DNA from: Candidatus Latescibacterota bacterium
GTDB lineage: Bacteria > Latescibacterota > UBA2968 > GCA-2709665
Length of the DNA stretch: 64,000 nt
Assembly: GCA_965219455.1 (NCBI GenBank)
Contig: OZ244744.1
Location: forward strand, 3,904,001-3,968,000
Direction: 5' to 3'
Each line of letters begins with the position of its first letter. The first letter of the stretch is position 1. The notes under the pieces are model-generated. The model ran no database searches and was not told where the DNA came from. It was given only the letters and a program-made list of their open reading frames with translations. Below are positions 1 through 64,000 of this stretch, one piece after another. A program made the position numbers and the translations under genes.

Positions 1-2317
1 CTTCGTAGACCGCCCGCTCCCTGGCATCGTGCAGCGCATCGAATTCCGGCCGTATAAAGCCGATTCGTAAGGCCTTCATATCCGGGATCGCGGGCCAGTT
101 GAACGGCGCGTCCACCACGGAACGGTCTCTCCCGTCCGGCCCGTGGATGGCGCTGAACACGGCCGCGCAATCTTCAACGCCGCGGCACATCGGACCCAGT
201 TTGTCCATGGTCCAGGCCAGCGCCATCGCGCCGTATCGGCTCACGCGGCCGTACGTCGGCCGCAGCCCCGCCACCCCGCAGGTATGGCTCGGCGAAACGA
301 TGGATCCCTGGGTCTCCGAGCCGATGCTGAACCCCACGAGGCCGGCGGCGGTCGCGGCGCCCGGGCCGGCCGATGACCCGCTGGACTGAGTCTCAACATC
401 CCATGGATTCCGTGTCATTCCGCCGAACCAGTGCGCCCCCATCGCAAGCGCTCCGGTTGAGAGCTTGGCCACCAGGACCGCGCCCGCTTCCCGAAGCCGT
501 TCCACTACGGCCGCGTCGGTTTCACCGGTCTGTTTCTTGAAGGGGGTGGCGCCCCACGTGGTCCGGATTCCCTTTGTAGCCAGCAGGTCCTTGGCGCCCC
601 AGGGGATTCCGTGCAGCGGCCCACGGTAATTCCCGGCCATGATCTCCGCCTCCGCGGCCTTCGCCTGCGCTATTGCCAGTTCTTCGGTGAGCGAAACCAC
701 GCAATGCAATTTCTCGCCGAAGGCTTCCAGACGGTCCAGGTAGAGCCGGGTGAGTTCAACGGGCGATACGTCCCGGGTTTCCACAAGGCGGGCCAGGGCG
801 CTCACCGGGAGGAAAGCCAGATCGTCCGTGGATGGGGGCCGTTCGACCTCGGAGGCATGTAGCCGGAACGCCCGCTGTTGTCCGGACGGGGGCGGTTTTA
901 CGCCGGGCAGGAATATCGACGCCGGGGACACGTCGTAGCCCACGTCGACCTCGCGAAGTTCCCGGTACCGGAGTCGATATTGCTCGACGTCCCGCCGCAT
1001 TTTCCCGCGCTGCTCTTCGGTAAATCGGATTCCGCTGAGCCGTTCCGACCCCTCGATCCGTGCGTCTACGACACTTGCTTCCACGTCCGCGATATCGACC
1101 AGCGATACGTGTCGAATCTCCGTATCGATATCCGGGCTGCACCCCTCGCCGATATGTCCATGGGTATAGACAAGACGCGGAACGTCAACCCGGTTGTGTC
1201 CCGTTTGCCGTTCCAGGCTGGGCAACCAGTTCGATACGTCCGGCTCGTTCGAAGATACCCGGTAGCCGGTAAACGTCTCCCCGTCGTCGCGCGACGTAAA
1301 CAGCGCGATCTCGTTACTGGAATCCGCCCAACCGCCGCCTTGTTGACAGACGACGCCGGCTGCGTAGATGACGCCGTCGTCGGCAATGCTGAGCGCGCAA
1401 ACATCGGACATTTCGCAGGGGCCATAGAGCCGCTCTGCCTCGGGCATCAGCGAAACGACCCTCCAGCCACTCTTGCCCCAGGCGTAAAAATACGTCTCCG
1501 CCGCGTCGCCCTCCCGGCGATTCAGCGTAAAGCAGGGTGCTCCCCGGCTTTTGGATACCACGTTGCCCATACGGACGTCCAGGCCTTCGTCGAACTCGAT
1601 AACGCATGGGGAGGCCGGCGTCGCGGGCAGGCACAACGCATTCCCGTCCATGGTTTCCCAATTCCCGCCTCCGTCGCGGGAACGCATCACGCCGAAGCCC
1701 CTGCCTCTTGTTTCGCTGTAATCCGCTTCCGTGGCCCGTACGATATGATAGGCCAGAACCAGCGTTCCGCTCTTGTCGATGTGAATCGCGTTTTCGAATT
1801 GGGTATACGCAGGCGGTCCTTCCGGATCCACGAGCCTGGCCGGATCCGTCCATTGGCCGTCTTTTGCCTTTTTCTGATATACCAGCGACCACGGCCGTTC
1901 TTCGGTGTGAGACCCCCGGTAACAGGCGTGCAACGTATCGTCCTCGTCGCACACCAGGCTCGGATAGGTGGCCGTTTGCCCTCCGAACGAGGGTTGTTCC
2001 ACCCACGAGGTTGCGGTATTGGGGCGTCTGCTCACCACGTGCCGGATCGGATTGTGATGAGGACCGAATACCAGATGCAGGTATCCCCGGGAATCCATCG
2101 CAAACGCCGCCCCGGCGTGGTTGTCGTCCCCGGTTCCGACGTAGACCGGTCTGCCCCAGCGCCCGGACCGGTGATGGTAGGTCCGCACGTAGATCTTGCA
2201 GATCTGATCAAGCCACGCAACGTGGGTCTTTCCCGCGTGGGTCAGGATCTTGTTGCTCATCGTGTACGCGGTTCCCCGCGTTGAACCCGTTATGGAGAGT
2301 ACCTTGTGTTTCATCAT
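1..2317 (-). CDS. BNR-4 repeat beta-propeller domain fused to an amidase-signature family amidase (3' end runs off the window)
   Basis: Absent from the ORF track because it is open to the edge. I read the frame by hand and found no stop from ATG 2317 to base 1. N-terminal part: MMKHKVLSITGSTRGTAYTMSNKILTHAGKTHVAWLDQ, DNHAGAAFAMDSRGYLHLVFGPHH, WLPSLER. C-terminal part has the amidase signature: GPLHGIPWGAKDL, GSSAGPG, GSETQGSIVSPS, GLRPTYGRVSRYG. Confidence 0.88.
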   Translation of the reverse strand, partial: MMKHKVLSITGSTRGTAYTMSNKILTHAGKTHVAWLDQICKIYVRTYHHRSGRWGRPVYVGTGDDNHAGAAFAMDSRGYLHLVFGPHHNPIRHVVSRRPNTATSWVEQPSFGGQTATYPSLVCDEDDTLHACYRGSHTEERPWSLVYQKKAKDGQWTDPARLVDPEGPPAYTQFENAIHIDKSGTLVLAYHIVRATEADYSETRGRGFGVMRSRDGGGNWETMDGNALCLPATPASPCVIEFDEGLDVRMGNVVSKSRGAPCFTLNRREGDAAETYFYAWGKSGWRVVSLMPEAERLYGPCEMSDVCALSIADDGVIYAAGVVCQQGGGWADSSNEIALFTSRDDGETFTGYRVSSNEPDVSNWLPSLERQTGHNRVDVPRLVYTHGHIGEGCSPDIDTEIRHVSLVDIADVEASVVDARIEGSERLSGIRFTEEQRGKMRRDVEQYRLRYRELREVDVGYDVSPASIFLPGVKPPPSGQQRAFRLHASEVERPPSTDDLAFLPVSALARLVETRDVSPVELTRLYLDRLEAFGEKLHCVVSLTEELAIAQAKAAEAEIMAGNYRGPLHGIPWGAKDLLATKGIRTTWGATPFKKQTGETDAAVVERLREAGAVLVAKLSTGALAMGAHWFGGMTRNPWDVETQSSGSSAGPGAATAAGLVGFSIGSETQGSIVSPSHTCGVAGLRPTYGRVSRYGAMALAWTMDKLGPMCRGVEDCAAVFSAIHGPDGRDRSVVDAPFNWPAIPDMKALRIGFIRPEFDALHDARERAVYE

Positions 2318-2335
2318 TCCCGATCGTCTCACGCC

Positions 2336-3031
2336 TTACGCGTCCACGTCGATTCTTGTCACCCATCCCGACGTCGCGTCGCAATAGAGAAATCCCGCCT
2401 GGAATGAGGAAAGCCCGTGCGGCTCCGGGTCTGTGGGGGGAACGTCGATCCGATCCATTATGGATCCGGTTTCCACGTCGAGTTTCACGATGGTCCGCTC
2501 CGACGTGTGTACAACCCACACCCCGTCCTCCACGCGCACGACGCCATGCGCCCGTCCGTACGGGAGGGGAATCACCCGCTGAACGGACCAGTCCGAGATC
2601 CGCACCTGGGTCAGCGTCTGGTCCTTCAACGTGGTCAGCCACATCGTTCCCGTTTCATACGAATCGTATTCCAGCCCGTGCGTTCCGCCGCCGCCCGGCA
2701 ACGGCCATCGTCCCCGGGTTTTTCCGGTCTCGGGATCCACGCGCAGGATCTCGCCCGACGCCGCATCGGCGTCACGAGCCGTACGCCACTTCTCCGCCGG
2801 ACCGTTGGCCGCCAGCCAGAGCGATCCGTCGCCCCAGGCGAGCCCGCTCGTGTTGGACGACTCGGTCGACACTTCAGACCGCATCCGCAGCATCCCGTAC
2901 TCGTCCTCCCCCGATACCTCCAATAACGCGGCGCGATCCGTTACCTGGTCGACTACCCAGATGCCGTCGTCGGTTACCTGCACCCCGTTCGGCATAGCGT
3001 ATGGCGCTCTGAACCAGCGTTCGATTTTCAT
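2336..3031 (-). CDS. Vgb/glutaminyl-cyclase-like beta-propeller protein
   Basis: Repeated blade motifs PNGVQVTDDGIWVVD, TSGLAWGDGSLW, THGLEYD, AHGVVRVEDGVWV, PHGLS. Start chosen at MKIERW; the track extends the ORF to 3142. Confidence 0.7.
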   Translation of the reverse strand: MKIERWFRAPYAMPNGVQVTDDGIWVVDQVTDRAALLEVSGEDEYGMLRMRSEVSTESSNTSGLAWGDGSLWLAANGPAEKWRTARDADAASGEILRVDPETGKTRGRWPLPGGGGTHGLEYDSYETGTMWLTTLKDQTLTQVRISDWSVQRVIPLPYGRAHGVVRVEDGVWVVHTSERTIVKLDVETGSIMDRIDVPPTDPEPHGLSSFQAGFLYCDATSGWVTRIDVDA

Positions 3032-3155
3032 TCCCATGGCAAATGTCTCTCCCACGTGCGCCTTGGCCGAGCAGGCGTCCGATAGTTTGCGCATTCCACC
3101 GGGCGGCGCCGGTCCCGCAAGCACGACGGCCCCGGCGGGCACCCAAGGATCGCCA

Positions 3156-4253
3156 TCACGCGACTCGCCGTCCTACGGCCTCGAACAGCCGGTACTCCAC
3201 CCACGCGTGCTCGCAGCAAGGCCCCCGGGAAAACCACACACGCCCATTCGACGGTTCCAGCACAATGCCGCATATTGTCTGCCCGCATCCGGCCACGCTG
3301 TGCCTGCAGATCGAGACGGGACTGTTGACGTGGTCTCTCAGCGCGGACTTGATCGTCTCCGCATCGGGGTCTGCCGATCCCCGCAGGAGCCGCGTGGCCC
3401 GGCCCCATCGCGCGAGGCTCTGTCCTCGCTGATCGTAAGCCCGAGCTTCCAGCGGCTTGAGGCGGTCGGCCAGATAGTGATTCGAGTGAGCCATCGGCCC
3501 GTCGAACGGACAGGTGGCCTCGTAGTCCGCTGCCGTGGTTTCCAGGTTGTAAATTTCACCATTCCGGTCGCACAGGACATAATTCATCCCGGATGCACGT
3601 CGGGAGGAGACCACCGCGTCAATTGCGTCTCCGATCTGTACGGCGGACAGGATCCGTCGAATGACGAATGGGTACGGGACGCCTGGGCCGGCGTCTGTGG
3701 GGACGAGGTTGTTGATCACCACGCCGATGCCTTCGCTGTTCATGCCGGCGCACCCCAGCATCCCCGCCGTCGTGTAAATCAGCGCGTCCGGGCCCTCACC
3801 GGTGATTTTCAATAGCGCCGCCGACGCCTGGAAAATTTCCGCCAGGTCGTAATTCTGCCCGATGGCGGCCCTCACTCCACCCCCACTGTCCGGTACCATC
3901 AACGTCGTACAACCCGCCTCCGCGAAGGTCGGAGACAGGTAGTCGAATATGTCCAGGAACCCGTTCAGCGCCAGGATTTCCTCGTAAGGAACGCCTGCCC
4001 CCATTGCAATTCCCCTTGCTTCGTCCACCAGGTCCGTAGCGTACGCTTCCGCGGGCTTCGCGTAGGTCCGGGTGATCTCAAGTACCCTTGTTTTGCTCAA
4101 CACAGGTACGAGATGTTCGCGGCTCAGGCGCTCCAAATATGCGAAATAGACCGGCAGCAGCGCACATATCTTCTCCCGGAACGCCTCTCCGTGCGCCTGC
4201 CCGCGATTCACGGGCGATCCCGATACCTCGAGGAGCGGAAATCCGTCGTTCAT
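3156..4253 (-). CDS. C45 family autoproteolytic acyltransferase/peptidase (Ntn hydrolase)
   Basis: RGQAHGE N-terminus, G-C-T-T nucleophile site, GQNYD, GMNSEG, HSNHY. Confidence 0.85.
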   Translation of the reverse strand: MNDGFPLLEVSGSPVNRGQAHGEAFREKICALLPVYFAYLERLSREHLVPVLSKTRVLEITRTYAKPAEAYATDLVDEARGIAMGAGVPYEEILALNGFLDIFDYLSPTFAEAGCTTLMVPDSGGGVRAAIGQNYDLAEIFQASAALLKITGEGPDALIYTTAGMLGCAGMNSEGIGVVINNLVPTDAGPGVPYPFVIRRILSAVQIGDAIDAVVSSRRASGMNYVLCDRNGEIYNLETTAADYEATCPFDGPMAHSNHYLADRLKPLEARAYDQRGQSLARWGRATRLLRGSADPDAETIKSALRDHVNSPVSICRHSVAGCGQTICGIVLEPSNGRVWFSRGPCCEHAWVEYRLFEAVGRRVA

Positions 4254-4302
4254 TGTTTTTCTCCTTCATCGTGCGGACGGCGGTGGATATGCGGCGACTG
4301 AC

Positions 4303-5718
4303 TCAAGACTGACCTACCGATGTTTCCTTGTTTTCCCCTGCATCCCGCGCCTGCAGTTTCTTTGCCGTTTTCGACGAACCGATGTAGAGGGCGTTGGAGG
4401 CCGCTTCGGAACTGGGAAATGGCCCTTCGTGCCGGGTGCCGTGCCACTGCAAATTGGTATACATCGGATTCGTCAGGCCCGTTTCCGCCTCTCGTTTCGC
4501 AATCCACGCGTCCATGCGGTTTCGCAGCATCCGCGCCACCCCGGGTTCCTTTTCTGCAAGATTCACGTTCTCGTCCGGGTCCTCCACCAGGTTGTACAGT
4601 TCCACCTCGGGTTTCCCGTGGAAATCGGGCTCCAGGGCCACAATCAACTTCCATTCGGGGGTGCGCCACCCGTGCTTGCGCATCCAGGTGGCTTCCGTAA
4701 TGTAGAATTCGGACCGGTTCGATGCCCGCGTTCCCTGAATCAGCGGCAACATGCTCGCCCCGTCAAACGCGATCTTTGATTCCATCCCCAGAAACTCCAA
4801 TAGGGTTGGAACGAGATCGGGGTGGCTGGTATATCCCGGAACCCGCAGCCCTTCAGGCAACACGCCGGGCAGGCGTAGAATCAGCGGCACGTGCAGGATG
4901 CAATCGTACATCCCGTGATGATCGAAATAACAATCGTGATCGGCCAGCGTCTCTCCGTGGTCTCCGTTGAATACGACCAGTGTATCTTCGGCCAGACCCA
5001 GTTCCTCCAGGCGCGTGAGGATGCGCTGGATGCAGGCATCCATATACGCGACTTCGCCGTCGTACTGTGCGATTACATAGTCCGCGTCGGTGATGCCTGG
5101 CGGCATCCAGCTGAGATGAAAGTCCCGAAACGGTTTGAAATTCCGCACCGGATCCATTGAAGTTCTGGTCGGGTCGCACGGGTCGCGGCTGTAGAACATC
5201 GTATCGTACGGCGACGGCGGCAGGTACGGCGCGTGGGGATCCATGTGCCGCAGAAACAGGAAGAAGGGCTCGTCAGCCGCCGCAAGGCGCTCCAGTTCCG
5301 GAATCGCAACGTCGTTCAGCCACTCGGCTTTGCGCAGGGGTCGCTGGTCCCAGGACCCCCACGCCTCGTAGTTCAGGTATCTGTCGAACCCCCGAGAACT
5401 GGGGTTGCCCGTGAAACCGACACAGGTGGTATCGTAACCCGCGTCCCGCAGAATCTCGGGCAGACTGGCCACCTCCGGCCTCAAGCCGCCCTGGTGGCGT
5501 AGCGCCACGACCTGGGTTGAAAAACAATCCAGGCCCGTCAGCATCGATGCATAGGCCGACGTTGTTGGAATATGCGGGCTGTAATTTTTCTCGAACAACA
5601 CCCCCTGCGCGGCCAGCCTATCCGCGTAGGGGGTTGTCAGCCGTTCGTAACCGTAACAGCTCATATGGGCCGCCCACAGGCTGTCAACGCCGAAAAACAA
5701 CAGATTGCATTTTCTCAC
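4303..5718 (-). CDS. Sulfatase-like hydrolase (alkaline phosphatase superfamily), Thr at nucleophile position
   Basis: GVDSL, TPYADRLA, PTTSAYASMLTG, DPHAPY, YDGEVAYMD, GDHGE, ELYNLVEDPDE. Confidence 0.88.
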   Translation of the reverse strand: MRKCNLLFFGVDSLWAAHMSCYGYERLTTPYADRLAAQGVLFEKNYSPHIPTTSAYASMLTGLDCFSTQVVALRHQGGLRPEVASLPEILRDAGYDTTCVGFTGNPSSRGFDRYLNYEAWGSWDQRPLRKAEWLNDVAIPELERLAAADEPFFLFLRHMDPHAPYLPPSPYDTMFYSRDPCDPTRTSMDPVRNFKPFRDFHLSWMPPGITDADYVIAQYDGEVAYMDACIQRILTRLEELGLAEDTLVVFNGDHGETLADHDCYFDHHGMYDCILHVPLILRLPGVLPEGLRVPGYTSHPDLVPTLLEFLGMESKIAFDGASMLPLIQGTRASNRSEFYITEATWMRKHGWRTPEWKLIVALEPDFHGKPEVELYNLVEDPDENVNLAEKEPGVARMLRNRMDAWIAKREAETGLTNPMYTNLQWHGTRHEGPFPSSEAASNALYIGSSKTAKKLQARDAGENKETSVGQS

Positions 5719-5799
5719 GGTCCTGGAACCCTTTCCGTTTCTGCGAAGAACGGGCCATGGGGATAGGGTAATCCCCCGGTCCCGTCGCCCTGCGAGGAC

Positions 5800-6894
5800 T
5801 CATCCATTCGCCAGAGGGAGTTTCACCGGCTGTCCGGTTTCGTAACACTGCAGTGCCGCAAACGCGATCTCATGCGTTACAATCGCATCGTCCAGGTTGC
5901 AGTGCGATTCGGTGTCTGACTGTATGCATTCCACGAAATGATCCATCTGTCCCTGGAACGGGTGGTGGGACACATCCGCGCTATCCGGCAGAATAGCGGG
6001 GATTTCCACCCAGTCGTTCTGTCCCGGATACTTGTGTGACCAGACCTTGTTGTCCTTTACCGTCCCTTTGCTGCCGAAAATCTCCAAGGGGAACGTATAC
6101 GGCATGATGCACCCGTAGTTCACGGAGACTTTTCCGACGGCGCCGTTGGAGAACTTCACCAGGGCAACTTCCAGGTCGTCGTATTCCAGGGGCAGCCCGT
6201 CGACCCACTTGTTGGCCAGGTAGTCGAATTCCTTCTTGAGTCCCTTCCGATAGCCACCCGAATACGCAAAGACCTCCACGGGTTCGGCCGCCTCGAACTC
6301 ACCCCGGGCGGCGAACCAGCGCAGCGAGTCGATCGCGTGGCAGCCGCCGGTCAGGAAGGCGCTTACGCCCGTGCTTGTTTTTCTGGCCTCGTCCCAGCCC
6401 GTCCACCAGCTTGCGATATCGTGCTGGTAGTCCGTCTCCACGTAGAAGACGTCTCCCAGGGCATCGTCGGCAACCATGGCCTTGACCGTTTCGAACAGCG
6501 GATTCCAGCGCAGCACGAAACTCACCACCGTCCGCACGCCTACCTTGTGCACGGCCTCGCGCATCGCCCTCATCTCGTCCGGACTGTTGGCAATCGGCTT
6601 CTCGATGACGATGTGTTTCCCGGCCTCCGCGGCGGCGATGGTATTCCCGGCGTGAAAGCGCTGTGGGGTGCATACGCACACGATGTCCACCCCGTCGTGC
6701 GACAGGGCCTGCTCATAGTTGTCGTACAGCCCGACGTTCTCCAGGCCGGCCTCTTCGGCCCGCGCTCGAGCGCTCGACAGTTTCCGGCTGGATACCGCCA
6801 CCACCTCTGTATGCGGATTCTTGGTATAGGCCATGACGTGCTGCGTGGAAACCCAGCCCGCGCCATGAACCAGAACCCCCAGTTTATCGGCCAT
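5800..6894 (-). CDS. Gfo/Idh/MocA family oxidoreductase
   Basis: GAGWVS Rossmann motif, AGKHIVIEKP, GCHAID. Confidence 0.9.
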   Translation of the reverse strand: MADKLGVLVHGAGWVSTQHVMAYTKNPHTEVVAVSSRKLSSARARAEEAGLENVGLYDNYEQALSHDGVDIVCVCTPQRFHAGNTIAAAEAGKHIVIEKPIANSPDEMRAMREAVHKVGVRTVVSFVLRWNPLFETVKAMVADDALGDVFYVETDYQHDIASWWTGWDEARKTSTGVSAFLTGGCHAIDSLRWFAARGEFEAAEPVEVFAYSGGYRKGLKKEFDYLANKWVDGLPLEYDDLEVALVKFSNGAVGKVSVNYGCIMPYTFPLEIFGSKGTVKDNKVWSHKYPGQNDWVEIPAILPDSADVSHHPFQGQMDHFVECIQSDTESHCNLDDAIVTHEIAFAALQCYETGQPVKLPLANG

Positions 6895-6924
6895 TTCAAA
6901 CCTCCTTGGAGTGTTTATTGAGCG

Positions 6925-6958
6925 GCGGGTAACCGGGCATCTTTTTGGAGTTACCCGC
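6925..6958. terminator. Intergenic hairpin (possible terminator or mRNA stabiliser)
   Basis: GCGGGTAAC...GTTACCCGC inverted repeat between two same-strand genes. Confidence 0.35.
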
Positions 6959-6973
6959 GACCCGGCATTTCGA

Positions 6974-8404
6974 CTACAACCGTGACTGATCGAATAGCGG
7001 TACGTGGGACAACGCCGCGTCGCCCACTTCCAGTGAACCTCCCGTCACCGGTCTGTTCTTCTCAATATACGCCATCAGCAGGTCGTGGTATGCCGACGCC
7101 ACGTCCGGATGGTCTTTCACCACGTTGTTCAATTCCTTGGGATCCGAGTTCAGATCGTACAGCTCCGGCGGCGACAGCGCCGGCTGATTTCCGTCCGCCG
7201 CCCTGGGGTCGTTTTTCACCCAGGGCGTCTGATAATTCCAGTTCCGGCCGCGTATGCCGGCGTAGTTTCCGAATGCGGTAATCACGTGTCCCCGCCCGTC
7301 GTCCTTATCACCCCTCACGTACGACCAGAGATCCTCTCCCAGGCAGCGATCCGGCGAATCGATGTCAATCAGCCCCAGAAGCGTGGGCATCAGGTCCTGG
7401 TGTTGCACGAAGGCATCCACGACGCTTCCGCCAAAGGCGTCCACGTTCGGATGCCGGATGATGAGAGGCACCTGGGTGCATTGCCAGCGGAGCCGGTCGG
7501 GACCCTTATGGAGTTGTCCCTGTTCTCCCATCATCGTGCCGTGATCGGAGAGGAAGACGATGATTGAATTGTCCAGTAGCCCGAGTTTCTCCGCGGTCTC
7601 CATCAGCCGGCCGAACCACCGGTCGATCAACGCGCACAGACCCCGGTAGTGCGCCCGCACCCGATGCACCTGGTTCTCGCTCATCCCGTCGGTGATGGCC
7701 GGAGGAAATATCCACTCCACGCCGTCGTGGTCGTCCCCCTCGTAATGCTGTTCCACCAGTTCGGGCGGCGCAAACCACGGTTCGTGCGGAAAGAAGCACT
7801 CCAGCCAGAGCATGAACGGCTGCTGGCCGGCATTCTCTCTTAAGAAATCGATGCCCTTCCGAAGCACCCGCACGCTGCACCAATCGGTCTCGTCTTTCCA
7901 ATCCCGGCTGTTCATCAGAAACTGCGTCAGCACCGGAGTGGCCCGTCCCGTGGGATCGAACCTTTCAACGGGCACGGCGCTTCGCGGCCCTGCCACCAGG
8001 TAGTCCATTTCCTGGCCGCGTTCCCAGTTGAACTGAACGAACCCCCGGTGGAAGTTCTTGCCGGGTTTGAACTGGTGCGGCAGATCGCTGATCAACCCCG
8101 TGACGTAACCGCGTTCGACCAGCCACTCCGCCAGCGTCACGTCCTCGTAGAACAGCGGATGCCATCCGGGAAGCTGCACGCGGTCCCCCTTCTGCGGCGC
8201 CCACAGAAAGGGGAAAATAGGCCGCCCGGTATAGAGCACCCGGCGCGCGGGCAGCGTGGGCGTGCCCTCGCCGAACGCCGAATTGAACCGCACGCCCTCT
8301 GCCGCCAGGCGGTCGATATTGGGCGTCTTGACCGGCGAGTCATCCCGGTAACAACTCAGATGATCCACTCGGAACGTGTCGCTGCACAGTACAATCAGAT
8401 TCAC
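6974..8404 (-). CDS. Sulfatase-like hydrolase with TxPxR motif
   Basis: GTG start (VNLIVLCSDTFRVD) after GAGG; TPNIDRLA, PTLPARRVLYTG, PHEPW, SDHG, ELYDLNSDPKE. The track's extension to 8665 overlaps the next gene. Confidence 0.88.
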   Translation of the reverse strand: MNLIVLCSDTFRVDHLSCYRDDSPVKTPNIDRLAAEGVRFNSAFGEGTPTLPARRVLYTGRPIFPFLWAPQKGDRVQLPGWHPLFYEDVTLAEWLVERGYVTGLISDLPHQFKPGKNFHRGFVQFNWERGQEMDYLVAGPRSAVPVERFDPTGRATPVLTQFLMNSRDWKDETDWCSVRVLRKGIDFLRENAGQQPFMLWLECFFPHEPWFAPPELVEQHYEGDDHDGVEWIFPPAITDGMSENQVHRVRAHYRGLCALIDRWFGRLMETAEKLGLLDNSIIVFLSDHGTMMGEQGQLHKGPDRLRWQCTQVPLIIRHPNVDAFGGSVVDAFVQHQDLMPTLLGLIDIDSPDRCLGEDLWSYVRGDKDDGRGHVITAFGNYAGIRGRNWNYQTPWVKNDPRAADGNQPALSPPELYDLNSDPKELNNVVKDHPDVASAYHDLLMAYIEKNRPVTGGSLEVGDAALSHVPLFDQSRL

Positions 8405-8489
8405 CGAAACCTCAGTACGACTCGTGAGGAGAGAAGAGAAAAGGCGCCTGGCGGACGGCACCCGGCGCACGTCAGGCTTTCTTGGGCGT

Positions 8490-9092
8490 TCAGTCGAGAA
8501 CGTTCTGGCCGCCGTCGTCGAGGCTATTGGGACGCCGCCAATAGTTGAACTGGGGCGTCCATTCCTCTTCGCCGAGGCCCGCCAGGCCCAGCAGCGTCCA
8601 CATCGCGCAGTAGATGTCTCCGGGCCCGAATGCGCACGCGTTCTTGCGGAGAATGGCGTCGCCATCGCGCTGGTACACCACGGCGCCGGGGAAGTTGTCG
8701 TCCCCGTCCATCACGGACTGCTCCCGGATGTAGTTTCCACCGCCGTGGGAGGCCAGTTGAAACCGCCACCCGCGGGCGTTTGCGAAGCGGCGCTGGGTTT
8801 CCGGAGTGTCTTTCGAAAGCAGTACCACGGAGAGGACGGACTCCAGATGGGGGACCAGGCCGTTGAATCCGTCCGCCCAGAGCGTGCAATAACGGCAGCC
8901 CTGTCCCATGTTGTGGATAGCCAGCAGTCTGTCACCGTCGCCGAAGAGGTCGCGCAGCGTCGTCGTTCCCGACAGGGTGTCAAAAGTGTAATTGCGCACC
9001 GGCGTTCCCGGGCTGGCTTTTTGAAGGGCGTGGAGTTCCGCCATCAATTCGCCTATTTGCTGCTCCAGTTCTACGATTCTATCGCCCGACAT
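8490..9092 (-). CDS. DUF899 family thioredoxin-like protein
   Basis: LRDLFGDGDRLLAIHNMGQGCRYCTLWADG, FANARGWRF. Confidence 0.8.
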   Translation of the reverse strand: MSGDRIVELEQQIGELMAELHALQKASPGTPVRNYTFDTLSGTTTLRDLFGDGDRLLAIHNMGQGCRYCTLWADGFNGLVPHLESVLSVVLLSKDTPETQRRFANARGWRFQLASHGGGNYIREQSVMDGDDNFPGAVVYQRDGDAILRKNACAFGPGDIYCAMWTLLGLAGLGEEEWTPQFNYWRRPNSLDDGGQNVLD

Positions 9093-9394
9093 ATCCAGCC
9101 TTTAGCCTTAATGCGACAAAAACAGCAACGCGGTGCCGCGACGAAACCTTCCGAAACGGGCCGAAAAGGTCGTCCGGAAGGACATTTTTTCCGTTCACGT
9201 CCAGTGACCTGAAGTATCCTGGAAATCCGACGTCAAATCGCCTTTATTCACTTGCATATATTCGAATTAACGTCCCCGAAAAATTACGAATCAAGGTTAG
9301 CAATGGTCAAACGTCGATCCCGTCAACGTCCGATGCACCTGCTCATTGCGCCGGCGTCTTTCCGGATCCGGCAGATCAGCAAACGGGCCCTTAA

Positions 9395-9554
9395 CAGCCC
9401 GTTGAAAAAGCCCATCCGGGCTACGGCCGGCTCTCGTAGCCGATTTACTGCGTTGCGCTCCCTCGCCGAATCCGCCGAGTCTACTCGGTCGCGCGCCTTG
9501 TCTTCGGTCACGATAGCTCGGCCTCGCCTGCAGAGCGACTTTATCAACGGACTG
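9395..9554. mobile_element. MITE family A, copy 1 (IS5/IS1182-like ends)
   Basis: Terminal inverted repeats CAGCCCGTTGAAAAAG / CTTTATCAACGGACTG (14/16), flanked by a TTAA direct repeat (9391-9394, 9555-9558); close homolog at 13726-13886. Confidence 0.8.
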
Positions 9555-9562
9555 TTAACCTA

Positions 9563-9871
9563 ATGCCTGAGCCCAGACGCCGCAAGCGGAATAGATATCC
9601 TCGGAGCAAACAAACCGCTATTGGACAGCATCCGGTTCGCTTCCGCGAAGCAGCGCCTCGCCTAACGTTGCCTGAGTTTCACAGACTGCCTGTTTCAGGG
9701 GCTCAATGGGACCGGACCAGCACAATTATAGCCGCTGGAAAAGTTACTTTGTTCTTGGACAGTATTGACCCAAAGAAGGTAACCTGGATTGGCACTACGA
9801 AACGACTTTCATGAAAAACAGGTACTTACGCGTCCAAAATCGTCTTTTCCGAATTATCTTGGACAGCAGTG
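9563..9871 (+). mobile_element. IS4-family right-end remnant
   Basis: Three copies of TTGGACAG(C/T)A at 9621, 9755 and 9859. The same motif, and a following GG(T/C)AACCTGG(A/G)TTG, occur at the end of the IS4 remnant at 11772-11898. Confidence 0.55.
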
Positions 9872-10113
9872 GGTTTGTGGTCACTCCTGTTGCCACGCCC
9901 ATCAAAAAAGAACCCGTCTGAAAACCCCGCAAGCCTCGTACTCAAGGCTTTTCAGGTATTTCCGGACGGGTTCTCAGGCAAACGCTTCGTACCCAACCGT
10001 TCGCGGCGCTACCTGAGGTAGAACAGCCGTCGCGTCTGCGCACCGCCAGTCATGGCTACGCTGTAAACACATTCGACCGCGGGTAGCCGAAAGATAGGGG
10101 CGGGAAACAGCCG

Positions 10114-11196
10114 TTACCGGGATCCGCAGTCGAGTCCGAGGTCCGCGACGATCTTCGCCAGGTCGAAGGCGGCGACGTTGCCGTCGTTGTGCACGGCGTA
10201 GAAGGCACCCCGGCTGAAAGGGCCGAAGTTAAGGCCGGTAAGAGCGACCCCGTCGGTATTAGTGGTGACGGCTCCTGAGAAGGTGCCCCGGATGGCGAGA
10301 TTCTCCCTGTCGAAAACCAGGAAACGGTTTTTCACATGATCCTGGTCGGTGGCGAGCCAGTAGCCGCGGCCTTCTGCGCATTCTAGCAGTACCATGCCTT
10401 CCGGTTTGTGGTAGAAGACCCCGTTCCCCACGAGTTGGCCGGTGAACTGCCCCTCGAGGTCATAGACCTTGAGTACCCCTTCCGTCTCATCAGCAACCAG
10501 CATCCTGCCGTGAAGGGGGTCTATCGCGACCGACTCAACCTTCCTCAGGTAGCTGGCCTCCGTGGTGTCACCAAAGGCGCCGACGTACTCTCCGGTCAAC
10601 TGGATATCCGACACTTGCAGGCGGAATCGGCGCAGACGCTCTCCCATCTCCGAGGCTGGTGCCGAGGAAGAGTTCGGTTCGTAGTTGTCGGTGACCCAGA
10701 CGTCCCAGCCGCCTCTACCGGGGACCGCGGCGATTCCGTACGGCTGCCGCAGCACTTCGGCCCCGAGAAGGGCGACCGGCTCGAAGTCCGGCAGCGACAG
10801 GGCCTGCAGGCGATGGTTCTCGCGCTCGACAACGACGACGAAGTTGCCGATCACGACGATGCCGTTGGGTCGCCCGAACTGGCCCGCCTGGGTACCCGGA
10901 TTGCCGACCCGGCGGATCAGCTTTCCGTTGGCCGCGTCGTGAACGAGCAATTGGTGCGCCGACTTGGCGGTGGAAACAAGCCAGTGGCGGCCTCCGGGGC
11001 CGTGCCAAACCGCCGGAGAGTCAACGTTGTCCACTCTCCTGCGCTCGGTGAGAAAGGTCTCGGCGATGATGACCTCCGCATCGGGCGACGTCCGACGCAA
11101 TGACGACATACGGCCCTGACACTGGCAGAGAAGAAGGGCCATCCCCAGCCAGAGGGAGGCCAAGAAGATCCGCAGCACAGAATTACAACCGGTCAT
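10114..11196 (-). CDS. Beta-propeller phytase, exported (possible lipoprotein)
   Basis: ATG after AAGGAG; hydrophobic signal ending LLLCQC; DSPAVW, PEGMVL, TNTDGVAL, AVHNDG. Confidence 0.8.
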   Translation of the reverse strand: MTGCNSVLRIFLASLWLGMALLLCQCQGRMSSLRRTSPDAEVIIAETFLTERRRVDNVDSPAVWHGPGGRHWLVSTAKSAHQLLVHDAANGKLIRRVGNPGTQAGQFGRPNGIVVIGNFVVVVERENHRLQALSLPDFEPVALLGAEVLRQPYGIAAVPGRGGWDVWVTDNYEPNSSSAPASEMGERLRRFRLQVSDIQLTGEYVGAFGDTTEASYLRKVESVAIDPLHGRMLVADETEGVLKVYDLEGQFTGQLVGNGVFYHKPEGMVLLECAEGRGYWLATDQDHVKNRFLVFDRENLAIRGTFSGAVTTNTDGVALTGLNFGPFSRGAFYAVHNDGNVAAFDLAKIVADLGLDCGSR

Positions 11197-11499
11197 ATCT
11201 TTCTCCTTTGCAATGGGATTGGTGAGATCCGTTAGGCCACACGGAATTTTATATATTTGCAACCATGAGTCCCCTACGAAAAGTCAAAATCTACTCTAAA
11301 GAGGTCCAAGGTGGTGTTTCATTCAGAAGAAAACCGAAATTATACTTGATATATCACTCTTATATATAATGATTTATGGAAATATAGCTCTTATTGAAAA
11401 ATGGCCGTTCCTGATCCAAGTTGGAAGAAAATTACGCGAATCTCACTTTTCGAAGTGGACTCAGGAATCCAGGAACCACAGCCCGGAAGATACCTTTCA

Positions 11500-11898
11500 T
11501 GGTACGTACAGCCAGTGTGTTCAGTCAACTGTTAGATTTGTTCTCTCGCAATCGGTTTCAGAATGCGGTGAAAGCGCGCCAGGCGGAACGATACGTGAAA
11601 GGGTTCACGCGCTGGGAACAGTTTGTGGCGATGCTGTTCTGCCAGTTGGCGCAAGCGCACTCGTTACGTGAGATCTGCGATGGGCTTTCGTGTTGTGTGG
11701 GCAAGCTGATCCAGGTTCATACGCCGCCGCAACACCCCGTCCCTGTGCAACTCAAATTACGGCTCTGATTCTTGGACAGCATACTCAGGCTACGGCAACC
11801 TGGGTTGCATTATCCGAGTCAAAGCCGTACAAATTCGCCGATTCAAACCGTTTTTCGACCCGGATGTCTCAAGTTCCGACGGTTCTTGGACAGCAATG
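11500..11898 (+). pseudogene. Internally deleted IS4-family (DUF4372-type) transposase with its right end
   Basis: N-terminal DUF4372-like segment MVRTASVFSQLL...WEQFVAMLFCQLAQAHSLREICDGL joined directly to a C-terminal-like tail HTPPQHPVPVQLKLRL*; no DDE core; end motif TTCTTGGACAGCA twice. Confidence 0.75.
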
Positions 11899-12052
11899 AT
11901 ACTGAGACGTGATGCCGCCTCAGCGAAATCCGTCACAATTTTTCAGCTTTTCGGAACTGCGTCTCGGGTGGAACCATGCACTGCCTCCTTATCCCCTGTT
12001 CGTTGTCCCGCTGTGTCTTCGTGTCTCCGTGTGAGGCCGGTTTTTTTTGCCT

Positions 12053-12093
12053 TTCTCCCCCTTCCCTTCAGGAGAGGGGGAAGGGGGGAGAGG
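12053..12093. repeat. REP-like GC palindrome
   Basis: TTCTCCCCCTTCCCTT...GAGGGGGAAGGGGGGAGAG imperfect inverted repeat in an intergenic region. Confidence 0.45.
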
Positions 12094-12287
12094 TCCGCGT
12101 GCAGGAGGCGCCTGGTTCCGGCATTCGAGGCTGATGGCGAGCGTCGCGTTCTGTACCGCGAACAACCTGGCCCCAACCGTGCAGGTTGTCTCTGTCTGAA
12201 CCTCATTTGACAAAGCAATTCGTACCCGATATCTTGAACGAAGCGATCATTTCCGGATTTTCCGAACCATCTGACAAGGGATCCGCC

Positions 12288-13274
12288 ATGCTCCCCTGCG
12301 TGCTTCCTCTCAAGCCCTATCTCAGAGAGATGATCTGGGGCGGCCGCAGGTTGCAGGATCGGTACGACAAAGCCCTGCCGCGCGGCCGGAATTTCGGCGA
12401 ATCGTGGGAAGTTTCCGCTTATCCGGGGATGGAGAGCGTTGTTGCCGCCGGCCCACTCTCAGGCCGGTCACTTCGCGGTCTGGTCGGAACGTACGGCCGC
12501 GAGTTGCTTGGCGCATCCGTTTTCGACCGTTACGGCGGCGAATTTCCATTGCTGGTCAAACTGCTCGACGCGCACCAGGATCTTTCCATCCAGGTCCACC
12601 CGGACGATGCATACGCCCGGTTGAAACGACTAGGGAATTTCGGAAAAATGGAGGCCTGGTACGTGCTTCAGTCCGAAAACGGGCGGATCGCCTGCGGTCT
12701 GAAACCCGGCGTTGACAAGCCCGCATTTGTAGATGCCATCAACAACAACCGCGTCTCGGACGCCGTCGAATTCTTCGACGCACGGCCCGGCGACGTCGTC
12801 TTCATCCCTCCAGGCACCGTTCACGCCCTCTGTGCCGGAGTCATCGTGTACGAGGTCCAGCAATCCAGCGACATTACCTTCCGCATTTACGACTACAACC
12901 GGCCGGGGGCCGACGGAAAACCCAGGGAATTGCACATTGAAGACGCCCTGACAGTCATCGCTTTTGAAGGACCCCACCCGAAGCCCGTCGCCTCGTCCGG
13001 GCTGTTCGGCTCACGCCCTGGGCAGACCCTGCTGGTTGAATCCGAACACTTCCGCCTGGAGCGTTTCAGTCCCTCTGATAGCAGGACCGAACATCCGCCC
13101 TGCGCTTCCGTCGCAGCGGTCACGTTTATCGAAGGGGACGCCGATGTCCTCGGCGCCAACGAATCTTTCCGCGCCAGGAAAGGCGACACCTTTCTGATTC
13201 CAGCGGGGCGCGACTTCGCGGTCGTCCGTCGCGACGAGTCCGCCGCGGAATACCTGGTTGCGTCAATTCCATGA
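12288..13274 (+). CDS. manA: Mannose-6-phosphate isomerase, class I
   Basis: IWGG, GESWEVS, FPLLVKLLDA, LSIQVHPDD, GKMEAWY, PGTVHA, EVQQSSDITFRIYD, RELH. Confidence 0.9.
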   Translation: MLPCVLPLKPYLREMIWGGRRLQDRYDKALPRGRNFGESWEVSAYPGMESVVAAGPLSGRSLRGLVGTYGRELLGASVFDRYGGEFPLLVKLLDAHQDLSIQVHPDDAYARLKRLGNFGKMEAWYVLQSENGRIACGLKPGVDKPAFVDAINNNRVSDAVEFFDARPGDVVFIPPGTVHALCAGVIVYEVQQSSDITFRIYDYNRPGADGKPRELHIEDALTVIAFEGPHPKPVASSGLFGSRPGQTLLVESEHFRLERFSPSDSRTEHPPCASVAAVTFIEGDADVLGANESFRARKGDTFLIPAGRDFAVVRRDESAAEYLVASIP

Positions 13275-13297
13275 GCCGTCCGCGTTTACGACAAAAC

Positions 13298-13332
13298 AAA
13301 GCCCCGGGGAATCGATTCTCCGGGGCTTTTTG
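13298..13332. terminator. Bidirectional rho-independent terminator
   Basis: AAAGCCCCGG-loop-CCGGGGCTTTTT between convergent genes. Confidence 0.8.
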
Positions 13333-13358
13333 ATGAATGTCTTTGTGTGGCCGTCGTC

Positions 13359-13706
13359 CTACAACCGCTCTCTCCCGTATTGCTTCATCATGTCTTCCAA
13401 TCTAGGCATGATTCTTTCCATTTTAGGATGGTCACCAATACCTAAAATAACCACCCTCTTCTCTTTATCACCTTGAACAATAAATGCAATTCGAATACTA
13501 TCGTTTAATCGGTATTTTAAGACGCCGCCTTGTCGCGCGATATTTTTTCCTGTCAGGGGGATCTTTCCAAGACGTAAATCAGCTAAGAATTCGACATATC
13601 GAGTTCGCGTAGGTTTAGTGAATTTCTCTACCTCTTTTTTTACATTAGAGTCAAAGAAATATATCTTTTTTACGACTGGTAGAAATGCAGTTTCACTGCT
13701 ACCCAC
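13359..13706 (-). CDS. RelE/ParE-superfamily toxin-like protein
   Basis: Low GC; GGAGGAGG ribosome-binding site before GTG; LKYRLNDSIRIAF...VVILGIGDH pattern. Confidence 0.6.
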   Translation of the reverse strand: MGSSETAFLPVVKKIYFFDSNVKKEVEKFTKPTRTRYVEFLADLRLGKIPLTGKNIARQGGVLKYRLNDSIRIAFIVQGDKEKRVVILGIGDHPKMERIMPRLEDMMKQYGRERL

Positions 13707-13725
13707 CGTCACCTCCTCCCCTTAG

Positions 13726-13886
13726 CAGCCCGTTGAAAAAGTCCATCTGGGCTGCGTCCGGCCCTTGTGGCCGAATTACCGCGTTGCGCTCCCTCCCCGA
13801 ATCCCCCGATTCGACGCGGTCGCGCGCCTTGTCTTCGGCCACAATGACCTCGGCCTCGCCTGCAGAGCGACTTTATCAACGGACTG
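13726..13886. mobile_element. MITE family A, copy 2
   Basis: Same terminal repeats as 9395-9554; TTAG direct repeat (13722-13725, 13887-13890). Confidence 0.8.
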
Positions 13887-13893
13887 TTAGAAA

Positions 13894-14370
13894 CTACTCT
13901 ACCAGTATAAACTGTGTTTCATCAAGATTATCTGCCTTATGCAATATTGATAAACTCCAACTTACCTCACGTAAGAGTGCTTCAAAAGCTATAAGATTAT
14001 CATCCACTATTTTGAATTTTTCATGTAATTCAGGATAATTCCGTTTAGCGTCTTCACCTAGACCAATCCAATTGGGTTTTCGTACGGTTCGTCCAAATTG
14101 CTCCAAACCTCTAATCGTGCGTTCTACATCTCCATTTGGGCACATTTTAACATAATTTTCAGGCTCTTGCTCGAGCAACTCCAGGAATTCATACCATTCA
14201 GCTGTAGTTGCCAATACGACAGCATTAGTCTCCTCCAAGTTACGAAAAGCTTCTTCTTCTGCCGTTTGTTCTTCGTGTTGTTGTATCAGTGCCTTACTTT
14301 GTTCAGCTGAATGAAAAATATAAGTTCCCATCTTTCGCGCAACCGGCACTCCCATAACGGCAATACCCAT
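13894..14370 (-). CDS. Hypothetical acidic helical protein (candidate antitoxin)
   Basis: 158-aa low-GC ORF after AAGGATGAG, directly upstream of the RelE-like gene. Confidence 0.6.
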   Translation of the reverse strand: MGIAVMGVPVARKMGTYIFHSAEQSKALIQQHEEQTAEEEAFRNLEETNAVVLATTAEWYEFLELLEQEPENYVKMCPNGDVERTIRGLEQFGRTVRKPNWIGLGEDAKRNYPELHEKFKIVDDNLIAFEALLREVSWSLSILHKADNLDETQFILVE

Positions 14371-14388
14371 AAACTCATCCTTTGCGAA

Positions 14389-14694
14389 TTATGGAGAAGC
14401 TTCAAGTAGCGTAGACTCGGCCTTGTTCATTGTTCTTTCTTTTACGACAAGAGCAATATATACCCAATCTTCTTCTTCTTTTCCATTCTTGGGCAGAAAG
14501 TAACGTGAAACTACCTCATATATCGTTCGGTTCTTAAAGTCTTTTCGATCAAGACTAGGCAAAACCCAAGGACTAATGATATAATCACCAGTTTTGGGGA
14601 TATCACCAAGCGCGGTTAAAGTGTACTCTTCAACTAAGTCGATTAACTCCTCATCATCGTACATATGCAAACGAAATACAATTTTCTTTTCCAA
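14389..14694 (-). CDS. Hypothetical protein, low-GC cassette
   Basis: TTG start after GGAG (MEKKIVFRLHMYDD...); ends 18 bp before the next gene. Confidence 0.55.
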   Translation of the reverse strand: MEKKIVFRLHMYDDEELIDLVEEYTLTALGDIPKTGDYIISPWVLPSLDRKDFKNRTIYEVVSRYFLPKNGKEEEDWVYIALVVKERTMNKAESTLLEASP

Positions 14695-14943
14695 GAGGTC
14701 TCCCACACCCGACTCTCCTGCTGAAAGATAAAGCAACCAATCGCAGAGCATACGACAATCGAAGTATAACCGTATAAGACCTCTGACACAATCCGTTTTC
14801 CGTCAGAGTAATAATAAGGACAGAATGCTCAGCAAGGAGTTTCACCGGATTCCAAGCGCTGTCCGCGTTGCCCGACGCAATCACCTCAAGCTCGATCACG
14901 ACTTCCAAGACGTAGTTGCCGCTGATTAAATGCAACTGCTATG

Positions 14944-15381
14944 TCAACCGTAGAAAATACTCGCCCCCGTCAGCTGTACCAGACGATCCAGTTCTTCAGG
15001 CGCATACACGGGGATCATCGCCTGTTTGAAATCGCCCGCGTTTCGGGTGACGATCCCGTCGGCGTTGGCGCTCATGGCCGCCTGATGCAATACCGCGTCC
15101 TCGAAGTCCCTGAATTTCGACTCCAGAACGCCTTCCAGCACACTACCGTCCACGGCCGCGACCTCCAGAAGATCCATCAATTTTCCAATCTCGCGACGCG
15201 CCCGCCGGTCGCCCACCGTCCTGCGCGCGAGATAGTGGACCGTCGTCACGGTCGTCGCACATATTGATCCCGACAAACCGCCGGTTTCGACCCTTGAAAA
15301 AAGCCGCGCGGCGGTATCTGAGAACGGCTTGCGATCCAGCAGAAGATCCAGTACCACGTTGGTATCGAAGAGGATCTTCAC
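14944..15381 (-). CDS. PIN-domain toxin (VapC-like)
   Basis: MKILFDTNVVLD, DFEDAV, IVTRNAGDF. Confidence 0.9.
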   Translation of the reverse strand: MKILFDTNVVLDLLLDRKPFSDTAARLFSRVETGGLSGSICATTVTTVHYLARRTVGDRRARREIGKLMDLLEVAAVDGSVLEGVLESKFRDFEDAVLHQAAMSANADGIVTRNAGDFKQAMIPVYAPEELDRLVQLTGASIFYG

Positions 15382-15608
15382 AAGTACTTGTCCTCGAGAT
15401 ACCTCCGGTAATCGTCCACGTCGGCGCCTCGAAGGGAGCCTTTCATGGATCGGACCGCGGGACTGATATCAAGTCCATCCCGTCCACGTCCCAGGAGTGC
15501 GAAATAGTCGGCTACGATCCTGGAGACGGATTTCCCGTTGGACCTCGCGAAATCTTTGGCGAGGCGGATGAGTTCCTCGTCCATCCGAAGGGTGAGCTTG
15601 GTCTGCAT
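15378..15608 (-). CDS. DUF6364 ribbon-helix-helix antitoxin
   Basis: MQTKLTLRMDEELIRLAKDFA...GKSVSRIVADYF; 4-bp overlap with the PIN gene. Confidence 0.85.
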   Translation of the reverse strand: MQTKLTLRMDEELIRLAKDFARSNGKSVSRIVADYFALLGRGRDGLDISPAVRSMKGSLRGADVDDYRRYLEDKYL

Positions 15609-15630
15609 GAAGACCTCTCGATAGGTATGA

Positions 15631-15676
15631 CGTATAAATTTTCAAAAAATATACGGCATTCCAACGGCGTTGTCAA
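15631..15676 (-). promoter_or_regulatory. sigma70 promoter and palindromic operator of the toxin-antitoxin operon
   Basis: Minus strand TTGACA-17 bp-TATATT (15676-15648); inverted repeat CGTATA...TATACG overlapping the -10. Confidence 0.7.
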
Positions 15677-15690
15677 GATTGGGGTATTTG

Positions 15691-15719
15691 AAAAAAAAAG
15701 GCGCCGGCAAAGCAGCGCC
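15691..15719 (-). terminator. Rho-independent terminator after the cupin gene
   Basis: Minus strand GGCGC-loop-GCGCC followed by T9. Confidence 0.7.
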
Positions 15720-15770
15720 CGTCTGAACACGCGATGAGACCGTGCGAACCGAAGTCCGCATGCCATTTCT

Positions 15771-16229
15771 TTACTCTTCTCCATCGTAGTATTCCGCGTC
15801 TGTGATGCGGCCCAGTTTGCCCGGCGGACGGATCGCCCATTTGTCCGAATCGGGATAATAGCACGGATCGCACACGGGATTGTCGGCAATCACATAGTAG
15901 ATCAGGTCCTCATCCGCGTTGGGATTGCGGATATGGTGCGCCGTGCCGGGCGGTTGAACGAACACGTCGCCTGCGTCCACCTCGAACGTGCGGTCGTTCC
16001 GCCGCACGATGCCCCGTCCGCTGACCACGATGTAGAACTCCCACTGGACCTGGTGGGCATGGTATGGGAAGTTGGTCATGCCCGGCTGCAACCGCACCCA
16101 ATCGACCTCGAACGGCTGCCCCTCAGTCTTCAATGCGCCGGAGACGTCCTTCCGCGAAACCTGGAATTTCCGTTTGGGTGAATGGCGGGATATCTCTTCG
16201 ATGTCCGATGTATTGACTTTTTCGATCAT
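15771..16229 (-). CDS. Cupin domain protein
   Basis: PYHAHQVQWEFYIVVSGRG, GDVFVQPPGTAHHI, CYYPDSDK. Confidence 0.85.
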   Translation of the reverse strand: MIEKVNTSDIEEISRHSPKRKFQVSRKDVSGALKTEGQPFEVDWVRLQPGMTNFPYHAHQVQWEFYIVVSGRGIVRRNDRTFEVDAGDVFVQPPGTAHHIRNPNADEDLIYYVIADNPVCDPCYYPDSDKWAIRPPGKLGRITDAEYYDGEE

Positions 16230-16280
16230 GTTGCTGTCTCTCCGAATCGTCGTTCGTCGGCGAGCGATAATCTGGATTCT

Positions 16281-16946
16281 TCAAATTCCCTGCATCCAAC
16301 CGTTCGCAACACGTGCCAATTCCTCGAGCACGGGTTCGTCGGTATTCCTTCGTTTCAGCACCTTGAATCCGTGATCCGCCGTATCCACCACGTGCAGCGT
16401 GGCGCGGTCCAGCCCCCCTACAACCGGCTCCAGCAGTGTCATATCCGCCATCTTGTCGCGTTGGCCCGACAGAAACAGCATGGGTACCGTTACATCCTCC
16501 AGATGCGCCGCGCGCTCCGTATTCGGCTTGCCCGCGTGAAGGGGGAAGGCGAAAAACACGATGCCCTTCAATCCCTCTATCGGTTCCCGGGCACAGGCCA
16601 TGGAGAACATGCGCCCGCTCATGGAATGTCCCCCCGCGAACACCGGCAGACCCTTCGCGTCCTTAATCGCCGCTGCAATCGCGGCGCGCACGGTTGCCAG
16701 GCGCACCTTCTCGCCGTCCATGCCGCCGCCCTTCTCGGAATAGGGATAGTTGAAACGAAACGTGGCCACGCCCGCGTCGTTCAACGCATCGCTCAAATTC
16801 TGGATAAACGGGTGACGCATATTGGTGCCCGCTCCATGGCCCAACACCAGTAGCGCCACTGCCCCGCCCGGCCGAGCGTAAAGCGCCGACACCTCGCCCT
16901 TCTCCTCTGTCACCAGAAATTTCAACGCGACGGGTTCAACGTCCAT
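16281..16946 (-). CDS. Alpha/beta hydrolase (KANL3/Tex30-like)
   Basis: GHGAG, RFNYPY, GGHSMSGR, FPLH, GQRD, ADHGF. Confidence 0.85.
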   Translation of the reverse strand: MDVEPVALKFLVTEEKGEVSALYARPGGAVALLVLGHGAGTNMRHPFIQNLSDALNDAGVATFRFNYPYSEKGGGMDGEKVRLATVRAAIAAAIKDAKGLPVFAGGHSMSGRMFSMACAREPIEGLKGIVFFAFPLHAGKPNTERAAHLEDVTVPMLFLSGQRDKMADMTLLEPVVGGLDRATLHVVDTADHGFKVLKRRNTDEPVLEELARVANGWMQGI

Positions 16947-17103
16947 TTTGTTCCCTTCCTGATACACCGCGATTGCGGACTCTGAAACCGCATTGTAAAC
17001 CGTCATTTTCCGCGATCTGCGTACAGACCGTACAGCAAACGGTTAGTTTGCAATACGGCGCTCCCACCCATCCAGATGGATCATGATCGCCAATGCGTCC
17101 GGC

Positions 17104-17283
17104 TCAATTCGCAGATGTCTTGCGTCTCATTCTCACCGCGTCCTGGAACTTCTGCAACAATTCCGTACGTTCCATCCAGAAAGCCGACTGTTCTTTGATC
17201 GTCATGCCTGCGGTCAGACTATGGATTCGTTCAGCGCCGCGGCGTTTCATTTCAACACAATCAAACGTCTTCTTCGTCTTCAT
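17104..17283 (-). CDS. Small 59-aa protein of the type found downstream of PIN toxins (putative orphan antitoxin)
   Basis: Read by hand (below the track cut-off): MKTKKTFDCVEMKRRGAERIHSLTAGMTIKEQSAFWMERTELLQKFQDAVRMRRKTSAN. Confidence 0.65.
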   Translation of the reverse strand: MKTKKTFDCVEMKRRGAERIHSLTAGMTIKEQSAFWMERTELLQKFQDAVRMRRKTSAN

Positions 17284-17329
17284 AGTAGATTGTCTCCAGA
17301 GGGGAATGGATCGCTATATTCGAGTGTCC
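17261..17329 (-). pseudogene. C-terminal remnant of a PIN-domain gene
   Basis: GHSNIAIHSPLETIYYEDEEDV* overlaps the start of the 59-aa gene; no upstream PIN body. Confidence 0.5.
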
Positions 17330-17338
17330 GGAAAGTGA

Positions 17339-17803
17339 TTAGCGCTCCCACGTAATCCGCGATTCGTCCGGCGTGCCGCACAGCGGGCCGCCACGGTCGT
17401 CGGTTAATTTCAGTCTTAGGACGATCGGTTCATTCAGTTCAAGCGTCTGTTCGACCTGTGGCCATTCCAGGTGTGTAAGGCGGATCTTCAGTCGCCGGAA
17501 CATGTCGAATCGATCGGACTGCTTCACCCCCCAGGACAGATAGAAGAACCGGTCCCTGGGTCTGCCCTGTGCGTACGGGCCCAAGAAATTGGGGGAACCG
17601 TCCCGTTGCTTCCCGATCCGGAATTCAGGATGAAACTCCACTCGATGCCGGTCAGCGGGGATCTGTTCGATTACCTCGGTCCCGCGCTGGATGCCCAGAT
17701 AGACGGGCTCCTTGACCCTGGGTTCATGTTTGTGAGGGTCTTCAAAACGAAGTCCGGGCAATTGCGAACACATGACTTTCAACTTCAATTGTCTATCGGA
17801 CAT
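17339..17803 (-). CDS. DUF5990 family protein
   Basis: LGIQRG, FLGPYAQGRPRDRFFYLSW, MFRRLKIRL, LTDDRGGPLC. Confidence 0.75.
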   Translation of the reverse strand: MSDRQLKLKVMCSQLPGLRFEDPHKHEPRVKEPVYLGIQRGTEVIEQIPADRHRVEFHPEFRIGKQRDGSPNFLGPYAQGRPRDRFFYLSWGVKQSDRFDMFRRLKIRLTHLEWPQVEQTLELNEPIVLRLKLTDDRGGPLCGTPDESRITWER

Positions 17804-18106
17804 CGTTCTCCCTTCAACCCTATGACGCCGAGGCAGTCCGCTGGTATCGGCGTTTTACAATAAGCGACTCACGCGGGATTTCCAATCCATTATTCGACCG
17901 CAGCGACTGTCGATGGCTCGCCACAAGCGTGCTCCGGATTCACACGCCGGCAGGAAAAGAAAAAACCCCACGGACCATGAACGGCACGGTCGACGGGCGA
18001 GAAGCAGATTAAGAACAAATATAAATAATTGATATTAAAATAAATATACGCATGATTGCGAAATTACACCCGCCACGAAAAAAAATAAAGCGAACGCCGT
18101 CTCTGC

Positions 18107-18122
18107 TGGCACACATCTTGAT
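18107..18122 (+). promoter_or_regulatory. Candidate sigma54 (-24/-12) promoter
   Basis: TGGCACACATCTTGAT (GG-N10-GA, one mismatch at -12) with an AT-rich tract upstream. Confidence 0.4.
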
Positions 18123-18164
18123 ATCTATTCCTATTGCCTGAAATTCATCGTGCGGAGGGACCAG

Positions 18165-18833
18165 ATGCGGCTTGCAATCGGTTTCGCGTTCATTGTGCTG
18201 CTGGCGCCGGGGATGTCAAATGCACAGGAGTTGGGTGCGAGTGTCTTTGGCGGTTACTCCGTACCTGGTGACAGCCGAATTCTTCTGCGGCAAACTGACT
18301 ACCACTACGAGTGGGACATTCTTTCACTCTACGACAGGGGATATTCGATCAGCACCGATTTTCACGGTGCGCAGGGGGGCCTGGTTATCGGAGGGGATTT
18401 TTTCGCCAGATTCGAAGAGGGTGACATCGGTATCGGCTTATTGAGCTTTTCCAGCGGCCGTATATCCGGCGCGTTACTCTCTCCTGAAGCGCGAATGGAA
18501 AACGTCAAATCAGCCGAATTCGAAAGGGTCTTCCGATCGGCTTTCGTATTCATCCGATGCCGTCCTGTTACCGATTCGCCCGTATGGCCCTATCTTGGGG
18601 TCGGTATGGGGATCTATGGTCTCCAAGAGAGCTCTCGGGAGGCGTATTTGAGACAGCAAAAAGGACTCTTGGTGCAGGGCGCAGTCGGTATCGAAGCGGA
18701 CCTGGGGCGATGCCAAACGGGAGTTTTCGCGGAGTTGCGCTTAAATGTCGGCCACTTCGACGACGACCCTGACCCGGTTCCAATGGCCTTCGCAACGTTG
18801 ACCGTCGCCATTGGCCTGAGGTTCGCCTATTAG
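18165..18833 (+). CDS. Outer-membrane beta-barrel protein (OmpA/OmpW-like)
   Basis: Signal peptide MRLAIGFAFIVLLAPGMSNA-Q; WPYLGVGMGIY; C-terminal AIGLRFAY. Confidence 0.7.
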   Translation: MRLAIGFAFIVLLAPGMSNAQELGASVFGGYSVPGDSRILLRQTDYHYEWDILSLYDRGYSISTDFHGAQGGLVIGGDFFARFEEGDIGIGLLSFSSGRISGALLSPEARMENVKSAEFERVFRSAFVFIRCRPVTDSPVWPYLGVGMGIYGLQESSREAYLRQQKGLLVQGAVGIEADLGRCQTGVFAELRLNVGHFDDDPDPVPMAFATLTVAIGLRFAY

Positions 18834-19052
18834 CCTGTATTTGACGTCTATATTCGCTCCGGTCCTCCGGATGCCGAATTGAAAAAATCAACGGATCGAT
18901 CAGAAAAATTACTTGAAAGGTGAAGCCTCGTTGGATATCATTAATTCATTGAAGGATTCCTGAGTCAGGTGGAACAATAGACTGGAAAAAGCAATCCAGG
19001 CGGGGTAGATCAGACGAAAGCAAGATGCCCGAACGTATTACCGGGTACGAAG

Positions 19053-19256
19053 GTGTATTTTGTTGTGGAGGCAATAGACGCAATGGGCGCAATAACGGAA
19101 TGGGTAAAGGCAAGAAATTTGCAAAAGGGCCTGGAAAAGGGTCGTCGGGAAATGCAACAACAGGTCGAAGAATGGATTGCTGAGGAGACGGCAAGGGGGA
19201 CACGATTTCAGACACCTCCCCCTTTCAACAGAAACGGTGAGCCTCCCCCCCAATAA
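19053..19256 (+). CDS. Short hypothetical protein or C-terminal gene fragment
   Basis: KGLEKGRREMQQQVEEW...FQTPPP tail; weak start. Confidence 0.35.
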   Translation: MYFVVEAIDAMGAITEWVKARNLQKGLEKGRREMQQQVEEWIAEETARGTRFQTPPPFNRNGEPPPQ

Positions 19257-19382
19257 GGTCCCTGCATATCTGCCTTTCGCCAACCATGCCCGTGCGGTCT
19301 TCCGCACGGGCATGGTTGTTTCCGTCCACAACATCCATCGATTCAACCGTTCAGCGAATCGCTGGTTCTATCCGAAGGCGCC

Positions 19383-21113
19383 TCAACCACCACGCCTGGC
19401 CCTTGGCGGTTTCCCTCTTTTCTGCATCCTTGCCCAGGTATCGCGCAACGTAATCGTGCGGTTGAATACGAGCTTTTCGGGGGTCGAATCCGGGTCCACG
19501 CAGAAATATCCCAATCGTTCGAATTGAAATTGCGTGCCCGGCTCCGCGCCCTTGACCGTGGACTCCACAAAACAGCTCCGCCGCACCTCCAGGGATTTCG
19601 GGTTCACCGTTTCGCTGATGTCCCCGCCTTCGGCAACCTCCATCGGATTCTTGGCATTGAACAGCCGATCGTACAGGCGAACCTCCGCCTCAACCGCGTG
19701 CGCGGCAGAAACCCAGTGGATGGTACCTCGGACTTTTCGGCCGTCCGGTGTCGACCCGCCCCGGCTTTCAGGGTCAAACGTACACCGCAGTTCCACGATC
19801 TCTCCGTTTTGGTCCTTCATCACGTCTTGGCAGGTGATATAACAGGCCGCGCGGAGCCTGACCTCCCTCCCCGGGGCCAGCCGGCGGAATTTCCCTGGAG
19901 GATCCTCCATGAAATCGCCCTGTTCGATGTAGACTACCCTCGAAAGCGGCACGCTGCGAGTACCAGCGGATGGATCTTCGGGATTCACCTGCGCCTGGAA
20001 CGCTTCCTCCTTGCCCTCGGGGTAGTTTTCGATCACCACCTTCAACGGACTAATCACCCCCATCACGCGGGGCGCATGCCGATTCAGATAGGCCCGGATA
20101 TGAAACTCCAGGAGGTCGATCTCCGCAGTTGTATCTCGTTTGGACATTCCCACGCGGCGGATGAAATTCCGAATCGCCTCGGGGGGCACGCCCCTGCGCC
20201 GAAGTCCCGAGAGCGTGATCAGCCTGGGATCGTCCCATCCGGCAAGCAGACCGTTTTCGATCAATGGCCGCAGATGTCGTTTTCCCACCAACGTATGCGT
20301 GACGAACAGCTTGGGAAATTCGATCTGCCGCGAAGGGAAAATCCCGAGCTCTCGGATATACCAGTCATAAAGGGGGCGGTGGTCTTCGAATTCCTGGGAA
20401 CACAGGGAATGCGAAATCCCCTCGATCGCGTCCGACTGCCCGTGGGTAAAATCGTACATCGGATAGATGCACCATGTATTTCCCCGGCGGTAATGAGACG
20501 CCCGGAGGATGCGAAACATCACTGGATCACGCATGTTCATGTTGGGCGACGCCATATCGATCTTCGCCCTCAGGGTTCGCGTACCATCTGGAAATTCACC
20601 GGCCCTCATCCGCGCAAACAGATCCAGGTTCTCGTCGATGGACCGGTTTCGATACGGGCTTTCTCTTCCCGGCGAGGTCACCGACCCCCGGTATGTCCGG
20701 GTCGCAGCCGTGCTCAAATCGCACACGTAGGCTTTGCGCTTTTTGATCAATTTGACGGCGAATTCGTAGAGTTGTTCGAAATAGTCGGAGGCAAAATAGA
20801 GGCGGTCCTCCCAGTCAAACCCCAGCCATCGGATATCCCGCTGGATACCGTCGACATAGCTGGCCTCTTCCTTGGTGGGGTCGGTGTCATCAAAGCGGAG
20901 ATTGCAGACGCCGCCGAATTCCTCGGCAACCCAAAAATTGAGACAGATCGCCTTGGCGTGGCCGATGTGCAGATGCCCATTCGGCTCGGGTGGAAAGCGG
21001 GTCATCACACCCTCGTACCGGCCGGCCGCCAGGTCCTGTCGAATGGCGTCACGGATGAAATCCGAAGGGGTTTCGTCTTCAACGGCAGCACGGCCAGCGT
21101 CAGTTTTGTTCAT
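19383..21113 (-). CDS. glnS: Glutamine--tRNA ligase
   Basis: [57 protein letters not shown]. Confidence 0.92.
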
Positions 21114-21216
21114 CGCAAACACCTCAAACAGGAGAATCTAAGCGGTTTGATAGCCAATAAAGCAGCTCTTCCCCCGCGCAATGGCTTGTCGAGCCGCGGA
21201 GGAAGCGTCTGAGAAG

Positions 21217-21240
21217 GTGGGGCAGACATTCCTGTCTGCC
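21217..21240. repeat. REP-like element
   Basis: GTGG followed by perfect hairpin GGCAGACA-TTCC-TGTCTGCC. Confidence 0.6.
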
Positions 21241-21304
21241 GGAATTCATGTGTTTCATTGAATTGATCCAAATCCGTTGCGATGCCGAATCCGTTGAGGT
21301 CCCT

Positions 21305-22297
21305 TCATCGATCCCCCCCGCGGCTCCCGTTCTCCTCTTCCGTGATCCATTCCGGCTCCACGAACAGGCTGCTGACCGACTCTCCGTTGTGAATTCTGCG
21401 AATGGCTTCCGCGAGCAGGGGCGCCACCGACAACGTCGCCAGTTTCGGGTGCGACTGAATCGCCGCGGGCCGGGGCACCGTATCCGATGTCACCACCTCC
21501 CGCACTTCGTCGAATGTGCAGAAGCGCTCGAGGGCATCGCCCGTAAAGAGGCCGTGGGTGCAGGTGATGGATATGTCGTTGACCTTCTGATCCCGGAGCC
21601 GGCGGATCAATTCGACAATCGTGCCGCCGGTGGCGATCTCATCGTCCAGGACGATCACTCGTTTTCCGCTGACGTCGCCCACTATCGCGTCGATGACGAC
21701 CTTCCGGTCGCTGATCCGGCGCTTGCTGCCCGCGGCCACCGGCAATCCCAGCATCCTGGCGAACTGCGCCGCCTCTTTCGCCCTTCCCAGGTCGGGCGAA
21801 ACCACCACCGTGTTCTCGAGGTTTCGGCCATGAAAGTGGCCTGCCAGTATGTGCAACGCGTTGAGGTGGTCCACGGGCACACTGAAGAAGCCATGCACCT
21901 GGGACGCGTGGAGCGTCATCGTGAGCACACGGCCGGCGCCGGCCGTGACGAGTAGATCCGCGACCAGCCGCGCGGCAATGGAGATCCGAGGCGCGTCCTT
22001 CTTGTCCGAACGGGCATAGCCGAAATAGGGGATCACGGCCGTCGTGCGGGCGGCCGATGCGCCCCTTGCCGCGTCCAGCATCTGCAACAATTCCATCAGG
22101 TGATCGTGAACGGGCATCACGAGCGGCTGTATGAGAAAGACATCGGCTTCCCGGCAGTTGGCATCGAGTTGCACCTGGATACAGCCGTTGCTGAACCGGT
22201 TCACCGTGGTTCGGCTGCGCGCAACGCCCAGGTTTTCGCAGATGCTATCGGCCAGTTCAGGGTGCGCCGTGCCGCCGAACATCACGATATCACGCAT
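21305..22297 (-). CDS. prs: Ribose-phosphate pyrophosphokinase
   Basis: PYFGYARSDKK, LHASQVHGFF, VSPDLG, LDDEIATGGT, THGLF. Confidence 0.93.
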   Translation of the reverse strand: MRDIVMFGGTAHPELADSICENLGVARSRTTVNRFSNGCIQVQLDANCREADVFLIQPLVMPVHDHLMELLQMLDAARGASAARTTAVIPYFGYARSDKKDAPRISIAARLVADLLVTAGAGRVLTMTLHASQVHGFFSVPVDHLNALHILAGHFHGRNLENTVVVSPDLGRAKEAAQFARMLGLPVAAGSKRRISDRKVVIDAIVGDVSGKRVIVLDDEIATGGTIVELIRRLRDQKVNDISITCTHGLFTGDALERFCTFDEVREVVTSDTVPRPAAIQSHPKLATLSVAPLLAEAIRRIHNGESVSSLFVEPEWITEEENGSRGGDR

Positions 22298-22407
22298 GGG
22301 TTGGACTCCGTTTCAAGGCTTCACGCTCAATGCAGATCCTCTCTCAAGAGGTCCAACTGAATGTGTCGGCGTAAACAAACTTCCGATTCTGCAAATCGGG
22401 GTGACCG

Positions 22408-23349
22408 TCAGGATTGCATCGACGCGATCCGAATGCCGTCAAGCTCCTCCGCGCTGAAAACTCCGGCTTCGAACAGGTTCAGATATTCTTGCGACACGCT
22501 CTGCCCGAAGATCATCGGATCGTCCGTATTGACGGTCACTTCCACACCTTGATCGAAGAGTGCGCGGATGGGATGTGTCGAAAGCGAGTCCACGGCGCCC
22601 AGCATGACGTTGCCGGACGGGCAGACGTGCAGGCGAATCCGGTTGTCTGACAACCAGCGCGTGACGCTCGGGGATTCCGCTGCGGCGATTCCGTGTTGTA
22701 CTTCGTGCAGCCCGAGTGCTTCCGCGGTCCCCCTCACCCGCTCAGCCCCGCCAAATTCACCCACGTGCGCCTTCAGTTTCATCCCTGCCGATCGCGCATG
22801 TCTGTAGAGCGGAAGCACGTCGTCGAGAGAACACGCGTGTTCGTCTCCGTAGAGGTCGATCGACCGGAACATGCCCGATTCGATGCCCGCGCGCGCGCGA
22901 TTTGCCATCACACTATCGCCGACGATCTCCCGCGGGATACCCAGTTCCGGCCTGAGATCAATCCGGTCGCGATTTCGCTCCACCAGGTCCTGGATGAACG
23001 ACGCAAACCCTGCCAGGCCGGTCTCGAAGTGCCCGGCCGACCGCACGTCGAAACTCATCTCAAGGCGCCGGACGCCGTCTTCTATCGCTTCTTCCACCGC
23101 CGCTCGGGCAGTGAATTCGCACGCTTTCCGGGAGTTGAGATAGGGGTACAGCGCTCTGCCCGCGTAGTCCTCCATTCCCTTGAGCCCGCGCATCGGGACG
23201 ACCGGCCGTTCCAGCGGGCGCCCGAGCCATCGCTCCACGTTCTCGATCCGCGTTCCGAAGTACGCGTGGCGGTGGAATTCGGCTTTCGGCGCTCGCTGAA
23301 TGGATGACAAATCTCCTTCGTCGAGCGCCCGCGCGAACGGTTTCGTCAT
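22408..23349 (-). CDS. Adenosine deaminase family protein
   Basis: PKAEFHRH, AHVGE, QHGI, CPSGN, NTDDP. Confidence 0.85.
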   Translation of the reverse strand: MTKPFARALDEGDLSSIQRAPKAEFHRHAYFGTRIENVERWLGRPLERPVVPMRGLKGMEDYAGRALYPYLNSRKACEFTARAAVEEAIEDGVRRLEMSFDVRSAGHFETGLAGFASFIQDLVERNRDRIDLRPELGIPREIVGDSVMANRARAGIESGMFRSIDLYGDEHACSLDDVLPLYRHARSAGMKLKAHVGEFGGAERVRGTAEALGLHEVQHGIAAAESPSVTRWLSDNRIRLHVCPSGNVMLGAVDSLSTHPIRALFDQGVEVTVNTDDPMIFGQSVSQEYLNLFEAGVFSAEELDGIRIASMQS

Positions 23350-23961
23350 TCTCGTCTCTTATCGTGCGTAGCTTCCGCCATCGGAGTCAGGGCGTCAAAT
23401 CCGTTTGACGGAAAACCGACTGCGCAACGGATGCTCTCACTGATCCGATTGGCATATGGATGCAATTCCCCATCCACCACATTATTACACCCCTCTGACA
23501 TATGAATCCATTCTCGGTTGGAGAGTTGTCTCGCGATATATCCGCACGTCCGGTTACTCCAAAACCGGATTGAAGGTCTCGAATCCCATATTTCTGCTGG
23601 TATCATCTACGAGTCCAACGCGACGTAGTCTGATCATTGCCAGTGAGGTACCACCGATCCCTTAAAAGACGATTACCTATTCAGAAATATACTTATTTCA
23701 CGGCCGAGCATAAGAAAAATCGCTGCACTCTGTCGCCTGCAGGATTGCACTGACAGAGGTCCCGCGCTGGTCATGGACAAGACCGCAGTTCAGCGAAAGG
23801 TCCGACAGGTGGTCAATGGTCAACAGTTGGCGGCTCAGGACCCGCCGGATCGCGTCTCAGCACCACGTCGTGACTACGGCCTTGTTCCTGGATTGCAAAA
23901 CTCAAGAGGCCGTAAGTCTCGCTGAGTTTCGGCAAGAGCCTACGGCCTGTTGAAAGATATT

Positions 23962-24035
23962 TGGCTGCCCCCCAGGGATTCGAACCCCGATACTACGGTC
24001 CAGAGCCGCATGTCTTGCCATTAGACGAGGGGGCA
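23962..24035 (-). tRNA. tRNA-Gln (CUG)
   Basis: TGCCCCCTCGTCTAATGGCAAGAC...CT-CTG-GA...GGTTCGAATCC...GGGGGCAGCCA. Confidence 0.95.
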
Positions 24036-24062
24036 GCCGCATCGGTTGTACGCATTGTCAGT

Positions 24063-25502
24063 CTATTGGGAAACGGTCTCCTTTTGTCCCAGCCTTTCCA
24101 GGCCGGTTTTCATTCGCCGGATGCAGGTTTCACGACCCAGAACCGACATCATTTCGAACAAGCCCGGACCCATGTTGGTACCGCTGAGCACGAGGCGTGT
24201 GGGGTGGATCAGTTTCCCGGCAGAAATTCCCAGTTGCCCTGAGAGCGTGCGCGTGGCGCCTTCAATCTCCCGTTCGCCGAAATCGGTTAGCGCCTCCAGC
24301 CTCGCGATCAATTCCTCAAGCCGCGAAGGCGTATCGATCTTCCAGTGTTTTTTTCGGGCTCTTTCTTCGTATACGTCCGGATCGTAGAAAAAGTATCCGT
24401 AATTCAAAAAGTCGCGCACGGTATGAATGCGCGGCTGCATCAGTTCCACGGCCTTGAGCAGACTCGCCTTCCGGGTTTTCGCATCTTCGGCCGATATCCA
24501 GCCGGCATCGATCCATTGATTTACAGCCATCTCCAGGAGTTCGGAAGCCGGTTTCGCCCGCAGGTGTTCCCCGTTCAGCCATTCCAGCTTGCGCTCGTCG
24601 AACTCCGCATTCTTCTTGAGCATCCCCTCAACGGAAAACGCCTGGATCAGTTCCTCGCGTGTAAACACCTCCCGGCCGTTTTTCGGTGCCCAGCCCTGAA
24701 GCGCCAGAAAATTGAACAACGCTTCGGGCAGATATCCCTGCTGCCGGTATTCCGTGACGGTCGTTGCGCCCTGGCGTTTGCTCAGCTTCCTGCCATCGGG
24801 CCCCATAAGCAACGTCGTGTGCGCGTACGCGGGTGCGGTCCATCCCAGAGCCTGAAAGAGCATCACCTGCTTGGGCGTATTGGAAAGGTGCTCTGCCCCT
24901 CGAATGACCAGAGTCACACCCAGATCGTGATCGTCGACGACCACCGCCAGGTGGTAAATGGGCGATCCGTCCGCCCGCAGGATGATGAAGTCCTCAACCT
25001 CACGGTTGTTCCATCGCTGGACGCCGCGGATCGGATCCTGCCAGAGCGTTTCGCCGTCAGGAACCTTGAAGCGCACCGTCGTGGGCCGGCCTTCGGCTTC
25101 AAAAGCCTCACGCTGCCCGCGCGCAATGTCCCGGTTGTATCGGACTCGCCGCCCCGCAGCCTGCGCCTGTTGCTGCATGGCGCGGACCTCTTCAGGGGTT
25201 TCGTACGCGTAATACGCGTGTCCGGTGTCCAGAAGCCTGTCTACCGCCTCACGGTGCGCCCTGGCGTTGCGGGATTGAATTATCGCCTCGCCGTCGAACG
25301 CAATGCCCAGCCATTCCAGACTGTCCAGGATCGTATTCAGAGAGGCTTCGGTAGACCGTTCCCTGTCGGTATCTTCAACGCGAAGATGCAGCCTGCCGCC
25401 ATAGCGCCGCGCGTACAGATAGTTGAACAGCGCCGTTCGGGCGTTCCCTACGTGAAACCCGCCCGTGGGCGAAGGCGCAAATCGCAAGATCGTGTTGGAC
25501 AT
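24063..25502 (-). CDS. gltX: Glutamate--tRNA ligase
   Basis: RFAPSPTGGFHVGNARTALFN, LRVEDTD, VVVDDHD, IRGAEH, KLSKR. Confidence 0.95.
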   Translation of the reverse strand: MSNTILRFAPSPTGGFHVGNARTALFNYLYARRYGGRLHLRVEDTDRERSTEASLNTILDSLEWLGIAFDGEAIIQSRNARAHREAVDRLLDTGHAYYAYETPEEVRAMQQQAQAAGRRVRYNRDIARGQREAFEAEGRPTTVRFKVPDGETLWQDPIRGVQRWNNREVEDFIILRADGSPIYHLAVVVDDHDLGVTLVIRGAEHLSNTPKQVMLFQALGWTAPAYAHTTLLMGPDGRKLSKRQGATTVTEYRQQGYLPEALFNFLALQGWAPKNGREVFTREELIQAFSVEGMLKKNAEFDERKLEWLNGEHLRAKPASELLEMAVNQWIDAGWISAEDAKTRKASLLKAVELMQPRIHTVRDFLNYGYFFYDPDVYEERARKKHWKIDTPSRLEELIARLEALTDFGEREIEGATRTLSGQLGISAGKLIHPTRLVLSGTNMGPGLFEMMSVLGRETCIRRMKTGLERLGQKETVSQ

Positions 25503-25677
25503 GGAAAAAAACGACTGGAAGTTAGAGGTAAGAAGTAAGAATCGAGGCGAGAACACCGTGAATGTCAGCGCAGTTGGTGTATCAGTCGCGGCGAAATCAG
25601 CGAATCGACCACGTGAGCCAACGCAAGTCCGGGGTGGAGTGGCCTTCTCGCCTCTTGCCTCTCACTGCATTCTAAAA

Positions 25678-25772
<95 letters not shown>

Positions 25773-25932
25773 GAATTATAAATTCAGTAACCTACTATAC
25801 TACCAAAACGTGCAGGCAAAATCAAGGAAAAACCTGTGACTCGAGGCCGGTTGCGCCGACCCGCGGGAACGCCGGCGTTTCATTTTCCGGGAGGGCTTGC
25901 CGATAGACGACACACGGGTCCTACCAGAATTC

Positions 25933-26021
25933 TGGCGGTGGGGGTGGGATTCGAACCCACGGATCCGGTTAGGATCAACGGTTTTCAAGACCGCCACGTT
26001 CGACCTCTCCGTCACCCCACC
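25933..26021 (-). tRNA. tRNA-Ser (UGA)
   Basis: GGTGGGG...CT-TGA-AA, long variable arm, GGTTCGAATCC, CCA end. Confidence 0.95.
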
Positions 26022-26067
26022 GTCACAACCGATACAGGCCTGACATCTGCGGCGATCCTACGGGAAA

Positions 26068-26095
26068 ATTACAGAAAACGGGCGTTCTCTGTCAA
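26068..26095 (-). promoter_or_regulatory. sigma70-type promoter for tRNA-Ser
   Basis: Minus strand TTGACA-16 bp-TGTAAT upstream of the tRNA. Confidence 0.5.
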
Positions 26096-26355
26096 GACCT
26101 TTGTCTCTCGAAACGGCTGACGCGCGGCCATCCGGACTCGACGGTTTCGGCATTGCGGATCGTCTTTTTTTTCCGGTCTCGCCGGTTCAAAATTGGGGTT
26201 GCGCCGCCCTGGCGATTTCTGTATTATTAGGCAAGTTTGAGGCGTTCTCGTGTGGCACGGATTCCGCACGCTTTTGCAGCCGCCTGCCTTGCCTGCGGCA
26301 GCAGGCAGGCGCGAAGACTGCGGTGGGTTTTAAGACAGATTCTCAAGGAGGCCCG

Positions 26356-27963
26356 GTGCCCCATGTCCATGCCAGGCTCGTAACCGGCGCGCAGATGGCA
26401 CGCATCGACCGCGGAGCCATCGAGCGTGGGGTTTCCGGCGTCCAACTAATGGAATGTGCGGGGCGTGGCGGTGCCCGGGTGCTTGGCGATCTTGTTAATG
26501 AATTCCCGGGAAAACGCATCGTCGTTCTCTGCGGCAAGGCCAACAACGGCGGCGACGGATTCGTTATTGCAGATCTCGCCGCGTCCGCGGGCGCTTCCGT
26601 CTCGGCTTTTCTGTTGGCATCGGAAGACCAGGTAAGGGGCGATGCACGCCACCACCTGGACCGCGCCCGGAAAAACGGCCTCGAGATCGCGGAAATTCGG
26701 GATTTCAATGATCTGGGACGCATCAGCCGCGCACTTTCCGGTGCATCCGCGGCGGTAGATGCCCTCCTCGGAACCGGAATGCGTGGCGGCCCCCGCGGGC
26801 TTGTAGCAGGTGCAATCGAAACGCTTCGGGATGTTTCCTGTCCCATCCTGGCCGTAGACGTCCCCTCCGGTCTGGATGCCGACACCGGCCGGACGGATGG
26901 GCCGTGTGCGGGGGCGACATGTACCGTTACGTTCGGACAGCCCAAAGTCGGCCAGTTTTTTTATCCCGGCCGCGCACTTTGCGGAACCCTGTATTGCGTG
27001 GACATCGGTCTGCCACAGGCAGCCGTCGACGCCGAGAACGTCAATGTGCAGCTTATTGCCGCGCACGGGGGCGCGCCACTTCTGCCCCGAAGACCGCCCG
27101 ACGCCCACAAGGGGGATTGCGGCCGGGTGGTCATTCTCGCCGGCTCAATGGGTTTCACGGGCGCGGCGGCGCTCTCGGCGCAGGGGGCGCTCAGATCCGG
27201 CGCCGGCCTGGTTCGGGTCGGCGTGCCGGAAAGCCTGAACGATATTCTGGAGGTCAAGCTCACGGAGGCGATGACCCATCCGCTTCCGGAGGTCCGAAAA
27301 CCCCGCTGCCTGGCCCTACGCGCCCGCGGTGAAATTCAGAGACTGGTTGCCGACGCCGACTGCGTCGCTCTCGGGCCGGGCCTGGGAACGCACAGGGAAA
27401 CCGTGCAATTGGTCCGACGGATCGTTCACGATATCCAGGCACCGCTCGTTCTGGACGCCGATGGCATCAACGCCCTCGCCGGAGCGGCGGACAACCTGAA
27501 AATGCGGGCCGCGCCAACCGTTGTCACGCCGCACCCGGGGGAATTCGCCCGTCTCACCGGTCTCGGTCACGAGGCCATTCGTTCCGATCCAATCGGTTCG
27601 GCGCAGACGCTGGCCGGGGAGGCTGACGTCATCGTGATCCTCAAAGGTGCGCCTACCGTTGTGGCCGTACCCGGCGGCCGCACGTACGTCAATCCCAGCG
27701 GCAACGCCGGCATGGCCTCGGGCGGCTCCGGAGACGTTCTCACGGGGATCCTCGCCGCCCTCCTGGGGCAGGGCATGGACCCCGAAACGGCGGCCTGCCT
27801 GGGTGTCTACATGCACGGCCTCGCCGGGGACCTGTGCGCGGAACGCAGCTGCGAGGCCGGGCTGATCGCGGGGGACATCGCGGCGGCGCTCCCGCGCGCG
27901 CGCCGCGTTATCGAGACAGGCGCGGATCGAGACCGATACATTCGATTCCATACGTTAAATTGA
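26356..27963 (+). CDS. nnr: Bifunctional NAD(P)H-hydrate epimerase/dehydratase (NnrE-NnrD)
   Basis: GTG after AAGGAGG; LMECAG, GKANNGGDG, DALLGTG, DVPSG, HKGDCG, GPGLG, TPHPGEF, GGSGDVLTG. Confidence 0.92.
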   Translation: MPHVHARLVTGAQMARIDRGAIERGVSGVQLMECAGRGGARVLGDLVNEFPGKRIVVLCGKANNGGDGFVIADLAASAGASVSAFLLASEDQVRGDARHHLDRARKNGLEIAEIRDFNDLGRISRALSGASAAVDALLGTGMRGGPRGLVAGAIETLRDVSCPILAVDVPSGLDADTGRTDGPCAGATCTVTFGQPKVGQFFYPGRALCGTLYCVDIGLPQAAVDAENVNVQLIAAHGGAPLLPRRPPDAHKGDCGRVVILAGSMGFTGAAALSAQGALRSGAGLVRVGVPESLNDILEVKLTEAMTHPLPEVRKPRCLALRARGEIQRLVADADCVALGPGLGTHRETVQLVRRIVHDIQAPLVLDADGINALAGAADNLKMRAAPTVVTPHPGEFARLTGLGHEAIRSDPIGSAQTLAGEADVIVILKGAPTVVAVPGGRTYVNPSGNAGMASGGSGDVLTGILAALLGQGMDPETAACLGVYMHGLAGDLCAERSCEAGLIAGDIAAALPRARRVIETGADRDRYIRFHTLN

Positions 27964-27974
27964 GAACCGGAACC

Positions 27975-28502
27975 ATGCCGGATATTCGCGAAAGCATCGA
28001 CGAGATGATCGAGGAGTCCTATCTCGTCGGTCTCACTGAAGGTGAAATCAGGGCGGATATGGAACGCTTCGTAAGCATCTGCGGCAGGGTTATCCGGGAG
28101 AATGTCCACGACAAGAAACAGACCCGCAGACTCACCGAACAACTGGCCAGAGCGAGGGCGCTGAGCCTGGTTGAAGACGCTTCCGGATCCAGGGACGACT
28201 CGGACCTTCTCATCCCCGACGCGGAAACGCGCACGTCGCCCCGGGGGCGTTACGCCGAAAAGGCGGCCCGCAACAAGCGTCTCATACTCCGGGTCATCAG
28301 GGAGTGCGATCCAAAACTGGAGCAACTCATCGAACAGGAGCGGTTTTCGGGTTCGATCCCGGAACCTTCCGCCCCGTCTCTACCCATTGACGGCAACACA
28401 CCCCGGAAGGGGGTAAGGGATCTCTTCCTGAAAACCTGTTTTGCCGTCACGCTGCTCTTCATCCTCCTGCTGGTCTACCTGGTTCTGCTGCAAAATGTTT
28501 GA
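27975..28502 (+). CDS. Hypothetical protein with C-terminal transmembrane helix
   Basis: ATG 12 bp after the nnr stop; C-terminal FAVTLLFILLLVYLVLL. Confidence 0.65.
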   Translation: MPDIRESIDEMIEESYLVGLTEGEIRADMERFVSICGRVIRENVHDKKQTRRLTEQLARARALSLVEDASGSRDDSDLLIPDAETRTSPRGRYAEKAARNKRLILRVIRECDPKLEQLIEQERFSGSIPEPSAPSLPIDGNTPRKGVRDLFLKTCFAVTLLFILLLVYLVLLQNV

Positions 28503-28507
28503 ACCTT

Positions 28508-28661
28508 GTGTCCTGTCCCAAAAATACCTCACCATTCGTCAGTCGATTCATCCCGTCTCGCTGCGTTGCCCTCGCTCGCCGACCTTGCGCAGGTCGGAGG
28601 CGCCTGCGAGCCGGGCGACTCGGCGGCCGAATTTCGGCAACTTATTTCCGGAACAGGACAC
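28508..28661. mobile_element. MITE family B, copy 1 (IS630-like ends)
   Basis: Terminal repeats GTGTCCTGTCCCAAAAATA / TATTTCCGGAACAGGACAC followed by TAG; homolog at 51646-51829. Confidence 0.75.
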
Positions 28662-28813
28662 TAGACCGCCATACGGTTCCACACTGCCTGCGATCATCCT
28701 CCTTTCTCAAGGACAGCCGCAGGCGTTTTTTTAAATGGAGTCCAGCCCCGTGATACCTGGGCCGGCGAATGATATCCTCATCCTCTATATAGTCGGCGAC
28801 CCCGGTTTAAATT

Positions 28814-30262
28814 ATGCCCCGGCGTAACGACATCCAGAAAATCATGCTCATCGGTTCCGGGCCGATCGTCATCGGCCAGGCCTGTGAGTTCGACTACTCC
28901 GGCGCGCAGGCCTGCAAGGCGCTCAAGGAAGAGGGATATACGGTTGTATTGTTGAACAGCAATCCGGCTACGATTATGACCGATCCGGAAATGGCTGACC
29001 GGACCTACGTGGAACCCGTTGCGCCGGAAGTATGCGCCGCCATCATCGAACGGGAGCGTCCCGACGCGCTTCTTCCCACGCTTGGTGGACAGACGGGCCT
29101 GAACGTGGCCATGGATCTCTACAACAGCGGGGTTCTCGAGAAATTCAACGTGGAGATGATCGGCGCAAAGGCCGAAGCCATCGAGAAGGCCGAAAACAGG
29201 GAACGCTTCCAGGCGGCAATGGCAAGGATCGGCGTTGAATTCCCGAATGGCAGATTCGCGCACAACGCGGAAGAAGCACGGGAAGTGATTGCCGAAATAG
29301 GCTATCCCGCCATCATTCGCCCGTCTTACACGCTCGGAGGTACCGGCGGGGGCACCGCCTATAACGCGGAAGAATACGAACACCTCGCGGTTCGGGGGCT
29401 GGAACTCTCGCCCACCACCGAAATCCTTGTCGAAGAGTCCATCATCGGATGGAAAGAGTTCGAACTGGAGGTCATGCGCGATCTGAAGGACAACGTCGTC
29501 ATTATCTGTTCCATCGAAAACTTCGATCCCATGGGAATCCATACCGGCGACTCCATTACGGTGGCGCCGGCGCAGACTCTTACCGACAAAGAGTACCAGG
29601 CGATGCGGGACGCGTCCATAGCGGTTATCCGGGAGATCGGCGTGGAAACGGGCGGTTCCAATATTCAGTTCGCGCTGAATCCGCGGGATGGACGCATCGT
29701 CATCATCGAAATGAACCCCCGGGTATCCCGGAGTTCCGCACTGGCCTCGAAAGCAACCGGATTCCCCATTGCGAAGATCGCCGCCAAACTCGCCGTGGGA
29801 TACACACTGGATGAAATCCGGAACGACATCACCCGGGAAACGCCCGCCTCATTCGAGCCGACCATCGACTACTGCGTGGTCAAGATTCCACGGTGGACTT
29901 TCGAAAAGTTCCCGCAGACAGAAGACCTGCTGGGTACTCAGATGAAGTCCGTGGGTGAAACCATGGCAATCGGGCGGACGTTTAAAGAGGCCTTTCAGAA
30001 GGGACTGCGTTCCCTCGAAATCGGCCGTGCCGGCTTCGGGGCCGACGGGAAGGACCTGGCAATCCGGGCACTGGACCGCGCCGTCGTTGAACACCGGTTG
30101 CGAGTGCCCAATTCCCAGCGGATCTTCTATCTCAAGGCCGCTCTGGAAATGGGTTGGCCCATATCCGAACTTTTCGACCTGACTGGAATCGACCCCTGGT
30201 TCCTCGAGAACCTGCGACAGATCACCGAATTCGAAAAGGAACTCGCGGGCCTCATCGCGTGA
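28814..30262 (+). CDS. carB: Carbamoyl-phosphate synthase large subunit, N-terminal section
   Basis: [48 protein letters not shown]; ends in the oligomerisation domain (IDPWFL...). Confidence 0.93.
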
Positions 30263-32127
30263 TGACAGGAGTCCGGACGAGTCCGGTAGGCGCTATGTAC
30301 AAGAGACAACACACGCTCGACGAGCTGCGAGCCCGTATTGGCCGTCGAGATCTTATCAAGGCCAAACGATACGGCTTCAGCGACCGGCAGCTTGCCCACC
30401 TGTGGAAAACCAGTGAATGGACCGTCCGGGCCCTCCGAAAAGAACTGAATGTTCAGGCGGTTTACAAAACCATCGATACGTGCGCCGCCGAGTTCGAAGC
30501 GTATACGCCGTACCACTATTCGACCTACGAAGACGAAAACGAGGCCGTCCGCTCGGATCGATCTAAAATCATGATCCTGGGCGGCGGCCCGAACCGCATC
30601 GGGCAGGGCATCGAGTTCGACTACTGCTGTGTGCACGCGGCTTTCGCGCTCAAGGAAGACGGTTATGAGACCATTATGGTCAACTCGAACCCGGAAACCG
30701 TCAGCACCGATTACGACACCTCCGACAAACTCTATTTCGAGCCGCTCACGGCCGAAGACGTACTCAACATCGCGCATCTCGAACAGCCCGATGGCGTCAT
30801 CGTGCAGCTTGGCGGGCAAACCCCGCTGAACCTCGCACGCGACCTGGAGCGAGGCGGCGTCACCATCATCGGGACCTCTACGGACAGCATCGACCTGGCC
30901 GAAGACCGCAAGCGCTTCGGCGCGCTCATCAGGCAACTCGGCATTTCCCAGCCCGAAAACGGAACCGCCACCAGCGTGGACGAAGCCGTGGCGGTGGCCG
31001 ACGCCATCGGATATCCGGTGCTTGTCCGGCCCTCGTACGTCCTCGGCGGACGCGCCATGGTGATCGTCTACGAACGGAATGCGCTTCTCAGCTATATGGA
31101 GAAGGCTATCCAGGCCTCGCCCGAGCATCCCATCCTCATCGACCGTTTTCTCGAAGATGCTCATGAGTTCGACGTGGACGCCGTGGCGGACGATACCACG
31201 GTGGTGATCGGCGGCATCATGCAGCATATCGAAAGCGCCGGCGTGCATTCGGGCGACAGCGCCTGCGTGCTGCCGCCATACGATATCTCCGCGGAACACC
31301 TCGATGAACTCCGTTCCCACACCCATGCGCTGGCCGGCGCCCTGAACGTGGTGGGGTTGATGAACGCGCAGTTCGCCCTTCAGGACAATCAGGTCTACAT
31401 TATCGAAGTCAACCCGCGGGCCAGCCGAACGGTGCCGTTTGTCTCAAAGACGATCGGCGTTCCCCTGGCCAAAGTGGCCGCGCGGGCCATGGTCGGCCGA
31501 TCCTTGAGGGAACAGGGTCTGACAGGCGAAGTCTCCTTCGATCACATTGCCGTCAAGGAGGCCGTCTTACCTTTCGCCAAGTTCCCGGGCGTGGATACCC
31601 TGCTGGGTCCCGAAATGAAGTCCACGGGTGAAGTGATGGGCATCGACACCGACTTCGGACTGAGCTTCCACAAGGCGCAGTTCGGCGCCGGGGTGCGGCT
31701 GCCCACGTCCGGCGCCGTTTTCATCTCGGTCAACGACCGGGACAAAGATGCCGTGATACCCGTTGCCAGGCGTCTGTCGGAGCTTGGTTTTCGGATTGTC
31801 GCGACCCGTGGCACCCACGCCCGGCTCAAGGCGCACAATATTCCCGCCGAGTCCATTCTCAAAATCCAGCAGGGACGCCCGAATATTTTGGACGCCATAA
31901 AAAACAGGGCGATCGTATTAATGGTCAACACCCCGGCGGGGGAGGCCGCGCAGGCCGACGATCACAAGATTCGTCAGGCAACGCTGCAATACGGCATCCC
32001 GTACACGACCACGCTGGCGGGCGCCTCGGCCGCGGTGTCCGGCATCGAATCCCTGAAAAGAAACGGCTTGGTCCGGATTCGTTCTCTCCAGGAATTCCAC
32101 GGGGAGGAGGCGCGTGACAACGTATGA
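30262..32127 (+). CDS. carB: Carbamoyl-phosphate synthase large subunit, C-terminal section
   Basis: TGATG stop/start overlap (alternative ATG 30295); KAKRYGFSD, DTCAAEF, GGGPNRIGQGIEFDY, EVNPRASRT, MGS domain. Confidence 0.92.
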   Translation: MTGVRTSPVGAMYKRQHTLDELRARIGRRDLIKAKRYGFSDRQLAHLWKTSEWTVRALRKELNVQAVYKTIDTCAAEFEAYTPYHYSTYEDENEAVRSDRSKIMILGGGPNRIGQGIEFDYCCVHAAFALKEDGYETIMVNSNPETVSTDYDTSDKLYFEPLTAEDVLNIAHLEQPDGVIVQLGGQTPLNLARDLERGGVTIIGTSTDSIDLAEDRKRFGALIRQLGISQPENGTATSVDEAVAVADAIGYPVLVRPSYVLGGRAMVIVYERNALLSYMEKAIQASPEHPILIDRFLEDAHEFDVDAVADDTTVVIGGIMQHIESAGVHSGDSACVLPPYDISAEHLDELRSHTHALAGALNVVGLMNAQFALQDNQVYIIEVNPRASRTVPFVSKTIGVPLAKVAARAMVGRSLREQGLTGEVSFDHIAVKEAVLPFAKFPGVDTLLGPEMKSTGEVMGIDTDFGLSFHKAQFGAGVRLPTSGAVFISVNDRDKDAVIPVARRLSELGFRIVATRGTHARLKAHNIPAESILKIQQGRPNILDAIKNRAIVLMVNTPAGEAAQADDHKIRQATLQYGIPYTTTLAGASAAVSGIESLKRNGLVRIRSLQEFHGEEARDNV

Positions 32128-33905
32128 AATCGAACTGGAAAATCCTCGTCCCCTGGATCGTCCTTCTTGCGGGAACACTGGTCTCTGGGTGCGTCTATTA
32201 CAACACGTTTTATAACGCCCGAAAACAGTACCGGGAGGCGGAACGAAAACGAGAGGAGGCCGAGAACGTGGCCGCCAGCGGCCAGAGGAGCCGACAGATG
32301 GTGTTCCGGTACCGCGATTTCTACATGCGGGTCATACGCAAGGCGTCCATCGTCCTCGACCGGCATCCCGAGAGCAAGTGGGTGGACGACAGCCTGTTGC
32401 TCATCGGCAAGGCGTTCTACTGGCGTGACAGCTACGGGGACGCCCTGGTCAAATTCCAGGAACTCCAGGAAAACTTCCCTCAAAGCCTGCTGCTTACAGA
32501 AGCGATGTACTGGAAGGGGCTTACGCTCTGGGCGGCCGGAAGAGCCGAAGAAGCGCGGCCGGTATTGGCGAACGTCGGCGAGAGTGCTGATCCGCAATTT
32601 TCCGGGAAAGCACGGCTCGCGCTGGCCGAATTGGAAGCCGAAGCCGGCGATCACGCCGCAGCCATAGTTGCGTATCAACAGCTGCTGAAGAGCAAGCCCA
32701 GGGGACTCGCCACGAAAATATGGGTGGGCATCGGGAACGCCAGGTTTCAACTGGAACAATACGAGGAAGCCCTGCTGGCCTATCGACGTGTTCTGAAATC
32801 AAAACCGAAAAACAAGATCAACTACGAGACCCGCCTTCAGATCGGCCGGATTCTGGAGCGCCAGGGAAAGTTGGACGAAGTCCTTGAAGAATACAAACGT
32901 ATTTTGAAGATCAAGAGCCTGAAGTCCTATGGGCCCGACGTCCAACTCAGACGGGCGAACGTGTATCATCTCATGGGTAAACAGGATATCACCGATCAGA
33001 TCTACAATGAAGTCATCGAGCGCAATCCGAGGACCGAGTACAGCGCGAAGGCCTACTACCGCCTGGCGATGGTGGCGCAGAAGACCCACGGAAATATGGA
33101 AGAGGCGCAAGAGCTTTTCGCCAGCGCCCGAAAAGAAAATCCCGGATCCGACGCGGGCAGGGCGGCGAGAGACCGGGAAAGGGACCTGGGCAAACTGGCG
33201 CGCTTCCAGAAGGCGGCGGCCAAAGGCAAAAAAAAGGGCCTGAAAGCCCTTTTCAACGTGGCCGAGATGTATCTGTTTAATTTCTCTGAACCGGATTCCG
33301 CGCTCGCCACGTATCGCAGAGCTTACGAAATCGCCGATAGCCTGGATACCGAACTGGCGCCCAAAGCCCTCTATTCCATTGGCCTCATCTACGCGGACAG
33401 CCTGAAAAACCAGGAGGCGGCCGAACGAACCTTCAGGCAACTGATCGACGCGTATCCGGTCAACCCCTACGCCGTGAATGCCCGCCAACGCCTGACGCAA
33501 ACCCGCGAGGACGACGCCGGGGCGGAAGCCCGGTTTCGCGAGGCCGAATCGCTGATAAACGGGGGGGCGACGCCATCCGGCTATCTGGAGATCCTCAAAC
33601 AACTGCCATTGGAATTCCCCGACAGCCCCTTTGCGGCCAAAGCCCTTTATACAATCGCCTGGACCTATGCGAACCGCCTGGAGAACCCCGATACCGCCCG
33701 GGTCTATTACCAGCGGCTCGCGGACAGCTATCCTCTAACCGAATTTGCGGAAATCGCGTCGGAAAGCCTGAAGGGCAAGTTTCTGAATGCCATCGCGCAG
33801 TCCGATCCGGAAGCGCAATCCGCCGGCGGAACCGACGGAACGACGCCAGCCGACCGGGGAGACGAAACACGCCAGCGGGATTCCGAAAGCGCGCAGAAGA
33901 AATAG
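32124..33905 (+). CDS. Tetratricopeptide-repeat lipoprotein
   Basis: Lipobox LVSG-C followed by VYYNTFYNA; multiple TPRs (yPxS..A.KALY). Confidence 0.8.
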   Translation: MKSNWKILVPWIVLLAGTLVSGCVYYNTFYNARKQYREAERKREEAENVAASGQRSRQMVFRYRDFYMRVIRKASIVLDRHPESKWVDDSLLLIGKAFYWRDSYGDALVKFQELQENFPQSLLLTEAMYWKGLTLWAAGRAEEARPVLANVGESADPQFSGKARLALAELEAEAGDHAAAIVAYQQLLKSKPRGLATKIWVGIGNARFQLEQYEEALLAYRRVLKSKPKNKINYETRLQIGRILERQGKLDEVLEEYKRILKIKSLKSYGPDVQLRRANVYHLMGKQDITDQIYNEVIERNPRTEYSAKAYYRLAMVAQKTHGNMEEAQELFASARKENPGSDAGRAARDRERDLGKLARFQKAAAKGKKKGLKALFNVAEMYLFNFSEPDSALATYRRAYEIADSLDTELAPKALYSIGLIYADSLKNQEAAERTFRQLIDAYPVNPYAVNARQRLTQTREDDAGAEARFREAESLINGGATPSGYLEILKQLPLEFPDSPFAAKALYTIAWTYANRLENPDTARVYYQRLADSYPLTEFAEIASESLKGKFLNAIAQSDPEAQSAGGTDGTTPADRGDETRQRDSESAQKK

Positions 33906-33968
33906 TCGACGGGACGAGCCACCCGTTCTTCCGTCTGAATCTGTATGTCCGCGTGACGCCTTCGCCCA

Positions 33969-34763
33969 ATGATTCCACAATTTTTCCATGAAAACGCCGA
34001 AGTCCTCGTCAACGAGCAGATTGCTCGAAACGTCTACCTGATGCGCCTGAGCGCGCCGCGAATTGCCCGGGCATGCCGCCCCGCCCAGTTTGTTCAGGTT
34101 CTGACCCACGCATGCCAGGCGCCTTATTTGCGTCGACCGTTCAGCGCGCTCCGCGTGGACCCCGAGGCGGGATGGATGGAGATCGTCTACGACGCCATCG
34201 GGGAAGGCACCCGCCGGATGGCCGTGGCCGTGGCCGGTCATCGCCTGGACCTGCTCGGGCCTCTCGGTCGACCCTTTGTCCCTCCCGAAGCCCACCTGAT
34301 TCTGCTCGTTGCCGGAGGGGTGGGCCTGGTACCCCTTGCCTTTATGGCCTGGTTCCATAGGGAACGTCGAGCTGAAATGGTCTTTCTGATGGGGGCCGCC
34401 AGCAAAACGCGCATGCCTGACATGGATCGTGTGATTCCCGCCGATCTGTGTCGACGGCTGGCTACGGACGACGGCAGCGTGGGGCACACAGGCCCTGTGA
34501 CGGACCTGATTTCGGAGCATGTACTGCGGGACGGAACTCAGGTCCTCACCTGTGGCCCCCACGCCATGATGGCGCGGGTCGCCGAGATCGCGGCCGCACA
34601 CCATCTGCCCTGCTTTGCGTCTCTGGAAAACCACATGGCTTGCGGGTTCGGCGCCTGTGTCGGCTGTGTTGTGGAATACCGGACCGCGGGCCGGGAAGAC
34701 CATCGATACCGGCGGGTCTGCATTGAAGGCCCCGTGCTGGATGCCCACGCGATCGTCTGGTAA
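33969..34763 (+). CDS. pyrK: Dihydroorotate dehydrogenase electron transfer subunit
   Basis: LRRPFS, GPLGRPF, AGGVG, TDDGSVG, CGPHAM, MACGFGACVGC, VCIEGPV. Confidence 0.9.
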   Translation: MIPQFFHENAEVLVNEQIARNVYLMRLSAPRIARACRPAQFVQVLTHACQAPYLRRPFSALRVDPEAGWMEIVYDAIGEGTRRMAVAVAGHRLDLLGPLGRPFVPPEAHLILLVAGGVGLVPLAFMAWFHRERRAEMVFLMGAASKTRMPDMDRVIPADLCRRLATDDGSVGHTGPVTDLISEHVLRDGTQVLTCGPHAMMARVAEIAAAHHLPCFASLENHMACGFGACVGCVVEYRTAGREDHRYRRVCIEGPVLDAHAIVW

Positions 34764-34846
34764 AACGGTGCCCGTTCGGCCTGGCACACGGAGAATCCGT
34801 GCGGCGAGAGACGGTTTCCGGTTCGAATATACAACGCTCGAATTCC

Positions 34847-35770
34847 ATGGACCTTTCCACACACATCGGCGGCGGTCTTACCATCAGGAACCCCGTGATG
34901 ATGGCCTCGGGCACCATCGGGCACGGCGCCGAGTACGCGGGGATGTTCGACTTCGCGCGGGTCGGCGGCGTGGTCACCAAAACCATAACCTATCACCCCC
35001 GCGCCGGCAACAGCGCCCCCCGCACCGCGGAAACCCCGTCGGGGATGCTGAATTCCATCGGCCTGACGAACCCCGGACTTGACGGCTTCATTGTGGAAAA
35101 GATCCCGGCCTTACAGGCCCTACCGACAGCGCGGGTTGTCAGCATCGCCGGCACTTCAAACGATGAATTCGCCGAAATGACGCGCCGGTTCAATGACGTA
35201 CCGGACGTCGACGCCCTTGAATTGAATATCTCGTCGCCCAATATGAAAGACGGCGGCCAACTCTTCGGATGTCGAGAGCAGGCCGCACATGACGTCACGG
35301 CAGCCGTAAAGGCAGTCTCAAGGATTCCCGTCATCGTCAAGCTGACGCCCAACGTAACCGACATTGCCGCCGTGGCTGCAGCCGTGGAAGAAGGCGGCGC
35401 AGACGGCATCGCGCTTATCAACACCCTGCTGGGGCTGGCCGTGGACATCGGCTCCCGGCGCCCCGTCTTGGGCAATATCACCGGCGGTCTTTCCGGACCT
35501 GCCATCAAGCCGGTTGCGCTGGCGATGGTGTGGAAGGTCGCAAACACCGTCACGATCCCGATTGTCGGCATGGGCGGCATTGCTACGGCTCAAGACGCAA
35601 TCGAGTTTCTCATCGTTGGCGCATCCGCCGTTCAGGTTGGAACCACCACCTTTATCAACCCCTGGGCTGCCCTGGAGATTGTCGATGGGATCGCCGATTA
35701 CTGCCGCAGCCACCGGATCGGTCGCATATCAGACCTCGTGGGTTCGTTTGAAACCGGGCCGTGGAACTGA
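34847..35770 (+). CDS. pyrD: Dihydroorotate dehydrogenase family 1B catalytic subunit
   Basis: ASGT, MLNSIGLTNPG, ELNISSPN, VKLTPNVTD, GGLSGPAIKP, GMGGI. Confidence 0.92.
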   Translation: MDLSTHIGGGLTIRNPVMMASGTIGHGAEYAGMFDFARVGGVVTKTITYHPRAGNSAPRTAETPSGMLNSIGLTNPGLDGFIVEKIPALQALPTARVVSIAGTSNDEFAEMTRRFNDVPDVDALELNISSPNMKDGGQLFGCREQAAHDVTAAVKAVSRIPVIVKLTPNVTDIAAVAAAVEEGGADGIALINTLLGLAVDIGSRRPVLGNITGGLSGPAIKPVALAMVWKVANTVTIPIVGMGGIATAQDAIEFLIVGASAVQVGTTTFINPWAALEIVDGIADYCRSHRIGRISDLVGSFETGPWN

Positions 35771-36212
35771 CCGCGTCGCAATTCACATCCTCCTGATACT
35801 TGCAATCGGCCTCACTTCAGGCTGTTTCTCGCGACCCAGGTATCGCTCCTCGCCGCCCAGGGACAACTCCGAAAAAACAACGGTCGATTCTCCCGTGATT
35901 TCGACCGAAGACGCCTTTCAGGTTGGCGTTGCCTCTTTTTATGCGCACAAGTTTCACGGCCGTCCCACCGCCAGCGGTGAAATATTCAATATGTACGGCC
36001 TCACCGCCGCGCATCGGGAACTTCCACTCGGTACCGTCATCCACGTAACCCATCTCGGCAACGGACGAAGCGTTCAGGTGAAGGTCAACGACCGGGGACC
36101 CTTTGTTAAAGGCCGGATTCTCGACCTTTCCCTGGGTGCGGCCCGTCGTCTGGACATGGTTGAAGAGGGCGTTGCCCGGGTCAAAATCCGAATTGTCAAG
36201 GCCATCGATTGA
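35748..36212 (+). CDS. rlpA: Septal ring lytic transglycosylase RlpA family lipoprotein
   Basis: Lipobox LTSG-C; GVASFY, TASGE, TAAHRELP, VNDRGPFVKGRILDLS; start approximate. Confidence 0.88.
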   Translation: MKPGRGTDRVAIHILLILAIGLTSGCFSRPRYRSSPPRDNSEKTTVDSPVISTEDAFQVGVASFYAHKFHGRPTASGEIFNMYGLTAAHRELPLGTVIHVTHLGNGRSVQVKVNDRGPFVKGRILDLSLGAARRLDMVEEGVARVKIRIVKAID

Positions 36213-36249
36213 GGATACTGCAATACCGCGAGCGTAACGAGGCGGGCGG

Positions 36250-37500
36250 TCAACGCCCGCGGCTGGATTCCCGTTGCGAGAGGGCTCGGAAAGCGAACTG
36301 AGCGATGAAGTCGATACCCAGCAACCGACCCATCACCCGCCAGTCGTTCAGGTCGACGGCGCTCAGTCCCGGGCCGCCGCCGTCCAGCACCAGCGTGCCG
36401 ATGTAGAGGCGCGAGCCATCCGGAGAAACGCCAATCGTGGACGCGGCATCGCCGACACGGAGACGCCTGGATATAAGATTGCGCCGTACGTCAATGGCCA
36501 CCAGGAATCCGCCCGTTCGGGTCTCGCTCGAAGCCACGTAAAGCGTCTGGCCATCCGGTGAAAACGCCAGTCCCCTTGCGGAATCTCCACTCAGCTGAAT
36601 GCCCCCTGCGACCTGATCCGAATTCAGATCCAGAACCGAAACGATACCGCGGTTAATGTTGGTCACATATGCCCGTCCGCCGTCCGTCGTTATGCCGATC
36701 TCACCGGGGACGGCGCCGATAATGATGCCGCCCACGTTTTCTCTTCGATCCACGTCGATGACCGAAATGTCACGACTGTCGGCATTCGCCACGTAGAGCT
36801 TCTTCCCATTCGGCAGAATCGCCACGTCGATCGGTCTCTGTCCGACGGAGATCGTATCGACGGGGACCCGCGCCACCAGGTCCAACACCACCAGCCGGTC
36901 GTGGCGTTCTTCCGTCACGTATGCGAACCGCTCGTCGGGGCTCAGGACAATCCGCCCCTGTGATTCCGTCGGTATCGAAAACAGCGCTTCGTGATTCGCA
37001 TTAATGGCGAAGAGCCCGAATCCTTCCGAAACGAAAATTGTCTGTTCGTCCGCCGAGACCGCGATACCGGTCGGTCCCCGAAACCTCAGATAATCCGAAA
37101 GCAAATAAGATTCCGAATCGAAGATTGCCGCCCCCCCCAGCAACGGGTCGAGCACGTAAACGGCGTAGCGGGTGGATGTAGCGGCGTCAGAACGGACCCC
37201 GTACGCGGCGCCGAAAGAGACAAAATCGGAAAAATCGATGGCGCCGTCGCCATTCAGATCCATCCTGGCGTCGTACGCCGCTTCGCCTTCCCGGGCGCTG
37301 AAGCTCCGCGCGAACAACAGGAAATCCGAGAATCCGACAACGCCGTCGTCGTCAAAATCCGCCTCGAGCGGACCCTCCGACCTGAGCGTTACGGGTCCTT
37401 CGGGCTGCCAGGTCAACTTTGGAATCTGCCCTTGCGCCGGATAGACGGAAGCAGAGAAGAAAAAAACGAAAAGCAGCAACCGGTTGAGATTCCCAGTCAT
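36250..37500 (-). CDS. Secreted YVTN-type beta-propeller protein with EF-hand/dockerin-like module
   Basis: Signal peptide; ADFDDDGVVGFSDFLLF and DLNGDGAIDFSDFVSF; repeats PNGKKLYVAN, DGGRAYVTN, SPDGQTLYV. Confidence 0.8.
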   Translation of the reverse strand: MTGNLNRLLLFVFFFSASVYPAQGQIPKLTWQPEGPVTLRSEGPLEADFDDDGVVGFSDFLLFARSFSAREGEAAYDARMDLNGDGAIDFSDFVSFGAAYGVRSDAATSTRYAVYVLDPLLGGAAIFDSESYLLSDYLRFRGPTGIAVSADEQTIFVSEGFGLFAINANHEALFSIPTESQGRIVLSPDERFAYVTEERHDRLVVLDLVARVPVDTISVGQRPIDVAILPNGKKLYVANADSRDISVIDVDRRENVGGIIIGAVPGEIGITTDGGRAYVTNINRGIVSVLDLNSDQVAGGIQLSGDSARGLAFSPDGQTLYVASSETRTGGFLVAIDVRRNLISRRLRVGDAASTIGVSPDGSRLYIGTLVLDGGGPGLSAVDLNDWRVMGRLLGIDFIAQFAFRALSQRESSRGR

Positions 37501-37567
37501 GGAGCATCCTTTTCTGAAGGCACTCAGGCCTTCTCGGAATTTCGCGAACGGGCGCCCGGATTCGCCA

Positions 37568-38779
37568 TCATCCGGCCAGGGCCGCCCGCGCCACCCGGAG
37601 CATGTTGCCACCCAGGATTTTTTGGATATCTGCATCCGAATAACCGCGCTGGACCATACCCACCGTAAAGAGCGGCCAGTTGGTCCACGCGAGACTCTTC
37701 ACCATGTGATCCTGCCGCCAGTGGGCGTTGAACGCATCCGGCGGCCAGAACGCCGCCCAGCGCGGACGCCTGCGCGAACGCGGCGCCTTCCTCCTTTCCT
37801 CGCTGGACGCGCGTGAGGCGTAGGCCGTATCCGTCCCGATCGTGACATGATCGGCGCCGTACGTTCTTACCATATAATCGACGTGATCCAGTAGCGCCCG
37901 TATGTCTCCACTTCGCCCCAGGAAGGCCGGAATGCAGCAGATGCCCACGTAACCGCCCGTATCCACAATCGTCCGGATTACGTTGTCCGGTTTGCACCGG
38001 ATGTGTTCGTTTACCGTACAGCAGCCCGAATGGCTGGCCACCATCGGAACCGAAGACGCCCTGGCCGCTTCCAGGCTGGTCTGCCAGCCAGCGTGCGCCA
38101 CGTCCACGATCACGCCCACGCGATTCATCTCGGCCACGACCGATCTGCCGAGGTCGCTCAAGCCCGCGTTGGCCGGCTCCGCGCACCCGTCTCCCAGCAT
38201 ATTCCGCCGGTTGTACGTCAGGTGCATGATCCGAATCCCCAGTTGAAAAAAGATTCGAATATATCTCAGCTCCTCTTCCACGGTCACCCAGTCCTGTGAA
38301 AGGGGTACGCCGTTCCCGCTCATATAAAAACACCGTTTGCCCTGTGCCTTGGCTGCCTCGATATCCGCCGGCGTGGTTGCCCGCAGCAGGAAATCCCGCA
38401 TGACGTCGGCCACATAGGTAAACCGGGCGAGACGTTTAATCAATCGTAAAGGCGCCTGCCCCTCCTCGCCGGCATTCTGCACGATACAGGTCACGCCGCC
38501 CGACCGCCATGCCTCCTGAAACTCCGTCCGCTCGCCCGGATCGGTTGCGCACCGGGTCATTGACATGTCCTCATTCATGTCGTTCAACTCCGCCTCCGAC
38601 GCACCGGCTTCGACGGCAGCCGCCATCGCGTCTCCATCGATAGCGGCCCTGGGTGCGAATCCGTACGTGTCGCACACGATTGATTCCGCGTGCAAGGCCA
38701 ACCCGTGTTCCAACTCATTCTTTCGCGGCTTCAATATCTGAAGCGCAACCTGCCGCGCCTCTTCGATTTTTTCAATCAT
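37568..38779 (-). CDS. Membrane dipeptidase (peptidase M19) family protein
   Basis: HLTYNRRNMLGDG, GLSDLG, EMNRVGVIVDVAH, ASHS, IGTD, KILGGNMLRV. Confidence 0.85.
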   Translation of the reverse strand: MIEKIEEARQVALQILKPRKNELEHGLALHAESIVCDTYGFAPRAAIDGDAMAAAVEAGASEAELNDMNEDMSMTRCATDPGERTEFQEAWRSGGVTCIVQNAGEEGQAPLRLIKRLARFTYVADVMRDFLLRATTPADIEAAKAQGKRCFYMSGNGVPLSQDWVTVEEELRYIRIFFQLGIRIMHLTYNRRNMLGDGCAEPANAGLSDLGRSVVAEMNRVGVIVDVAHAGWQTSLEAARASSVPMVASHSGCCTVNEHIRCKPDNVIRTIVDTGGYVGICCIPAFLGRSGDIRALLDHVDYMVRTYGADHVTIGTDTAYASRASSEERRKAPRSRRRPRWAAFWPPDAFNAHWRQDHMVKSLAWTNWPLFTVGMVQRGYSDADIQKILGGNMLRVARAALAG

Positions 38780-38962
38780 CTCGCGTCCCCTGTCCGTGAA
38801 TGCCTCGTTGGCCGCCGAATTACCGATCCCGAGAAAATATACGATAACGTCCGCACGCGATCAACGATGAGATTTCAAAAACCCGGGAGACGGGATCCAG
38901 TGAAAACCGGGATCCTGCGGTGGCGCGGCCGTCGCAGTCGCAGTGGATTACCCAGAAAGTCC

Positions 38963-38990
38963 TTGCGTCTTTCGAATTTTCTCATACATT
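38963..38990 (+). promoter_or_regulatory. Candidate sigma70 promoter of the S1 gene
   Basis: TTGCGT-16 bp-TACATT. Confidence 0.45.
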
Positions 38991-39114
38991 TATATGTCTA
39001 GATCCGAGGGCCTCATGATGGGAGCAGGCCTGAAGATCCCCGTGCCGTGCGCGCCGGGCGAGAGTGCGGGGGTTTGACCGAACATCGCCGGAAGAGGGGC
39101 ATGAGAGAACCCGC

Positions 39115-40341
39115 ATGAACGAACCGCGAAATGTCCATGAAATGGACGAAAAATACGTTGCCGACCGTTCCAGCGACGAATTCGCAGCAATGCTCGAAGG
39201 AGAACCGGATCGGGCGCCGGAGCCGATACTTTCGGTGGGCCAGCGGCTCTCGGGACGTATCCAGACCATCGATGAATCCTCGGTGTTTGTAAACTATGGA
39301 GGCCGGAGCGAGGCCGTTGTCGACATCCAGGAACTGAGAGACGAACACGGTGAGGTCTCCTGCCAGGTTGGCGATAACATTGAAGCCTTTGTCGCTTCGG
39401 TGGAGAACGAAGTCCGATTGACCCTGTCCCGGCGTTCGGGCAACGTCCAGATACTGCGTCAGGCCTACGAAAACAACATACCGGTCGACGGACGGGTTAC
39501 CGGGTTCAACTCCGGCGGTCTGGTCGTCAACCTCAGCGGCCGGCGGGCCTTCTGTCCGGTTTCCCAGATCGATACGGGTTACAGCAAAGATCTGGCCTCT
39601 TATGCCGGCCAGACCCATACGTTTAAAATTGTTGAATTCCGAGGTCGGGGCCGCAACATCGTACTGTCGCGCCGCGCCCATCTCGAAGCCGAGGCCGCCC
39701 GCCGCGCGGACGAATTGCGTGAAAAACTCAAAGAGGGCGCGGAAGTCACGGGAAAGATCACCCGGCTTGAACGGTTCGGTGTCTTTGTCGACCTCGGCGG
39801 CGTGGAGGGGCTGGTCCACATTTCGGAAATTGCGCACAACCGGGTCGGGCATCCGAAAGACGTGCTCCGGTCCGGAGACGAAGTCAACGTGAAGATTCTG
39901 GAACTCAAGGGCCTCGGAGGAGACAAGGAACGGATCTCGCTCTCCATAAAGGCGCTCCTGCCCGACCCTTGGGACGGTGCGATCGAGAAATATAAAGAGG
40001 GGGAGGTTATCACCGGAAAAGTCGTCTCGATTCAGCAATTCGGCGCCTTTGTCGAGGTCGCTCCGGGTGTGGAGGGCTTGGTTCACGTCTCCCAACTCGC
40101 GCGAAGCCGCGTGGCGCGGCCCGCCGACGCCGTTTCGGTGGGGCAGGAAGTTCGCGCCCGAGTCCGGAAAATCGACCGGGAAAAGAAACGCATCTCCCTT
40201 TCCATACGCGACGTGCAGGAAGAAGAAAAGAAAGCGGTTGAAGTCAAGGAAATCAAAGCGTTCAAGATCAAGGAAAACACGTCCGACAACAAATCTGAAA
40301 GCGTCATGGCCGACGCCCTCCGCCGGGCCGGATTGCTATAG
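39115..40341 (+). CDS. Four-S1-domain RNA-binding protein (ribosomal protein S1-like)
   Basis: S1 repeats: AFCPVSQI, FGVFVDLGGVEGLVHISE, FGAFVEVAPGVEGLVHVSQ, RISLS. Confidence 0.88.
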   Translation: MNEPRNVHEMDEKYVADRSSDEFAAMLEGEPDRAPEPILSVGQRLSGRIQTIDESSVFVNYGGRSEAVVDIQELRDEHGEVSCQVGDNIEAFVASVENEVRLTLSRRSGNVQILRQAYENNIPVDGRVTGFNSGGLVVNLSGRRAFCPVSQIDTGYSKDLASYAGQTHTFKIVEFRGRGRNIVLSRRAHLEAEAARRADELREKLKEGAEVTGKITRLERFGVFVDLGGVEGLVHISEIAHNRVGHPKDVLRSGDEVNVKILELKGLGGDKERISLSIKALLPDPWDGAIEKYKEGEVITGKVVSIQQFGAFVEVAPGVEGLVHVSQLARSRVARPADAVSVGQEVRARVRKIDREKKRISLSIRDVQEEEKKAVEVKEIKAFKIKENTSDNKSESVMADALRRAGLL

Positions 40342-40396
40342 AAGCGGGTCTCAGGATCCGTCATCCGGGCGGCCGAGAACGGCCTGAGATACCGGC

Positions 40397-40747
40397 ATGC
40401 CCCTCTATAACACCGATCCTGAAATCCTCCTCAGGGAAGTGCAATTCCATCCCTTTCGCGGTGGGGGTCCGGGCGGCCAGCACAGAAACAAGGTTGAAAG
40501 CGCAGTCAGGCTTGTACACATTCCCACAGGAATCACGGTCGTTGCGTCCGAACATCGCCTCCAGGGGCGCAACAGGGACCTTGCCCTCCAGCGTCTCCGG
40601 CGGAAACTCATCGGATTGAACCACACGGCCAAACCCCGCGTACCCACCAGACCCTCGCGCGCGTCCAGGGCACGACGCCTGGAACATAAACGCCGTTTGT
40701 CGCGCAAGAAATCACTTCGCCGCATCGTGGACAGGTCGCATTTGTAG
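40397..40747 (+). CDS. arfB: Class I release-factor-like ribosome rescue hydrolase (ArfB-like)
   Basis: GGPGGQHRNKVESAVRLVH, basic tail RVPTRPSRASRARRLEHKRR. Confidence 0.8.
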   Translation: MPLYNTDPEILLREVQFHPFRGGGPGGQHRNKVESAVRLVHIPTGITVVASEHRLQGRNRDLALQRLRRKLIGLNHTAKPRVPTRPSRASRARRLEHKRRLSRKKSLRRIVDRSHL

Positions 40748-40862
40748 CCCTTCGACCGAGGGGTCGGGCCAACCTCCACGTCCCGTGCTATTCTGCGTCC
40801 GCCGGATCCCTGGTCGTTGCGCACACCGCCTACCGATATTTCGGCATATTCGACGGCAGGAC

Positions 40863-40890
40863 TGAATCAAATCGAAGGTTCGTGCGTCTT
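40863..40890 (+). promoter_or_regulatory. Candidate ECF-sigma promoter upstream of the RND gene
   Basis: TGAATC-N16-CGTCTT. Confidence 0.3.
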
Positions 40891-40982
40891 ATGTTTATGG
40901 CTTGTATCGGCCCTTAACATATGAAGCGCCCGGCAATCTATGTCCGGGACGGGACTCAAGAGGTCAACCGAGTGCCTTTTCT

Positions 40983-43900
40983 ATGAACGACCGATCTTCC
41001 CTTTTGTCACGCATTTCCGTCAATCGACCCGTGACGATAACGGTATGTCTGGTAGCCCTGCTCGTAATGGGCGCGGTGGCATATTCCCGGATCGCGGTAA
41101 AAATGATGCCCTCCGGGTTCGATCCGCCCTTTTTGTGGTTAAGCGTCCGGTATCCAGGCTCAAACGCCACGCCTCAGGAGGTCGAGCAGCAGATCACGCG
41201 CCCCCTGGAGGAGCGGCTTCGGACCATCAAAGGAATCGAAAAGGTCCGGACGTACACCGACAGCCGGGGCGTCGGCGCCCCCCTCCGGTTTCAGCAGGAT
41301 GCCGACATGACCCTGGCGTACAACCAATTGCGGGATCAGTTGGACCGCCTCAAACCGGAACTTCCGGACGAGGTGCGAGATCGGATTTTCGTGTGGAAGT
41401 ACAACGACGACGACCGGAGCATCATGTGGGTGGGCGCGGCCATGGACTCCACAATTGTCGATCCGTACCATTTCCTGGAAACACAGGTGCAACGGCCGTT
41501 GGAGCGGATAGACGGGGTGGCCAGAGTGCAACTTTGGGGTGCGGACCCCAAAGAGGTGATGATCGAGATCGACCGCGAGCAACTGATGGCGCGGGGCGTA
41601 AGCGTCTACCAGATGGTTCAGACCCTGCAGAACGACAATTTCGCGCTCAAGAGCGGATACGTGAACGAGGGAACGAAGAAATTCTACGTCCGGTCTCTGG
41701 CGCGATACCGCAGTCTGGAAGAGATCGGCAATATCCCGATCGATTCCCGTGAGGGTGGCGTCAGGCTGCGGGAGGTGGCCGACGTGGTCTACGATGTCCC
41801 GGCTCGAAGCTGGTATCAGCGAATCGACGGCCAGCCGGCCTCATCCGTCGGGATCAAGGCCGAATCGGGAGCCGACATCACAACGGTGTGTGACCGTGTG
41901 GCATCGGCCCTACGGCAGATCGAGACCGCGTCCGGTGCGGCCGGTAAAGTGCAATTCAACGTGTTTTACAATCAGGGCGAGTTCATCCGGGCTTCCGTTT
42001 CCAACTTGAGAAATACGGGCCTCTGGGGCGGGTTGTTTGCCGCGCTGGTCCTGCTGTTCTTCCTGCGGGTCATCCGTATGACGGCCATTATTACGCTGTC
42101 GATTCCGCTGTGCGCAATGATAACCGTAACGGTGCTTTATTTTTCGGGATGGTCTCTGAATCTCATGTCAATGATGGGTCTGATGGTGGGTGTGGGGATG
42201 GTTGTGGACAATGCGGTTGTGATTCTGGAGAACATCTATCGGCGGCGGGAGAAGGGCGAGTCGCCGAAGCAGGCGGCCGTCGTGGGCGCCAGCGAAGTCG
42301 CCATGGCGATCACCATGGCGACGCTGACCACGGTCGTGGTTTTTCTGCCGCTGATGTTGATGACCGGCAATGTGGGGATGACGTTTTATCTGTCTCGAAT
42401 GGGTGTCCCCGTTATCGTGATGCTGGTGGGGTCGTTGTTCGTGGCGCTCCTGATTATCCCGCTGGCCTCGGTGCGGTTCGGCGGCAGCCGGGTGAAGCCG
42501 GATTCCAGGTCGATCGGGTGGGCCCGGATGCGTTATGGCGGCGTGCTGAAATGGGCGTTGAGCCACCGTCGGGACGCAATATTGATCCTGCTGGCGGTAT
42601 TTGCAACCATTTCGATTCCGGCAGACAAAATGAAACGCTCGGATGCCTCCCGGGGAAACATCAACGATATCGATATCTATATTCGCACGCCCCGTGATTT
42701 CTCAACGAATGAGACCTTTGAATTGATGAACGAGGTGGAGGATTTTCTTAACTCCAAGCGGGAGGCATACGGTGTCAGGACCATCCGGTCCTGGTTCCGC
42801 AAGACCCGGGGAAATTTCGAGATCTACCTCGACTCCAATCCCAACGAAGCCTGGTGGTACGTCGCGTACAAGAACCTGAGGTCGGGTCTGGGCGTTCCGG
42901 TGGATAAAACGATAGCCCGCACCGAGGTCATTAAGGATCTGAAACAGAACATGCCCAAGTACGTGGGCGTGCGGATCGGCGTGGAGAGCCGCGGCAGAGG
43001 CGGCGGCGATCCTTCGGTTTCGGTGTATCTCTACGGAGACGACACCGAGGTGCTGGCCCCTCTCGTAACGGAAGTGGAGCGCCGGCTCCGGGCGATACCC
43101 TCGGTGGTAAACGTGGATTCGGACCTGGAACGGTCCACCGACGAGGCGCAGGTCCATATCGATCGGGAGCGGGCGAGGCGCTACGGGATTTCTCCACGGG
43201 TCGTGGCGCGAACGCTTGCCATTTCCATGCAGGGGGTGAGCCTGCCCCGGTTCCAGTCCGGCGAGCGTGAGGTGGATACGCGACTGTACCTGGAAGAGGC
43301 GGACCGGCAGACGCTGCACCATCTCAAGAGTTTTATGTTCAGGTCGGCGTCGGGCGAGGAAATTCCCCTTTCCGAACTGGCCAGCTTCAAGGTAACGCCC
43401 GGGCGCGGGAGAATTCGACGGGAAGACGGAAAGACGCGCCTGGCGGTGAGGGCGTTTACGACCAAGGACGATTTAAAGAGTCTCTACGCGGAAATCGATC
43501 GTGCGATGGCTGGCTTTGAGATGCCAAGGGGCTATTCGTGGAACAAGGGTGAGCGTTTCGCCAGGTTCCGGGAGTCCGACAACGAGACGATATTTGCGGT
43601 GGTGATGGCGGTTACCTGTGTCTTTCTGCTGATGGGGGTGTTGTTCGAGTCCGTGGTTCTTCCGTTCTCGGTGCTGTTTTCCATTCCGTTCTCATTCCTG
43701 GGGGTGTACTGGACGCTCTATCTGACCGGCACGCCGATGGACATGATGGCCAATATCGGCATGATTGTGCTGATCGGGGTGGTGGTAAACAACGCGATCG
43801 TGCTGGTGGATATGATCAACCGGATGCGCCTGGACGGGATGAACCGGACAGAGGCGATTCTGGAGGCCGGGCACAATCGTTTCAGGCCCATTCTGATGAC

Positions 43901-44141
43901 CACGTTTACCACGGTGTTCGGCCTGGTGCCAATGGCCCTGGGCAATACCAATTTGATCGGGATTCCCTATTCGCCGCTCGGTCGAACCCTGATGGGCGGG
44001 TTGTTTGTTTCCACGTTTCTGACCCTGCTGCTTGTGCCGATATTCTATACGTTGCTGGACGATCTGCGGACGTTTCTGCAGAGGATTGTAAGAGCCGCGT
44101 TCTACCGGCAGGCCGCCTACGATCAATCGGCGGACGATTGA
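40983..44141 (+). CDS. RND efflux transporter permease (AcrB/SwrC-like)
   Basis: GMVVDNAVVILENI, TLTTVVVFLP, GVVVNNAIVLVD, RFRPILMT. Confidence 0.92.
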   Translation: MNDRSSLLSRISVNRPVTITVCLVALLVMGAVAYSRIAVKMMPSGFDPPFLWLSVRYPGSNATPQEVEQQITRPLEERLRTIKGIEKVRTYTDSRGVGAPLRFQQDADMTLAYNQLRDQLDRLKPELPDEVRDRIFVWKYNDDDRSIMWVGAAMDSTIVDPYHFLETQVQRPLERIDGVARVQLWGADPKEVMIEIDREQLMARGVSVYQMVQTLQNDNFALKSGYVNEGTKKFYVRSLARYRSLEEIGNIPIDSREGGVRLREVADVVYDVPARSWYQRIDGQPASSVGIKAESGADITTVCDRVASALRQIETASGAAGKVQFNVFYNQGEFIRASVSNLRNTGLWGGLFAALVLLFFLRVIRMTAIITLSIPLCAMITVTVLYFSGWSLNLMSMMGLMVGVGMVVDNAVVILENIYRRREKGESPKQAAVVGASEVAMAITMATLTTVVVFLPLMLMTGNVGMTFYLSRMGVPVIVMLVGSLFVALLIIPLASVRFGGSRVKPDSRSIGWARMRYGGVLKWALSHRRDAILILLAVFATISIPADKMKRSDASRGNINDIDIYIRTPRDFSTNETFELMNEVEDFLNSKREAYGVRTIRSWFRKTRGNFEIYLDSNPNEAWWYVAYKNLRSGLGVPVDKTIARTEVIKDLKQNMPKYVGVRIGVESRGRGGGDPSVSVYLYGDDTEVLAPLVTEVERRLRAIPSVVNVDSDLERSTDEAQVHIDRERARRYGISPRVVARTLAISMQGVSLPRFQSGEREVDTRLYLEEADRQTLHHLKSFMFRSASGEEIPLSELASFKVTPGRGRIRREDGKTRLAVRAFTTKDDLKSLYAEIDRAMAGFEMPRGYSWNKGERFARFRESDNETIFAVVMAVTCVFLLMGVLFESVVLPFSVLFSIPFSFLGVYWTLYLTGTPMDMMANIGMIVLIGVVVNNAIVLVDMINRMRLDGMNRTEAILEAGHNRFRPILMTTFTTVFGLVPMALGNTNLIGIPYSPLGRTLMGGLFVSTFLTLLLVPIFYTLLDDLRTFLQRIVRAAFYRQAAYDQSADD

Positions 44142-44215
44142 TTGGCGCGGAGCGGCGAGGGATTGGACCGTTCCGCGGGTGGTCGTTGAAGTGGCTTTTC
44201 CTGGATGATGTCAAC

Positions 44216-44245
44216 GCCGGAGGCGCGGCCCTCCGGCCTTTTCTT
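44216..44245 (+). terminator. Rho-independent terminator
   Basis: GCCGGAGG-loop-CCTCCGGC followed by CTTTTCTT. Confidence 0.6.
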
Positions 44246-44355
44246 GTCCATGTCGCGGATGCACCAGGGTTGAAGTGGTTGGAGTTGTACGTTATATTGG
44301 GTTGGGTATTTCTGGAACGGGACACTGTATTCTCTGGCCATTAAAGGGAGTATCC

Positions 44356-45123
44356 GTGAATTTCAGGCCGTGTATCGATCTGCGCGGCGGGCGCGTGGTG
44401 CAAATTGTGGGAGGGTCTCTGTGCTGCGCCGCCACGCCGGCGACGAACTTCGAGACAGACCGTCTGGCGGCCGACTACGCGAAGATGTACAGGGCGGACA
44501 ACCTGCCGGGAGGTCACGTCATCCTGCTGGGACCGGACAACGAGACGGCCGCGCTGTCCGCGTTGTCCGCGTATCCCGGCGGGCTCCGGGTGGGAGGCGG
44601 CATCCGGCCGGAAAACGCGCACCGATATCTGGATGCCGGGGCCAGCCACGTGATTGTAACGTCGTATGTGTTCCGGGAGGGACGGGTGGAAACCGATCGG
44701 CTGGACAGGATGGTACGTGCTGTCGGCCGGGACCGCCTGGTGCTGGATCTGAGTTGCCGAAGGCGAGGCGGCGCGTATCTGGTGGTGACCGATTTGTGGC
44801 AGAGATTTACAAGCGTCCAGGTGCACGGGCCAACGTTGACCTGGCTTTCGGAATTTTGCGACGGCTTCCTCGTGCACGGCGTGGACGTCGAGGGTAGACG
44901 GACGGGGATTGAAGATGCGCTGGTGGAATTGCTGGGCGCCGAATCGCCGATAGACGTGACGTACGCGGGGGGCGTGCGGCGCCTTGAAGATCTGGACCGC
45001 GTCGAGAAACTGGGGAGGGGGCGCGTGGGGCTGACAATCGGCAGCGCATTGGATATATTCGGTGGCGACGTGTCCTATGCGGAGGTGGTGGCCTGGCAGC
45101 GACGACGCGAGCGGCCGGCGTGA
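44356..45123 (+). CDS. hisA: ProFAR isomerase, His6 (eukaryote-like) type
   Basis: FRPCIDLRGGRVVQIVGG, GGHVILLG, GASHVIVTS, LVLDLSC, HGVDVEG, TYAGG, LTIGSALDIFGG. Confidence 0.88.
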   Translation: MNFRPCIDLRGGRVVQIVGGSLCCAATPATNFETDRLAADYAKMYRADNLPGGHVILLGPDNETAALSALSAYPGGLRVGGGIRPENAHRYLDAGASHVIVTSYVFREGRVETDRLDRMVRAVGRDRLVLDLSCRRRGGAYLVVTDLWQRFTSVQVHGPTLTWLSEFCDGFLVHGVDVEGRRTGIEDALVELLGAESPIDVTYAGGVRRLEDLDRVEKLGRGRVGLTIGSALDIFGGDVSYAEVVAWQRRRERPA

Positions 45124-45200
45124 GGCCGCCCACCGGTCGTCCGGATGTCCTTGCCCCGTCTACCGCGTCAGGCCGGCTGCCATTTCCCGTGGAGAACCCG

Positions 45201-46232
45201 GTGACGACATTTGGGGAGATAGGTGAGATTGAATTTATCGAGCGGATCGCAGCGGCCGGATTGGTGCGGCCCGATGACGTGCGATGTGGTATCGGGGATG
45301 ATTGCGCCGTATTGGGGCGCGGCAACGAAAGGGTCCGCCTCATAACGTCCGATCTGATGGTGGAAGGCGTGCATTTCGTGGTTGAGGCTTCCGTTGCATG
45401 TTGGCTGGGTCACAAGCTGCTGGCAGTGAACCTGTCGGATATCGCGGCGATGGGCGGGGAGCCTCGTGAGGCGCTGGTTTCCGTGGCGGTTCCTCCCAAT
45501 TTCGACGTCGGCTATATGGAACGCGTATACGATGGATTGCGCGCATCCGCGGCCCGTTTTGGCGTGAACGTCGTGGGGGGTGACACAACGCGGAATACAG
45601 GGCCGCTGGTCATGAATCTGACGCTGACCGGCGAGATGGATCAGGACCGGGTGTGCTACCGCTCGGGCGCACGCCCAGGTGATCTGATCTACGTGTCCGG
45701 CACCCTGGGGGATTCCGCGGCAGGCTTGAAGCTGGCGTTGGGAGATGAAGCTGGGGTTTCGGAGGAGGACCGTGATTTTCTGTTGGGGAGGCACCACCGG
45801 CCGGAGCCCCGGTTGGCGCTGGGGCAGGCGCTGGCGGCATCGGGCGCCGTGACCGCGATGTTGGATCTCTCGGACGGGATGGCTTCGGATTTGCGGCATA
45901 TTTGCAGGCAGAGCCGGGTTTCCGCGGTGATAGGTGAAACGATGATTCCCGTTTCACCTGCGTTTCGGCGATTCTGCGAGCTTTCGAATGTCGGAACCCG
46001 GAGCCTGGCGATTTCAGGCGGAGAGGACTATGAATTGCTGTTTACCGTGGCGCCCGGGGGAAGCAATGACATCGAGGCGCTCGCCGGCGAGTCGCGGATT
46101 TGCCGCATCGGGCGGATCGAAACGGGAGACGGGCGCATTTATCTCGAAAACGCGGAGGGTGCGAGGACGAAGCTGGAGGCGCGCGGTTTCGACCATTTTT
46201 CAGGTTCCCATGCCCGTGGAACGATTCTCTGA
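45201..46232 (+). CDS. thiL: Thiamine-monophosphate kinase
   Basis: GEIEFI, GIGDDCA, EGVHF, VNLSDIAAMG, GGDT, DLSDG, GGEDYELLFT. Confidence 0.93.
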   Translation: MTTFGEIGEIEFIERIAAAGLVRPDDVRCGIGDDCAVLGRGNERVRLITSDLMVEGVHFVVEASVACWLGHKLLAVNLSDIAAMGGEPREALVSVAVPPNFDVGYMERVYDGLRASAARFGVNVVGGDTTRNTGPLVMNLTLTGEMDQDRVCYRSGARPGDLIYVSGTLGDSAAGLKLALGDEAGVSEEDRDFLLGRHHRPEPRLALGQALAASGAVTAMLDLSDGMASDLRHICRQSRVSAVIGETMIPVSPAFRRFCELSNVGTRSLAISGGEDYELLFTVAPGGSNDIEALAGESRICRIGRIETGDGRIYLENAEGARTKLEARGFDHFSGSHARGTIL

Positions 46233-46342
46233 AAACGCCTTGTATTCTGTCCCGGAGATAGATTGCCGAATGGTGTCATATCCCCGGGACAGGACACCAT
46301 AGTCGAATCGCACCAATTCGGAAGGACCAGGACCGGTAAGCC

Positions 46343-48784
46343 ATGTCCCGAATTCTCGAATCGAATCGTACAGACCGCCTGACCATGCCCGTCACCGGGA
46401 TGAGTTGTGCCGCCTGTGCCGCCCGGATCCAGGAGGAATTGAGAAAGATCCACGGCGTAAGCGAAGCGGTCGTCAACTACGCTACGGCAGAGGCCACCGT
46501 GCTGCTCAGGTGTGATCCGGCCGGCGTACAACAGCTTGTTCGGAGAATCGAGAGTCTGGGCTATGGTATACGCACAGAAGAAACGAAGCTTGCCATTCGC
46601 AACATGAGCTGTGCCGCCTGCGTCTCCCGGATTGAAAACGCATTGGCCGGCGTTCCCGGTGTCCTCGATGGCGAGGTCAACCTCGCGACCCGTCAGGCCG
46701 CCGTGCGCCATTTCAAGGTGCCGGCCTCCATCCTGACACGGGCAGTGACCGATGCCGGGTACGGCGCGACGGTCGTCGAAAAAGACGCGATTGAGGAAGA
46801 CGGTTTAGAGGCGGAAGAACGCTCGGAACGCCGTTCGGTGCGCATTCGTTTCATCGTTGCGGCCGTACTGTCAACGCTCATCATGAGCGTGGGCATGCTG
46901 CTCAAAATCCGCGGCGCGGCGTACCCCATCCAGGAGGTTCACCTTCTACTCTTCCTCCTGGCAACACCCGTGCAATTCTGGTGCGGCTGGCGATTTCTCA
47001 GGGGGTTCTGGAGTGGCCTGCGTCACAGGACTGCCGACATGAACAGCCTTATTGCCGTGGGCACGCTGGCGGCTTATGGATACAGCGTCGCCGGCGTGTT
47101 CGCTCCCGGTTCCGTCTACGGCGCGGGCCAGCCCGCCAGCGTCTACTTCGACACCTCCGCGATGATCGTCACCCTCATCCTTCTGGGCCGACTGCTGGAA
47201 ATCCGGTCCAGAGGCCGCACCACCGAAGCCATTCGCAGACTGATGGATCTTCGTCCGCAGACCGCATGTGTCATTCGAGATGGTGAAGAGTCGCCGGTTC
47301 CCGTGGACGACGTCGCCGTCGGCGACCTTATTCGCATCCGGCCGGGTGACAGAATTCCGGTGGACGGCGTTGTGCAGGAGGGGCATTCGAACGTCGACGA
47401 ATCCATAATTACCGGTGAGAGCATGCCCGTTGAAAAGGGGATCCTGAGCCGGGTTCTGGGGGCAACCCTCAACAAGACCGGGAGTTTCACGTTTAGAGCC
47501 TCGCAGGTTGGCGCCGAGACGGTGCATGCCCGAATCGTTCGGATGGTGCGCGAGGCCCAGGGCTCGCGCGCGCCCGTTCAGCGCATTGTAGACCGCGTTG
47601 CCGGTATCTTTGTACCCGTGGTCTTCGGGGTTGCCCTTCTTACGTTCGCCCTCTGGTGGATCACCGGGTCTGAATCCGGCACCCCCAACGCGTTGCTCAA
47701 CGCCGTAGCGGTCCTCATTATCGCATGTCCGTGCGCGCTCGGTCTGGCCACACCCACGGCCATTCTGGTCGGCACCGGCCGGGCGGCGGAACTGGGGGTG
47801 CTTATCAAGGGCGGCGCCGTCCTCGAAACCGCCCACCGGCTCGACACGATTGTCCTGGACAAAACCGGCACCCTCACAACCGGCCGCCCCGCCGTTACCG
47901 ATCTCGTCACCGCCGGTACATGCACGAAAACGGACCTACTCCAGTTGGCCGCGGCCGTCGAACAGGGTTCCGAACACCCCGTCGGAGAGGCCATCCGAAA
48001 CGCGGCGCGGGAACGGGGGCTGCGTATTGAAGATTCCCTGGAATTTGAAGCCCTGCCGGGGCTGGGCGTACGCGCAAAAAAGGCCGGTCGCACCATTCTT
48101 CTGGGCAACCGGCGGTTGATGGAAAACCGGGCTATAGTACCGAACGACCTGGAGGCGCGGGCGGCGCGCCTGGAAGCCGGCGGCAAAACGGTCCTTTTTG
48201 TCGCCGTAGACAATCAGGTAGAAGGTTTCATCGGCGTCGCCGACATCCTGAAGCCGGACGTCTTCCGCGCCGTCTCCGATCTCAAGTCACTGGATATGGA
48301 AGTCCTCCTCCTCACGGGAGACAACGCAAGAACCGCCGGGGCCATCGCGGAAGAGGCGGGCATCGGGCAGGTCATTGCCGAGGTCATGCCCGAAGAGAAA
48401 GCCGCCCGTATCGCAGCACTGCAAACCGAGCATCTTGTGGCCATGGTCGGGGATGGCGTCAACGACGCGCCTGCCCTGGCGACCGCCGACGTTGGCATTG
48501 CCGTGGGCACCGGCACGGCCGTCGCCATGGAAAGCGCGGACATCACCCTCATGTCCGGCAGCCTGTCCGGAATAGAAACCGCGATCCGCCTGTCGGGCCG
48601 GACCATGCGCACGATCCGCCAGAACTTGTTCTGGGCGTTTGTCTACAACGTTCTGCTGATTCCCGTAGCCGCTCTCGGCCTGCTCAACCCGATCGGCGGG
48701 CCCATGGTGGCAGCCGGCGCGATGGCCCTGAGTTCCGTCTCGGTAATCTCGAATTCACTCCGGATCAGGGGATTCATGCGATAG
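46343..48784 (+). CDS. copA: Cu+-type heavy-metal P1B ATPase
   Basis: Two HMA domains (MSCAAC), TGES, CPC, DKTGT, SEHP, GDGVNDA, YN and MALSS. Confidence 0.9.
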   Translation: MSRILESNRTDRLTMPVTGMSCAACAARIQEELRKIHGVSEAVVNYATAEATVLLRCDPAGVQQLVRRIESLGYGIRTEETKLAIRNMSCAACVSRIENALAGVPGVLDGEVNLATRQAAVRHFKVPASILTRAVTDAGYGATVVEKDAIEEDGLEAEERSERRSVRIRFIVAAVLSTLIMSVGMLLKIRGAAYPIQEVHLLLFLLATPVQFWCGWRFLRGFWSGLRHRTADMNSLIAVGTLAAYGYSVAGVFAPGSVYGAGQPASVYFDTSAMIVTLILLGRLLEIRSRGRTTEAIRRLMDLRPQTACVIRDGEESPVPVDDVAVGDLIRIRPGDRIPVDGVVQEGHSNVDESIITGESMPVEKGILSRVLGATLNKTGSFTFRASQVGAETVHARIVRMVREAQGSRAPVQRIVDRVAGIFVPVVFGVALLTFALWWITGSESGTPNALLNAVAVLIIACPCALGLATPTAILVGTGRAAELGVLIKGGAVLETAHRLDTIVLDKTGTLTTGRPAVTDLVTAGTCTKTDLLQLAAAVEQGSEHPVGEAIRNAARERGLRIEDSLEFEALPGLGVRAKKAGRTILLGNRRLMENRAIVPNDLEARAARLEAGGKTVLFVAVDNQVEGFIGVADILKPDVFRAVSDLKSLDMEVLLLTGDNARTAGAIAEEAGIGQVIAEVMPEEKAARIAALQTEHLVAMVGDGVNDAPALATADVGIAVGTGTAVAMESADITLMSGSLSGIETAIRLSGRTMRTIRQNLFWAFVYNVLLIPVAALGLLNPIGGPMVAAGAMALSSVSVISNSLRIRGFMR

Positions 48785-48825
48785 CAGTCCGTCGAAGGCG
48801 TCGGACTCGCTCCATACCCGGGCAT

Positions 48826-49947
48826 TCATCGCCGTTTCCTGGTATACGCCAGTATTCCGTTAACGAGCCGCTCCGCGTTGCGCTCCCTGTCCTTATGATA
48901 CCGAATCTGATACGCGTCGTCTTTATCGTGGACGTTGTGGATCTCAACCAGAATCTCGGCGTGGGCCGAATTATTCCGAAGTACCCACAGGCTCCGCCCC
49001 TGAACCCGCGCGGGCACGTCCGGATGGTTCAGAGCCGAACGCATGATGCGGGCGAAAGTTCTGGAACGGCTGTCAACCTTGCCCCGCCGTTTCAGATAGA
49101 TCGCCAAGGGACCCCTGGAACGCCCGGGGTTGTTGTCCGCATGCAGTGAGACAAACAGACGCCTGCCCCTGCGCGCCCTTTTGAAGAACCGGTTCGCAAC
49201 CCGAACGCGCTGCGAGAGATTGGCGCTCCTGGGTCGCACCCGATCGGAATTTCTCCGGTTGTAACGTTCATCGTTATAGACTTCGTTCTTTTCGTGGACG
49301 AACGTAACCTTGGCCTCCACGTTATCCCGAATCAGATGATTGGGGCTAATCACCGTCAATGCCACTTCCGCGCCCAGAAGTCGAAGTTTCCTGTACATTC
49401 GCAGTGCAATATCGTAGACATATTCATCTTCGACGACGTAAACCCGCTTGTTCTGGCCCGTTATATTGGAAACGATCGCTCCCGGATCGATCCCCCCGTG
49501 CCCGGGGTCGAGCACAATACGCCAGCCCTTGAGCGGCTGCCGTCTCTTCCTGTGGGCCCGGGAGAGAATCTCGTTGTCAAAGGCGCGCAACAGGATCTGA
49601 GCGCGCCGATAGTCCAGACTCGGGGTGGAACGCGAGGCCTCCGAATAGTTCCGGTGCCTTTGCCTGGCCGCGGTTGGCTTTCGCCAGTAGTACGGACCGT
49701 TCTGCGCCTCATATTTGACAATTCTTGGACCCAGCCGCAGCACCTGCCCCGGATAGATGTTATTTGTGCGTAGCTTGTTGATTCGCTTGATCTCCCGGAT
49801 GCTTGTCTGGAACTGCCGGGCTATGGAATACAGAGTGTCGCCCTTCCGGACCTCGTAGTCCGGCGAGAGCGCGGCAAGGGGACTTGCGAACAGCATGACC
49901 AGGCAAAGCCCGGCAGTCAGCAGGCGCAAATGTCGATAGTTTTCCAT
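48826..49947 (-). CDS. LysM-containing N-acetylmuramoyl-L-alanine amidase (Amidase_3)
   Basis: Signal peptide; LysM YEVRKGDTLYSIA; LDPGHGGIDPGA, VSLHAD, ILVE. Confidence 0.85.
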   Translation of the reverse strand: MENYRHLRLLTAGLCLVMLFASPLAALSPDYEVRKGDTLYSIARQFQTSIREIKRINKLRTNNIYPGQVLRLGPRIVKYEAQNGPYYWRKPTAARQRHRNYSEASRSTPSLDYRRAQILLRAFDNEILSRAHRKRRQPLKGWRIVLDPGHGGIDPGAIVSNITGQNKRVYVVEDEYVYDIALRMYRKLRLLGAEVALTVISPNHLIRDNVEAKVTFVHEKNEVYNDERYNRRNSDRVRPRSANLSQRVRVANRFFKRARRGRRLFVSLHADNNPGRSRGPLAIYLKRRGKVDSRSRTFARIMRSALNHPDVPARVQGRSLWVLRNNSAHAEILVEIHNVHDKDDAYQIRYHKDRERNAERLVNGILAYTRKRR

Positions 49948-50092
49948 AATTATCGTTCTACGCGGAAGCACCAATAGATCGGCGACCACACCTGTCACGC
50001 CCTCCTGAGAGAGCACTTCAGATATTACGCTATTTGTCTGCAAAAGACAAGTCGCCTCCGCCCGGGAACGAGGGGGCAACGACGGCCCGATC

Positions 50093-50128
50093 CGGTTGTT
50101 TTCGCCTCACGTATGGTGTTATTCACCA
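50093..50128 (+). promoter_or_regulatory. Putative enhancer (UAS) sites for a PspF-like activator
   Basis: Palindrome TGGTGTTATTCACCA (50114-50128) and a degenerate copy CGGTTGTTTTCGCCT 21 bp upstream. Confidence 0.55.
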
Positions 50129-50213
50129 ACAGTCGATGACAGCCCTGTCTCGTTGTACGGAATAAATTCAGTAAATACAGATACATAATCAAAGTGTGGT
50201 TTTTTTGTCATAC

Positions 50214-50229
50214 GGGTACGGTTCTTGCC
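50214..50229 (+). promoter_or_regulatory. sigma54 (-24/-12) promoter of the pspA operon
   Basis: GG-TACGGTTCTT-GC with exact GG-N10-GC spacing; AT-rich, IHF-like tract (AATCAAAGTGTGG) upstream. Confidence 0.65.
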
Positions 50230-50322
50230 TCGTGTGGTCGGCAGAACGGTGGAGGAGAACCGGAAATCGGATTTTCTTAACATGGTGGCGTTCAGATGCC
50301 CACCTTAGAAGGGAGTACGACC

Positions 50323-51000
50323 ATGGCCAAAGGGGTTTTCTCCAGAATGGCGGACATTATCAAAGCCAACATCAACGATCTTCTGAATCGCGCCGAAGAT
50401 CCGGAAAAGATGATTCGGCAGATGATTCTCGAAATGGAAGAGGCCGTCAACAAGGCGACTGCGTCCGTCGGGACCGCCGTTGCCAACGAAAAACGCCTGG
50501 AGCGTCAGTTATTGGAAAAAACCGACCAGATCGAAGCCTGGCAGAAAAAGGCCGAACTGGCCGTGGAATCCGGCGAGGACGACCTTGCCAGGCGCGCGCT
50601 GGAACGAAAGGCCGCCCTCGAAAAGGCCGCCCGCGACCTGGAAATCGCTTTCGACGAGAGCCACAAGACCTCGGATCAGCTCAAGAAACAGCTGACGCAG
50701 CTCAAGTCCAAACTGGACGAAGCACGCACCAGCCAGGGCGCCCTCATCGCGCGCCGTCGCGCCGCGCAGGCGAGAAAGCAGATCGCCCAGGGCCTTTCGG
50801 GCATCGGCGATGACGCATTTTCCAGCTTCGAACGCTTCCGCAGCCGGGTCGAAAACGAAGAAGCAGAGGCGTCTGCTCACGCCGAAATTGCGGGTGAGGA
50901 TTCCTCGCTTGAAGACTCGTTCGAAAAACTGGAACGCCGGAACACCGTGGAAGAGGAACTTGAGGCCCTGAAAAACAAACTGCGTAAATCCGATGCGTGA
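50323..51000 (+). CDS. pspA: PspA/IM30 family protein
   Basis: GVFSRMADIIKANINDLLNRAEDPEKMIRQMILEME, EDDLARRAL, VEEELEALK. Confidence 0.93.
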   Translation: MAKGVFSRMADIIKANINDLLNRAEDPEKMIRQMILEMEEAVNKATASVGTAVANEKRLERQLLEKTDQIEAWQKKAELAVESGEDDLARRALERKAALEKAARDLEIAFDESHKTSDQLKKQLTQLKSKLDEARTSQGALIARRRAAQARKQIAQGLSGIGDDAFSSFERFRSRVENEEAEASAHAEIAGEDSSLEDSFEKLERRNTVEEELEALKNKLRKSDA

Positions 51001-51634
51001 ATTGCGAAATATCCTGGACGAAATCGCTTACGAAATTGAAAAGGCGGTGCGCAACACAAAAGAGGCCTGGCGTGACGTCCGGAACACCCGACCCATTCGG
51101 CAAGGACCGCGAACGGTTCGTCACCCACGATCGGGTCGCTCGTCTTTCCGATTCTCCGATCTGGCCACTGACGGGAGCTGCGCCATGCGATACGCCCTCG
51201 CGTTCGTTCTGAAAGCCACAGCGATTTTGTTTGGACTCGGCGGCCTGATGGGCCCCGTGTTCTCCGGTTTCCAGCCGTCCGGCTTCCGCCTGGCCCCGCT
51301 CGATTTCAGCATGGGGCTTGTGGTTGTCGCCATCGCGCTGGTCTTCTGGCTGGCCGGGTGCAGGGTCCACGCGTCGGCCGAGCACAAGCGGTACGCGCAG
51401 TATCAACATCGGCTGCTCAGACTCGCTCGCGAGAAAGGCGGAAGCCTCACGGTTCTGGAGGCTGCTACCGACGGCAGCATGACCGTCGAAAAAGCGGCTG
51501 AAATCCTGGGCGATTTGGCCGTCGGCGGCAGCGCCGAGGTGCGCGTTTCCGAGTCCGGTCTTGTTGTCTATCACTTTCCTGAAGTTGAACGCGGGGCCGA
51601 AAAATACCGGGCGAAACCGGTGGATGACCTTTGA
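50993..51634 (+). CDS. Two-TM membrane protein with C-terminal winged-helix-like domain
   Basis: Overlaps the pspA stop; two hydrophobic helices; LLRLAREKGGSLTVLEAA...AEILGDL...VSESGLVVYHFP. Confidence 0.7.
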   Translation: MRELRNILDEIAYEIEKAVRNTKEAWRDVRNTRPIRQGPRTVRHPRSGRSSFRFSDLATDGSCAMRYALAFVLKATAILFGLGGLMGPVFSGFQPSGFRLAPLDFSMGLVVVAIALVFWLAGCRVHASAEHKRYAQYQHRLLRLAREKGGSLTVLEAATDGSMTVEKAAEILGDLAVGGSAEVRVSESGLVVYHFPEVERGAEKYRAKPVDDL

Positions 51635-51645
51635 TATCTTAAACA

Positions 51646-51829
51646 GTGTTCTGTCCCATAAATTTCTCACCATTCGGCCGCCGATTCATCCCGTCTCGCG
51701 GCGTTGCCTTCGCTCGCCGACCTTACGCAGGTCGCCTGCACTCTGGCGCTGGTTCCTGAGCCGGTCGAAGGATGCGAGCCGGGCGACTCGACTGCCGAAT
51801 TCTGGCAACCTATTTCTGGGACAGAACAC
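51646..51829. mobile_element. MITE family B, copy 2, with internal REP-like insert
   Basis: Terminal repeats GTGTTCTGTCCCATAAAT / ATTTCTGGGACAGAACAC (17/18); extra GGTTCCTGAGCCGGTCGAAGG relative to copy 1. Confidence 0.78.
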
Positions 51830-51844
51830 GGACGGAGGGATGTC

Positions 51845-52060
51845 ATGTTTGAAGTTGGCATTGGAATTGCGCTAATTGTTCTCGCGGCGGCGGTCCACAA
51901 ATATGTAGATCGGCAAACCAAAGGCTTCATGCCCGGCAAAGTGGAAGAGCGCCTGAATGTCCGGCTGGACGACCTTGACCGAAGACTGACGGATATCCAG
52001 GAAATCATGATCGCGATCGACGAAAAGCTGACTCGGCCGGGCTCGCGAGGGACCTCGTGA
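51845..52060 (+). CDS. PspB-like single-TM coiled-coil protein
   Basis: GGAGG site; MFEVGIGIALIVLAAAV...RLDDLDRRLTDIQEIMIAIDEKL. Confidence 0.7.
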   Translation: MFEVGIGIALIVLAAAVHKYVDRQTKGFMPGKVEERLNVRLDDLDRRLTDIQEIMIAIDEKLTRPGSRGTS

Positions 52061-52153
52061 TCGGCGAACGCGCGGGCATTGGGGATCCGAGAGAAACCGG
52101 ATCGAGCAACTGCGCCCGGATCAAGCCTACTCAACAACAAGAGGCGTTGAACC

Positions 52154-52528
52154 ATGAACAAAAAGCGGATTCACGTCGGTGAGCGGATTCAGGATGGAGC
52201 GGTTATCGTCTCCGTGAGTGGCGATCCCATTGCACGGCCGGATGTAGCGCCCCTGCGACGCAAAATACGAAACCTGGTCAACGACGGCGCCAGGACGGTC
52301 GTGGTCGACCTTTCAAGGGTGAATCGACTCGGCGCCGCCTTGCTGGGGGAGTTGATCAGGGGTCTGACCACCATAAGAGACGTAGGCGGGGACCTGAAGC
52401 TGAGCGGCGTTTCGGGTCGGATCGAGAGAGTCCTCGCGGTAACGAGACTCTCACGCTTATTCAAGATTGCCTATGCGGGAACCGGTCCGCCGGACGCAGA
52501 CCACAGAACTGTTAAAAAGGTGGCTTGA
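52154..52528 (+). CDS. STAS domain (anti-sigma antagonist-like) protein
   Basis: VSVSGD, VVVDLSRV, GGDLKL, RVLAVTRLSRLF. Confidence 0.8.
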   Translation: MNKKRIHVGERIQDGAVIVSVSGDPIARPDVAPLRRKIRNLVNDGARTVVVDLSRVNRLGAALLGELIRGLTTIRDVGGDLKLSGVSGRIERVLAVTRLSRLFKIAYAGTGPPDADHRTVKKVA

Positions 52529-52595
52529 GACTTCAGTGTATAGGAAATCCACTGCTTGATTTTCGAAACGCGGGGAATCCGGAGGAGGGAACGGA

Positions 52596-53180
52596 ATGAG
52601 CTGGATATTGGAAATGGCGTTAGCCTTATGCCTGTTGATGATTGCGGGTGGGTTTTCAGTCTATCTGATGACTCCCGGTAACAAAAAGCCGAGCGGATCC
52701 ACGGTGGGGATTTTCCTGGCTGTGGCGGCCGTGGGGTTCGTAATCTGGGCCTTAACGTCTGAACGGTGGAACTTGCTTCCAGGTACTGATAATATTCCTG
52801 AACTGACCGAAGCCGGCAGTGCCGGCGGCATGTCGGGCGAAGGCTTGAAGCTATTCCTGGACAATCAACGGCGATTGGAATCCGCTGCCAAAAAACTCGA
52901 AGGCATCGCGAACAGGCTCGAACTGGCTCAATCTGGAACGGGTCTGGGTATCGCAATGGAAATTGGCATCGGAATCTGTCTGATAATTTTTGCCGGGGGC
53001 CTCGTGAGCTATATACACCTCAGGAAAAAGAGGGAGGGCAAAGGGATGAGTCCCGACCGGGCGAGACGAATGGAAACGCGGCTCGACACAGTGGATCAGC
53101 GTTTAAATGAATTCCAGGACGTCCTGATATCCATTGACGACAGGCTGAACCGGTTGAAGGGAAACAAAGTCGCAGGTTGA
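52596..53180 (+). CDS. Membrane protein with tandem PspB-like TM/coiled-coil modules
   Basis: Three hydrophobic helices; C-terminal MEIGIGICLIIFAGG...RLDTVDQRLNEFQDVLISIDDRL matches 51845-52060. Confidence 0.72.
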   Translation: MSWILEMALALCLLMIAGGFSVYLMTPGNKKPSGSTVGIFLAVAAVGFVIWALTSERWNLLPGTDNIPELTEAGSAGGMSGEGLKLFLDNQRRLESAAKKLEGIANRLELAQSGTGLGIAMEIGIGICLIIFAGGLVSYIHLRKKREGKGMSPDRARRMETRLDTVDQRLNEFQDVLISIDDRLNRLKGNKVAG

Positions 53181-53303
53181 TCAGCATTGGGACCGGTTAA
53201 CGCCGGTGCAATCCAGCGTTGACGAGGGTTCCTGGTCTCTCGTGAAACTCAGGATAGGATCTTTCATTAAATAAAACACCCGAAAAACAGAAAGGACAGA
53301 GCC

Positions 53304-53480
53304 ATGCTCGCAAAGATTCTCGGTATCATACTCATTGCCATCGGCGCATACCTCGGTATTTTCGAAGCGATCAAGCTGATCGGCGTGTCCCTGGAAGTCC
53401 TGTTTCTGCTCCTGAAACTGCTGGTTTCGTTCGTCCTTATTTACGTGGGTTATCGGCTGCTTGCGAGTGACTCCAGGTAA
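53304..53480 (+). CDS. Small 58-aa two-TM membrane protein (LiaI/PspG-like topology)
   Basis: Read by hand after AAGGA: MLAKILGIILIAIGAYLGIFEAIKLIGVSLEVLFLLLKLLVSFVLIYVGYRLLASDSR. Confidence 0.72.
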   Translation: MLAKILGIILIAIGAYLGIFEAIKLIGVSLEVLFLLLKLLVSFVLIYVGYRLLASDSR

Positions 53481-53511
53481 TTGACCCTCCTTTCGAGAGG
53501 ATATCCCATTG

Positions 53512-54087
53512 ATGGAAAACGAACGGCATCTGGTCCGGAGGGCCGTCAAAGGTGACGCGGCTGCCTTCGGCATACTTTATAAGGCCTGCCATGAACAGAT
53601 CTACGCCACGATGGTGCGACGAACCAGCGATCCTGAAACCGCGCAGGATCTCGTGCAAACCGCCTTTTTAAGGGCATATACCGCCATGGGTTCCTACCGG
53701 GGAGAGGCTGCGTTTGCCACCTGGCTTACGCAAATCGCGCTGAACGTACATAGATCCCACTTCCGCAAACAGCAGGTGCGCCGGAGGTGGATAAAGGTAT
53801 CCGAAGACCCCGCGGCCCTTGCCGAAGCTACGCGCCTGCCCGCTTGCGGCGAAAATCCTGAGATTTCGACCCAGCGAAACCAGCACCGCGAACTCGTCAG
53901 GAAGAGTATTCGCGCATTGCCGGCCAGATATCGCAAGGTCGTCTGGATGCGTTACGTCCGGGACTGGACATACAAGGAGATTACCCGGGAGTTGCAGCTT
54001 CCAATGGGTACGGTCAAGACCTGGCTCAACCGTGGAAGGTACCAATTGAAGGGCGAATTCAGAAAACGGGGGTTGGACCCCTTCTGA
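53512..54087 (+). CDS. ECF RNA polymerase sigma factor
   Basis: GDAAAF, AQDLVQTAF, FATWLTQIALN, LPARYR, YKEI...LPMGTVKTWLNRGR. Confidence 0.9.
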   Translation: MENERHLVRRAVKGDAAAFGILYKACHEQIYATMVRRTSDPETAQDLVQTAFLRAYTAMGSYRGEAAFATWLTQIALNVHRSHFRKQQVRRRWIKVSEDPAALAEATRLPACGENPEISTQRNQHRELVRKSIRALPARYRKVVWMRYVRDWTYKEITRELQLPMGTVKTWLNRGRYQLKGEFRKRGLDPF

Positions 54088-54347
54088 GATGGCGCGCCGC
54101 GGGGTTCCGGACGCGTAGAGTTGAGGGCCGGGTCGGTTCGGCGGTTGAGCTCACGCCAGGCTCGCGGGCGACTTCGCAGGTAGGGAACGACCCGGCGCCC
54201 GTCGTCATCGGCGAAACCCATCGCAATTTTGTGTTGACGTAAAGAATATTCTATATCACATTTCGCAGCGCGGCGCGCATGCCTGGCATGCGCCTGCCTC
54301 TTTCCCACTTACCGTGTGGTACGTGCAAAATCAAGCAGACCCGCAGA

Positions 54348-54968
54348 ATGGAGCCATATTTGGATGCCTGGTGGACGGATCTGACCACGCTCAACCAGAT
54401 TTTCTACGTCGTGGCGATTTTTTTCAGTGCGTTTTTCGTCTGGCAACTCCTGGTGGTTCTACTTGGTCTTGGAGACGGTTCGGATGCAGGCGTTTCCGGA
54501 GATACAAACCTCGGCGACGCCGGCCCGGAACTTAACGACGGACTGGAAGACGGTACGGTTGCTTCTTTCAAACTGCTATCCGTCAGGTCCCTGATCGCCT
54601 TCGGCATGCTGTTCGGGTGGGCGGGCGCCCTGTATCTGGAGAAAGGGTTGGATATTCAGACCGCCCTACTTTACGCGCTTGTCTGGGGCAGTGCGGGCAT
54701 GGCGGTCGTGGCCTATTTTTTCCGCGGAATCCGGCAGCTTACAGAGACTGGAAACGCCAGCCTGGATACATGCGTTGGTACGTCGGGCGAGGTATATTTG
54801 GATATCCCGGAAGGCGGCACCGGACAGGTCCGGGTGATGGAGAGCGGCGCCGTCGCCTACGTATCTGCCCGCGGAAAAAATGGCATGCCCATCTCAACCA
54901 ATACGCCGGTCCGCATTCTACGTGTGCTCGATCCAACCACGCTTGAGGTCGAGCCGTTGGTGTCCTGA
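54348..54968 (+). CDS. NfeD-like (short, YqiJ-type) membrane protein with OB fold
   Basis: Three TMs; LLSVRSLIAFGMLFGWAG; GTSGEVYLDIP..GTGQV; adjacent to flotillin. Confidence 0.8.
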   Translation: MEPYLDAWWTDLTTLNQIFYVVAIFFSAFFVWQLLVVLLGLGDGSDAGVSGDTNLGDAGPELNDGLEDGTVASFKLLSVRSLIAFGMLFGWAGALYLEKGLDIQTALLYALVWGSAGMAVVAYFFRGIRQLTETGNASLDTCVGTSGEVYLDIPEGGTGQVRVMESGAVAYVSARGKNGMPISTNTPVRILRVLDPTTLEVEPLVS

Positions 54969-55120
54969 GTGGATTTTGGTTCAAATGTCTATGTTTCCAG
55001 TATTTCCTAATTGTCTGATTGCGCCGATGGATGAGACAGGAAGGGTTTTCAACCCGCACGGGATTCGCTCCGGGATAGATCTCAATCAGAGGTGAAATAT
55101 CCAATTGAGGAGGGATTGCA

Positions 55121-56635
55121 ATGGCAACTGAGACGATACTGACAATTATAATGCTGTTAGTGGTATTTCTGCTCTTCGTGACGTTTATTTCCAGGTACAG
55201 GCGGTGTCCATCCAACAAGATACTGGTCGTCTACGGCAAGACCGGACAGGGGGCGGCAAAATGCGTTCACGGGGGCGCTGCCTTCGTTCTTCCGCTCCTT
55301 CAGGACTATGAGTATCTGGACCTGGAGCCGTTTGTCGTTCCCATAGACCTGGACAACGCCCTTTCACAGGAGAACATCCGCGTGTCCGTTCCGACAACCG
55401 TCACGGCGGCGGTTTCAAATCAGGCGGGCGTGATGCAGAATGCGGCAGTTCGTCTCCTGGGTCTTTCACGCGAACAAATCGAGAGTCAGGCGCAGGACAT
55501 CATCCTCGGTCAGATGCGGGCGGTGATAGCCACCATGGAAATCGAAGAAATCAACCGGGACCGGCAGGCTTTCATGTTCAAGGTTAATGAAGCAGTCTCC
55601 ACCGAAATGGAGAAAATCGGCCTGGCCGTGATTAACGTGAACATCAAGGATATTGAAGACGAAAGCGGTTATATCAAGGCTCTCGGGCAAAAGGCCGCGG
55701 CCGAAGCTATCAACCAGGCGACCATCGACGTGGCCGAGCAGGAGAAGACGGGCAAGGTGGGTGTGGCCGAGCGGGAACGGGACCAGCGCACCGACGTGGC
55801 TGCTGCGCATGCGGCCGCCGACATCGGCGAGGCCGAAGCCGCCAGGGACCGGCGCCAAAGGGTTGCCGCCCTCGAATCCGAAGCCCAGATCGGCGAGGCC
55901 GAGGCCACGAGAAACAAACGCCAGATGGTCTCTACTCTGGAAGCGGAAGCGGTCCAGGCCGAGGCCGGGGCCGAGGCAAAAAAGGCCGGTTATATGGCAC
56001 AGCAGACGGTGTCCGAGGAGGTCGCGCGGCAAAAGGGGCAGGAGGCGGCGAAGGCAGCGGACGGCGCCATCCGGGTTGCCCAGGAACGGGCTGAGAAAGA
56101 AGCCGAGGATGCCCGGGCGCTGCGCGAAGTAGCGCGACTGAGAGCGGAAATCGTCGTACAGGCCGATGCGCAAAAGCAGAAGCTGGTCGTACAGGCGGAG
56201 GCCGAGAAGGAGCAGAGGACACTTGTGGCGCAGGGGGAAGCTGCTGCCATTTTGGCACAGAAGCAAGCCGAAGCCGAGGGCACTCAGGCCATCCTGGACG
56301 CCAAGGCGGAGGGCTACAAGGAGTTGGTGGCCGCATGCGGAGGAAACGACCAGGCTGCCGCAGCCTTCCTCATCGTGGAACGGCTGACCGAGGTCGCAGG
56401 TATCCAGGCCGAAGCCATCAAGAATCTGCCCCTGGAGAAGATCATGGTGTGGGATGGTGGCAACGGACAGGGTGGTATGTCCAACCTCGGCCAGCGGCTG
56501 ATGGGCGCCATTCCTCCGATGCACGAACTGGCAAAGTTGGCGGGCCTGGAACTGCCGGAGTTTTTGGGCCGCTTGGCCGGCCAGACCGATCCGACGAGCG
56601 CCGCTGTAGACAAACCGGAAACGCCATCGGAATAG
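55121..56635 (+). CDS. Flotillin-like SPFH/Band-7 protein
   Basis: RYRRCPSNKILVVYG, HGGAAFVLP, GQMRAVIA, INVNIKDI, long AE-rich coiled coil, VWDGG. Confidence 0.9.
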   Translation: MATETILTIIMLLVVFLLFVTFISRYRRCPSNKILVVYGKTGQGAAKCVHGGAAFVLPLLQDYEYLDLEPFVVPIDLDNALSQENIRVSVPTTVTAAVSNQAGVMQNAAVRLLGLSREQIESQAQDIILGQMRAVIATMEIEEINRDRQAFMFKVNEAVSTEMEKIGLAVINVNIKDIEDESGYIKALGQKAAAEAINQATIDVAEQEKTGKVGVAERERDQRTDVAAAHAAADIGEAEAARDRRQRVAALESEAQIGEAEATRNKRQMVSTLEAEAVQAEAGAEAKKAGYMAQQTVSEEVARQKGQEAAKAADGAIRVAQERAEKEAEDARALREVARLRAEIVVQADAQKQKLVVQAEAEKEQRTLVAQGEAAAILAQKQAEAEGTQAILDAKAEGYKELVAACGGNDQAAAAFLIVERLTEVAGIQAEAIKNLPLEKIMVWDGGNGQGGMSNLGQRLMGAIPPMHELAKLAGLELPEFLGRLAGQTDPTSAAVDKPETPSE

Positions 56636-56659
56636 TCACGCTTCATCAGGAGTCACGGA

Positions 56660-58288
56660 TTGAAAAGACCCGCAATACCGGACAACGGGCCGGACGCTGC
56701 CAACCACATCGGTATCGCTCAGTCCCTGCCTGAATCCGAGCATGCCGAAGCCCGGCGGTGCTGCCGCGACGGCGATACCTCGATGGAAACCGGCGACCTG
56801 GCGAAAGCCGAGGCCGCCTACCGGGCGGCGTTATCCGCCGACGTCGAGAATATGCGGGCGCGCCACAATCTGGGTGTTGTCTACTACAGGCAGGGCAACT
56901 GGCGGGACGCGCTGACCTGCTTTACGCGCTGCCTTGCTCGTGCGCCGGAACACGGTGCGGGCTTGTATTTCAATGTAGGCCTCTGCCGGCTAAAAGGGGG
57001 CGTTAACGGAGCTTTGCAGGCCTTTGAAGCCGCCACCGCAGGTAATCCGGACCATCTTGAGGCGCAATTTCAGTTGGCGCTTTTGCAGGCCGAAGGCGTG
57101 GATTCGGGATCGAACGGCCGGCAACGAGCCGTTGAAGCGCTTCGCTACATTCTCGAGGCCGTGGACCGGGGCGTGCCATTCGCCAATGTAGACGGTACCT
57201 GCTTCTTGCTCGCCAGCTTTCTCGACGACCTTCCGGACAACATCGATGAAGCCATCCTGGTCTATCGCCGAGGGTTGGAAGCGAATCCGCTGTTCGCCCC
57301 AGGCCATAACAACCTTGGCGTTCTGCTCATGGAAACGGGTCAGACCCTCCAGGCCCTTGGCGCATTCAAGATAGCCATCCAGCTCGAGCCGGACTATGAG
57401 CTACCCTACAGAAACCTGGCGCACCTTCTTTTTGATCACAAGAATTCGGCACAGATGGAACAGGAATACACTTCCATTATTGAGGAATTCGGCGCAAAGG
57501 CAGCCTCGGTCCTGGCACGCTTATCCCTTGAACTCATCGACCTGGGACGTGTGCAGGTGGGAGAGAGCCTGTATACGCGGGGTCACCAGATCAAGAACCT
57601 GATGGGTCTGGTCGGGAGCCGTACGCGCCGGCTTATTCGAAGGGTCCCGCAGAAAGACACCGTTCTCGACGATCTGAGAAACATCGCCCGCGACCAGGAA
57701 CACATTTACGACCAATGGGTCGCCTATCTGCGCAGCATGAAACAGGATCCGCTGAACCCCTCTCTGGTGGATATTCCGCAACTCGTGGGCAAAATCAAGG
57801 AGACGATCTCGACCCGGACCGGCGGCGCAGCGCTCCGCTTTGCATCTGAACCGCAGGTTCCCCAGGTCAAGGTCGATCCCGGCATGCTGCGTGAAGCCGT
57901 CACCAATCTGATTCTCAACGCGCTTGACGCCGTAGATGAGGATGGAGCGGTCACGGTTCAGGCAGGCTACGACAACAAGCGGGCGTCGGTCTTCATCGAA
58001 GTGGAAGACAACGGACCCGGCATATCCGAAGCCATTCAGGCCAGGATCTTCGATCCCGGATTTTCCACCAAGGAAAAAGGCAATGGCTTCGGCCTCAGCA
58101 TCTGTTCCCGCATTGTATCCGCCCATAGGGGAAGCCTGCGCATGATCAGCCGTCCGGGCGCCGGCGCCGTGTTCCGCATCGACCTTCCGGTGGACTTCGA
58201 ACTTGCCTCCGGACCCGAAAGTATCGGCTGGAGTGGCGATCCGATATCTACCTCGCGGCTGCCGCTGGCCGAAGAATTCATCGAGTAA
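56660..58288 (+). CDS. Soluble TPR-repeat histidine kinase
   Basis: TPRs (ARHNLGVVYY, GHNNLGVLL); H-box GHQIKN; NLILNA, DNGPGI, FSTK, GNGFGL; no TM segment. Confidence 0.85.
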   Translation: MKRPAIPDNGPDAANHIGIAQSLPESEHAEARRCCRDGDTSMETGDLAKAEAAYRAALSADVENMRARHNLGVVYYRQGNWRDALTCFTRCLARAPEHGAGLYFNVGLCRLKGGVNGALQAFEAATAGNPDHLEAQFQLALLQAEGVDSGSNGRQRAVEALRYILEAVDRGVPFANVDGTCFLLASFLDDLPDNIDEAILVYRRGLEANPLFAPGHNNLGVLLMETGQTLQALGAFKIAIQLEPDYELPYRNLAHLLFDHKNSAQMEQEYTSIIEEFGAKAASVLARLSLELIDLGRVQVGESLYTRGHQIKNLMGLVGSRTRRLIRRVPQKDTVLDDLRNIARDQEHIYDQWVAYLRSMKQDPLNPSLVDIPQLVGKIKETISTRTGGAALRFASEPQVPQVKVDPGMLREAVTNLILNALDAVDEDGAVTVQAGYDNKRASVFIEVEDNGPGISEAIQARIFDPGFSTKEKGNGFGLSICSRIVSAHRGSLRMISRPGAGAVFRIDLPVDFELASGPESIGWSGDPISTSRLPLAEEFIE

Positions 58289-58292
58289 CCTT

Positions 58293-59699
58293 ATGAGTGC
58301 CCAGATCGTTATTGCGGATGACCAGCCCGAAATTCTGGACATGCTCACGCGAAGCCTGCAGGTGGATGGCCGGATCGTGAGGGCCTTTCCGACGGGAAAG
58401 AAGGCCTTTGCATACCTGCGAGAGCACATTTCGGACGTTGACATGGCCATTCTGGATATCGATTTCGGCCCGGCCGAGCCGGACGGTCTGAAAATCCTGC
58501 GGCAGATTCGCGCCCTTGTGCCCGCCTTGCCCGTTATCATCCTTACGGGCAAGGGCACCGTGGAGAACGCAGTAGCCGCCCTGCGCATGGGTGCCTCCGA
58601 CTTTATCGAAAAAGATTTCTATATTGAGGACCGGCTCGAACTCAGCCTGGAAAAACTCGACCGGGTACTTGCCGTCCTTAAGGAGAATGCCCGGCTTCAT
58701 GCCCGGGTAAAGGATCTGGACCGCGAGAATCGTTTCTACCGGGACGAGTTCGGGAAAAAGTACAGGCCGATCAACGCCAGCCCCCAGATGCTGCGGATTA
58801 TGCAGCAGGCCGAGCGTATCGCTTCCATCCCCCGGCCGGTTCTTGTTCTCGGCGAACCCGGCACCGGAAAGGAACTCGTGGCCGCTGCGATCCACTACGG
58901 CGGGGTACGGAGAGATCGTCCTTTCGTTAAAGTCAACTGCGCCGCCCTCTCCGCCAACCTGCTCGAAAGCGAACTTTTCGGCTACGAAAAAGGGGCCTTC
59001 ACCGGAGCTACCGAAGCCCGACCCGGTCGTTTTGAAGCGGCCAACGGCGGTACGCTGTTACTCGACGAAATTGGCAACACCACACCGGAATTCCAGCAGA
59101 ACGTCCTGCGTGCCATCGAATACCAGGAGATTCAACGGGTGGGCGGAGCCACGCCCACCCGCGTGGACGTACGAATCATTGCCGCCACGAATGCCGATCT
59201 TGAACGTGAGATCATCGACGGGCGTTTTCGTCAGGACCTCTTCGACCGCCTGCGCTTTGAAATTATCCGCGTTCCCCCTCTTCGCGACCGGCGTGAAGAT
59301 ATCCAGCCGCTTGCCGGATTTTTCGTTGAACAGATCGTCCGGGAGGTCCCGGGACTCAAGGTCCGTCCGTTTTCGGAAAGCGCCCTCCGCCACCTGTTGG
59401 GCTACCCGTGGCCGGGAAACGTGCGCGAGCTCAAATTCGCCGCCGAACGCGCCACGTGCATGGCAACGGGCGCATCCATCGAAACCCGGGACCTGCCGCC
59501 CGAAATCTCCAGCGGGGCTCCGGCGGCATCGGGAGACGGTTTCGACGCTCAGGTCACGGCCTTTGAACTCGGATTGCTAAGGAGCGCGCTGAGCCGAACG
59601 AACTGGAACCAGCGCAAGGCGGCCGAATCGCTCAGTTTGAGCTACGATCAGTTTCGTCACTTTTACCGAAAGTTCGGACTTGCCAAAGAAAGGTCCTGA
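58293..59699 (+). CDS. sigma54-dependent response regulator (REC-AAA+-HTH) with PspF-like HTH
   Basis: REC (ADD, ILDID, LTG, EK); GEPGTGKE, ESELFG, GAFTGA, LDEI, WPGNVREL; HTH NQRKAAESLSLSYDQFRHF. Confidence 0.9.
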   Translation: MSAQIVIADDQPEILDMLTRSLQVDGRIVRAFPTGKKAFAYLREHISDVDMAILDIDFGPAEPDGLKILRQIRALVPALPVIILTGKGTVENAVAALRMGASDFIEKDFYIEDRLELSLEKLDRVLAVLKENARLHARVKDLDRENRFYRDEFGKKYRPINASPQMLRIMQQAERIASIPRPVLVLGEPGTGKELVAAAIHYGGVRRDRPFVKVNCAALSANLLESELFGYEKGAFTGATEARPGRFEAANGGTLLLDEIGNTTPEFQQNVLRAIEYQEIQRVGGATPTRVDVRIIAATNADLEREIIDGRFRQDLFDRLRFEIIRVPPLRDRREDIQPLAGFFVEQIVREVPGLKVRPFSESALRHLLGYPWPGNVRELKFAAERATCMATGASIETRDLPPEISSGAPAASGDGFDAQVTAFELGLLRSALSRTNWNQRKAAESLSLSYDQFRHFYRKFGLAKERS

Positions 59700-59729
59700 C
59701 ACGCGTTCTTCATATTAGGAGACCGGAAG

Positions 59730-60518
59730 ATGAATATTGTCGTATTCGGCGCGGCTGGCTGGCTCGGACGGGCGGCGCTGGCCGCTTTGGAGAAAAACCA
59801 TCGGATCCGGGCGTTCGACTTCGGCCCGAAGGCGTGGCGCGCCTGGCAGGACACCGAAGGTGAATGGACGGGCGGCGACGTCGTCCACGGAGATATCGTG
59901 GATTTTGAAGCCGTACACCGTGCCACGGAGGGTATGGACGCCGTTCTGCACATGGCGGTGTACCACTCGAACGATCCGGGCGCCCACGGCGTAGACGACG
60001 TTAAACCCTTCCTCGTCAACGTCAAGGGCCTCTGGAACGTACTGGAATCCGCCCGCCGCCACGGCATCGGGAGGATCGTGCATCTCGGCTCCTGTCAGAC
60101 CGCCCATCCCAGGGGCATCTTCTTCACGGCCGACGTCAGGCGGCCCGACGGCGGCCTTTACGGCGTCACGAAACGCCTTCAGGAAGAAATGTGCCGGCAG
60201 TTCCACGACGCGTTCGGCCTCCGCATTATTGTGCTGCGGCCGGACTACATTGTTGACAGCCGACTCGGTATCGGTCGGTACAAGGAAAAACTTGGTACGG
60301 AAGATCGGCCCTACCGCCAGGGCTGGGTGTGCCGCCACGACCTTGCGGAAGCCTGTCGCCTGAGCCTGGAATCCCAATCCATTGATTTCGACGTTTTCCA
60401 TATCGTGGGAACGCCGGGGGCCGACAGAACCTGCAACGTCGCACGGTCCCGAGAAATACTCGGCCTGGAATACCGGGGAAATCTCGAACAATACCGGACT
60501 GACGCCAGCGTTGAATAG
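59730..60518 (+). CDS. NAD-dependent epimerase/dehydratase (extended SDR)
   Basis: VFGAAGWLG, GDIVD, NVKGLWNV, YGVTK. Confidence 0.85.
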   Translation: MNIVVFGAAGWLGRAALAALEKNHRIRAFDFGPKAWRAWQDTEGEWTGGDVVHGDIVDFEAVHRATEGMDAVLHMAVYHSNDPGAHGVDDVKPFLVNVKGLWNVLESARRHGIGRIVHLGSCQTAHPRGIFFTADVRRPDGGLYGVTKRLQEEMCRQFHDAFGLRIIVLRPDYIVDSRLGIGRYKEKLGTEDRPYRQGWVCRHDLAEACRLSLESQSIDFDVFHIVGTPGADRTCNVARSREILGLEYRGNLEQYRTDASVE

Positions 60519-60555
60519 AAATAAAACGTGATTTGAAATTCCGGAGGTGGTCCCA

Positions 60556-60981
60556 ATGTCATCCAGGAAAAACGCGCGAATTGCCCGGGAGTCCCTCGAA
60601 GCCGCATTTGCCTCGGACTGGAAACGCCTTCGGGAAACTTACGCCGACGACGCGACCATGGTTGGCGGCGGACTTGACATCCGCGGCGCAGATAACATGG
60701 TGGCGCTCTGGCGGGGCTGCCACGAGGAAGAGCGGGGCCTGCGGCTCGAGATTCTCAACGTTGTCGCCGACGGCGACATGGTCGCTGTGGAGTTTCGCCA
60801 TAAGGGTATTGTAAACCAACCCCTTCCCGGACTGCCCGAAGCGTTATATGGCAAACGGCTCGAAGCGACCGAAGTGCACCTGTGCCGGTTTCGCAACGAC
60901 AAGATTACCGCCGTGACAATCTACGGCGGCGTCTGCGAATCTCCCGACGTCGCGCTGAGACGGGTCTGGGTGGCTGAATAG
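60556..60981 (+). CDS. SnoaL-like NTF2 family protein
   Basis: YADDA, IRGAD, VVADGDMVAVE, CRFRNDKI. Confidence 0.75.
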   Translation: MSSRKNARIARESLEAAFASDWKRLRETYADDATMVGGGLDIRGADNMVALWRGCHEEERGLRLEILNVVADGDMVAVEFRHKGIVNQPLPGLPEALYGKRLEATEVHLCRFRNDKITAVTIYGGVCESPDVALRRVWVAE

Positions 60982-60994
60982 GGAAACCGCTTGT

Positions 60995-62104
60995 ATGCCC
61001 TACCAACAGATCGACCACCGCCATGTCGTCCTCAGACCCCTGGCGGACCGACAAAGCAAATTCTCGGTCGACGAGATCATGGTCGACCCGGACACGCCCG
61101 CTCCCGACCCCGGATTGTCGGCGGACAGGCTCAGGCGCGTTGCTGAGGAAATTCACCGTGCCAGGCGGCGGGGTGCTTCCGTTATGCTGGCCTACGGCGC
61201 GCATCTGGTCAAAAACGGCCTGGGACCCGTTGTGGTCCGCATGATGGAGGCAGGTTGGATCACCCATCTGGCCACCAACGGAGCCGGCACGATTCACGAC
61301 TGGGAATACGCCTTTCAGGGGCGCTCTGAAGAAGACGTTCGGGCAAACGTCGCAGAGGGGTGTTTCGGAACCTGGGAGGAAACGGGTCGCTACATTCATC
61401 TGGCCGTTCTCACCGGCGCGTTGACGGGCATGGGTTACGGAGAATCCCTCGGAAAATTCATCTCCGACAACGGTTGCGACATCCCCGCCCGAAGCGACCT
61501 GGCATCCGCCCTGCGCCGGTGGGCCCACGCCCCCACGGATTCGCCGTCCATGCCGGCGTACGCCGAACTGCTTCACGTCGTCTCACGATTTGACATTCCT
61601 TCCGGCCGCTGCCGGGTAGAACACCCGTTTAAGGAGACTTCCCTTACGGCCCAGGCATACCGTCTCGGAGTTGCGCTTACAGTACATCCGGGCATCGGTT
61701 ACGACATCATCCACAACCACCACCTCGCCAACGGCGCGGCCATCGGTCGAGGCGCGGATATCGACTTTCGGGTGTTCACGCGGGGTGTCGTTGATCTGGA
61801 TGGAGGCGTGTTTCTTTCAATAGGTTCGGCCGTCATGGCGCCGCAGGTCTTTGAAAAAGCCCTTTCGCTGGCCAACAATCTTCGAATACAGGGAAACATG
61901 CGGGTTGTGCGCCCGTTCATTGTTGTCAACGACCTTTCGCCGATGACCTGGGATTGGTCCAGGGGCGAACCGCCGAAAGAAAATCCGGCGTACTATCTCA
62001 GATTTTGCAAGTCATTCAGCCGAATGGGAGGAGAAATGGTATACGTCGACAGCGACAACCGGATCTTTCTGCACAATCTCTATCACATTCTAAAGGGGAT
62101 GTAG
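60995..62104 (+). CDS. Deoxyhypusine-synthase-like fold protein of unknown function
   Basis: YGAHLVKNGL, HLATNGAGTIHDWE, FGTWEETG, TVHPGIGYDI, GSAVMAPQVFEKA. Confidence 0.65.
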   Translation: MPYQQIDHRHVVLRPLADRQSKFSVDEIMVDPDTPAPDPGLSADRLRRVAEEIHRARRRGASVMLAYGAHLVKNGLGPVVVRMMEAGWITHLATNGAGTIHDWEYAFQGRSEEDVRANVAEGCFGTWEETGRYIHLAVLTGALTGMGYGESLGKFISDNGCDIPARSDLASALRRWAHAPTDSPSMPAYAELLHVVSRFDIPSGRCRVEHPFKETSLTAQAYRLGVALTVHPGIGYDIIHNHHLANGAAIGRGADIDFRVFTRGVVDLDGGVFLSIGSAVMAPQVFEKALSLANNLRIQGNMRVVRPFIVVNDLSPMTWDWSRGEPPKENPAYYLRFCKSFSRMGGEMVYVDSDNRIFLHNLYHILKGM

Positions 62105-62198
62105 CGGACAGCCGAAAGTAGCACCGGACCTGTACCGCCTAACCGCAGGCATGGTCAACCGGCCTGCTTCGCCGCGCATGACTTTCCGGAAAGACGCT

Positions 62199-63371
62199 AT
62201 GGACGCCGTGCCCGAACGCGTTGTCCTCATCCACTACCACGAAATCGGCCTGAAGGGCAAGAACCGCGGCCGCTTCGAACAGCAACTGCTCACCAATATT
62301 TCACGTGCGTTGAAAGGCCTGCCGCGCGGCGCCGTTCGCCGTCTTTCCGGTCGCATTATCCTGGAACTCGCACCAGACGCGGATTTCGGCGCCATCCGGG
62401 AACGCTTGGCCGACGTGTTCGGGATTGCTAATTTTTCCGATGCCGTTCACGTGCCCAACGCCATCGAACGCATACGGGAAGGGGCGTGGGACGTCGTTCG
62501 GAACGTGGACTTCGGCTCTTTCAAGATTGCAGCACGTCGCGGCGACAAGAAATTCCCGCTCACTTCCGAGGAGATCAACCGCGACGTCGGCGCCCATGTC
62601 CAGACACTCTCCCGGGCACGGGTCAAGCTGGATGACCCGGACGTGACCTGTTTCATCGAAGTTTCGTACCAGGGCGCCTTCATCTATACCGGAAAAATTT
62701 CCGGGCCCGGAGGTCTGCCCGTCGGCGCCAACGAGCGTGCCGTCAGTCTGCTGTCCTCGGGGATTGACTCGCCGGTTGCGTCATACAAGACAATGAAACG
62801 CGGTGTGCGGCTCTCGTTCGTACACTTTCACAGCCAGCCGTATACCAACCGAAGCTCCCAGCGCAATACGGAGGAACTCGTCCGCGTGCTGACGCGGTAC
62901 CAGTACCAATCGACGCTGTATCTGGTCCCGTTCGTTGAAATCCAGCGCCGCGTGATGACCCATTCGCCTCCCGGTTACCGGGTGATTTTCTACCGCAGGG
63001 CCATGTTGCGCATTGCCGAAACCATTGCCGAGCGAGAAGGCGCGCAGGCCCTCGTCACGGGCGAAAGTATCGGTCAGGTCGCCTCGCAAACCCTGTCCAA
63101 CATTCGCGCCATCGAGGAGGTGACGCCGCTCCCCCTTCTGCGCCCGCTTTCGGGGGACAACAAAGAGGAAATTATCGATCTCGCCAGGCGCATCGGGACC
63201 TACGATATTTCAATAGAGCCCTATGAAGACTGTTGTACGGTCTTTGTGCCCAAACATCCTGAAACCCGCGCCAACCTGAAGACGGTTCACGAGATCGAAC
63301 CGAAACTCGACCTGCCCCCGCTGATCGAACAGGCACTGAAGGCGACGGACGTGATGACAGTAAAGTACTAG
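62199..63371 (+). CDS. thiI: tRNA 4-thiouridine synthase (no rhodanese domain)
   Basis: HEIGLKGKNR, THUMP domain, GGLPVG, LSSGIDSPVA, GESIGQVASQT, EDCC. Confidence 0.92.
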   Translation: MDAVPERVVLIHYHEIGLKGKNRGRFEQQLLTNISRALKGLPRGAVRRLSGRIILELAPDADFGAIRERLADVFGIANFSDAVHVPNAIERIREGAWDVVRNVDFGSFKIAARRGDKKFPLTSEEINRDVGAHVQTLSRARVKLDDPDVTCFIEVSYQGAFIYTGKISGPGGLPVGANERAVSLLSSGIDSPVASYKTMKRGVRLSFVHFHSQPYTNRSSQRNTEELVRVLTRYQYQSTLYLVPFVEIQRRVMTHSPPGYRVIFYRRAMLRIAETIAEREGAQALVTGESIGQVASQTLSNIRAIEEVTPLPLLRPLSGDNKEEIIDLARRIGTYDISIEPYEDCCTVFVPKHPETRANLKTVHEIEPKLDLPPLIEQALKATDVMTVKY

Positions 63372-64000
63372 ATATCCGACGGGTCGCCGCACCTCCCGCC
63401 CACTGCGATCCCGAACTGATCAAAAATGGCGTCCAGCAGGTGCGAGATTGCAGGGCCGAAATAACGGCCCTGGCGCCACGCCACGCCGATTTCGCGGCTG
63501 AATTGTACACCCCTCACCGGTACGGTCACCAGCCCCCCCGACGTCAGGGAATCCCGCACGGTCAGGTGTGGCAGGAAAGAAATACCCACGCCCACCTCAA
63601 CCAGTTTCCGCATGGCCTCGGGGCTTCGCATTTCCATTACCACGCCGGCCGATACTCCGGCCTCGGCGAACCGTTCGTCCACAATTTTACGTGACACCGA
63701 GTCGGCGTGAAACAGAATCAGGGGTTCCTCCGACACCTCCTGCAGGCCAACGGAAGAACGCCGGGAAAATCGATGCGACGCTCCGACAACCAGGGGCATT
63801 GAGTCTCGATAAATGGATACCGTGTTCAATTTCGGATGGATGAACGGCAGCGAAATTACCGCGAATTCAGAACGGTTCAGAAGCAGATCCTCAACCAGGT
63901 ACCTGGAAGGCGCCACCTGTACGGAAAGCGCCAGGTCGGTCCAATCCCGTATATACGCCTTCAGGATTTCCGGCAGCAGGTAGGTCACGGCCGCGTCGAT
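63368..64000 (-). CDS. LysR-family transcriptional regulator (5' end outside the window)
   Basis: Substrate-binding domain: YLLPEILKAY, EEPLIL, LVEVGVGISFLP, REIGVAW. Confidence 0.85.
   Translation of the reverse strand: MDAAVTYLLPEILKAYIRDWTDLALSVQVAPSRYLVEDLLLNRSEFAVISLPFIHPKLNTVSIYRDSMPLVVGASHRFSRRSSVGLQEVSEEPLILFHADSVSRKIVDERFAEAGVSAGVVMEMRSPEAMRKLVEVGVGISFLPHLTVRDSLTSGGLVTVPVRGVQFSREIGVAWRQGRYFGPAISHLLDAIFDQFGIAVGGRCGDPSDI

What the first reader, a model, noticed from the sequence alone, without database searches (positions are those of the whole stretch)
50093..59699. Candidate new envelope-stress system: a Psp/ESCRT-III locus rewired to a TPR-kinase two-component circuit
Seen: eleven co-directional genes behind a sigma54 promoter, namely pspA, a TM-winged-helix protein, two genes with repeated PspB-like modules, STAS, a small 2-TM protein, an ECF sigma, NfeD, flotillin, a soluble TPR histidine kinase and a REC-fused PspF-like activator. 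No pspC is recognisable. Established: in E. coli PspA directly inhibits the receiver-less activator PspF and PspBC sense stress; Bacillus controls LiaH through LiaRS and nfeD-flotillin through SigW. Inference: this locus joins sigma54, ECF and phosphorelay control of a PspA-flotillin membrane-repair module in one unit, a combination I do not recognise as described.
Basis: partly seen in the sequence, partly recalled or inferred. Interest (0 to 1): 0.85.

Follow-up and report, generated by a model that had tools for sequence, protein, structure and literature searches.

The report
Kinase-controlled PspA membrane-stress locus, Latescibacterota
An uncultured bacterial lineage keeps its membrane-repair protein PspA next to a soluble sensor kinase and a phosphorylation-dependent sigma-54 activator, a conserved but untested rewiring of the classical phage-shock response, to which a stress sigma factor and a flotillin pair were added later.

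Summary
The eleven + strand genes are real. Family models confirm PspA, STAS, an ECF sigma, an SPFH/flotillin protein, a TPR histidine kinase without membrane segments, and a REC-AAA+-HTH sigma-54 activator. "NfeD" is weakly supported. "PspB-like" is a resemblance only.

The gene order is conserved in all 42 related loci long enough to judge. A sigma-54 -24/-12 promoter with a two-site enhancer precedes pspA in every locus that has upstream DNA.

The unit is layered:
- A five-gene core spans three families of one class of Candidatus Latescibacterota: pspA, a 2TM winged-helix protein, TM-coiled-coil proteins, the TPR kinase and the REC activator.
- The ECF sigma and a small 2TM protein occur in one order only.
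- NfeD-flotillin is present in 35 loci and absent in 9.
- STAS is present in 13 of 47 loci.

A second conserved promoter-like block precedes nfeD, so a single operon is not shown.

The activator keeps all receiver phospho-residues and lacks the tryptophan through which E. coli PspA holds PspF. Control by phosphorelay is therefore the likely mechanism.

I found no description in print. The supplements of the main survey were closed. Earlier notes of this scan report sigma-54 two-component PspA operons in Myxococcota on other DNA.

Verdict: a new variant of a known kind, of moderate interest.

The parts
50093..50130 (+). Putative enhancer (UAS): site A at 50093-50107 and site B at 50113-50130. 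Site B is TGGTG-N5-CACCA dyad-like. The sites lie about 85-120 nt upstream of the -24 element.
   Evidence: Conserved blocks appear in the upstream alignments of all clades. TGG-N8-RCCAR occurs in 37 of 47 upstream regions, against a mean of 0.47 in shuffles. The other 10 read CGG or GGG at the first position. The strict dyad has 6 sites in the genome, and only this one has a sigma-54-like site within 260 nt. Binding by the activator is inferred.
50214..50228 (+). Sigma-54 type -24/-12 promoter, GGGTAC-N5-TTGC.
   Evidence: Present, scoring at least 8 of 10 consensus positions, in all 47 sequences with usable upstream DNA (the window plus 46 loci; L074 has only 22 nt upstream), and in 8 of 8 f4 loci. 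The genome has one rpoN.
50296..51000 (+). pspA (PspA/IM30). The likely true start is M10 at 50323, giving 225 aa as in the orthologues.
   Evidence: Pfam PF04012, E 1.1e-47. NCBIfam PspA models are the best hits but lie below their cut-offs. Mean column identity among 18 orthologues is 86%.
50993..51634 (+). g2: an N-terminal helix, a 2-TM hairpin and a C-terminal winged helix. It overlaps the pspA stop by 8 nt. It is the proposed membrane partner of PspA.
   Evidence: AF2 model. Best Foldseek rows are winged helices, with E>1e-3. No Pfam family. It directly follows pspA in the loci retrieved with g2 as the query and in the 16 loci retrieved with the kinase. Phylum tallies: f1 20/21, f2 30/31, f4 51/76, other families 0/39.
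51646..51829 (.). MITE-like dispersed repeat inserted between g2 and g3. Its terminal inverted repeats are GTGTTCTGTCCCA and TGGGACAGAACAC. It is not part of the system.
   Evidence: 120 blastn HSPs in the genome, 39 of them at least 150 nt long. Contigs of relatives skip 51641-51833. G011 has only about 20 nt at this position.
51845..52060 (+). g3: a 71-aa protein of one TM helix plus the conserved cytoplasmic helix RLTDIQ..I.IDEKL (the 'PspB-like' module). The ORF is open from 51704, but only residues from M48 onward are conserved.
   Evidence: Alignment A2. At least one module is present in 45 of 47 loci. No Pfam PspB hit. hhalign probability 15.5%. The best 120 database relatives are all unnamed or 'hypothetical' and carry no Pfam domain.
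52154..52528 (+). Single-domain STAS protein, a lineage-specific insert.
   Evidence: Pfam STAS_2 and STAS above their cut-offs. Present in 13 of 47 loci.
52596..53180 (+). g5: two N-terminal TM helices plus a second copy of the TM-coiled-coil module.
   Evidence: Translation. The module aligns with g3. Present in 17 of 47 loci. Absent in G011 and in the relatives laid.
53304..53480 (+). g6: a 58-aa protein with two TM helices, lying directly before the ECF gene.
   Evidence: Translation. tblastn hits in 23 of 47 loci. ORFs of 56-59 aa at the same position in most other loci, with two of them read.
53509..54087 (+). ECF-type sigma-70 factor with no recognisable anti-sigma partner.
   Evidence: Pfam r2 plus r4_2. 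TIGR02937 above its cut-off. Present in 45 of 47 loci of families f1 and f2, and absent in 8 of 8 f4 loci. No promoter block lies upstream of g6-ECF.
54234..54262 (+). Conserved promoter-like block upstream of nfeD, TTGACG-N17-CACATT. The sigma factor that would use it is unassigned.
   Evidence: Conserved in the own-genus alignment. A block with the same geometry, TTGCTT-N17-CAAATT, is conserved in family f2. The consensus scan did not list it.
54279..54968 (+). g8: a YqiJ/NfeD-like membrane protein with TM helices and a C-terminal beta domain. The likely start is 54348.
   Evidence: Pfam NfeD, E 0.053-0.066, covering profile positions 2-57 of 57. 15 of 18 orthologues hit it, all below the cut-off. 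It always lies next to the flotillin gene.
55121..56635 (+). Flotillin-type SPFH protein (FloT/YqiK-like).
   Evidence: Pfam Band_7, E 9.7e-27. NCBIfam FloT, E 4.9e-42 over positions 3-475 of 477, below its cut-off. Present with g8 in 35 of 47 loci.
56660..58288 (+). Soluble histidine kinase. It has variable N-terminal TPRs, a conserved TPR core at residues about 130-300, the H-box GHQIKNLMG with H309, HATPase_c, and a conserved C-terminal tail AEEFI.
   Evidence: Pfam TPR families plus HATPase_c. No Pfam HisKA hit, but G308, H309, K312, N313, L314, M315 and G316 are invariant in 19 sequences. Orthologue in 39 of 41 genomes of the order. The sensor core is found in f1 20/21, f2 28/31 and f4 50/76.
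58203..59699 (+). NtrC-family response regulator (REC, sigma-54 AAA+, Fis-type HTH). The likely start is M31 at 58293, 4 nt after the kinase stop.
   Evidence: Pfam. The DD, D, T and K receiver residues, GA(F/Y)TGA and the Walker A lysine are invariant in 41 of 41 sequences. 44% identity to E. coli PspF over 308 aa. The PspF W56 position reads R, K, G or S and never W.

Best explanation
This is a Psp-type membrane-stress locus whose switch is a two-component system rather than the PspA-PspF clamp.

Shown by comparison:
- A five-gene core is kept across three families of Latescibacterota: pspA, the 2TM winged-helix protein g2, one or more TM-coiled-coil 'handle' proteins, a soluble TPR histidine kinase and a REC-AAA+-HTH activator.
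- pspA is preceded by a conserved sigma-54 promoter and a two-site enhancer.

Inferred:
- The kinase has no membrane segment, so it reads the state of the membrane indirectly. Its conserved TPR core would contact g2, PspA or the invariant cytoplasmic helix of the handle proteins.
- The kinase phosphorylates the receiver of the activator.
- The activator binds the enhancer and opens the sigma-54 promoter.
- PspA is made together with its translationally coupled membrane partner g2 and acts on the damaged membrane.

In the window's order, the same transcript also carries a small 2TM protein and an ECF sigma factor without an anti-sigma. This would be a second regulatory tier made only on induction. 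Its targets are unknown.

nfeD-flotillin was inserted between the ECF gene and the kinase in most members. It brings or sits behind its own promoter-like block, which would also supply basal kinase and activator.

STAS, g5 and, in relatives, Toastrack genes are further lineage-specific plug-ins.
For: - Domain content.
- Colinear core in 42 of 42 loci long enough to judge. The five loci not judged are cut by contig ends.
- Independent retrieval by the kinase: 39 of 41 genomes of the order have the orthologue. All 16 loci fetched around it carry pspA and g2 upstream, although G015 has only a piece of g2.
- The minimal core, without ECF or flotillin, is present in 8 of 8 loci of family f4.
- g2 and the kinase's sensor core have the same phyletic pattern: f1 20/21 and 20/21; f2 30/31 and 28/31; f4 51/76 and 50/76. 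Elsewhere there are none, apart from one weak hit.
- The sigma-54 promoter is present in all 47 sequences with usable upstream DNA and in 8 of 8 f4 loci.
- The enhancer motif is present in 37 of 47 upstream regions, against 0.47 in shuffles. In this genome it is paired with a sigma-54-like site only at pspA.
- There is one rpoN. Of 13 sigma-54 activator matches, only this one lies beside a pspA.
- The receiver and AAA+ catalytic residues are invariant in 41 of 41 sequences.
- H309 and its H-box are invariant.
- pspA and g2 overlap by 8 nt.
- No promoter block precedes g6-ECF. In f2 there is a gap of about 30 nt with a ribosome-binding site.
- A conserved block precedes nfeD.
- Toastrack, a known Psp/Lia partner domain, is inserted at the same place in L068 and L077 (its role is taken from passages of PMC11237479).
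Against: - Nothing here is experimental. No binding, phosphotransfer or transcript has been shown.
- The contact between the kinase and any Psp component is pure inference. The one complex prediction I requested was unavailable.
- Pfam finds no HisKA domain in the kinase.
- The sigma factor for the nfeD block is unknown. In some loci without flotillin the kinase follows the ECF gene with almost no gap (L080, L082). There the whole row may be a single sigma-54 operon.
- Two loci (L075, L079) have no handle protein in the cluster, so the handles cannot be the only input.
- The genomes compared are relatives and are not independent. The 47 loci were retrieved with g2 itself.
- The AAA+ core is no closer to PspF than to ZraR, so descent from a PspF is not shown.
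Confidence: 0.6

Rival explanations
1. All eleven genes form one sigma-54-driven, self-activating operon, in which sigma-54, the ECF sigma and the phosphorelay jointly control a PspA-flotillin repair module.
For: - All the genes are co-directional with short gaps: flotillin to kinase 24 nt, kinase to activator 4 nt, g6 to ECF 28 nt.
- In loci without flotillin the kinase can follow the ECF gene almost without a gap (L080, L082).
- One RNA-library contig of 776 nt bridges the flotillin-kinase junction (X1 record 7). Contigs of relatives in two other RNA studies run across the cluster (X6, X8). The tool warns that neither shows a single transcript.
Against: - A conserved promoter-like block precedes nfeD in both families that have it.
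- The ECF-to-nfeD gap is about 260 nt.
- Flotillin is absent in 9 loci, and ECF and flotillin are both absent in 8 of 8 f4 loci. The combination is therefore not the conserved unit.
- No ECF-type promoter could be assigned.
Confidence: 0.2
2. An E. coli-like clamp is retained. PspA binds the AAA+ domain of the activator directly and inhibits it, and the receiver and kinase are only an additional input.
For: - The activator's AAA+/HTH part is 44% identical to E. coli PspF over 308 aa.
- The NCBIfam PspF model is its best hit, though below the cut-off.
- PspA is highly conserved, with 86% mean column identity. That would be compatible with a second, regulatory interface.
Against: - The residue aligned with PspF W56 is R, K, G or S in 41 of 41 orthologues. 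PspA binding depends on W56 in E. coli (PMC3128695, passages).
- ZraR scores the same as PspF.
- All receiver phospho-residues are kept, which argues that phosphorylation is the working control.
Confidence: 0.12
3. The adjacency is partly coincidental. The kinase and activator control pspA-g2, but the ECF sigma, nfeD-flotillin and STAS are unrelated passengers that landed in a permissive gap and share neither signal nor function.
For: - These genes are present patchily: STAS in 13 of 47 loci, flotillin in 35 of 47, and ECF only in f1 and f2.
- The same gap takes up a MITE in this genome, an ISL3 transposase in L080, and a DUF5686 protein in L074.
Against: - The inserts are enriched for membrane-stress themes known from other Psp or Lia loci. 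Examples are flotillin with a YqiJ/YuaF-type partner, Toastrack, and extra TM-coiled-coil handles (PMC11237479 passages).
- g6-ECF is kept at one fixed place in 45 of 47 loci of the order and has no promoter of its own.
Confidence: 0.2

Closest known systems
Enterobacterial Psp system (pspF || pspABCDE)
   Same: A PspA effector behind a sigma-54 promoter, driven by an AAA+ enhancer-binding protein with a Fis-type HTH. Small single-pass membrane proteins with a cytoplasmic helix are encoded after pspA. The activator is 44% identical to PspF over 308 aa.
   Different: - The activator carries a complete receiver domain and has a cognate kinase. PspF has none (PMC11237479, section 5 passage).
- The W56 position is not a tryptophan.
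- There is no PspC anywhere in the genome, and no Pfam PspB.
- The regulator lies downstream and co-directional, not divergent.
- A 2TM winged-helix partner is present that the E. coli system lacks.
Bacillus subtilis LiaRS-LiaIH (liaIHGFSR)
   Same: A PspA homologue and its membrane anchor are switched on by a two-component system encoded in the same locus (PMC9239133 introduction passage).
   Different: In the Lia system LiaS is a membrane kinase held by LiaF, LiaR is REC plus a winged HTH (PMC11237479 passage), and the promoter is of the sigma-70 type (recalled). Here the kinase is soluble with TPRs, the regulator is NtrC-type and the promoter is sigma-54.
E. coli ZraS-ZraR-ZraP
   Same: An envelope-stress two-component system with an NtrC-family sigma-54 activator. 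The ZraR AAA+ core scores the same as PspF against this activator (244 against 245 bits).
   Different: ZraS is a membrane kinase and the output is the periplasmic protein ZraP, not PspA (roles recalled; gene names).
PspA / band-7-flotillin / YqiJ-YuaF neighbourhoods (Ravi et al. 2024), and SigW control of nfeD-floT in B. subtilis
   Same: A flotillin and a YqiJ/YuaF-type 3TM protein lie beside a pspA (PMC11237479, section 19 passages).
   Different: - The catalogued form is built on a CesT/Tir-PspA dyad. In this genome that dyad sits at the other paralogue, PspA2, which has no flotillin.
- Here flotillin is an optional insert, and no ECF-type promoter could be assigned to it.
HrpR/HrpS to HrpL cascade of Pseudomonas syringae
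   Same: A sigma-54 activator drives transcription of an ECF-type sigma factor that has no anti-sigma, giving two regulatory tiers (abstract of PMC3105312 seen in the listing; that HrpL is an ECF sigma is recalled).
   Different: It serves a different biology, type III secretion. The activators there have no receiver domain.
Sigma-54 two-component PspA operons of uncultured Myxococcota
   Same: pspA lies in one operon with sensor kinase(s) and an NtrC-type sigma-54 activator. These are AI notes that I did not check.
   Different: There the kinases are membrane-embedded. No TPR kinase, 2TM winged-helix partner, ECF sigma or flotillin is mentioned.

Membership tests
PspA/IM30 (ESCRT-III superfamily) | Full-length match to the family model above its curated cut-off | tested here: met
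   PF04012 scores 163 bits against a cut-off of 33.9, over profile positions 1-217 of 220. The NCBIfam equivalog models for PspA and LiaH are below their cut-offs, so it is a family member but not an assigned orthologue of either.
Classical Psp system (E. coli type) | Sigma-54 promoter upstream of pspA | tested here: met
   A conserved -24/-12 element in all 47 sequences with usable upstream DNA, and in 8 of 8 f4 loci. rpoN is present.
Classical Psp system (E. coli type) | Activator PspF without a receiver domain, controlled by PspA binding through W56 | tested here: not met
   A REC domain is present with invariant phospho-residues, and the W56 position is never W, in 41 of 41 sequences. The role of W56 is taken from passages of PMC3128695.
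Classical Psp system (E. coli type) | PspB and PspC membrane sensors | tested here: not met
   PF04024 (PspC) gives no hit in the genome. PF06667 (PspB) gives no hit at E<=1. Of 34 modules, 0 hit it at E<=10. hhalign probability is 15.5%. None of the 120 best relatives listed carries a Pfam domain.
NtrC-family response regulator (bEBP) | REC with the acid pocket, phospho-Asp, Thr and Lys; an AAA+ domain with Walker A and GAFTGA; a C-terminal HTH | tested here: met
   Pfam Response_reg, Sigma54_activat and AAA_lid_14 are above their cut-offs. HTH_8 scores 20 bits against a cut-off of 22. The motifs are invariant in 41 of 41 sequences.
Two-component histidine kinase | Dimerisation/phospho-acceptor (HisKA) domain with the conserved His, plus an HATPase_c domain | tested here: inconclusive
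   HATPase_c scores 83 bits. There is no Pfam HisKA hit. An invariant motif, GH(Q/R)IKNLMG, is present in 19 of 19 sequences. NCBIfam kinase models align from about residue 306.
ECF sigma factor | Sigma-70 regions 2 and 4 only; superfamily model above its cut-off; a cognate anti-sigma nearby | tested here: inconclusive
   r2 plus r4_2, and TIGR02937 above its cut-off. No protein with an anti-sigma domain was recognised in the cluster. The ECF group was not determined.
NfeD / YqiJ-YuaF | TM region plus a C-terminal NfeD beta domain, encoded next to an SPFH gene | tested here: inconclusive
   PF01957 gives E 0.053-0.066 for the window protein. 15 of 18 orthologues hit it, with a best E of 0.0016, all under the 29.1-bit cut-off. 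It lies next to flotillin in 35 of 35 loci that have either gene. There is no PDB relative by sequence.
SPFH / flotillin (FloT, YqiK type) | Band_7 domain above its cut-off plus a long C-terminal flotillin region | tested here: met
   Band_7 scores 94.6 bits against a cut-off of 23.6. The FloT model aligns over positions 3-475 of 477 at 144.6 bits, far below its equivalog cut-off of 700. It is of the flotillin type, but not a FloT equivalog.
STAS (anti-sigma antagonist superfamily) | STAS domain above its cut-off; a partner anti-sigma kinase or phosphatase | tested here: inconclusive
   The domain criterion is met. TIGR00377 scores 45.1 bits, below its cut-off of 53.45. No RsbW- or SpoIIAB-type kinase was seen in the cluster.

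The most novel reading that the evidence does not exclude
Latescibacterota run a modular, multi-input Psp system of a kind not yet described. Several membrane proteins with different outward-facing parts all end in one near-invariant cytoplasmic helix, RLTDIQD..I.IDEKL. The outward-facing parts include a bare TM helix, a 2TM extension, and a protein of about 280 aa with tandem periplasmic repeats. That shared helix, together with the PspA-coupled 2TM winged-helix protein g2, docks on the TPR solenoid of a soluble kinase. Many kinds of envelope damage would thus converge on one phosphorelay, a sigma-54 promoter and an ECF second tier. g2 would act as a membrane-anchored winged-helix nucleator for the ESCRT-III-like PspA, functionally reminiscent of ESCRT-II.
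Probability: 0.22. Interest if true: 0.75.

Novelty: new variant of a known kind. Interest (0 to 1): 0.55.

Why it matters
How bacteria outside the Proteobacteria and Firmicutes sense membrane damage and switch on PspA is largely unknown. [quoted passage not shown]

This locus gives a clean, phylogenetically supported case in which the self-clamping PspA-PspF logic is replaced by a phosphorelay with a cytoplasmic TPR kinase. It has a complete and conserved enhancer-promoter region, and a set of unnamed partner families that can be tested directly:
- the 2TM winged-helix protein;
- the TM-coiled-coil handles;
- the small 2TM protein.

It also shows how such a core picks up flotillin, Toastrack and an ECF sigma as plug-ins. 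That warns against reading every neighbour as part of one circuit.

The organism is uncultured, so the value lies in heterologous tests and in annotating three unnamed protein families.

Tried and rejected
- **Complex prediction.** Complex prediction on PspA, g2 and the kinase TPR part was not available. No partner of the kinase could be tested.
- **Protein Atlas.** It was closed for g2 and for a homologue.
- **Supplements.** Those of PMC11237479 (Table S3, web app) were closed. A catalogued instance there cannot be excluded.
- **PspB homology.** Pfam on single modules, Pfam on 34 modules, the genome search, hhalign and a look for transitive links gave no support.
- **g2 fold search.** No hit reached E<=1e-3. 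ESCRT-II winged-helix subunits appear only at E about 8e-3 and TM 0.29, among many MarR rows, so no case can be made from them.
- **Wider g2 family.** The profile finds 1147 representatives at E<=1e-3, mostly 2TM-winged-helix proteins of about 150 aa. They have no Pfam family and are 'hypothetical' where named.
  - Alignments of these were too diverse for a locus scan.
  - The single contig retrieved (L099, 2.6 kb) has no PspA next to it.
  - A general link to PspA is therefore not shown.
- **ECF promoter.** I looked for a shared ECF-type -35/-10 upstream of g6-ECF and of nfeD. None has a consistent geometry.
- **RNA runs.**
  - In X1 and X2, near-identical contigs cover parts of nfeD, flotillin, the kinase, the activator and the amidase. 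None cover pspA to ECF apart from the repeat.
  - All runs are contigs, so no transcript starts, strand or expression levels can be read.
- **Rfam.** No family matches in 49500-60500.
- **Repeat search of the promoter region.** It added nothing.
- **Consensus scan.** The sigma-70 and terminator scan of the region was not above shuffles for promoters, 4 against 3.3.

Full report
**What is there**

Between 50296 and 59699 the + strand carries eleven ORFs. Pfam places six of them above curated cut-offs:
- PspA/IM30;
- a single-domain STAS protein;
- an ECF-type sigma factor (regions 2 and 4);
- an SPFH/Band_7 protein of flotillin length;
- a 542-aa histidine kinase with several TPR families and HATPase_c;
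- a REC, sigma-54 AAA+, AAA-lid protein with a near-threshold Fis-type HTH.

NCBIfam agrees. It gives only sub-threshold equivalog matches (PspA, SigW, FloT, PspF/AtoC/NtrC). These are therefore family members, not assigned orthologues.

The kinase has no hydrophobic segment. No HisKA model matches it. It does have an invariant GH(Q/R)IKNLMG box around H309 in 19 of 19 aligned sequences.

The activator most likely starts at M31 (58293), 4 nt after the kinase stop.

**The five proteins without a family**

- *g2 (50993-51634).* It overlaps the pspA stop by 8 nt. The AF2 model (mean pLDDT 65.7) shows an N-terminal helix, a two-helix membrane hairpin and a C-terminal winged helix. The best Foldseek rows are MarR-type winged helices, but none reaches E 1e-3.
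- *g3 and the C-terminal third of g5.* They share one module: a TM helix followed by a cytoplasmic helix with the near-invariant motif RLTDIQ..I.IDEKL.
  - The shape is similar, but homology is not supported.
  - No Pfam PspB hit was found for 34 modules at E<=10, and none in the genome at E<=1.
  - hhalign probability against E. coli PspB is 15.5% over 17 columns.
  - The best 120 of 351 database relatives carry no Pfam domain and only 'hypothetical' names.
- *g6.* A 58-aa protein with two TM helices.
- *g8.* It has TM helices and a C-terminal beta domain. That domain hits Pfam NfeD across the whole profile, but only at E 0.05. Of 18 orthologues, 15 do the same, all under the cut-off. Together with its fixed place before flotillin, this makes a YqiJ/NfeD-type protein likely but not proven.

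No PspC domain exists anywhere in the genome.

**Conservation**

Record titles of related loci name Candidatus Latescibacterota. Some MAGs are labelled Gemmatimonadota.

- Searching with the kinase finds a strong orthologue in 39 of 41 genomes of the order.
- All 16 loci fetched around it show the same row of genes. The row runs from a divergent LysM-amidase and CopA, through pspA, to the activator.
- Searching species-representative genomes with g2 gave 47 loci.
- pspA, g2, ECF, kinase and activator are all present and colinear in 42 of them. The other five are cut by contig ends.
- At least one handle module is present in 45 of 47 loci.
- STAS is present in 13 of 47.
- NfeD plus flotillin is present in 35 of 47. 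It is absent in 9 loci where the kinase follows the ECF gene.

Across 168 genomes of the phylum, g2 and the kinase's TPR core have the same distribution:
- f1: 20/21 and 20/21;
- f2: 30/31 and 28/31;
- f4: 51/76 and 50/76;
- other families: none, apart from one weak hit.

In family f4, which belongs to another order of the same class, 8 of 8 fetched loci hold only pspA, g2, one or two handles, the kinase and the activator. They have no ECF sigma and no flotillin.

The conserved unit is therefore this five-gene core, and the rest was added in steps. The gap also takes up other things:
- Toastrack genes in L068 and L077;
- an ISL3 transposase in L080;
- a DUF5686 protein in L074;
- a MITE-like repeat in this genome.

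These genomes are relatives, so the counts show retention within a clade, not independent origins.

**Regulatory DNA**

- The GGGTAC-N5-TTGC site at 50214-50228 would not stand out in the window alone. A -24/-12 element scoring at least 8 of 10 is present in all 47 sequences with usable upstream DNA. It is also present in 8 of 8 f4 loci, mostly as a perfect TGGCAC-N5-TTGC.
- About 85-120 nt upstream lie two conserved sites (50093-50107 and 50113-50130), the second a TGGTG-N5-CACCA dyad.
  - The relaxed motif occurs in 37 of 47 upstream regions, against 0.47 in shuffles.
  - The other 10 read CGG or GGG at the first position.
  - The strict dyad has six sites in the genome, and only this one has a sigma-54-like site within 260 nt.
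- The genome has one rpoN. Of 13 matches to the sigma-54 activator domain, only this one lies beside a pspA.
  - PspA2 sits in a CesT/Tir-PspA-DUF4178 context near a spermine synthase gene, a catalogued type.
  - PspA3 stands alone.
- No conserved promoter block precedes g6-ECF. In f2 the gap is about 30 nt with a ribosome-binding site. The ECF gene is therefore most simply read as part of the pspA transcript.
- A conserved block does precede nfeD: TTGACG-N17-CACATT here (54234-54262) and TTGCTT-N17-CAAATT in f2. I cannot say which sigma factor uses it.

**Mechanism**

The activator keeps the acid pocket, the phospho-aspartate, the Thr and Lys of the receiver, Walker A and GA(F/Y)TGA in 41 of 41 orthologues.

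Its AAA+/HTH part is 44% identical to E. coli PspF. Against the E. coli chromosome, however, PspF (245 bits) and ZraR (244 bits) tie.

The residue aligned with PspF W56 is R here, and R, K, G or S in all 41. PspA binding depends on W56 in E. coli (PMC3128695, passages).

I therefore think control runs through the kinase and the receiver, not through a PspA clamp on the AAA+ domain. The kinase is soluble, so it needs a protein partner to read the membrane. The candidates are:
- g2, which is universal and coupled to pspA;
- PspA itself;
- the invariant helix of the handle proteins.

In some relatives that helix is fused to quite different outward-facing parts. An example is the proteins of about 280-300 aa with tandem repeats in L071, L073 and L078.

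**Expression data**

Only assembled contigs of RNA libraries were on hand.
- In X1 and X2, near-identical short contigs lie on nfeD, flotillin, the activator and the amidase. One contig of 776 nt bridges the flotillin-kinase junction.
- In X6 and X8, contigs of relatives 90-95% alike run across the cluster. They skip the MITE and g5.
- The tool warns that none of this shows transcription units or levels.

**Comparison with what is known**

- The locus works like a Psp response: PspA, a sigma-54 promoter and small membrane partners. It fails three defining features of the E. coli system, namely a receiver-less PspF with the W56 clamp, PspB and PspC.
- It resembles LiaRS-LiaIH in using a two-component system, and ZraSR in using an NtrC-type regulator for envelope stress.
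- The ECF gene behind a sigma-54 promoter recalls HrpRS-HrpL.
- PspA-flotillin-YqiJ/YuaF neighbourhoods, duplicated PspB genes, PspF variants with other N-terminal domains, and PspA beside REC-HTH two-component systems are all in Ravi et al. 2024. I read section 17 and passages of that paper.
- A REC-NtrC activator with a TPR kinase is not in the text I read. The authors say regulators were not analysed systematically.
- No paper in the library holds both 'Latescibacter' and 'PspA'. A further search found nothing relevant.
- Earlier notes of this scan describe PspA operons with membrane kinases and NtrC-type sigma-54 activators in Myxococcota (unchecked). The general wiring is therefore probably wider than this phylum.

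**Verdict**

This is a real, well-conserved, clade-wide variant of the Psp response with a two-component sigma-54 switch and three unnamed partner families. The eleven-gene combination in the window is a late, lineage-specific elaboration of it. Interest is moderate.

Noticed in passing
window 51646-51829: A MITE-like element of about 185 nt, with terminal inverted repeats GTGTTCTGTCCCA and TGGGACAGAACAC, is inserted between g2 and g3. The genome shows 120 blastn HSPs, 39 of them at least 150 nt long. Relatives lack it here, and RNA-library depth over it is many times that of the flanks.
   Followed up: partly
window 58260-58285 (kinase C-terminus): Kinase orthologues of families f1 and f2 end in a conserved tail, P(L/I)AEEFI. 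The f4 kinases lack it. It recalls the acidic C-terminal tails bound by TPR clamps (recalled), so the kinase might dock its own tail in its sensor. This was not tested.
   Followed up: partly
L071 2375-3217, L073 10913-11749, L078 11139-12038: Proteins of about 280-300 aa have an N-terminal hydrophobic segment, four or five tandem repeats of about 35 aa ('ALKVTPEYV.EMR'), a TM helix and the same C-terminal RL.D.QD.L.SIDDRL helix as g3. One cytoplasmic handle thus appears on different outward-facing domains. There is no Pfam hit for the L073 protein.
   Followed up: partly
L068 11496-12698, L077 11721-12743: Toastrack proteins (DUF2807, and in L077 also DUF4097) are inserted between the handle genes and the ECF gene in two f2 relatives. 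Toastrack is a known Psp/Lia partner domain.
   Followed up: no
G000:C1:2945081-2946857 (L088 7082-8858): The second PspA paralogue sits in a CesT_Tir_1-PspA-DUF4178 row, with a spermine synthase gene nearby. This is the dyad context catalogued by Ravi et al. 2024. The third paralogue (L089 8125-8817) has no recognisable partners.
   Followed up: partly
window 46343-50079 and loci L040-L086: A CopA-type P-type ATPase and a divergently transcribed LysM-Amidase_3 cell-wall amidase flank the cluster in nearly all f1 and f2 loci. In f2 the LysM part is multiplied. They are absent next to the f4 core.
   Followed up: no
P0022-P0152: g2's TM-hairpin plus winged-helix part belongs to a large unnamed family. 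It has 1147 representatives at E<=1e-3, mostly about 150 aa, with one named record from a Bacillota isolate. The winged helix is also found fused to RDD and TMEM43 domains. The one contig I could fetch (L099) shows no PspA beside it.
   Followed up: partly
L026 / L086 (G015): In one relative only the winged-helix piece of g2 (residues about 138-196) is found after pspA. This may be a truncated or frameshifted g2.
   Followed up: no
runs X1, X2: Short contigs with no differences from the window lie in two RNA libraries that the run table labels 'sponge metagenome'. The same or a near-identical strain therefore occurs there.
   Followed up: no
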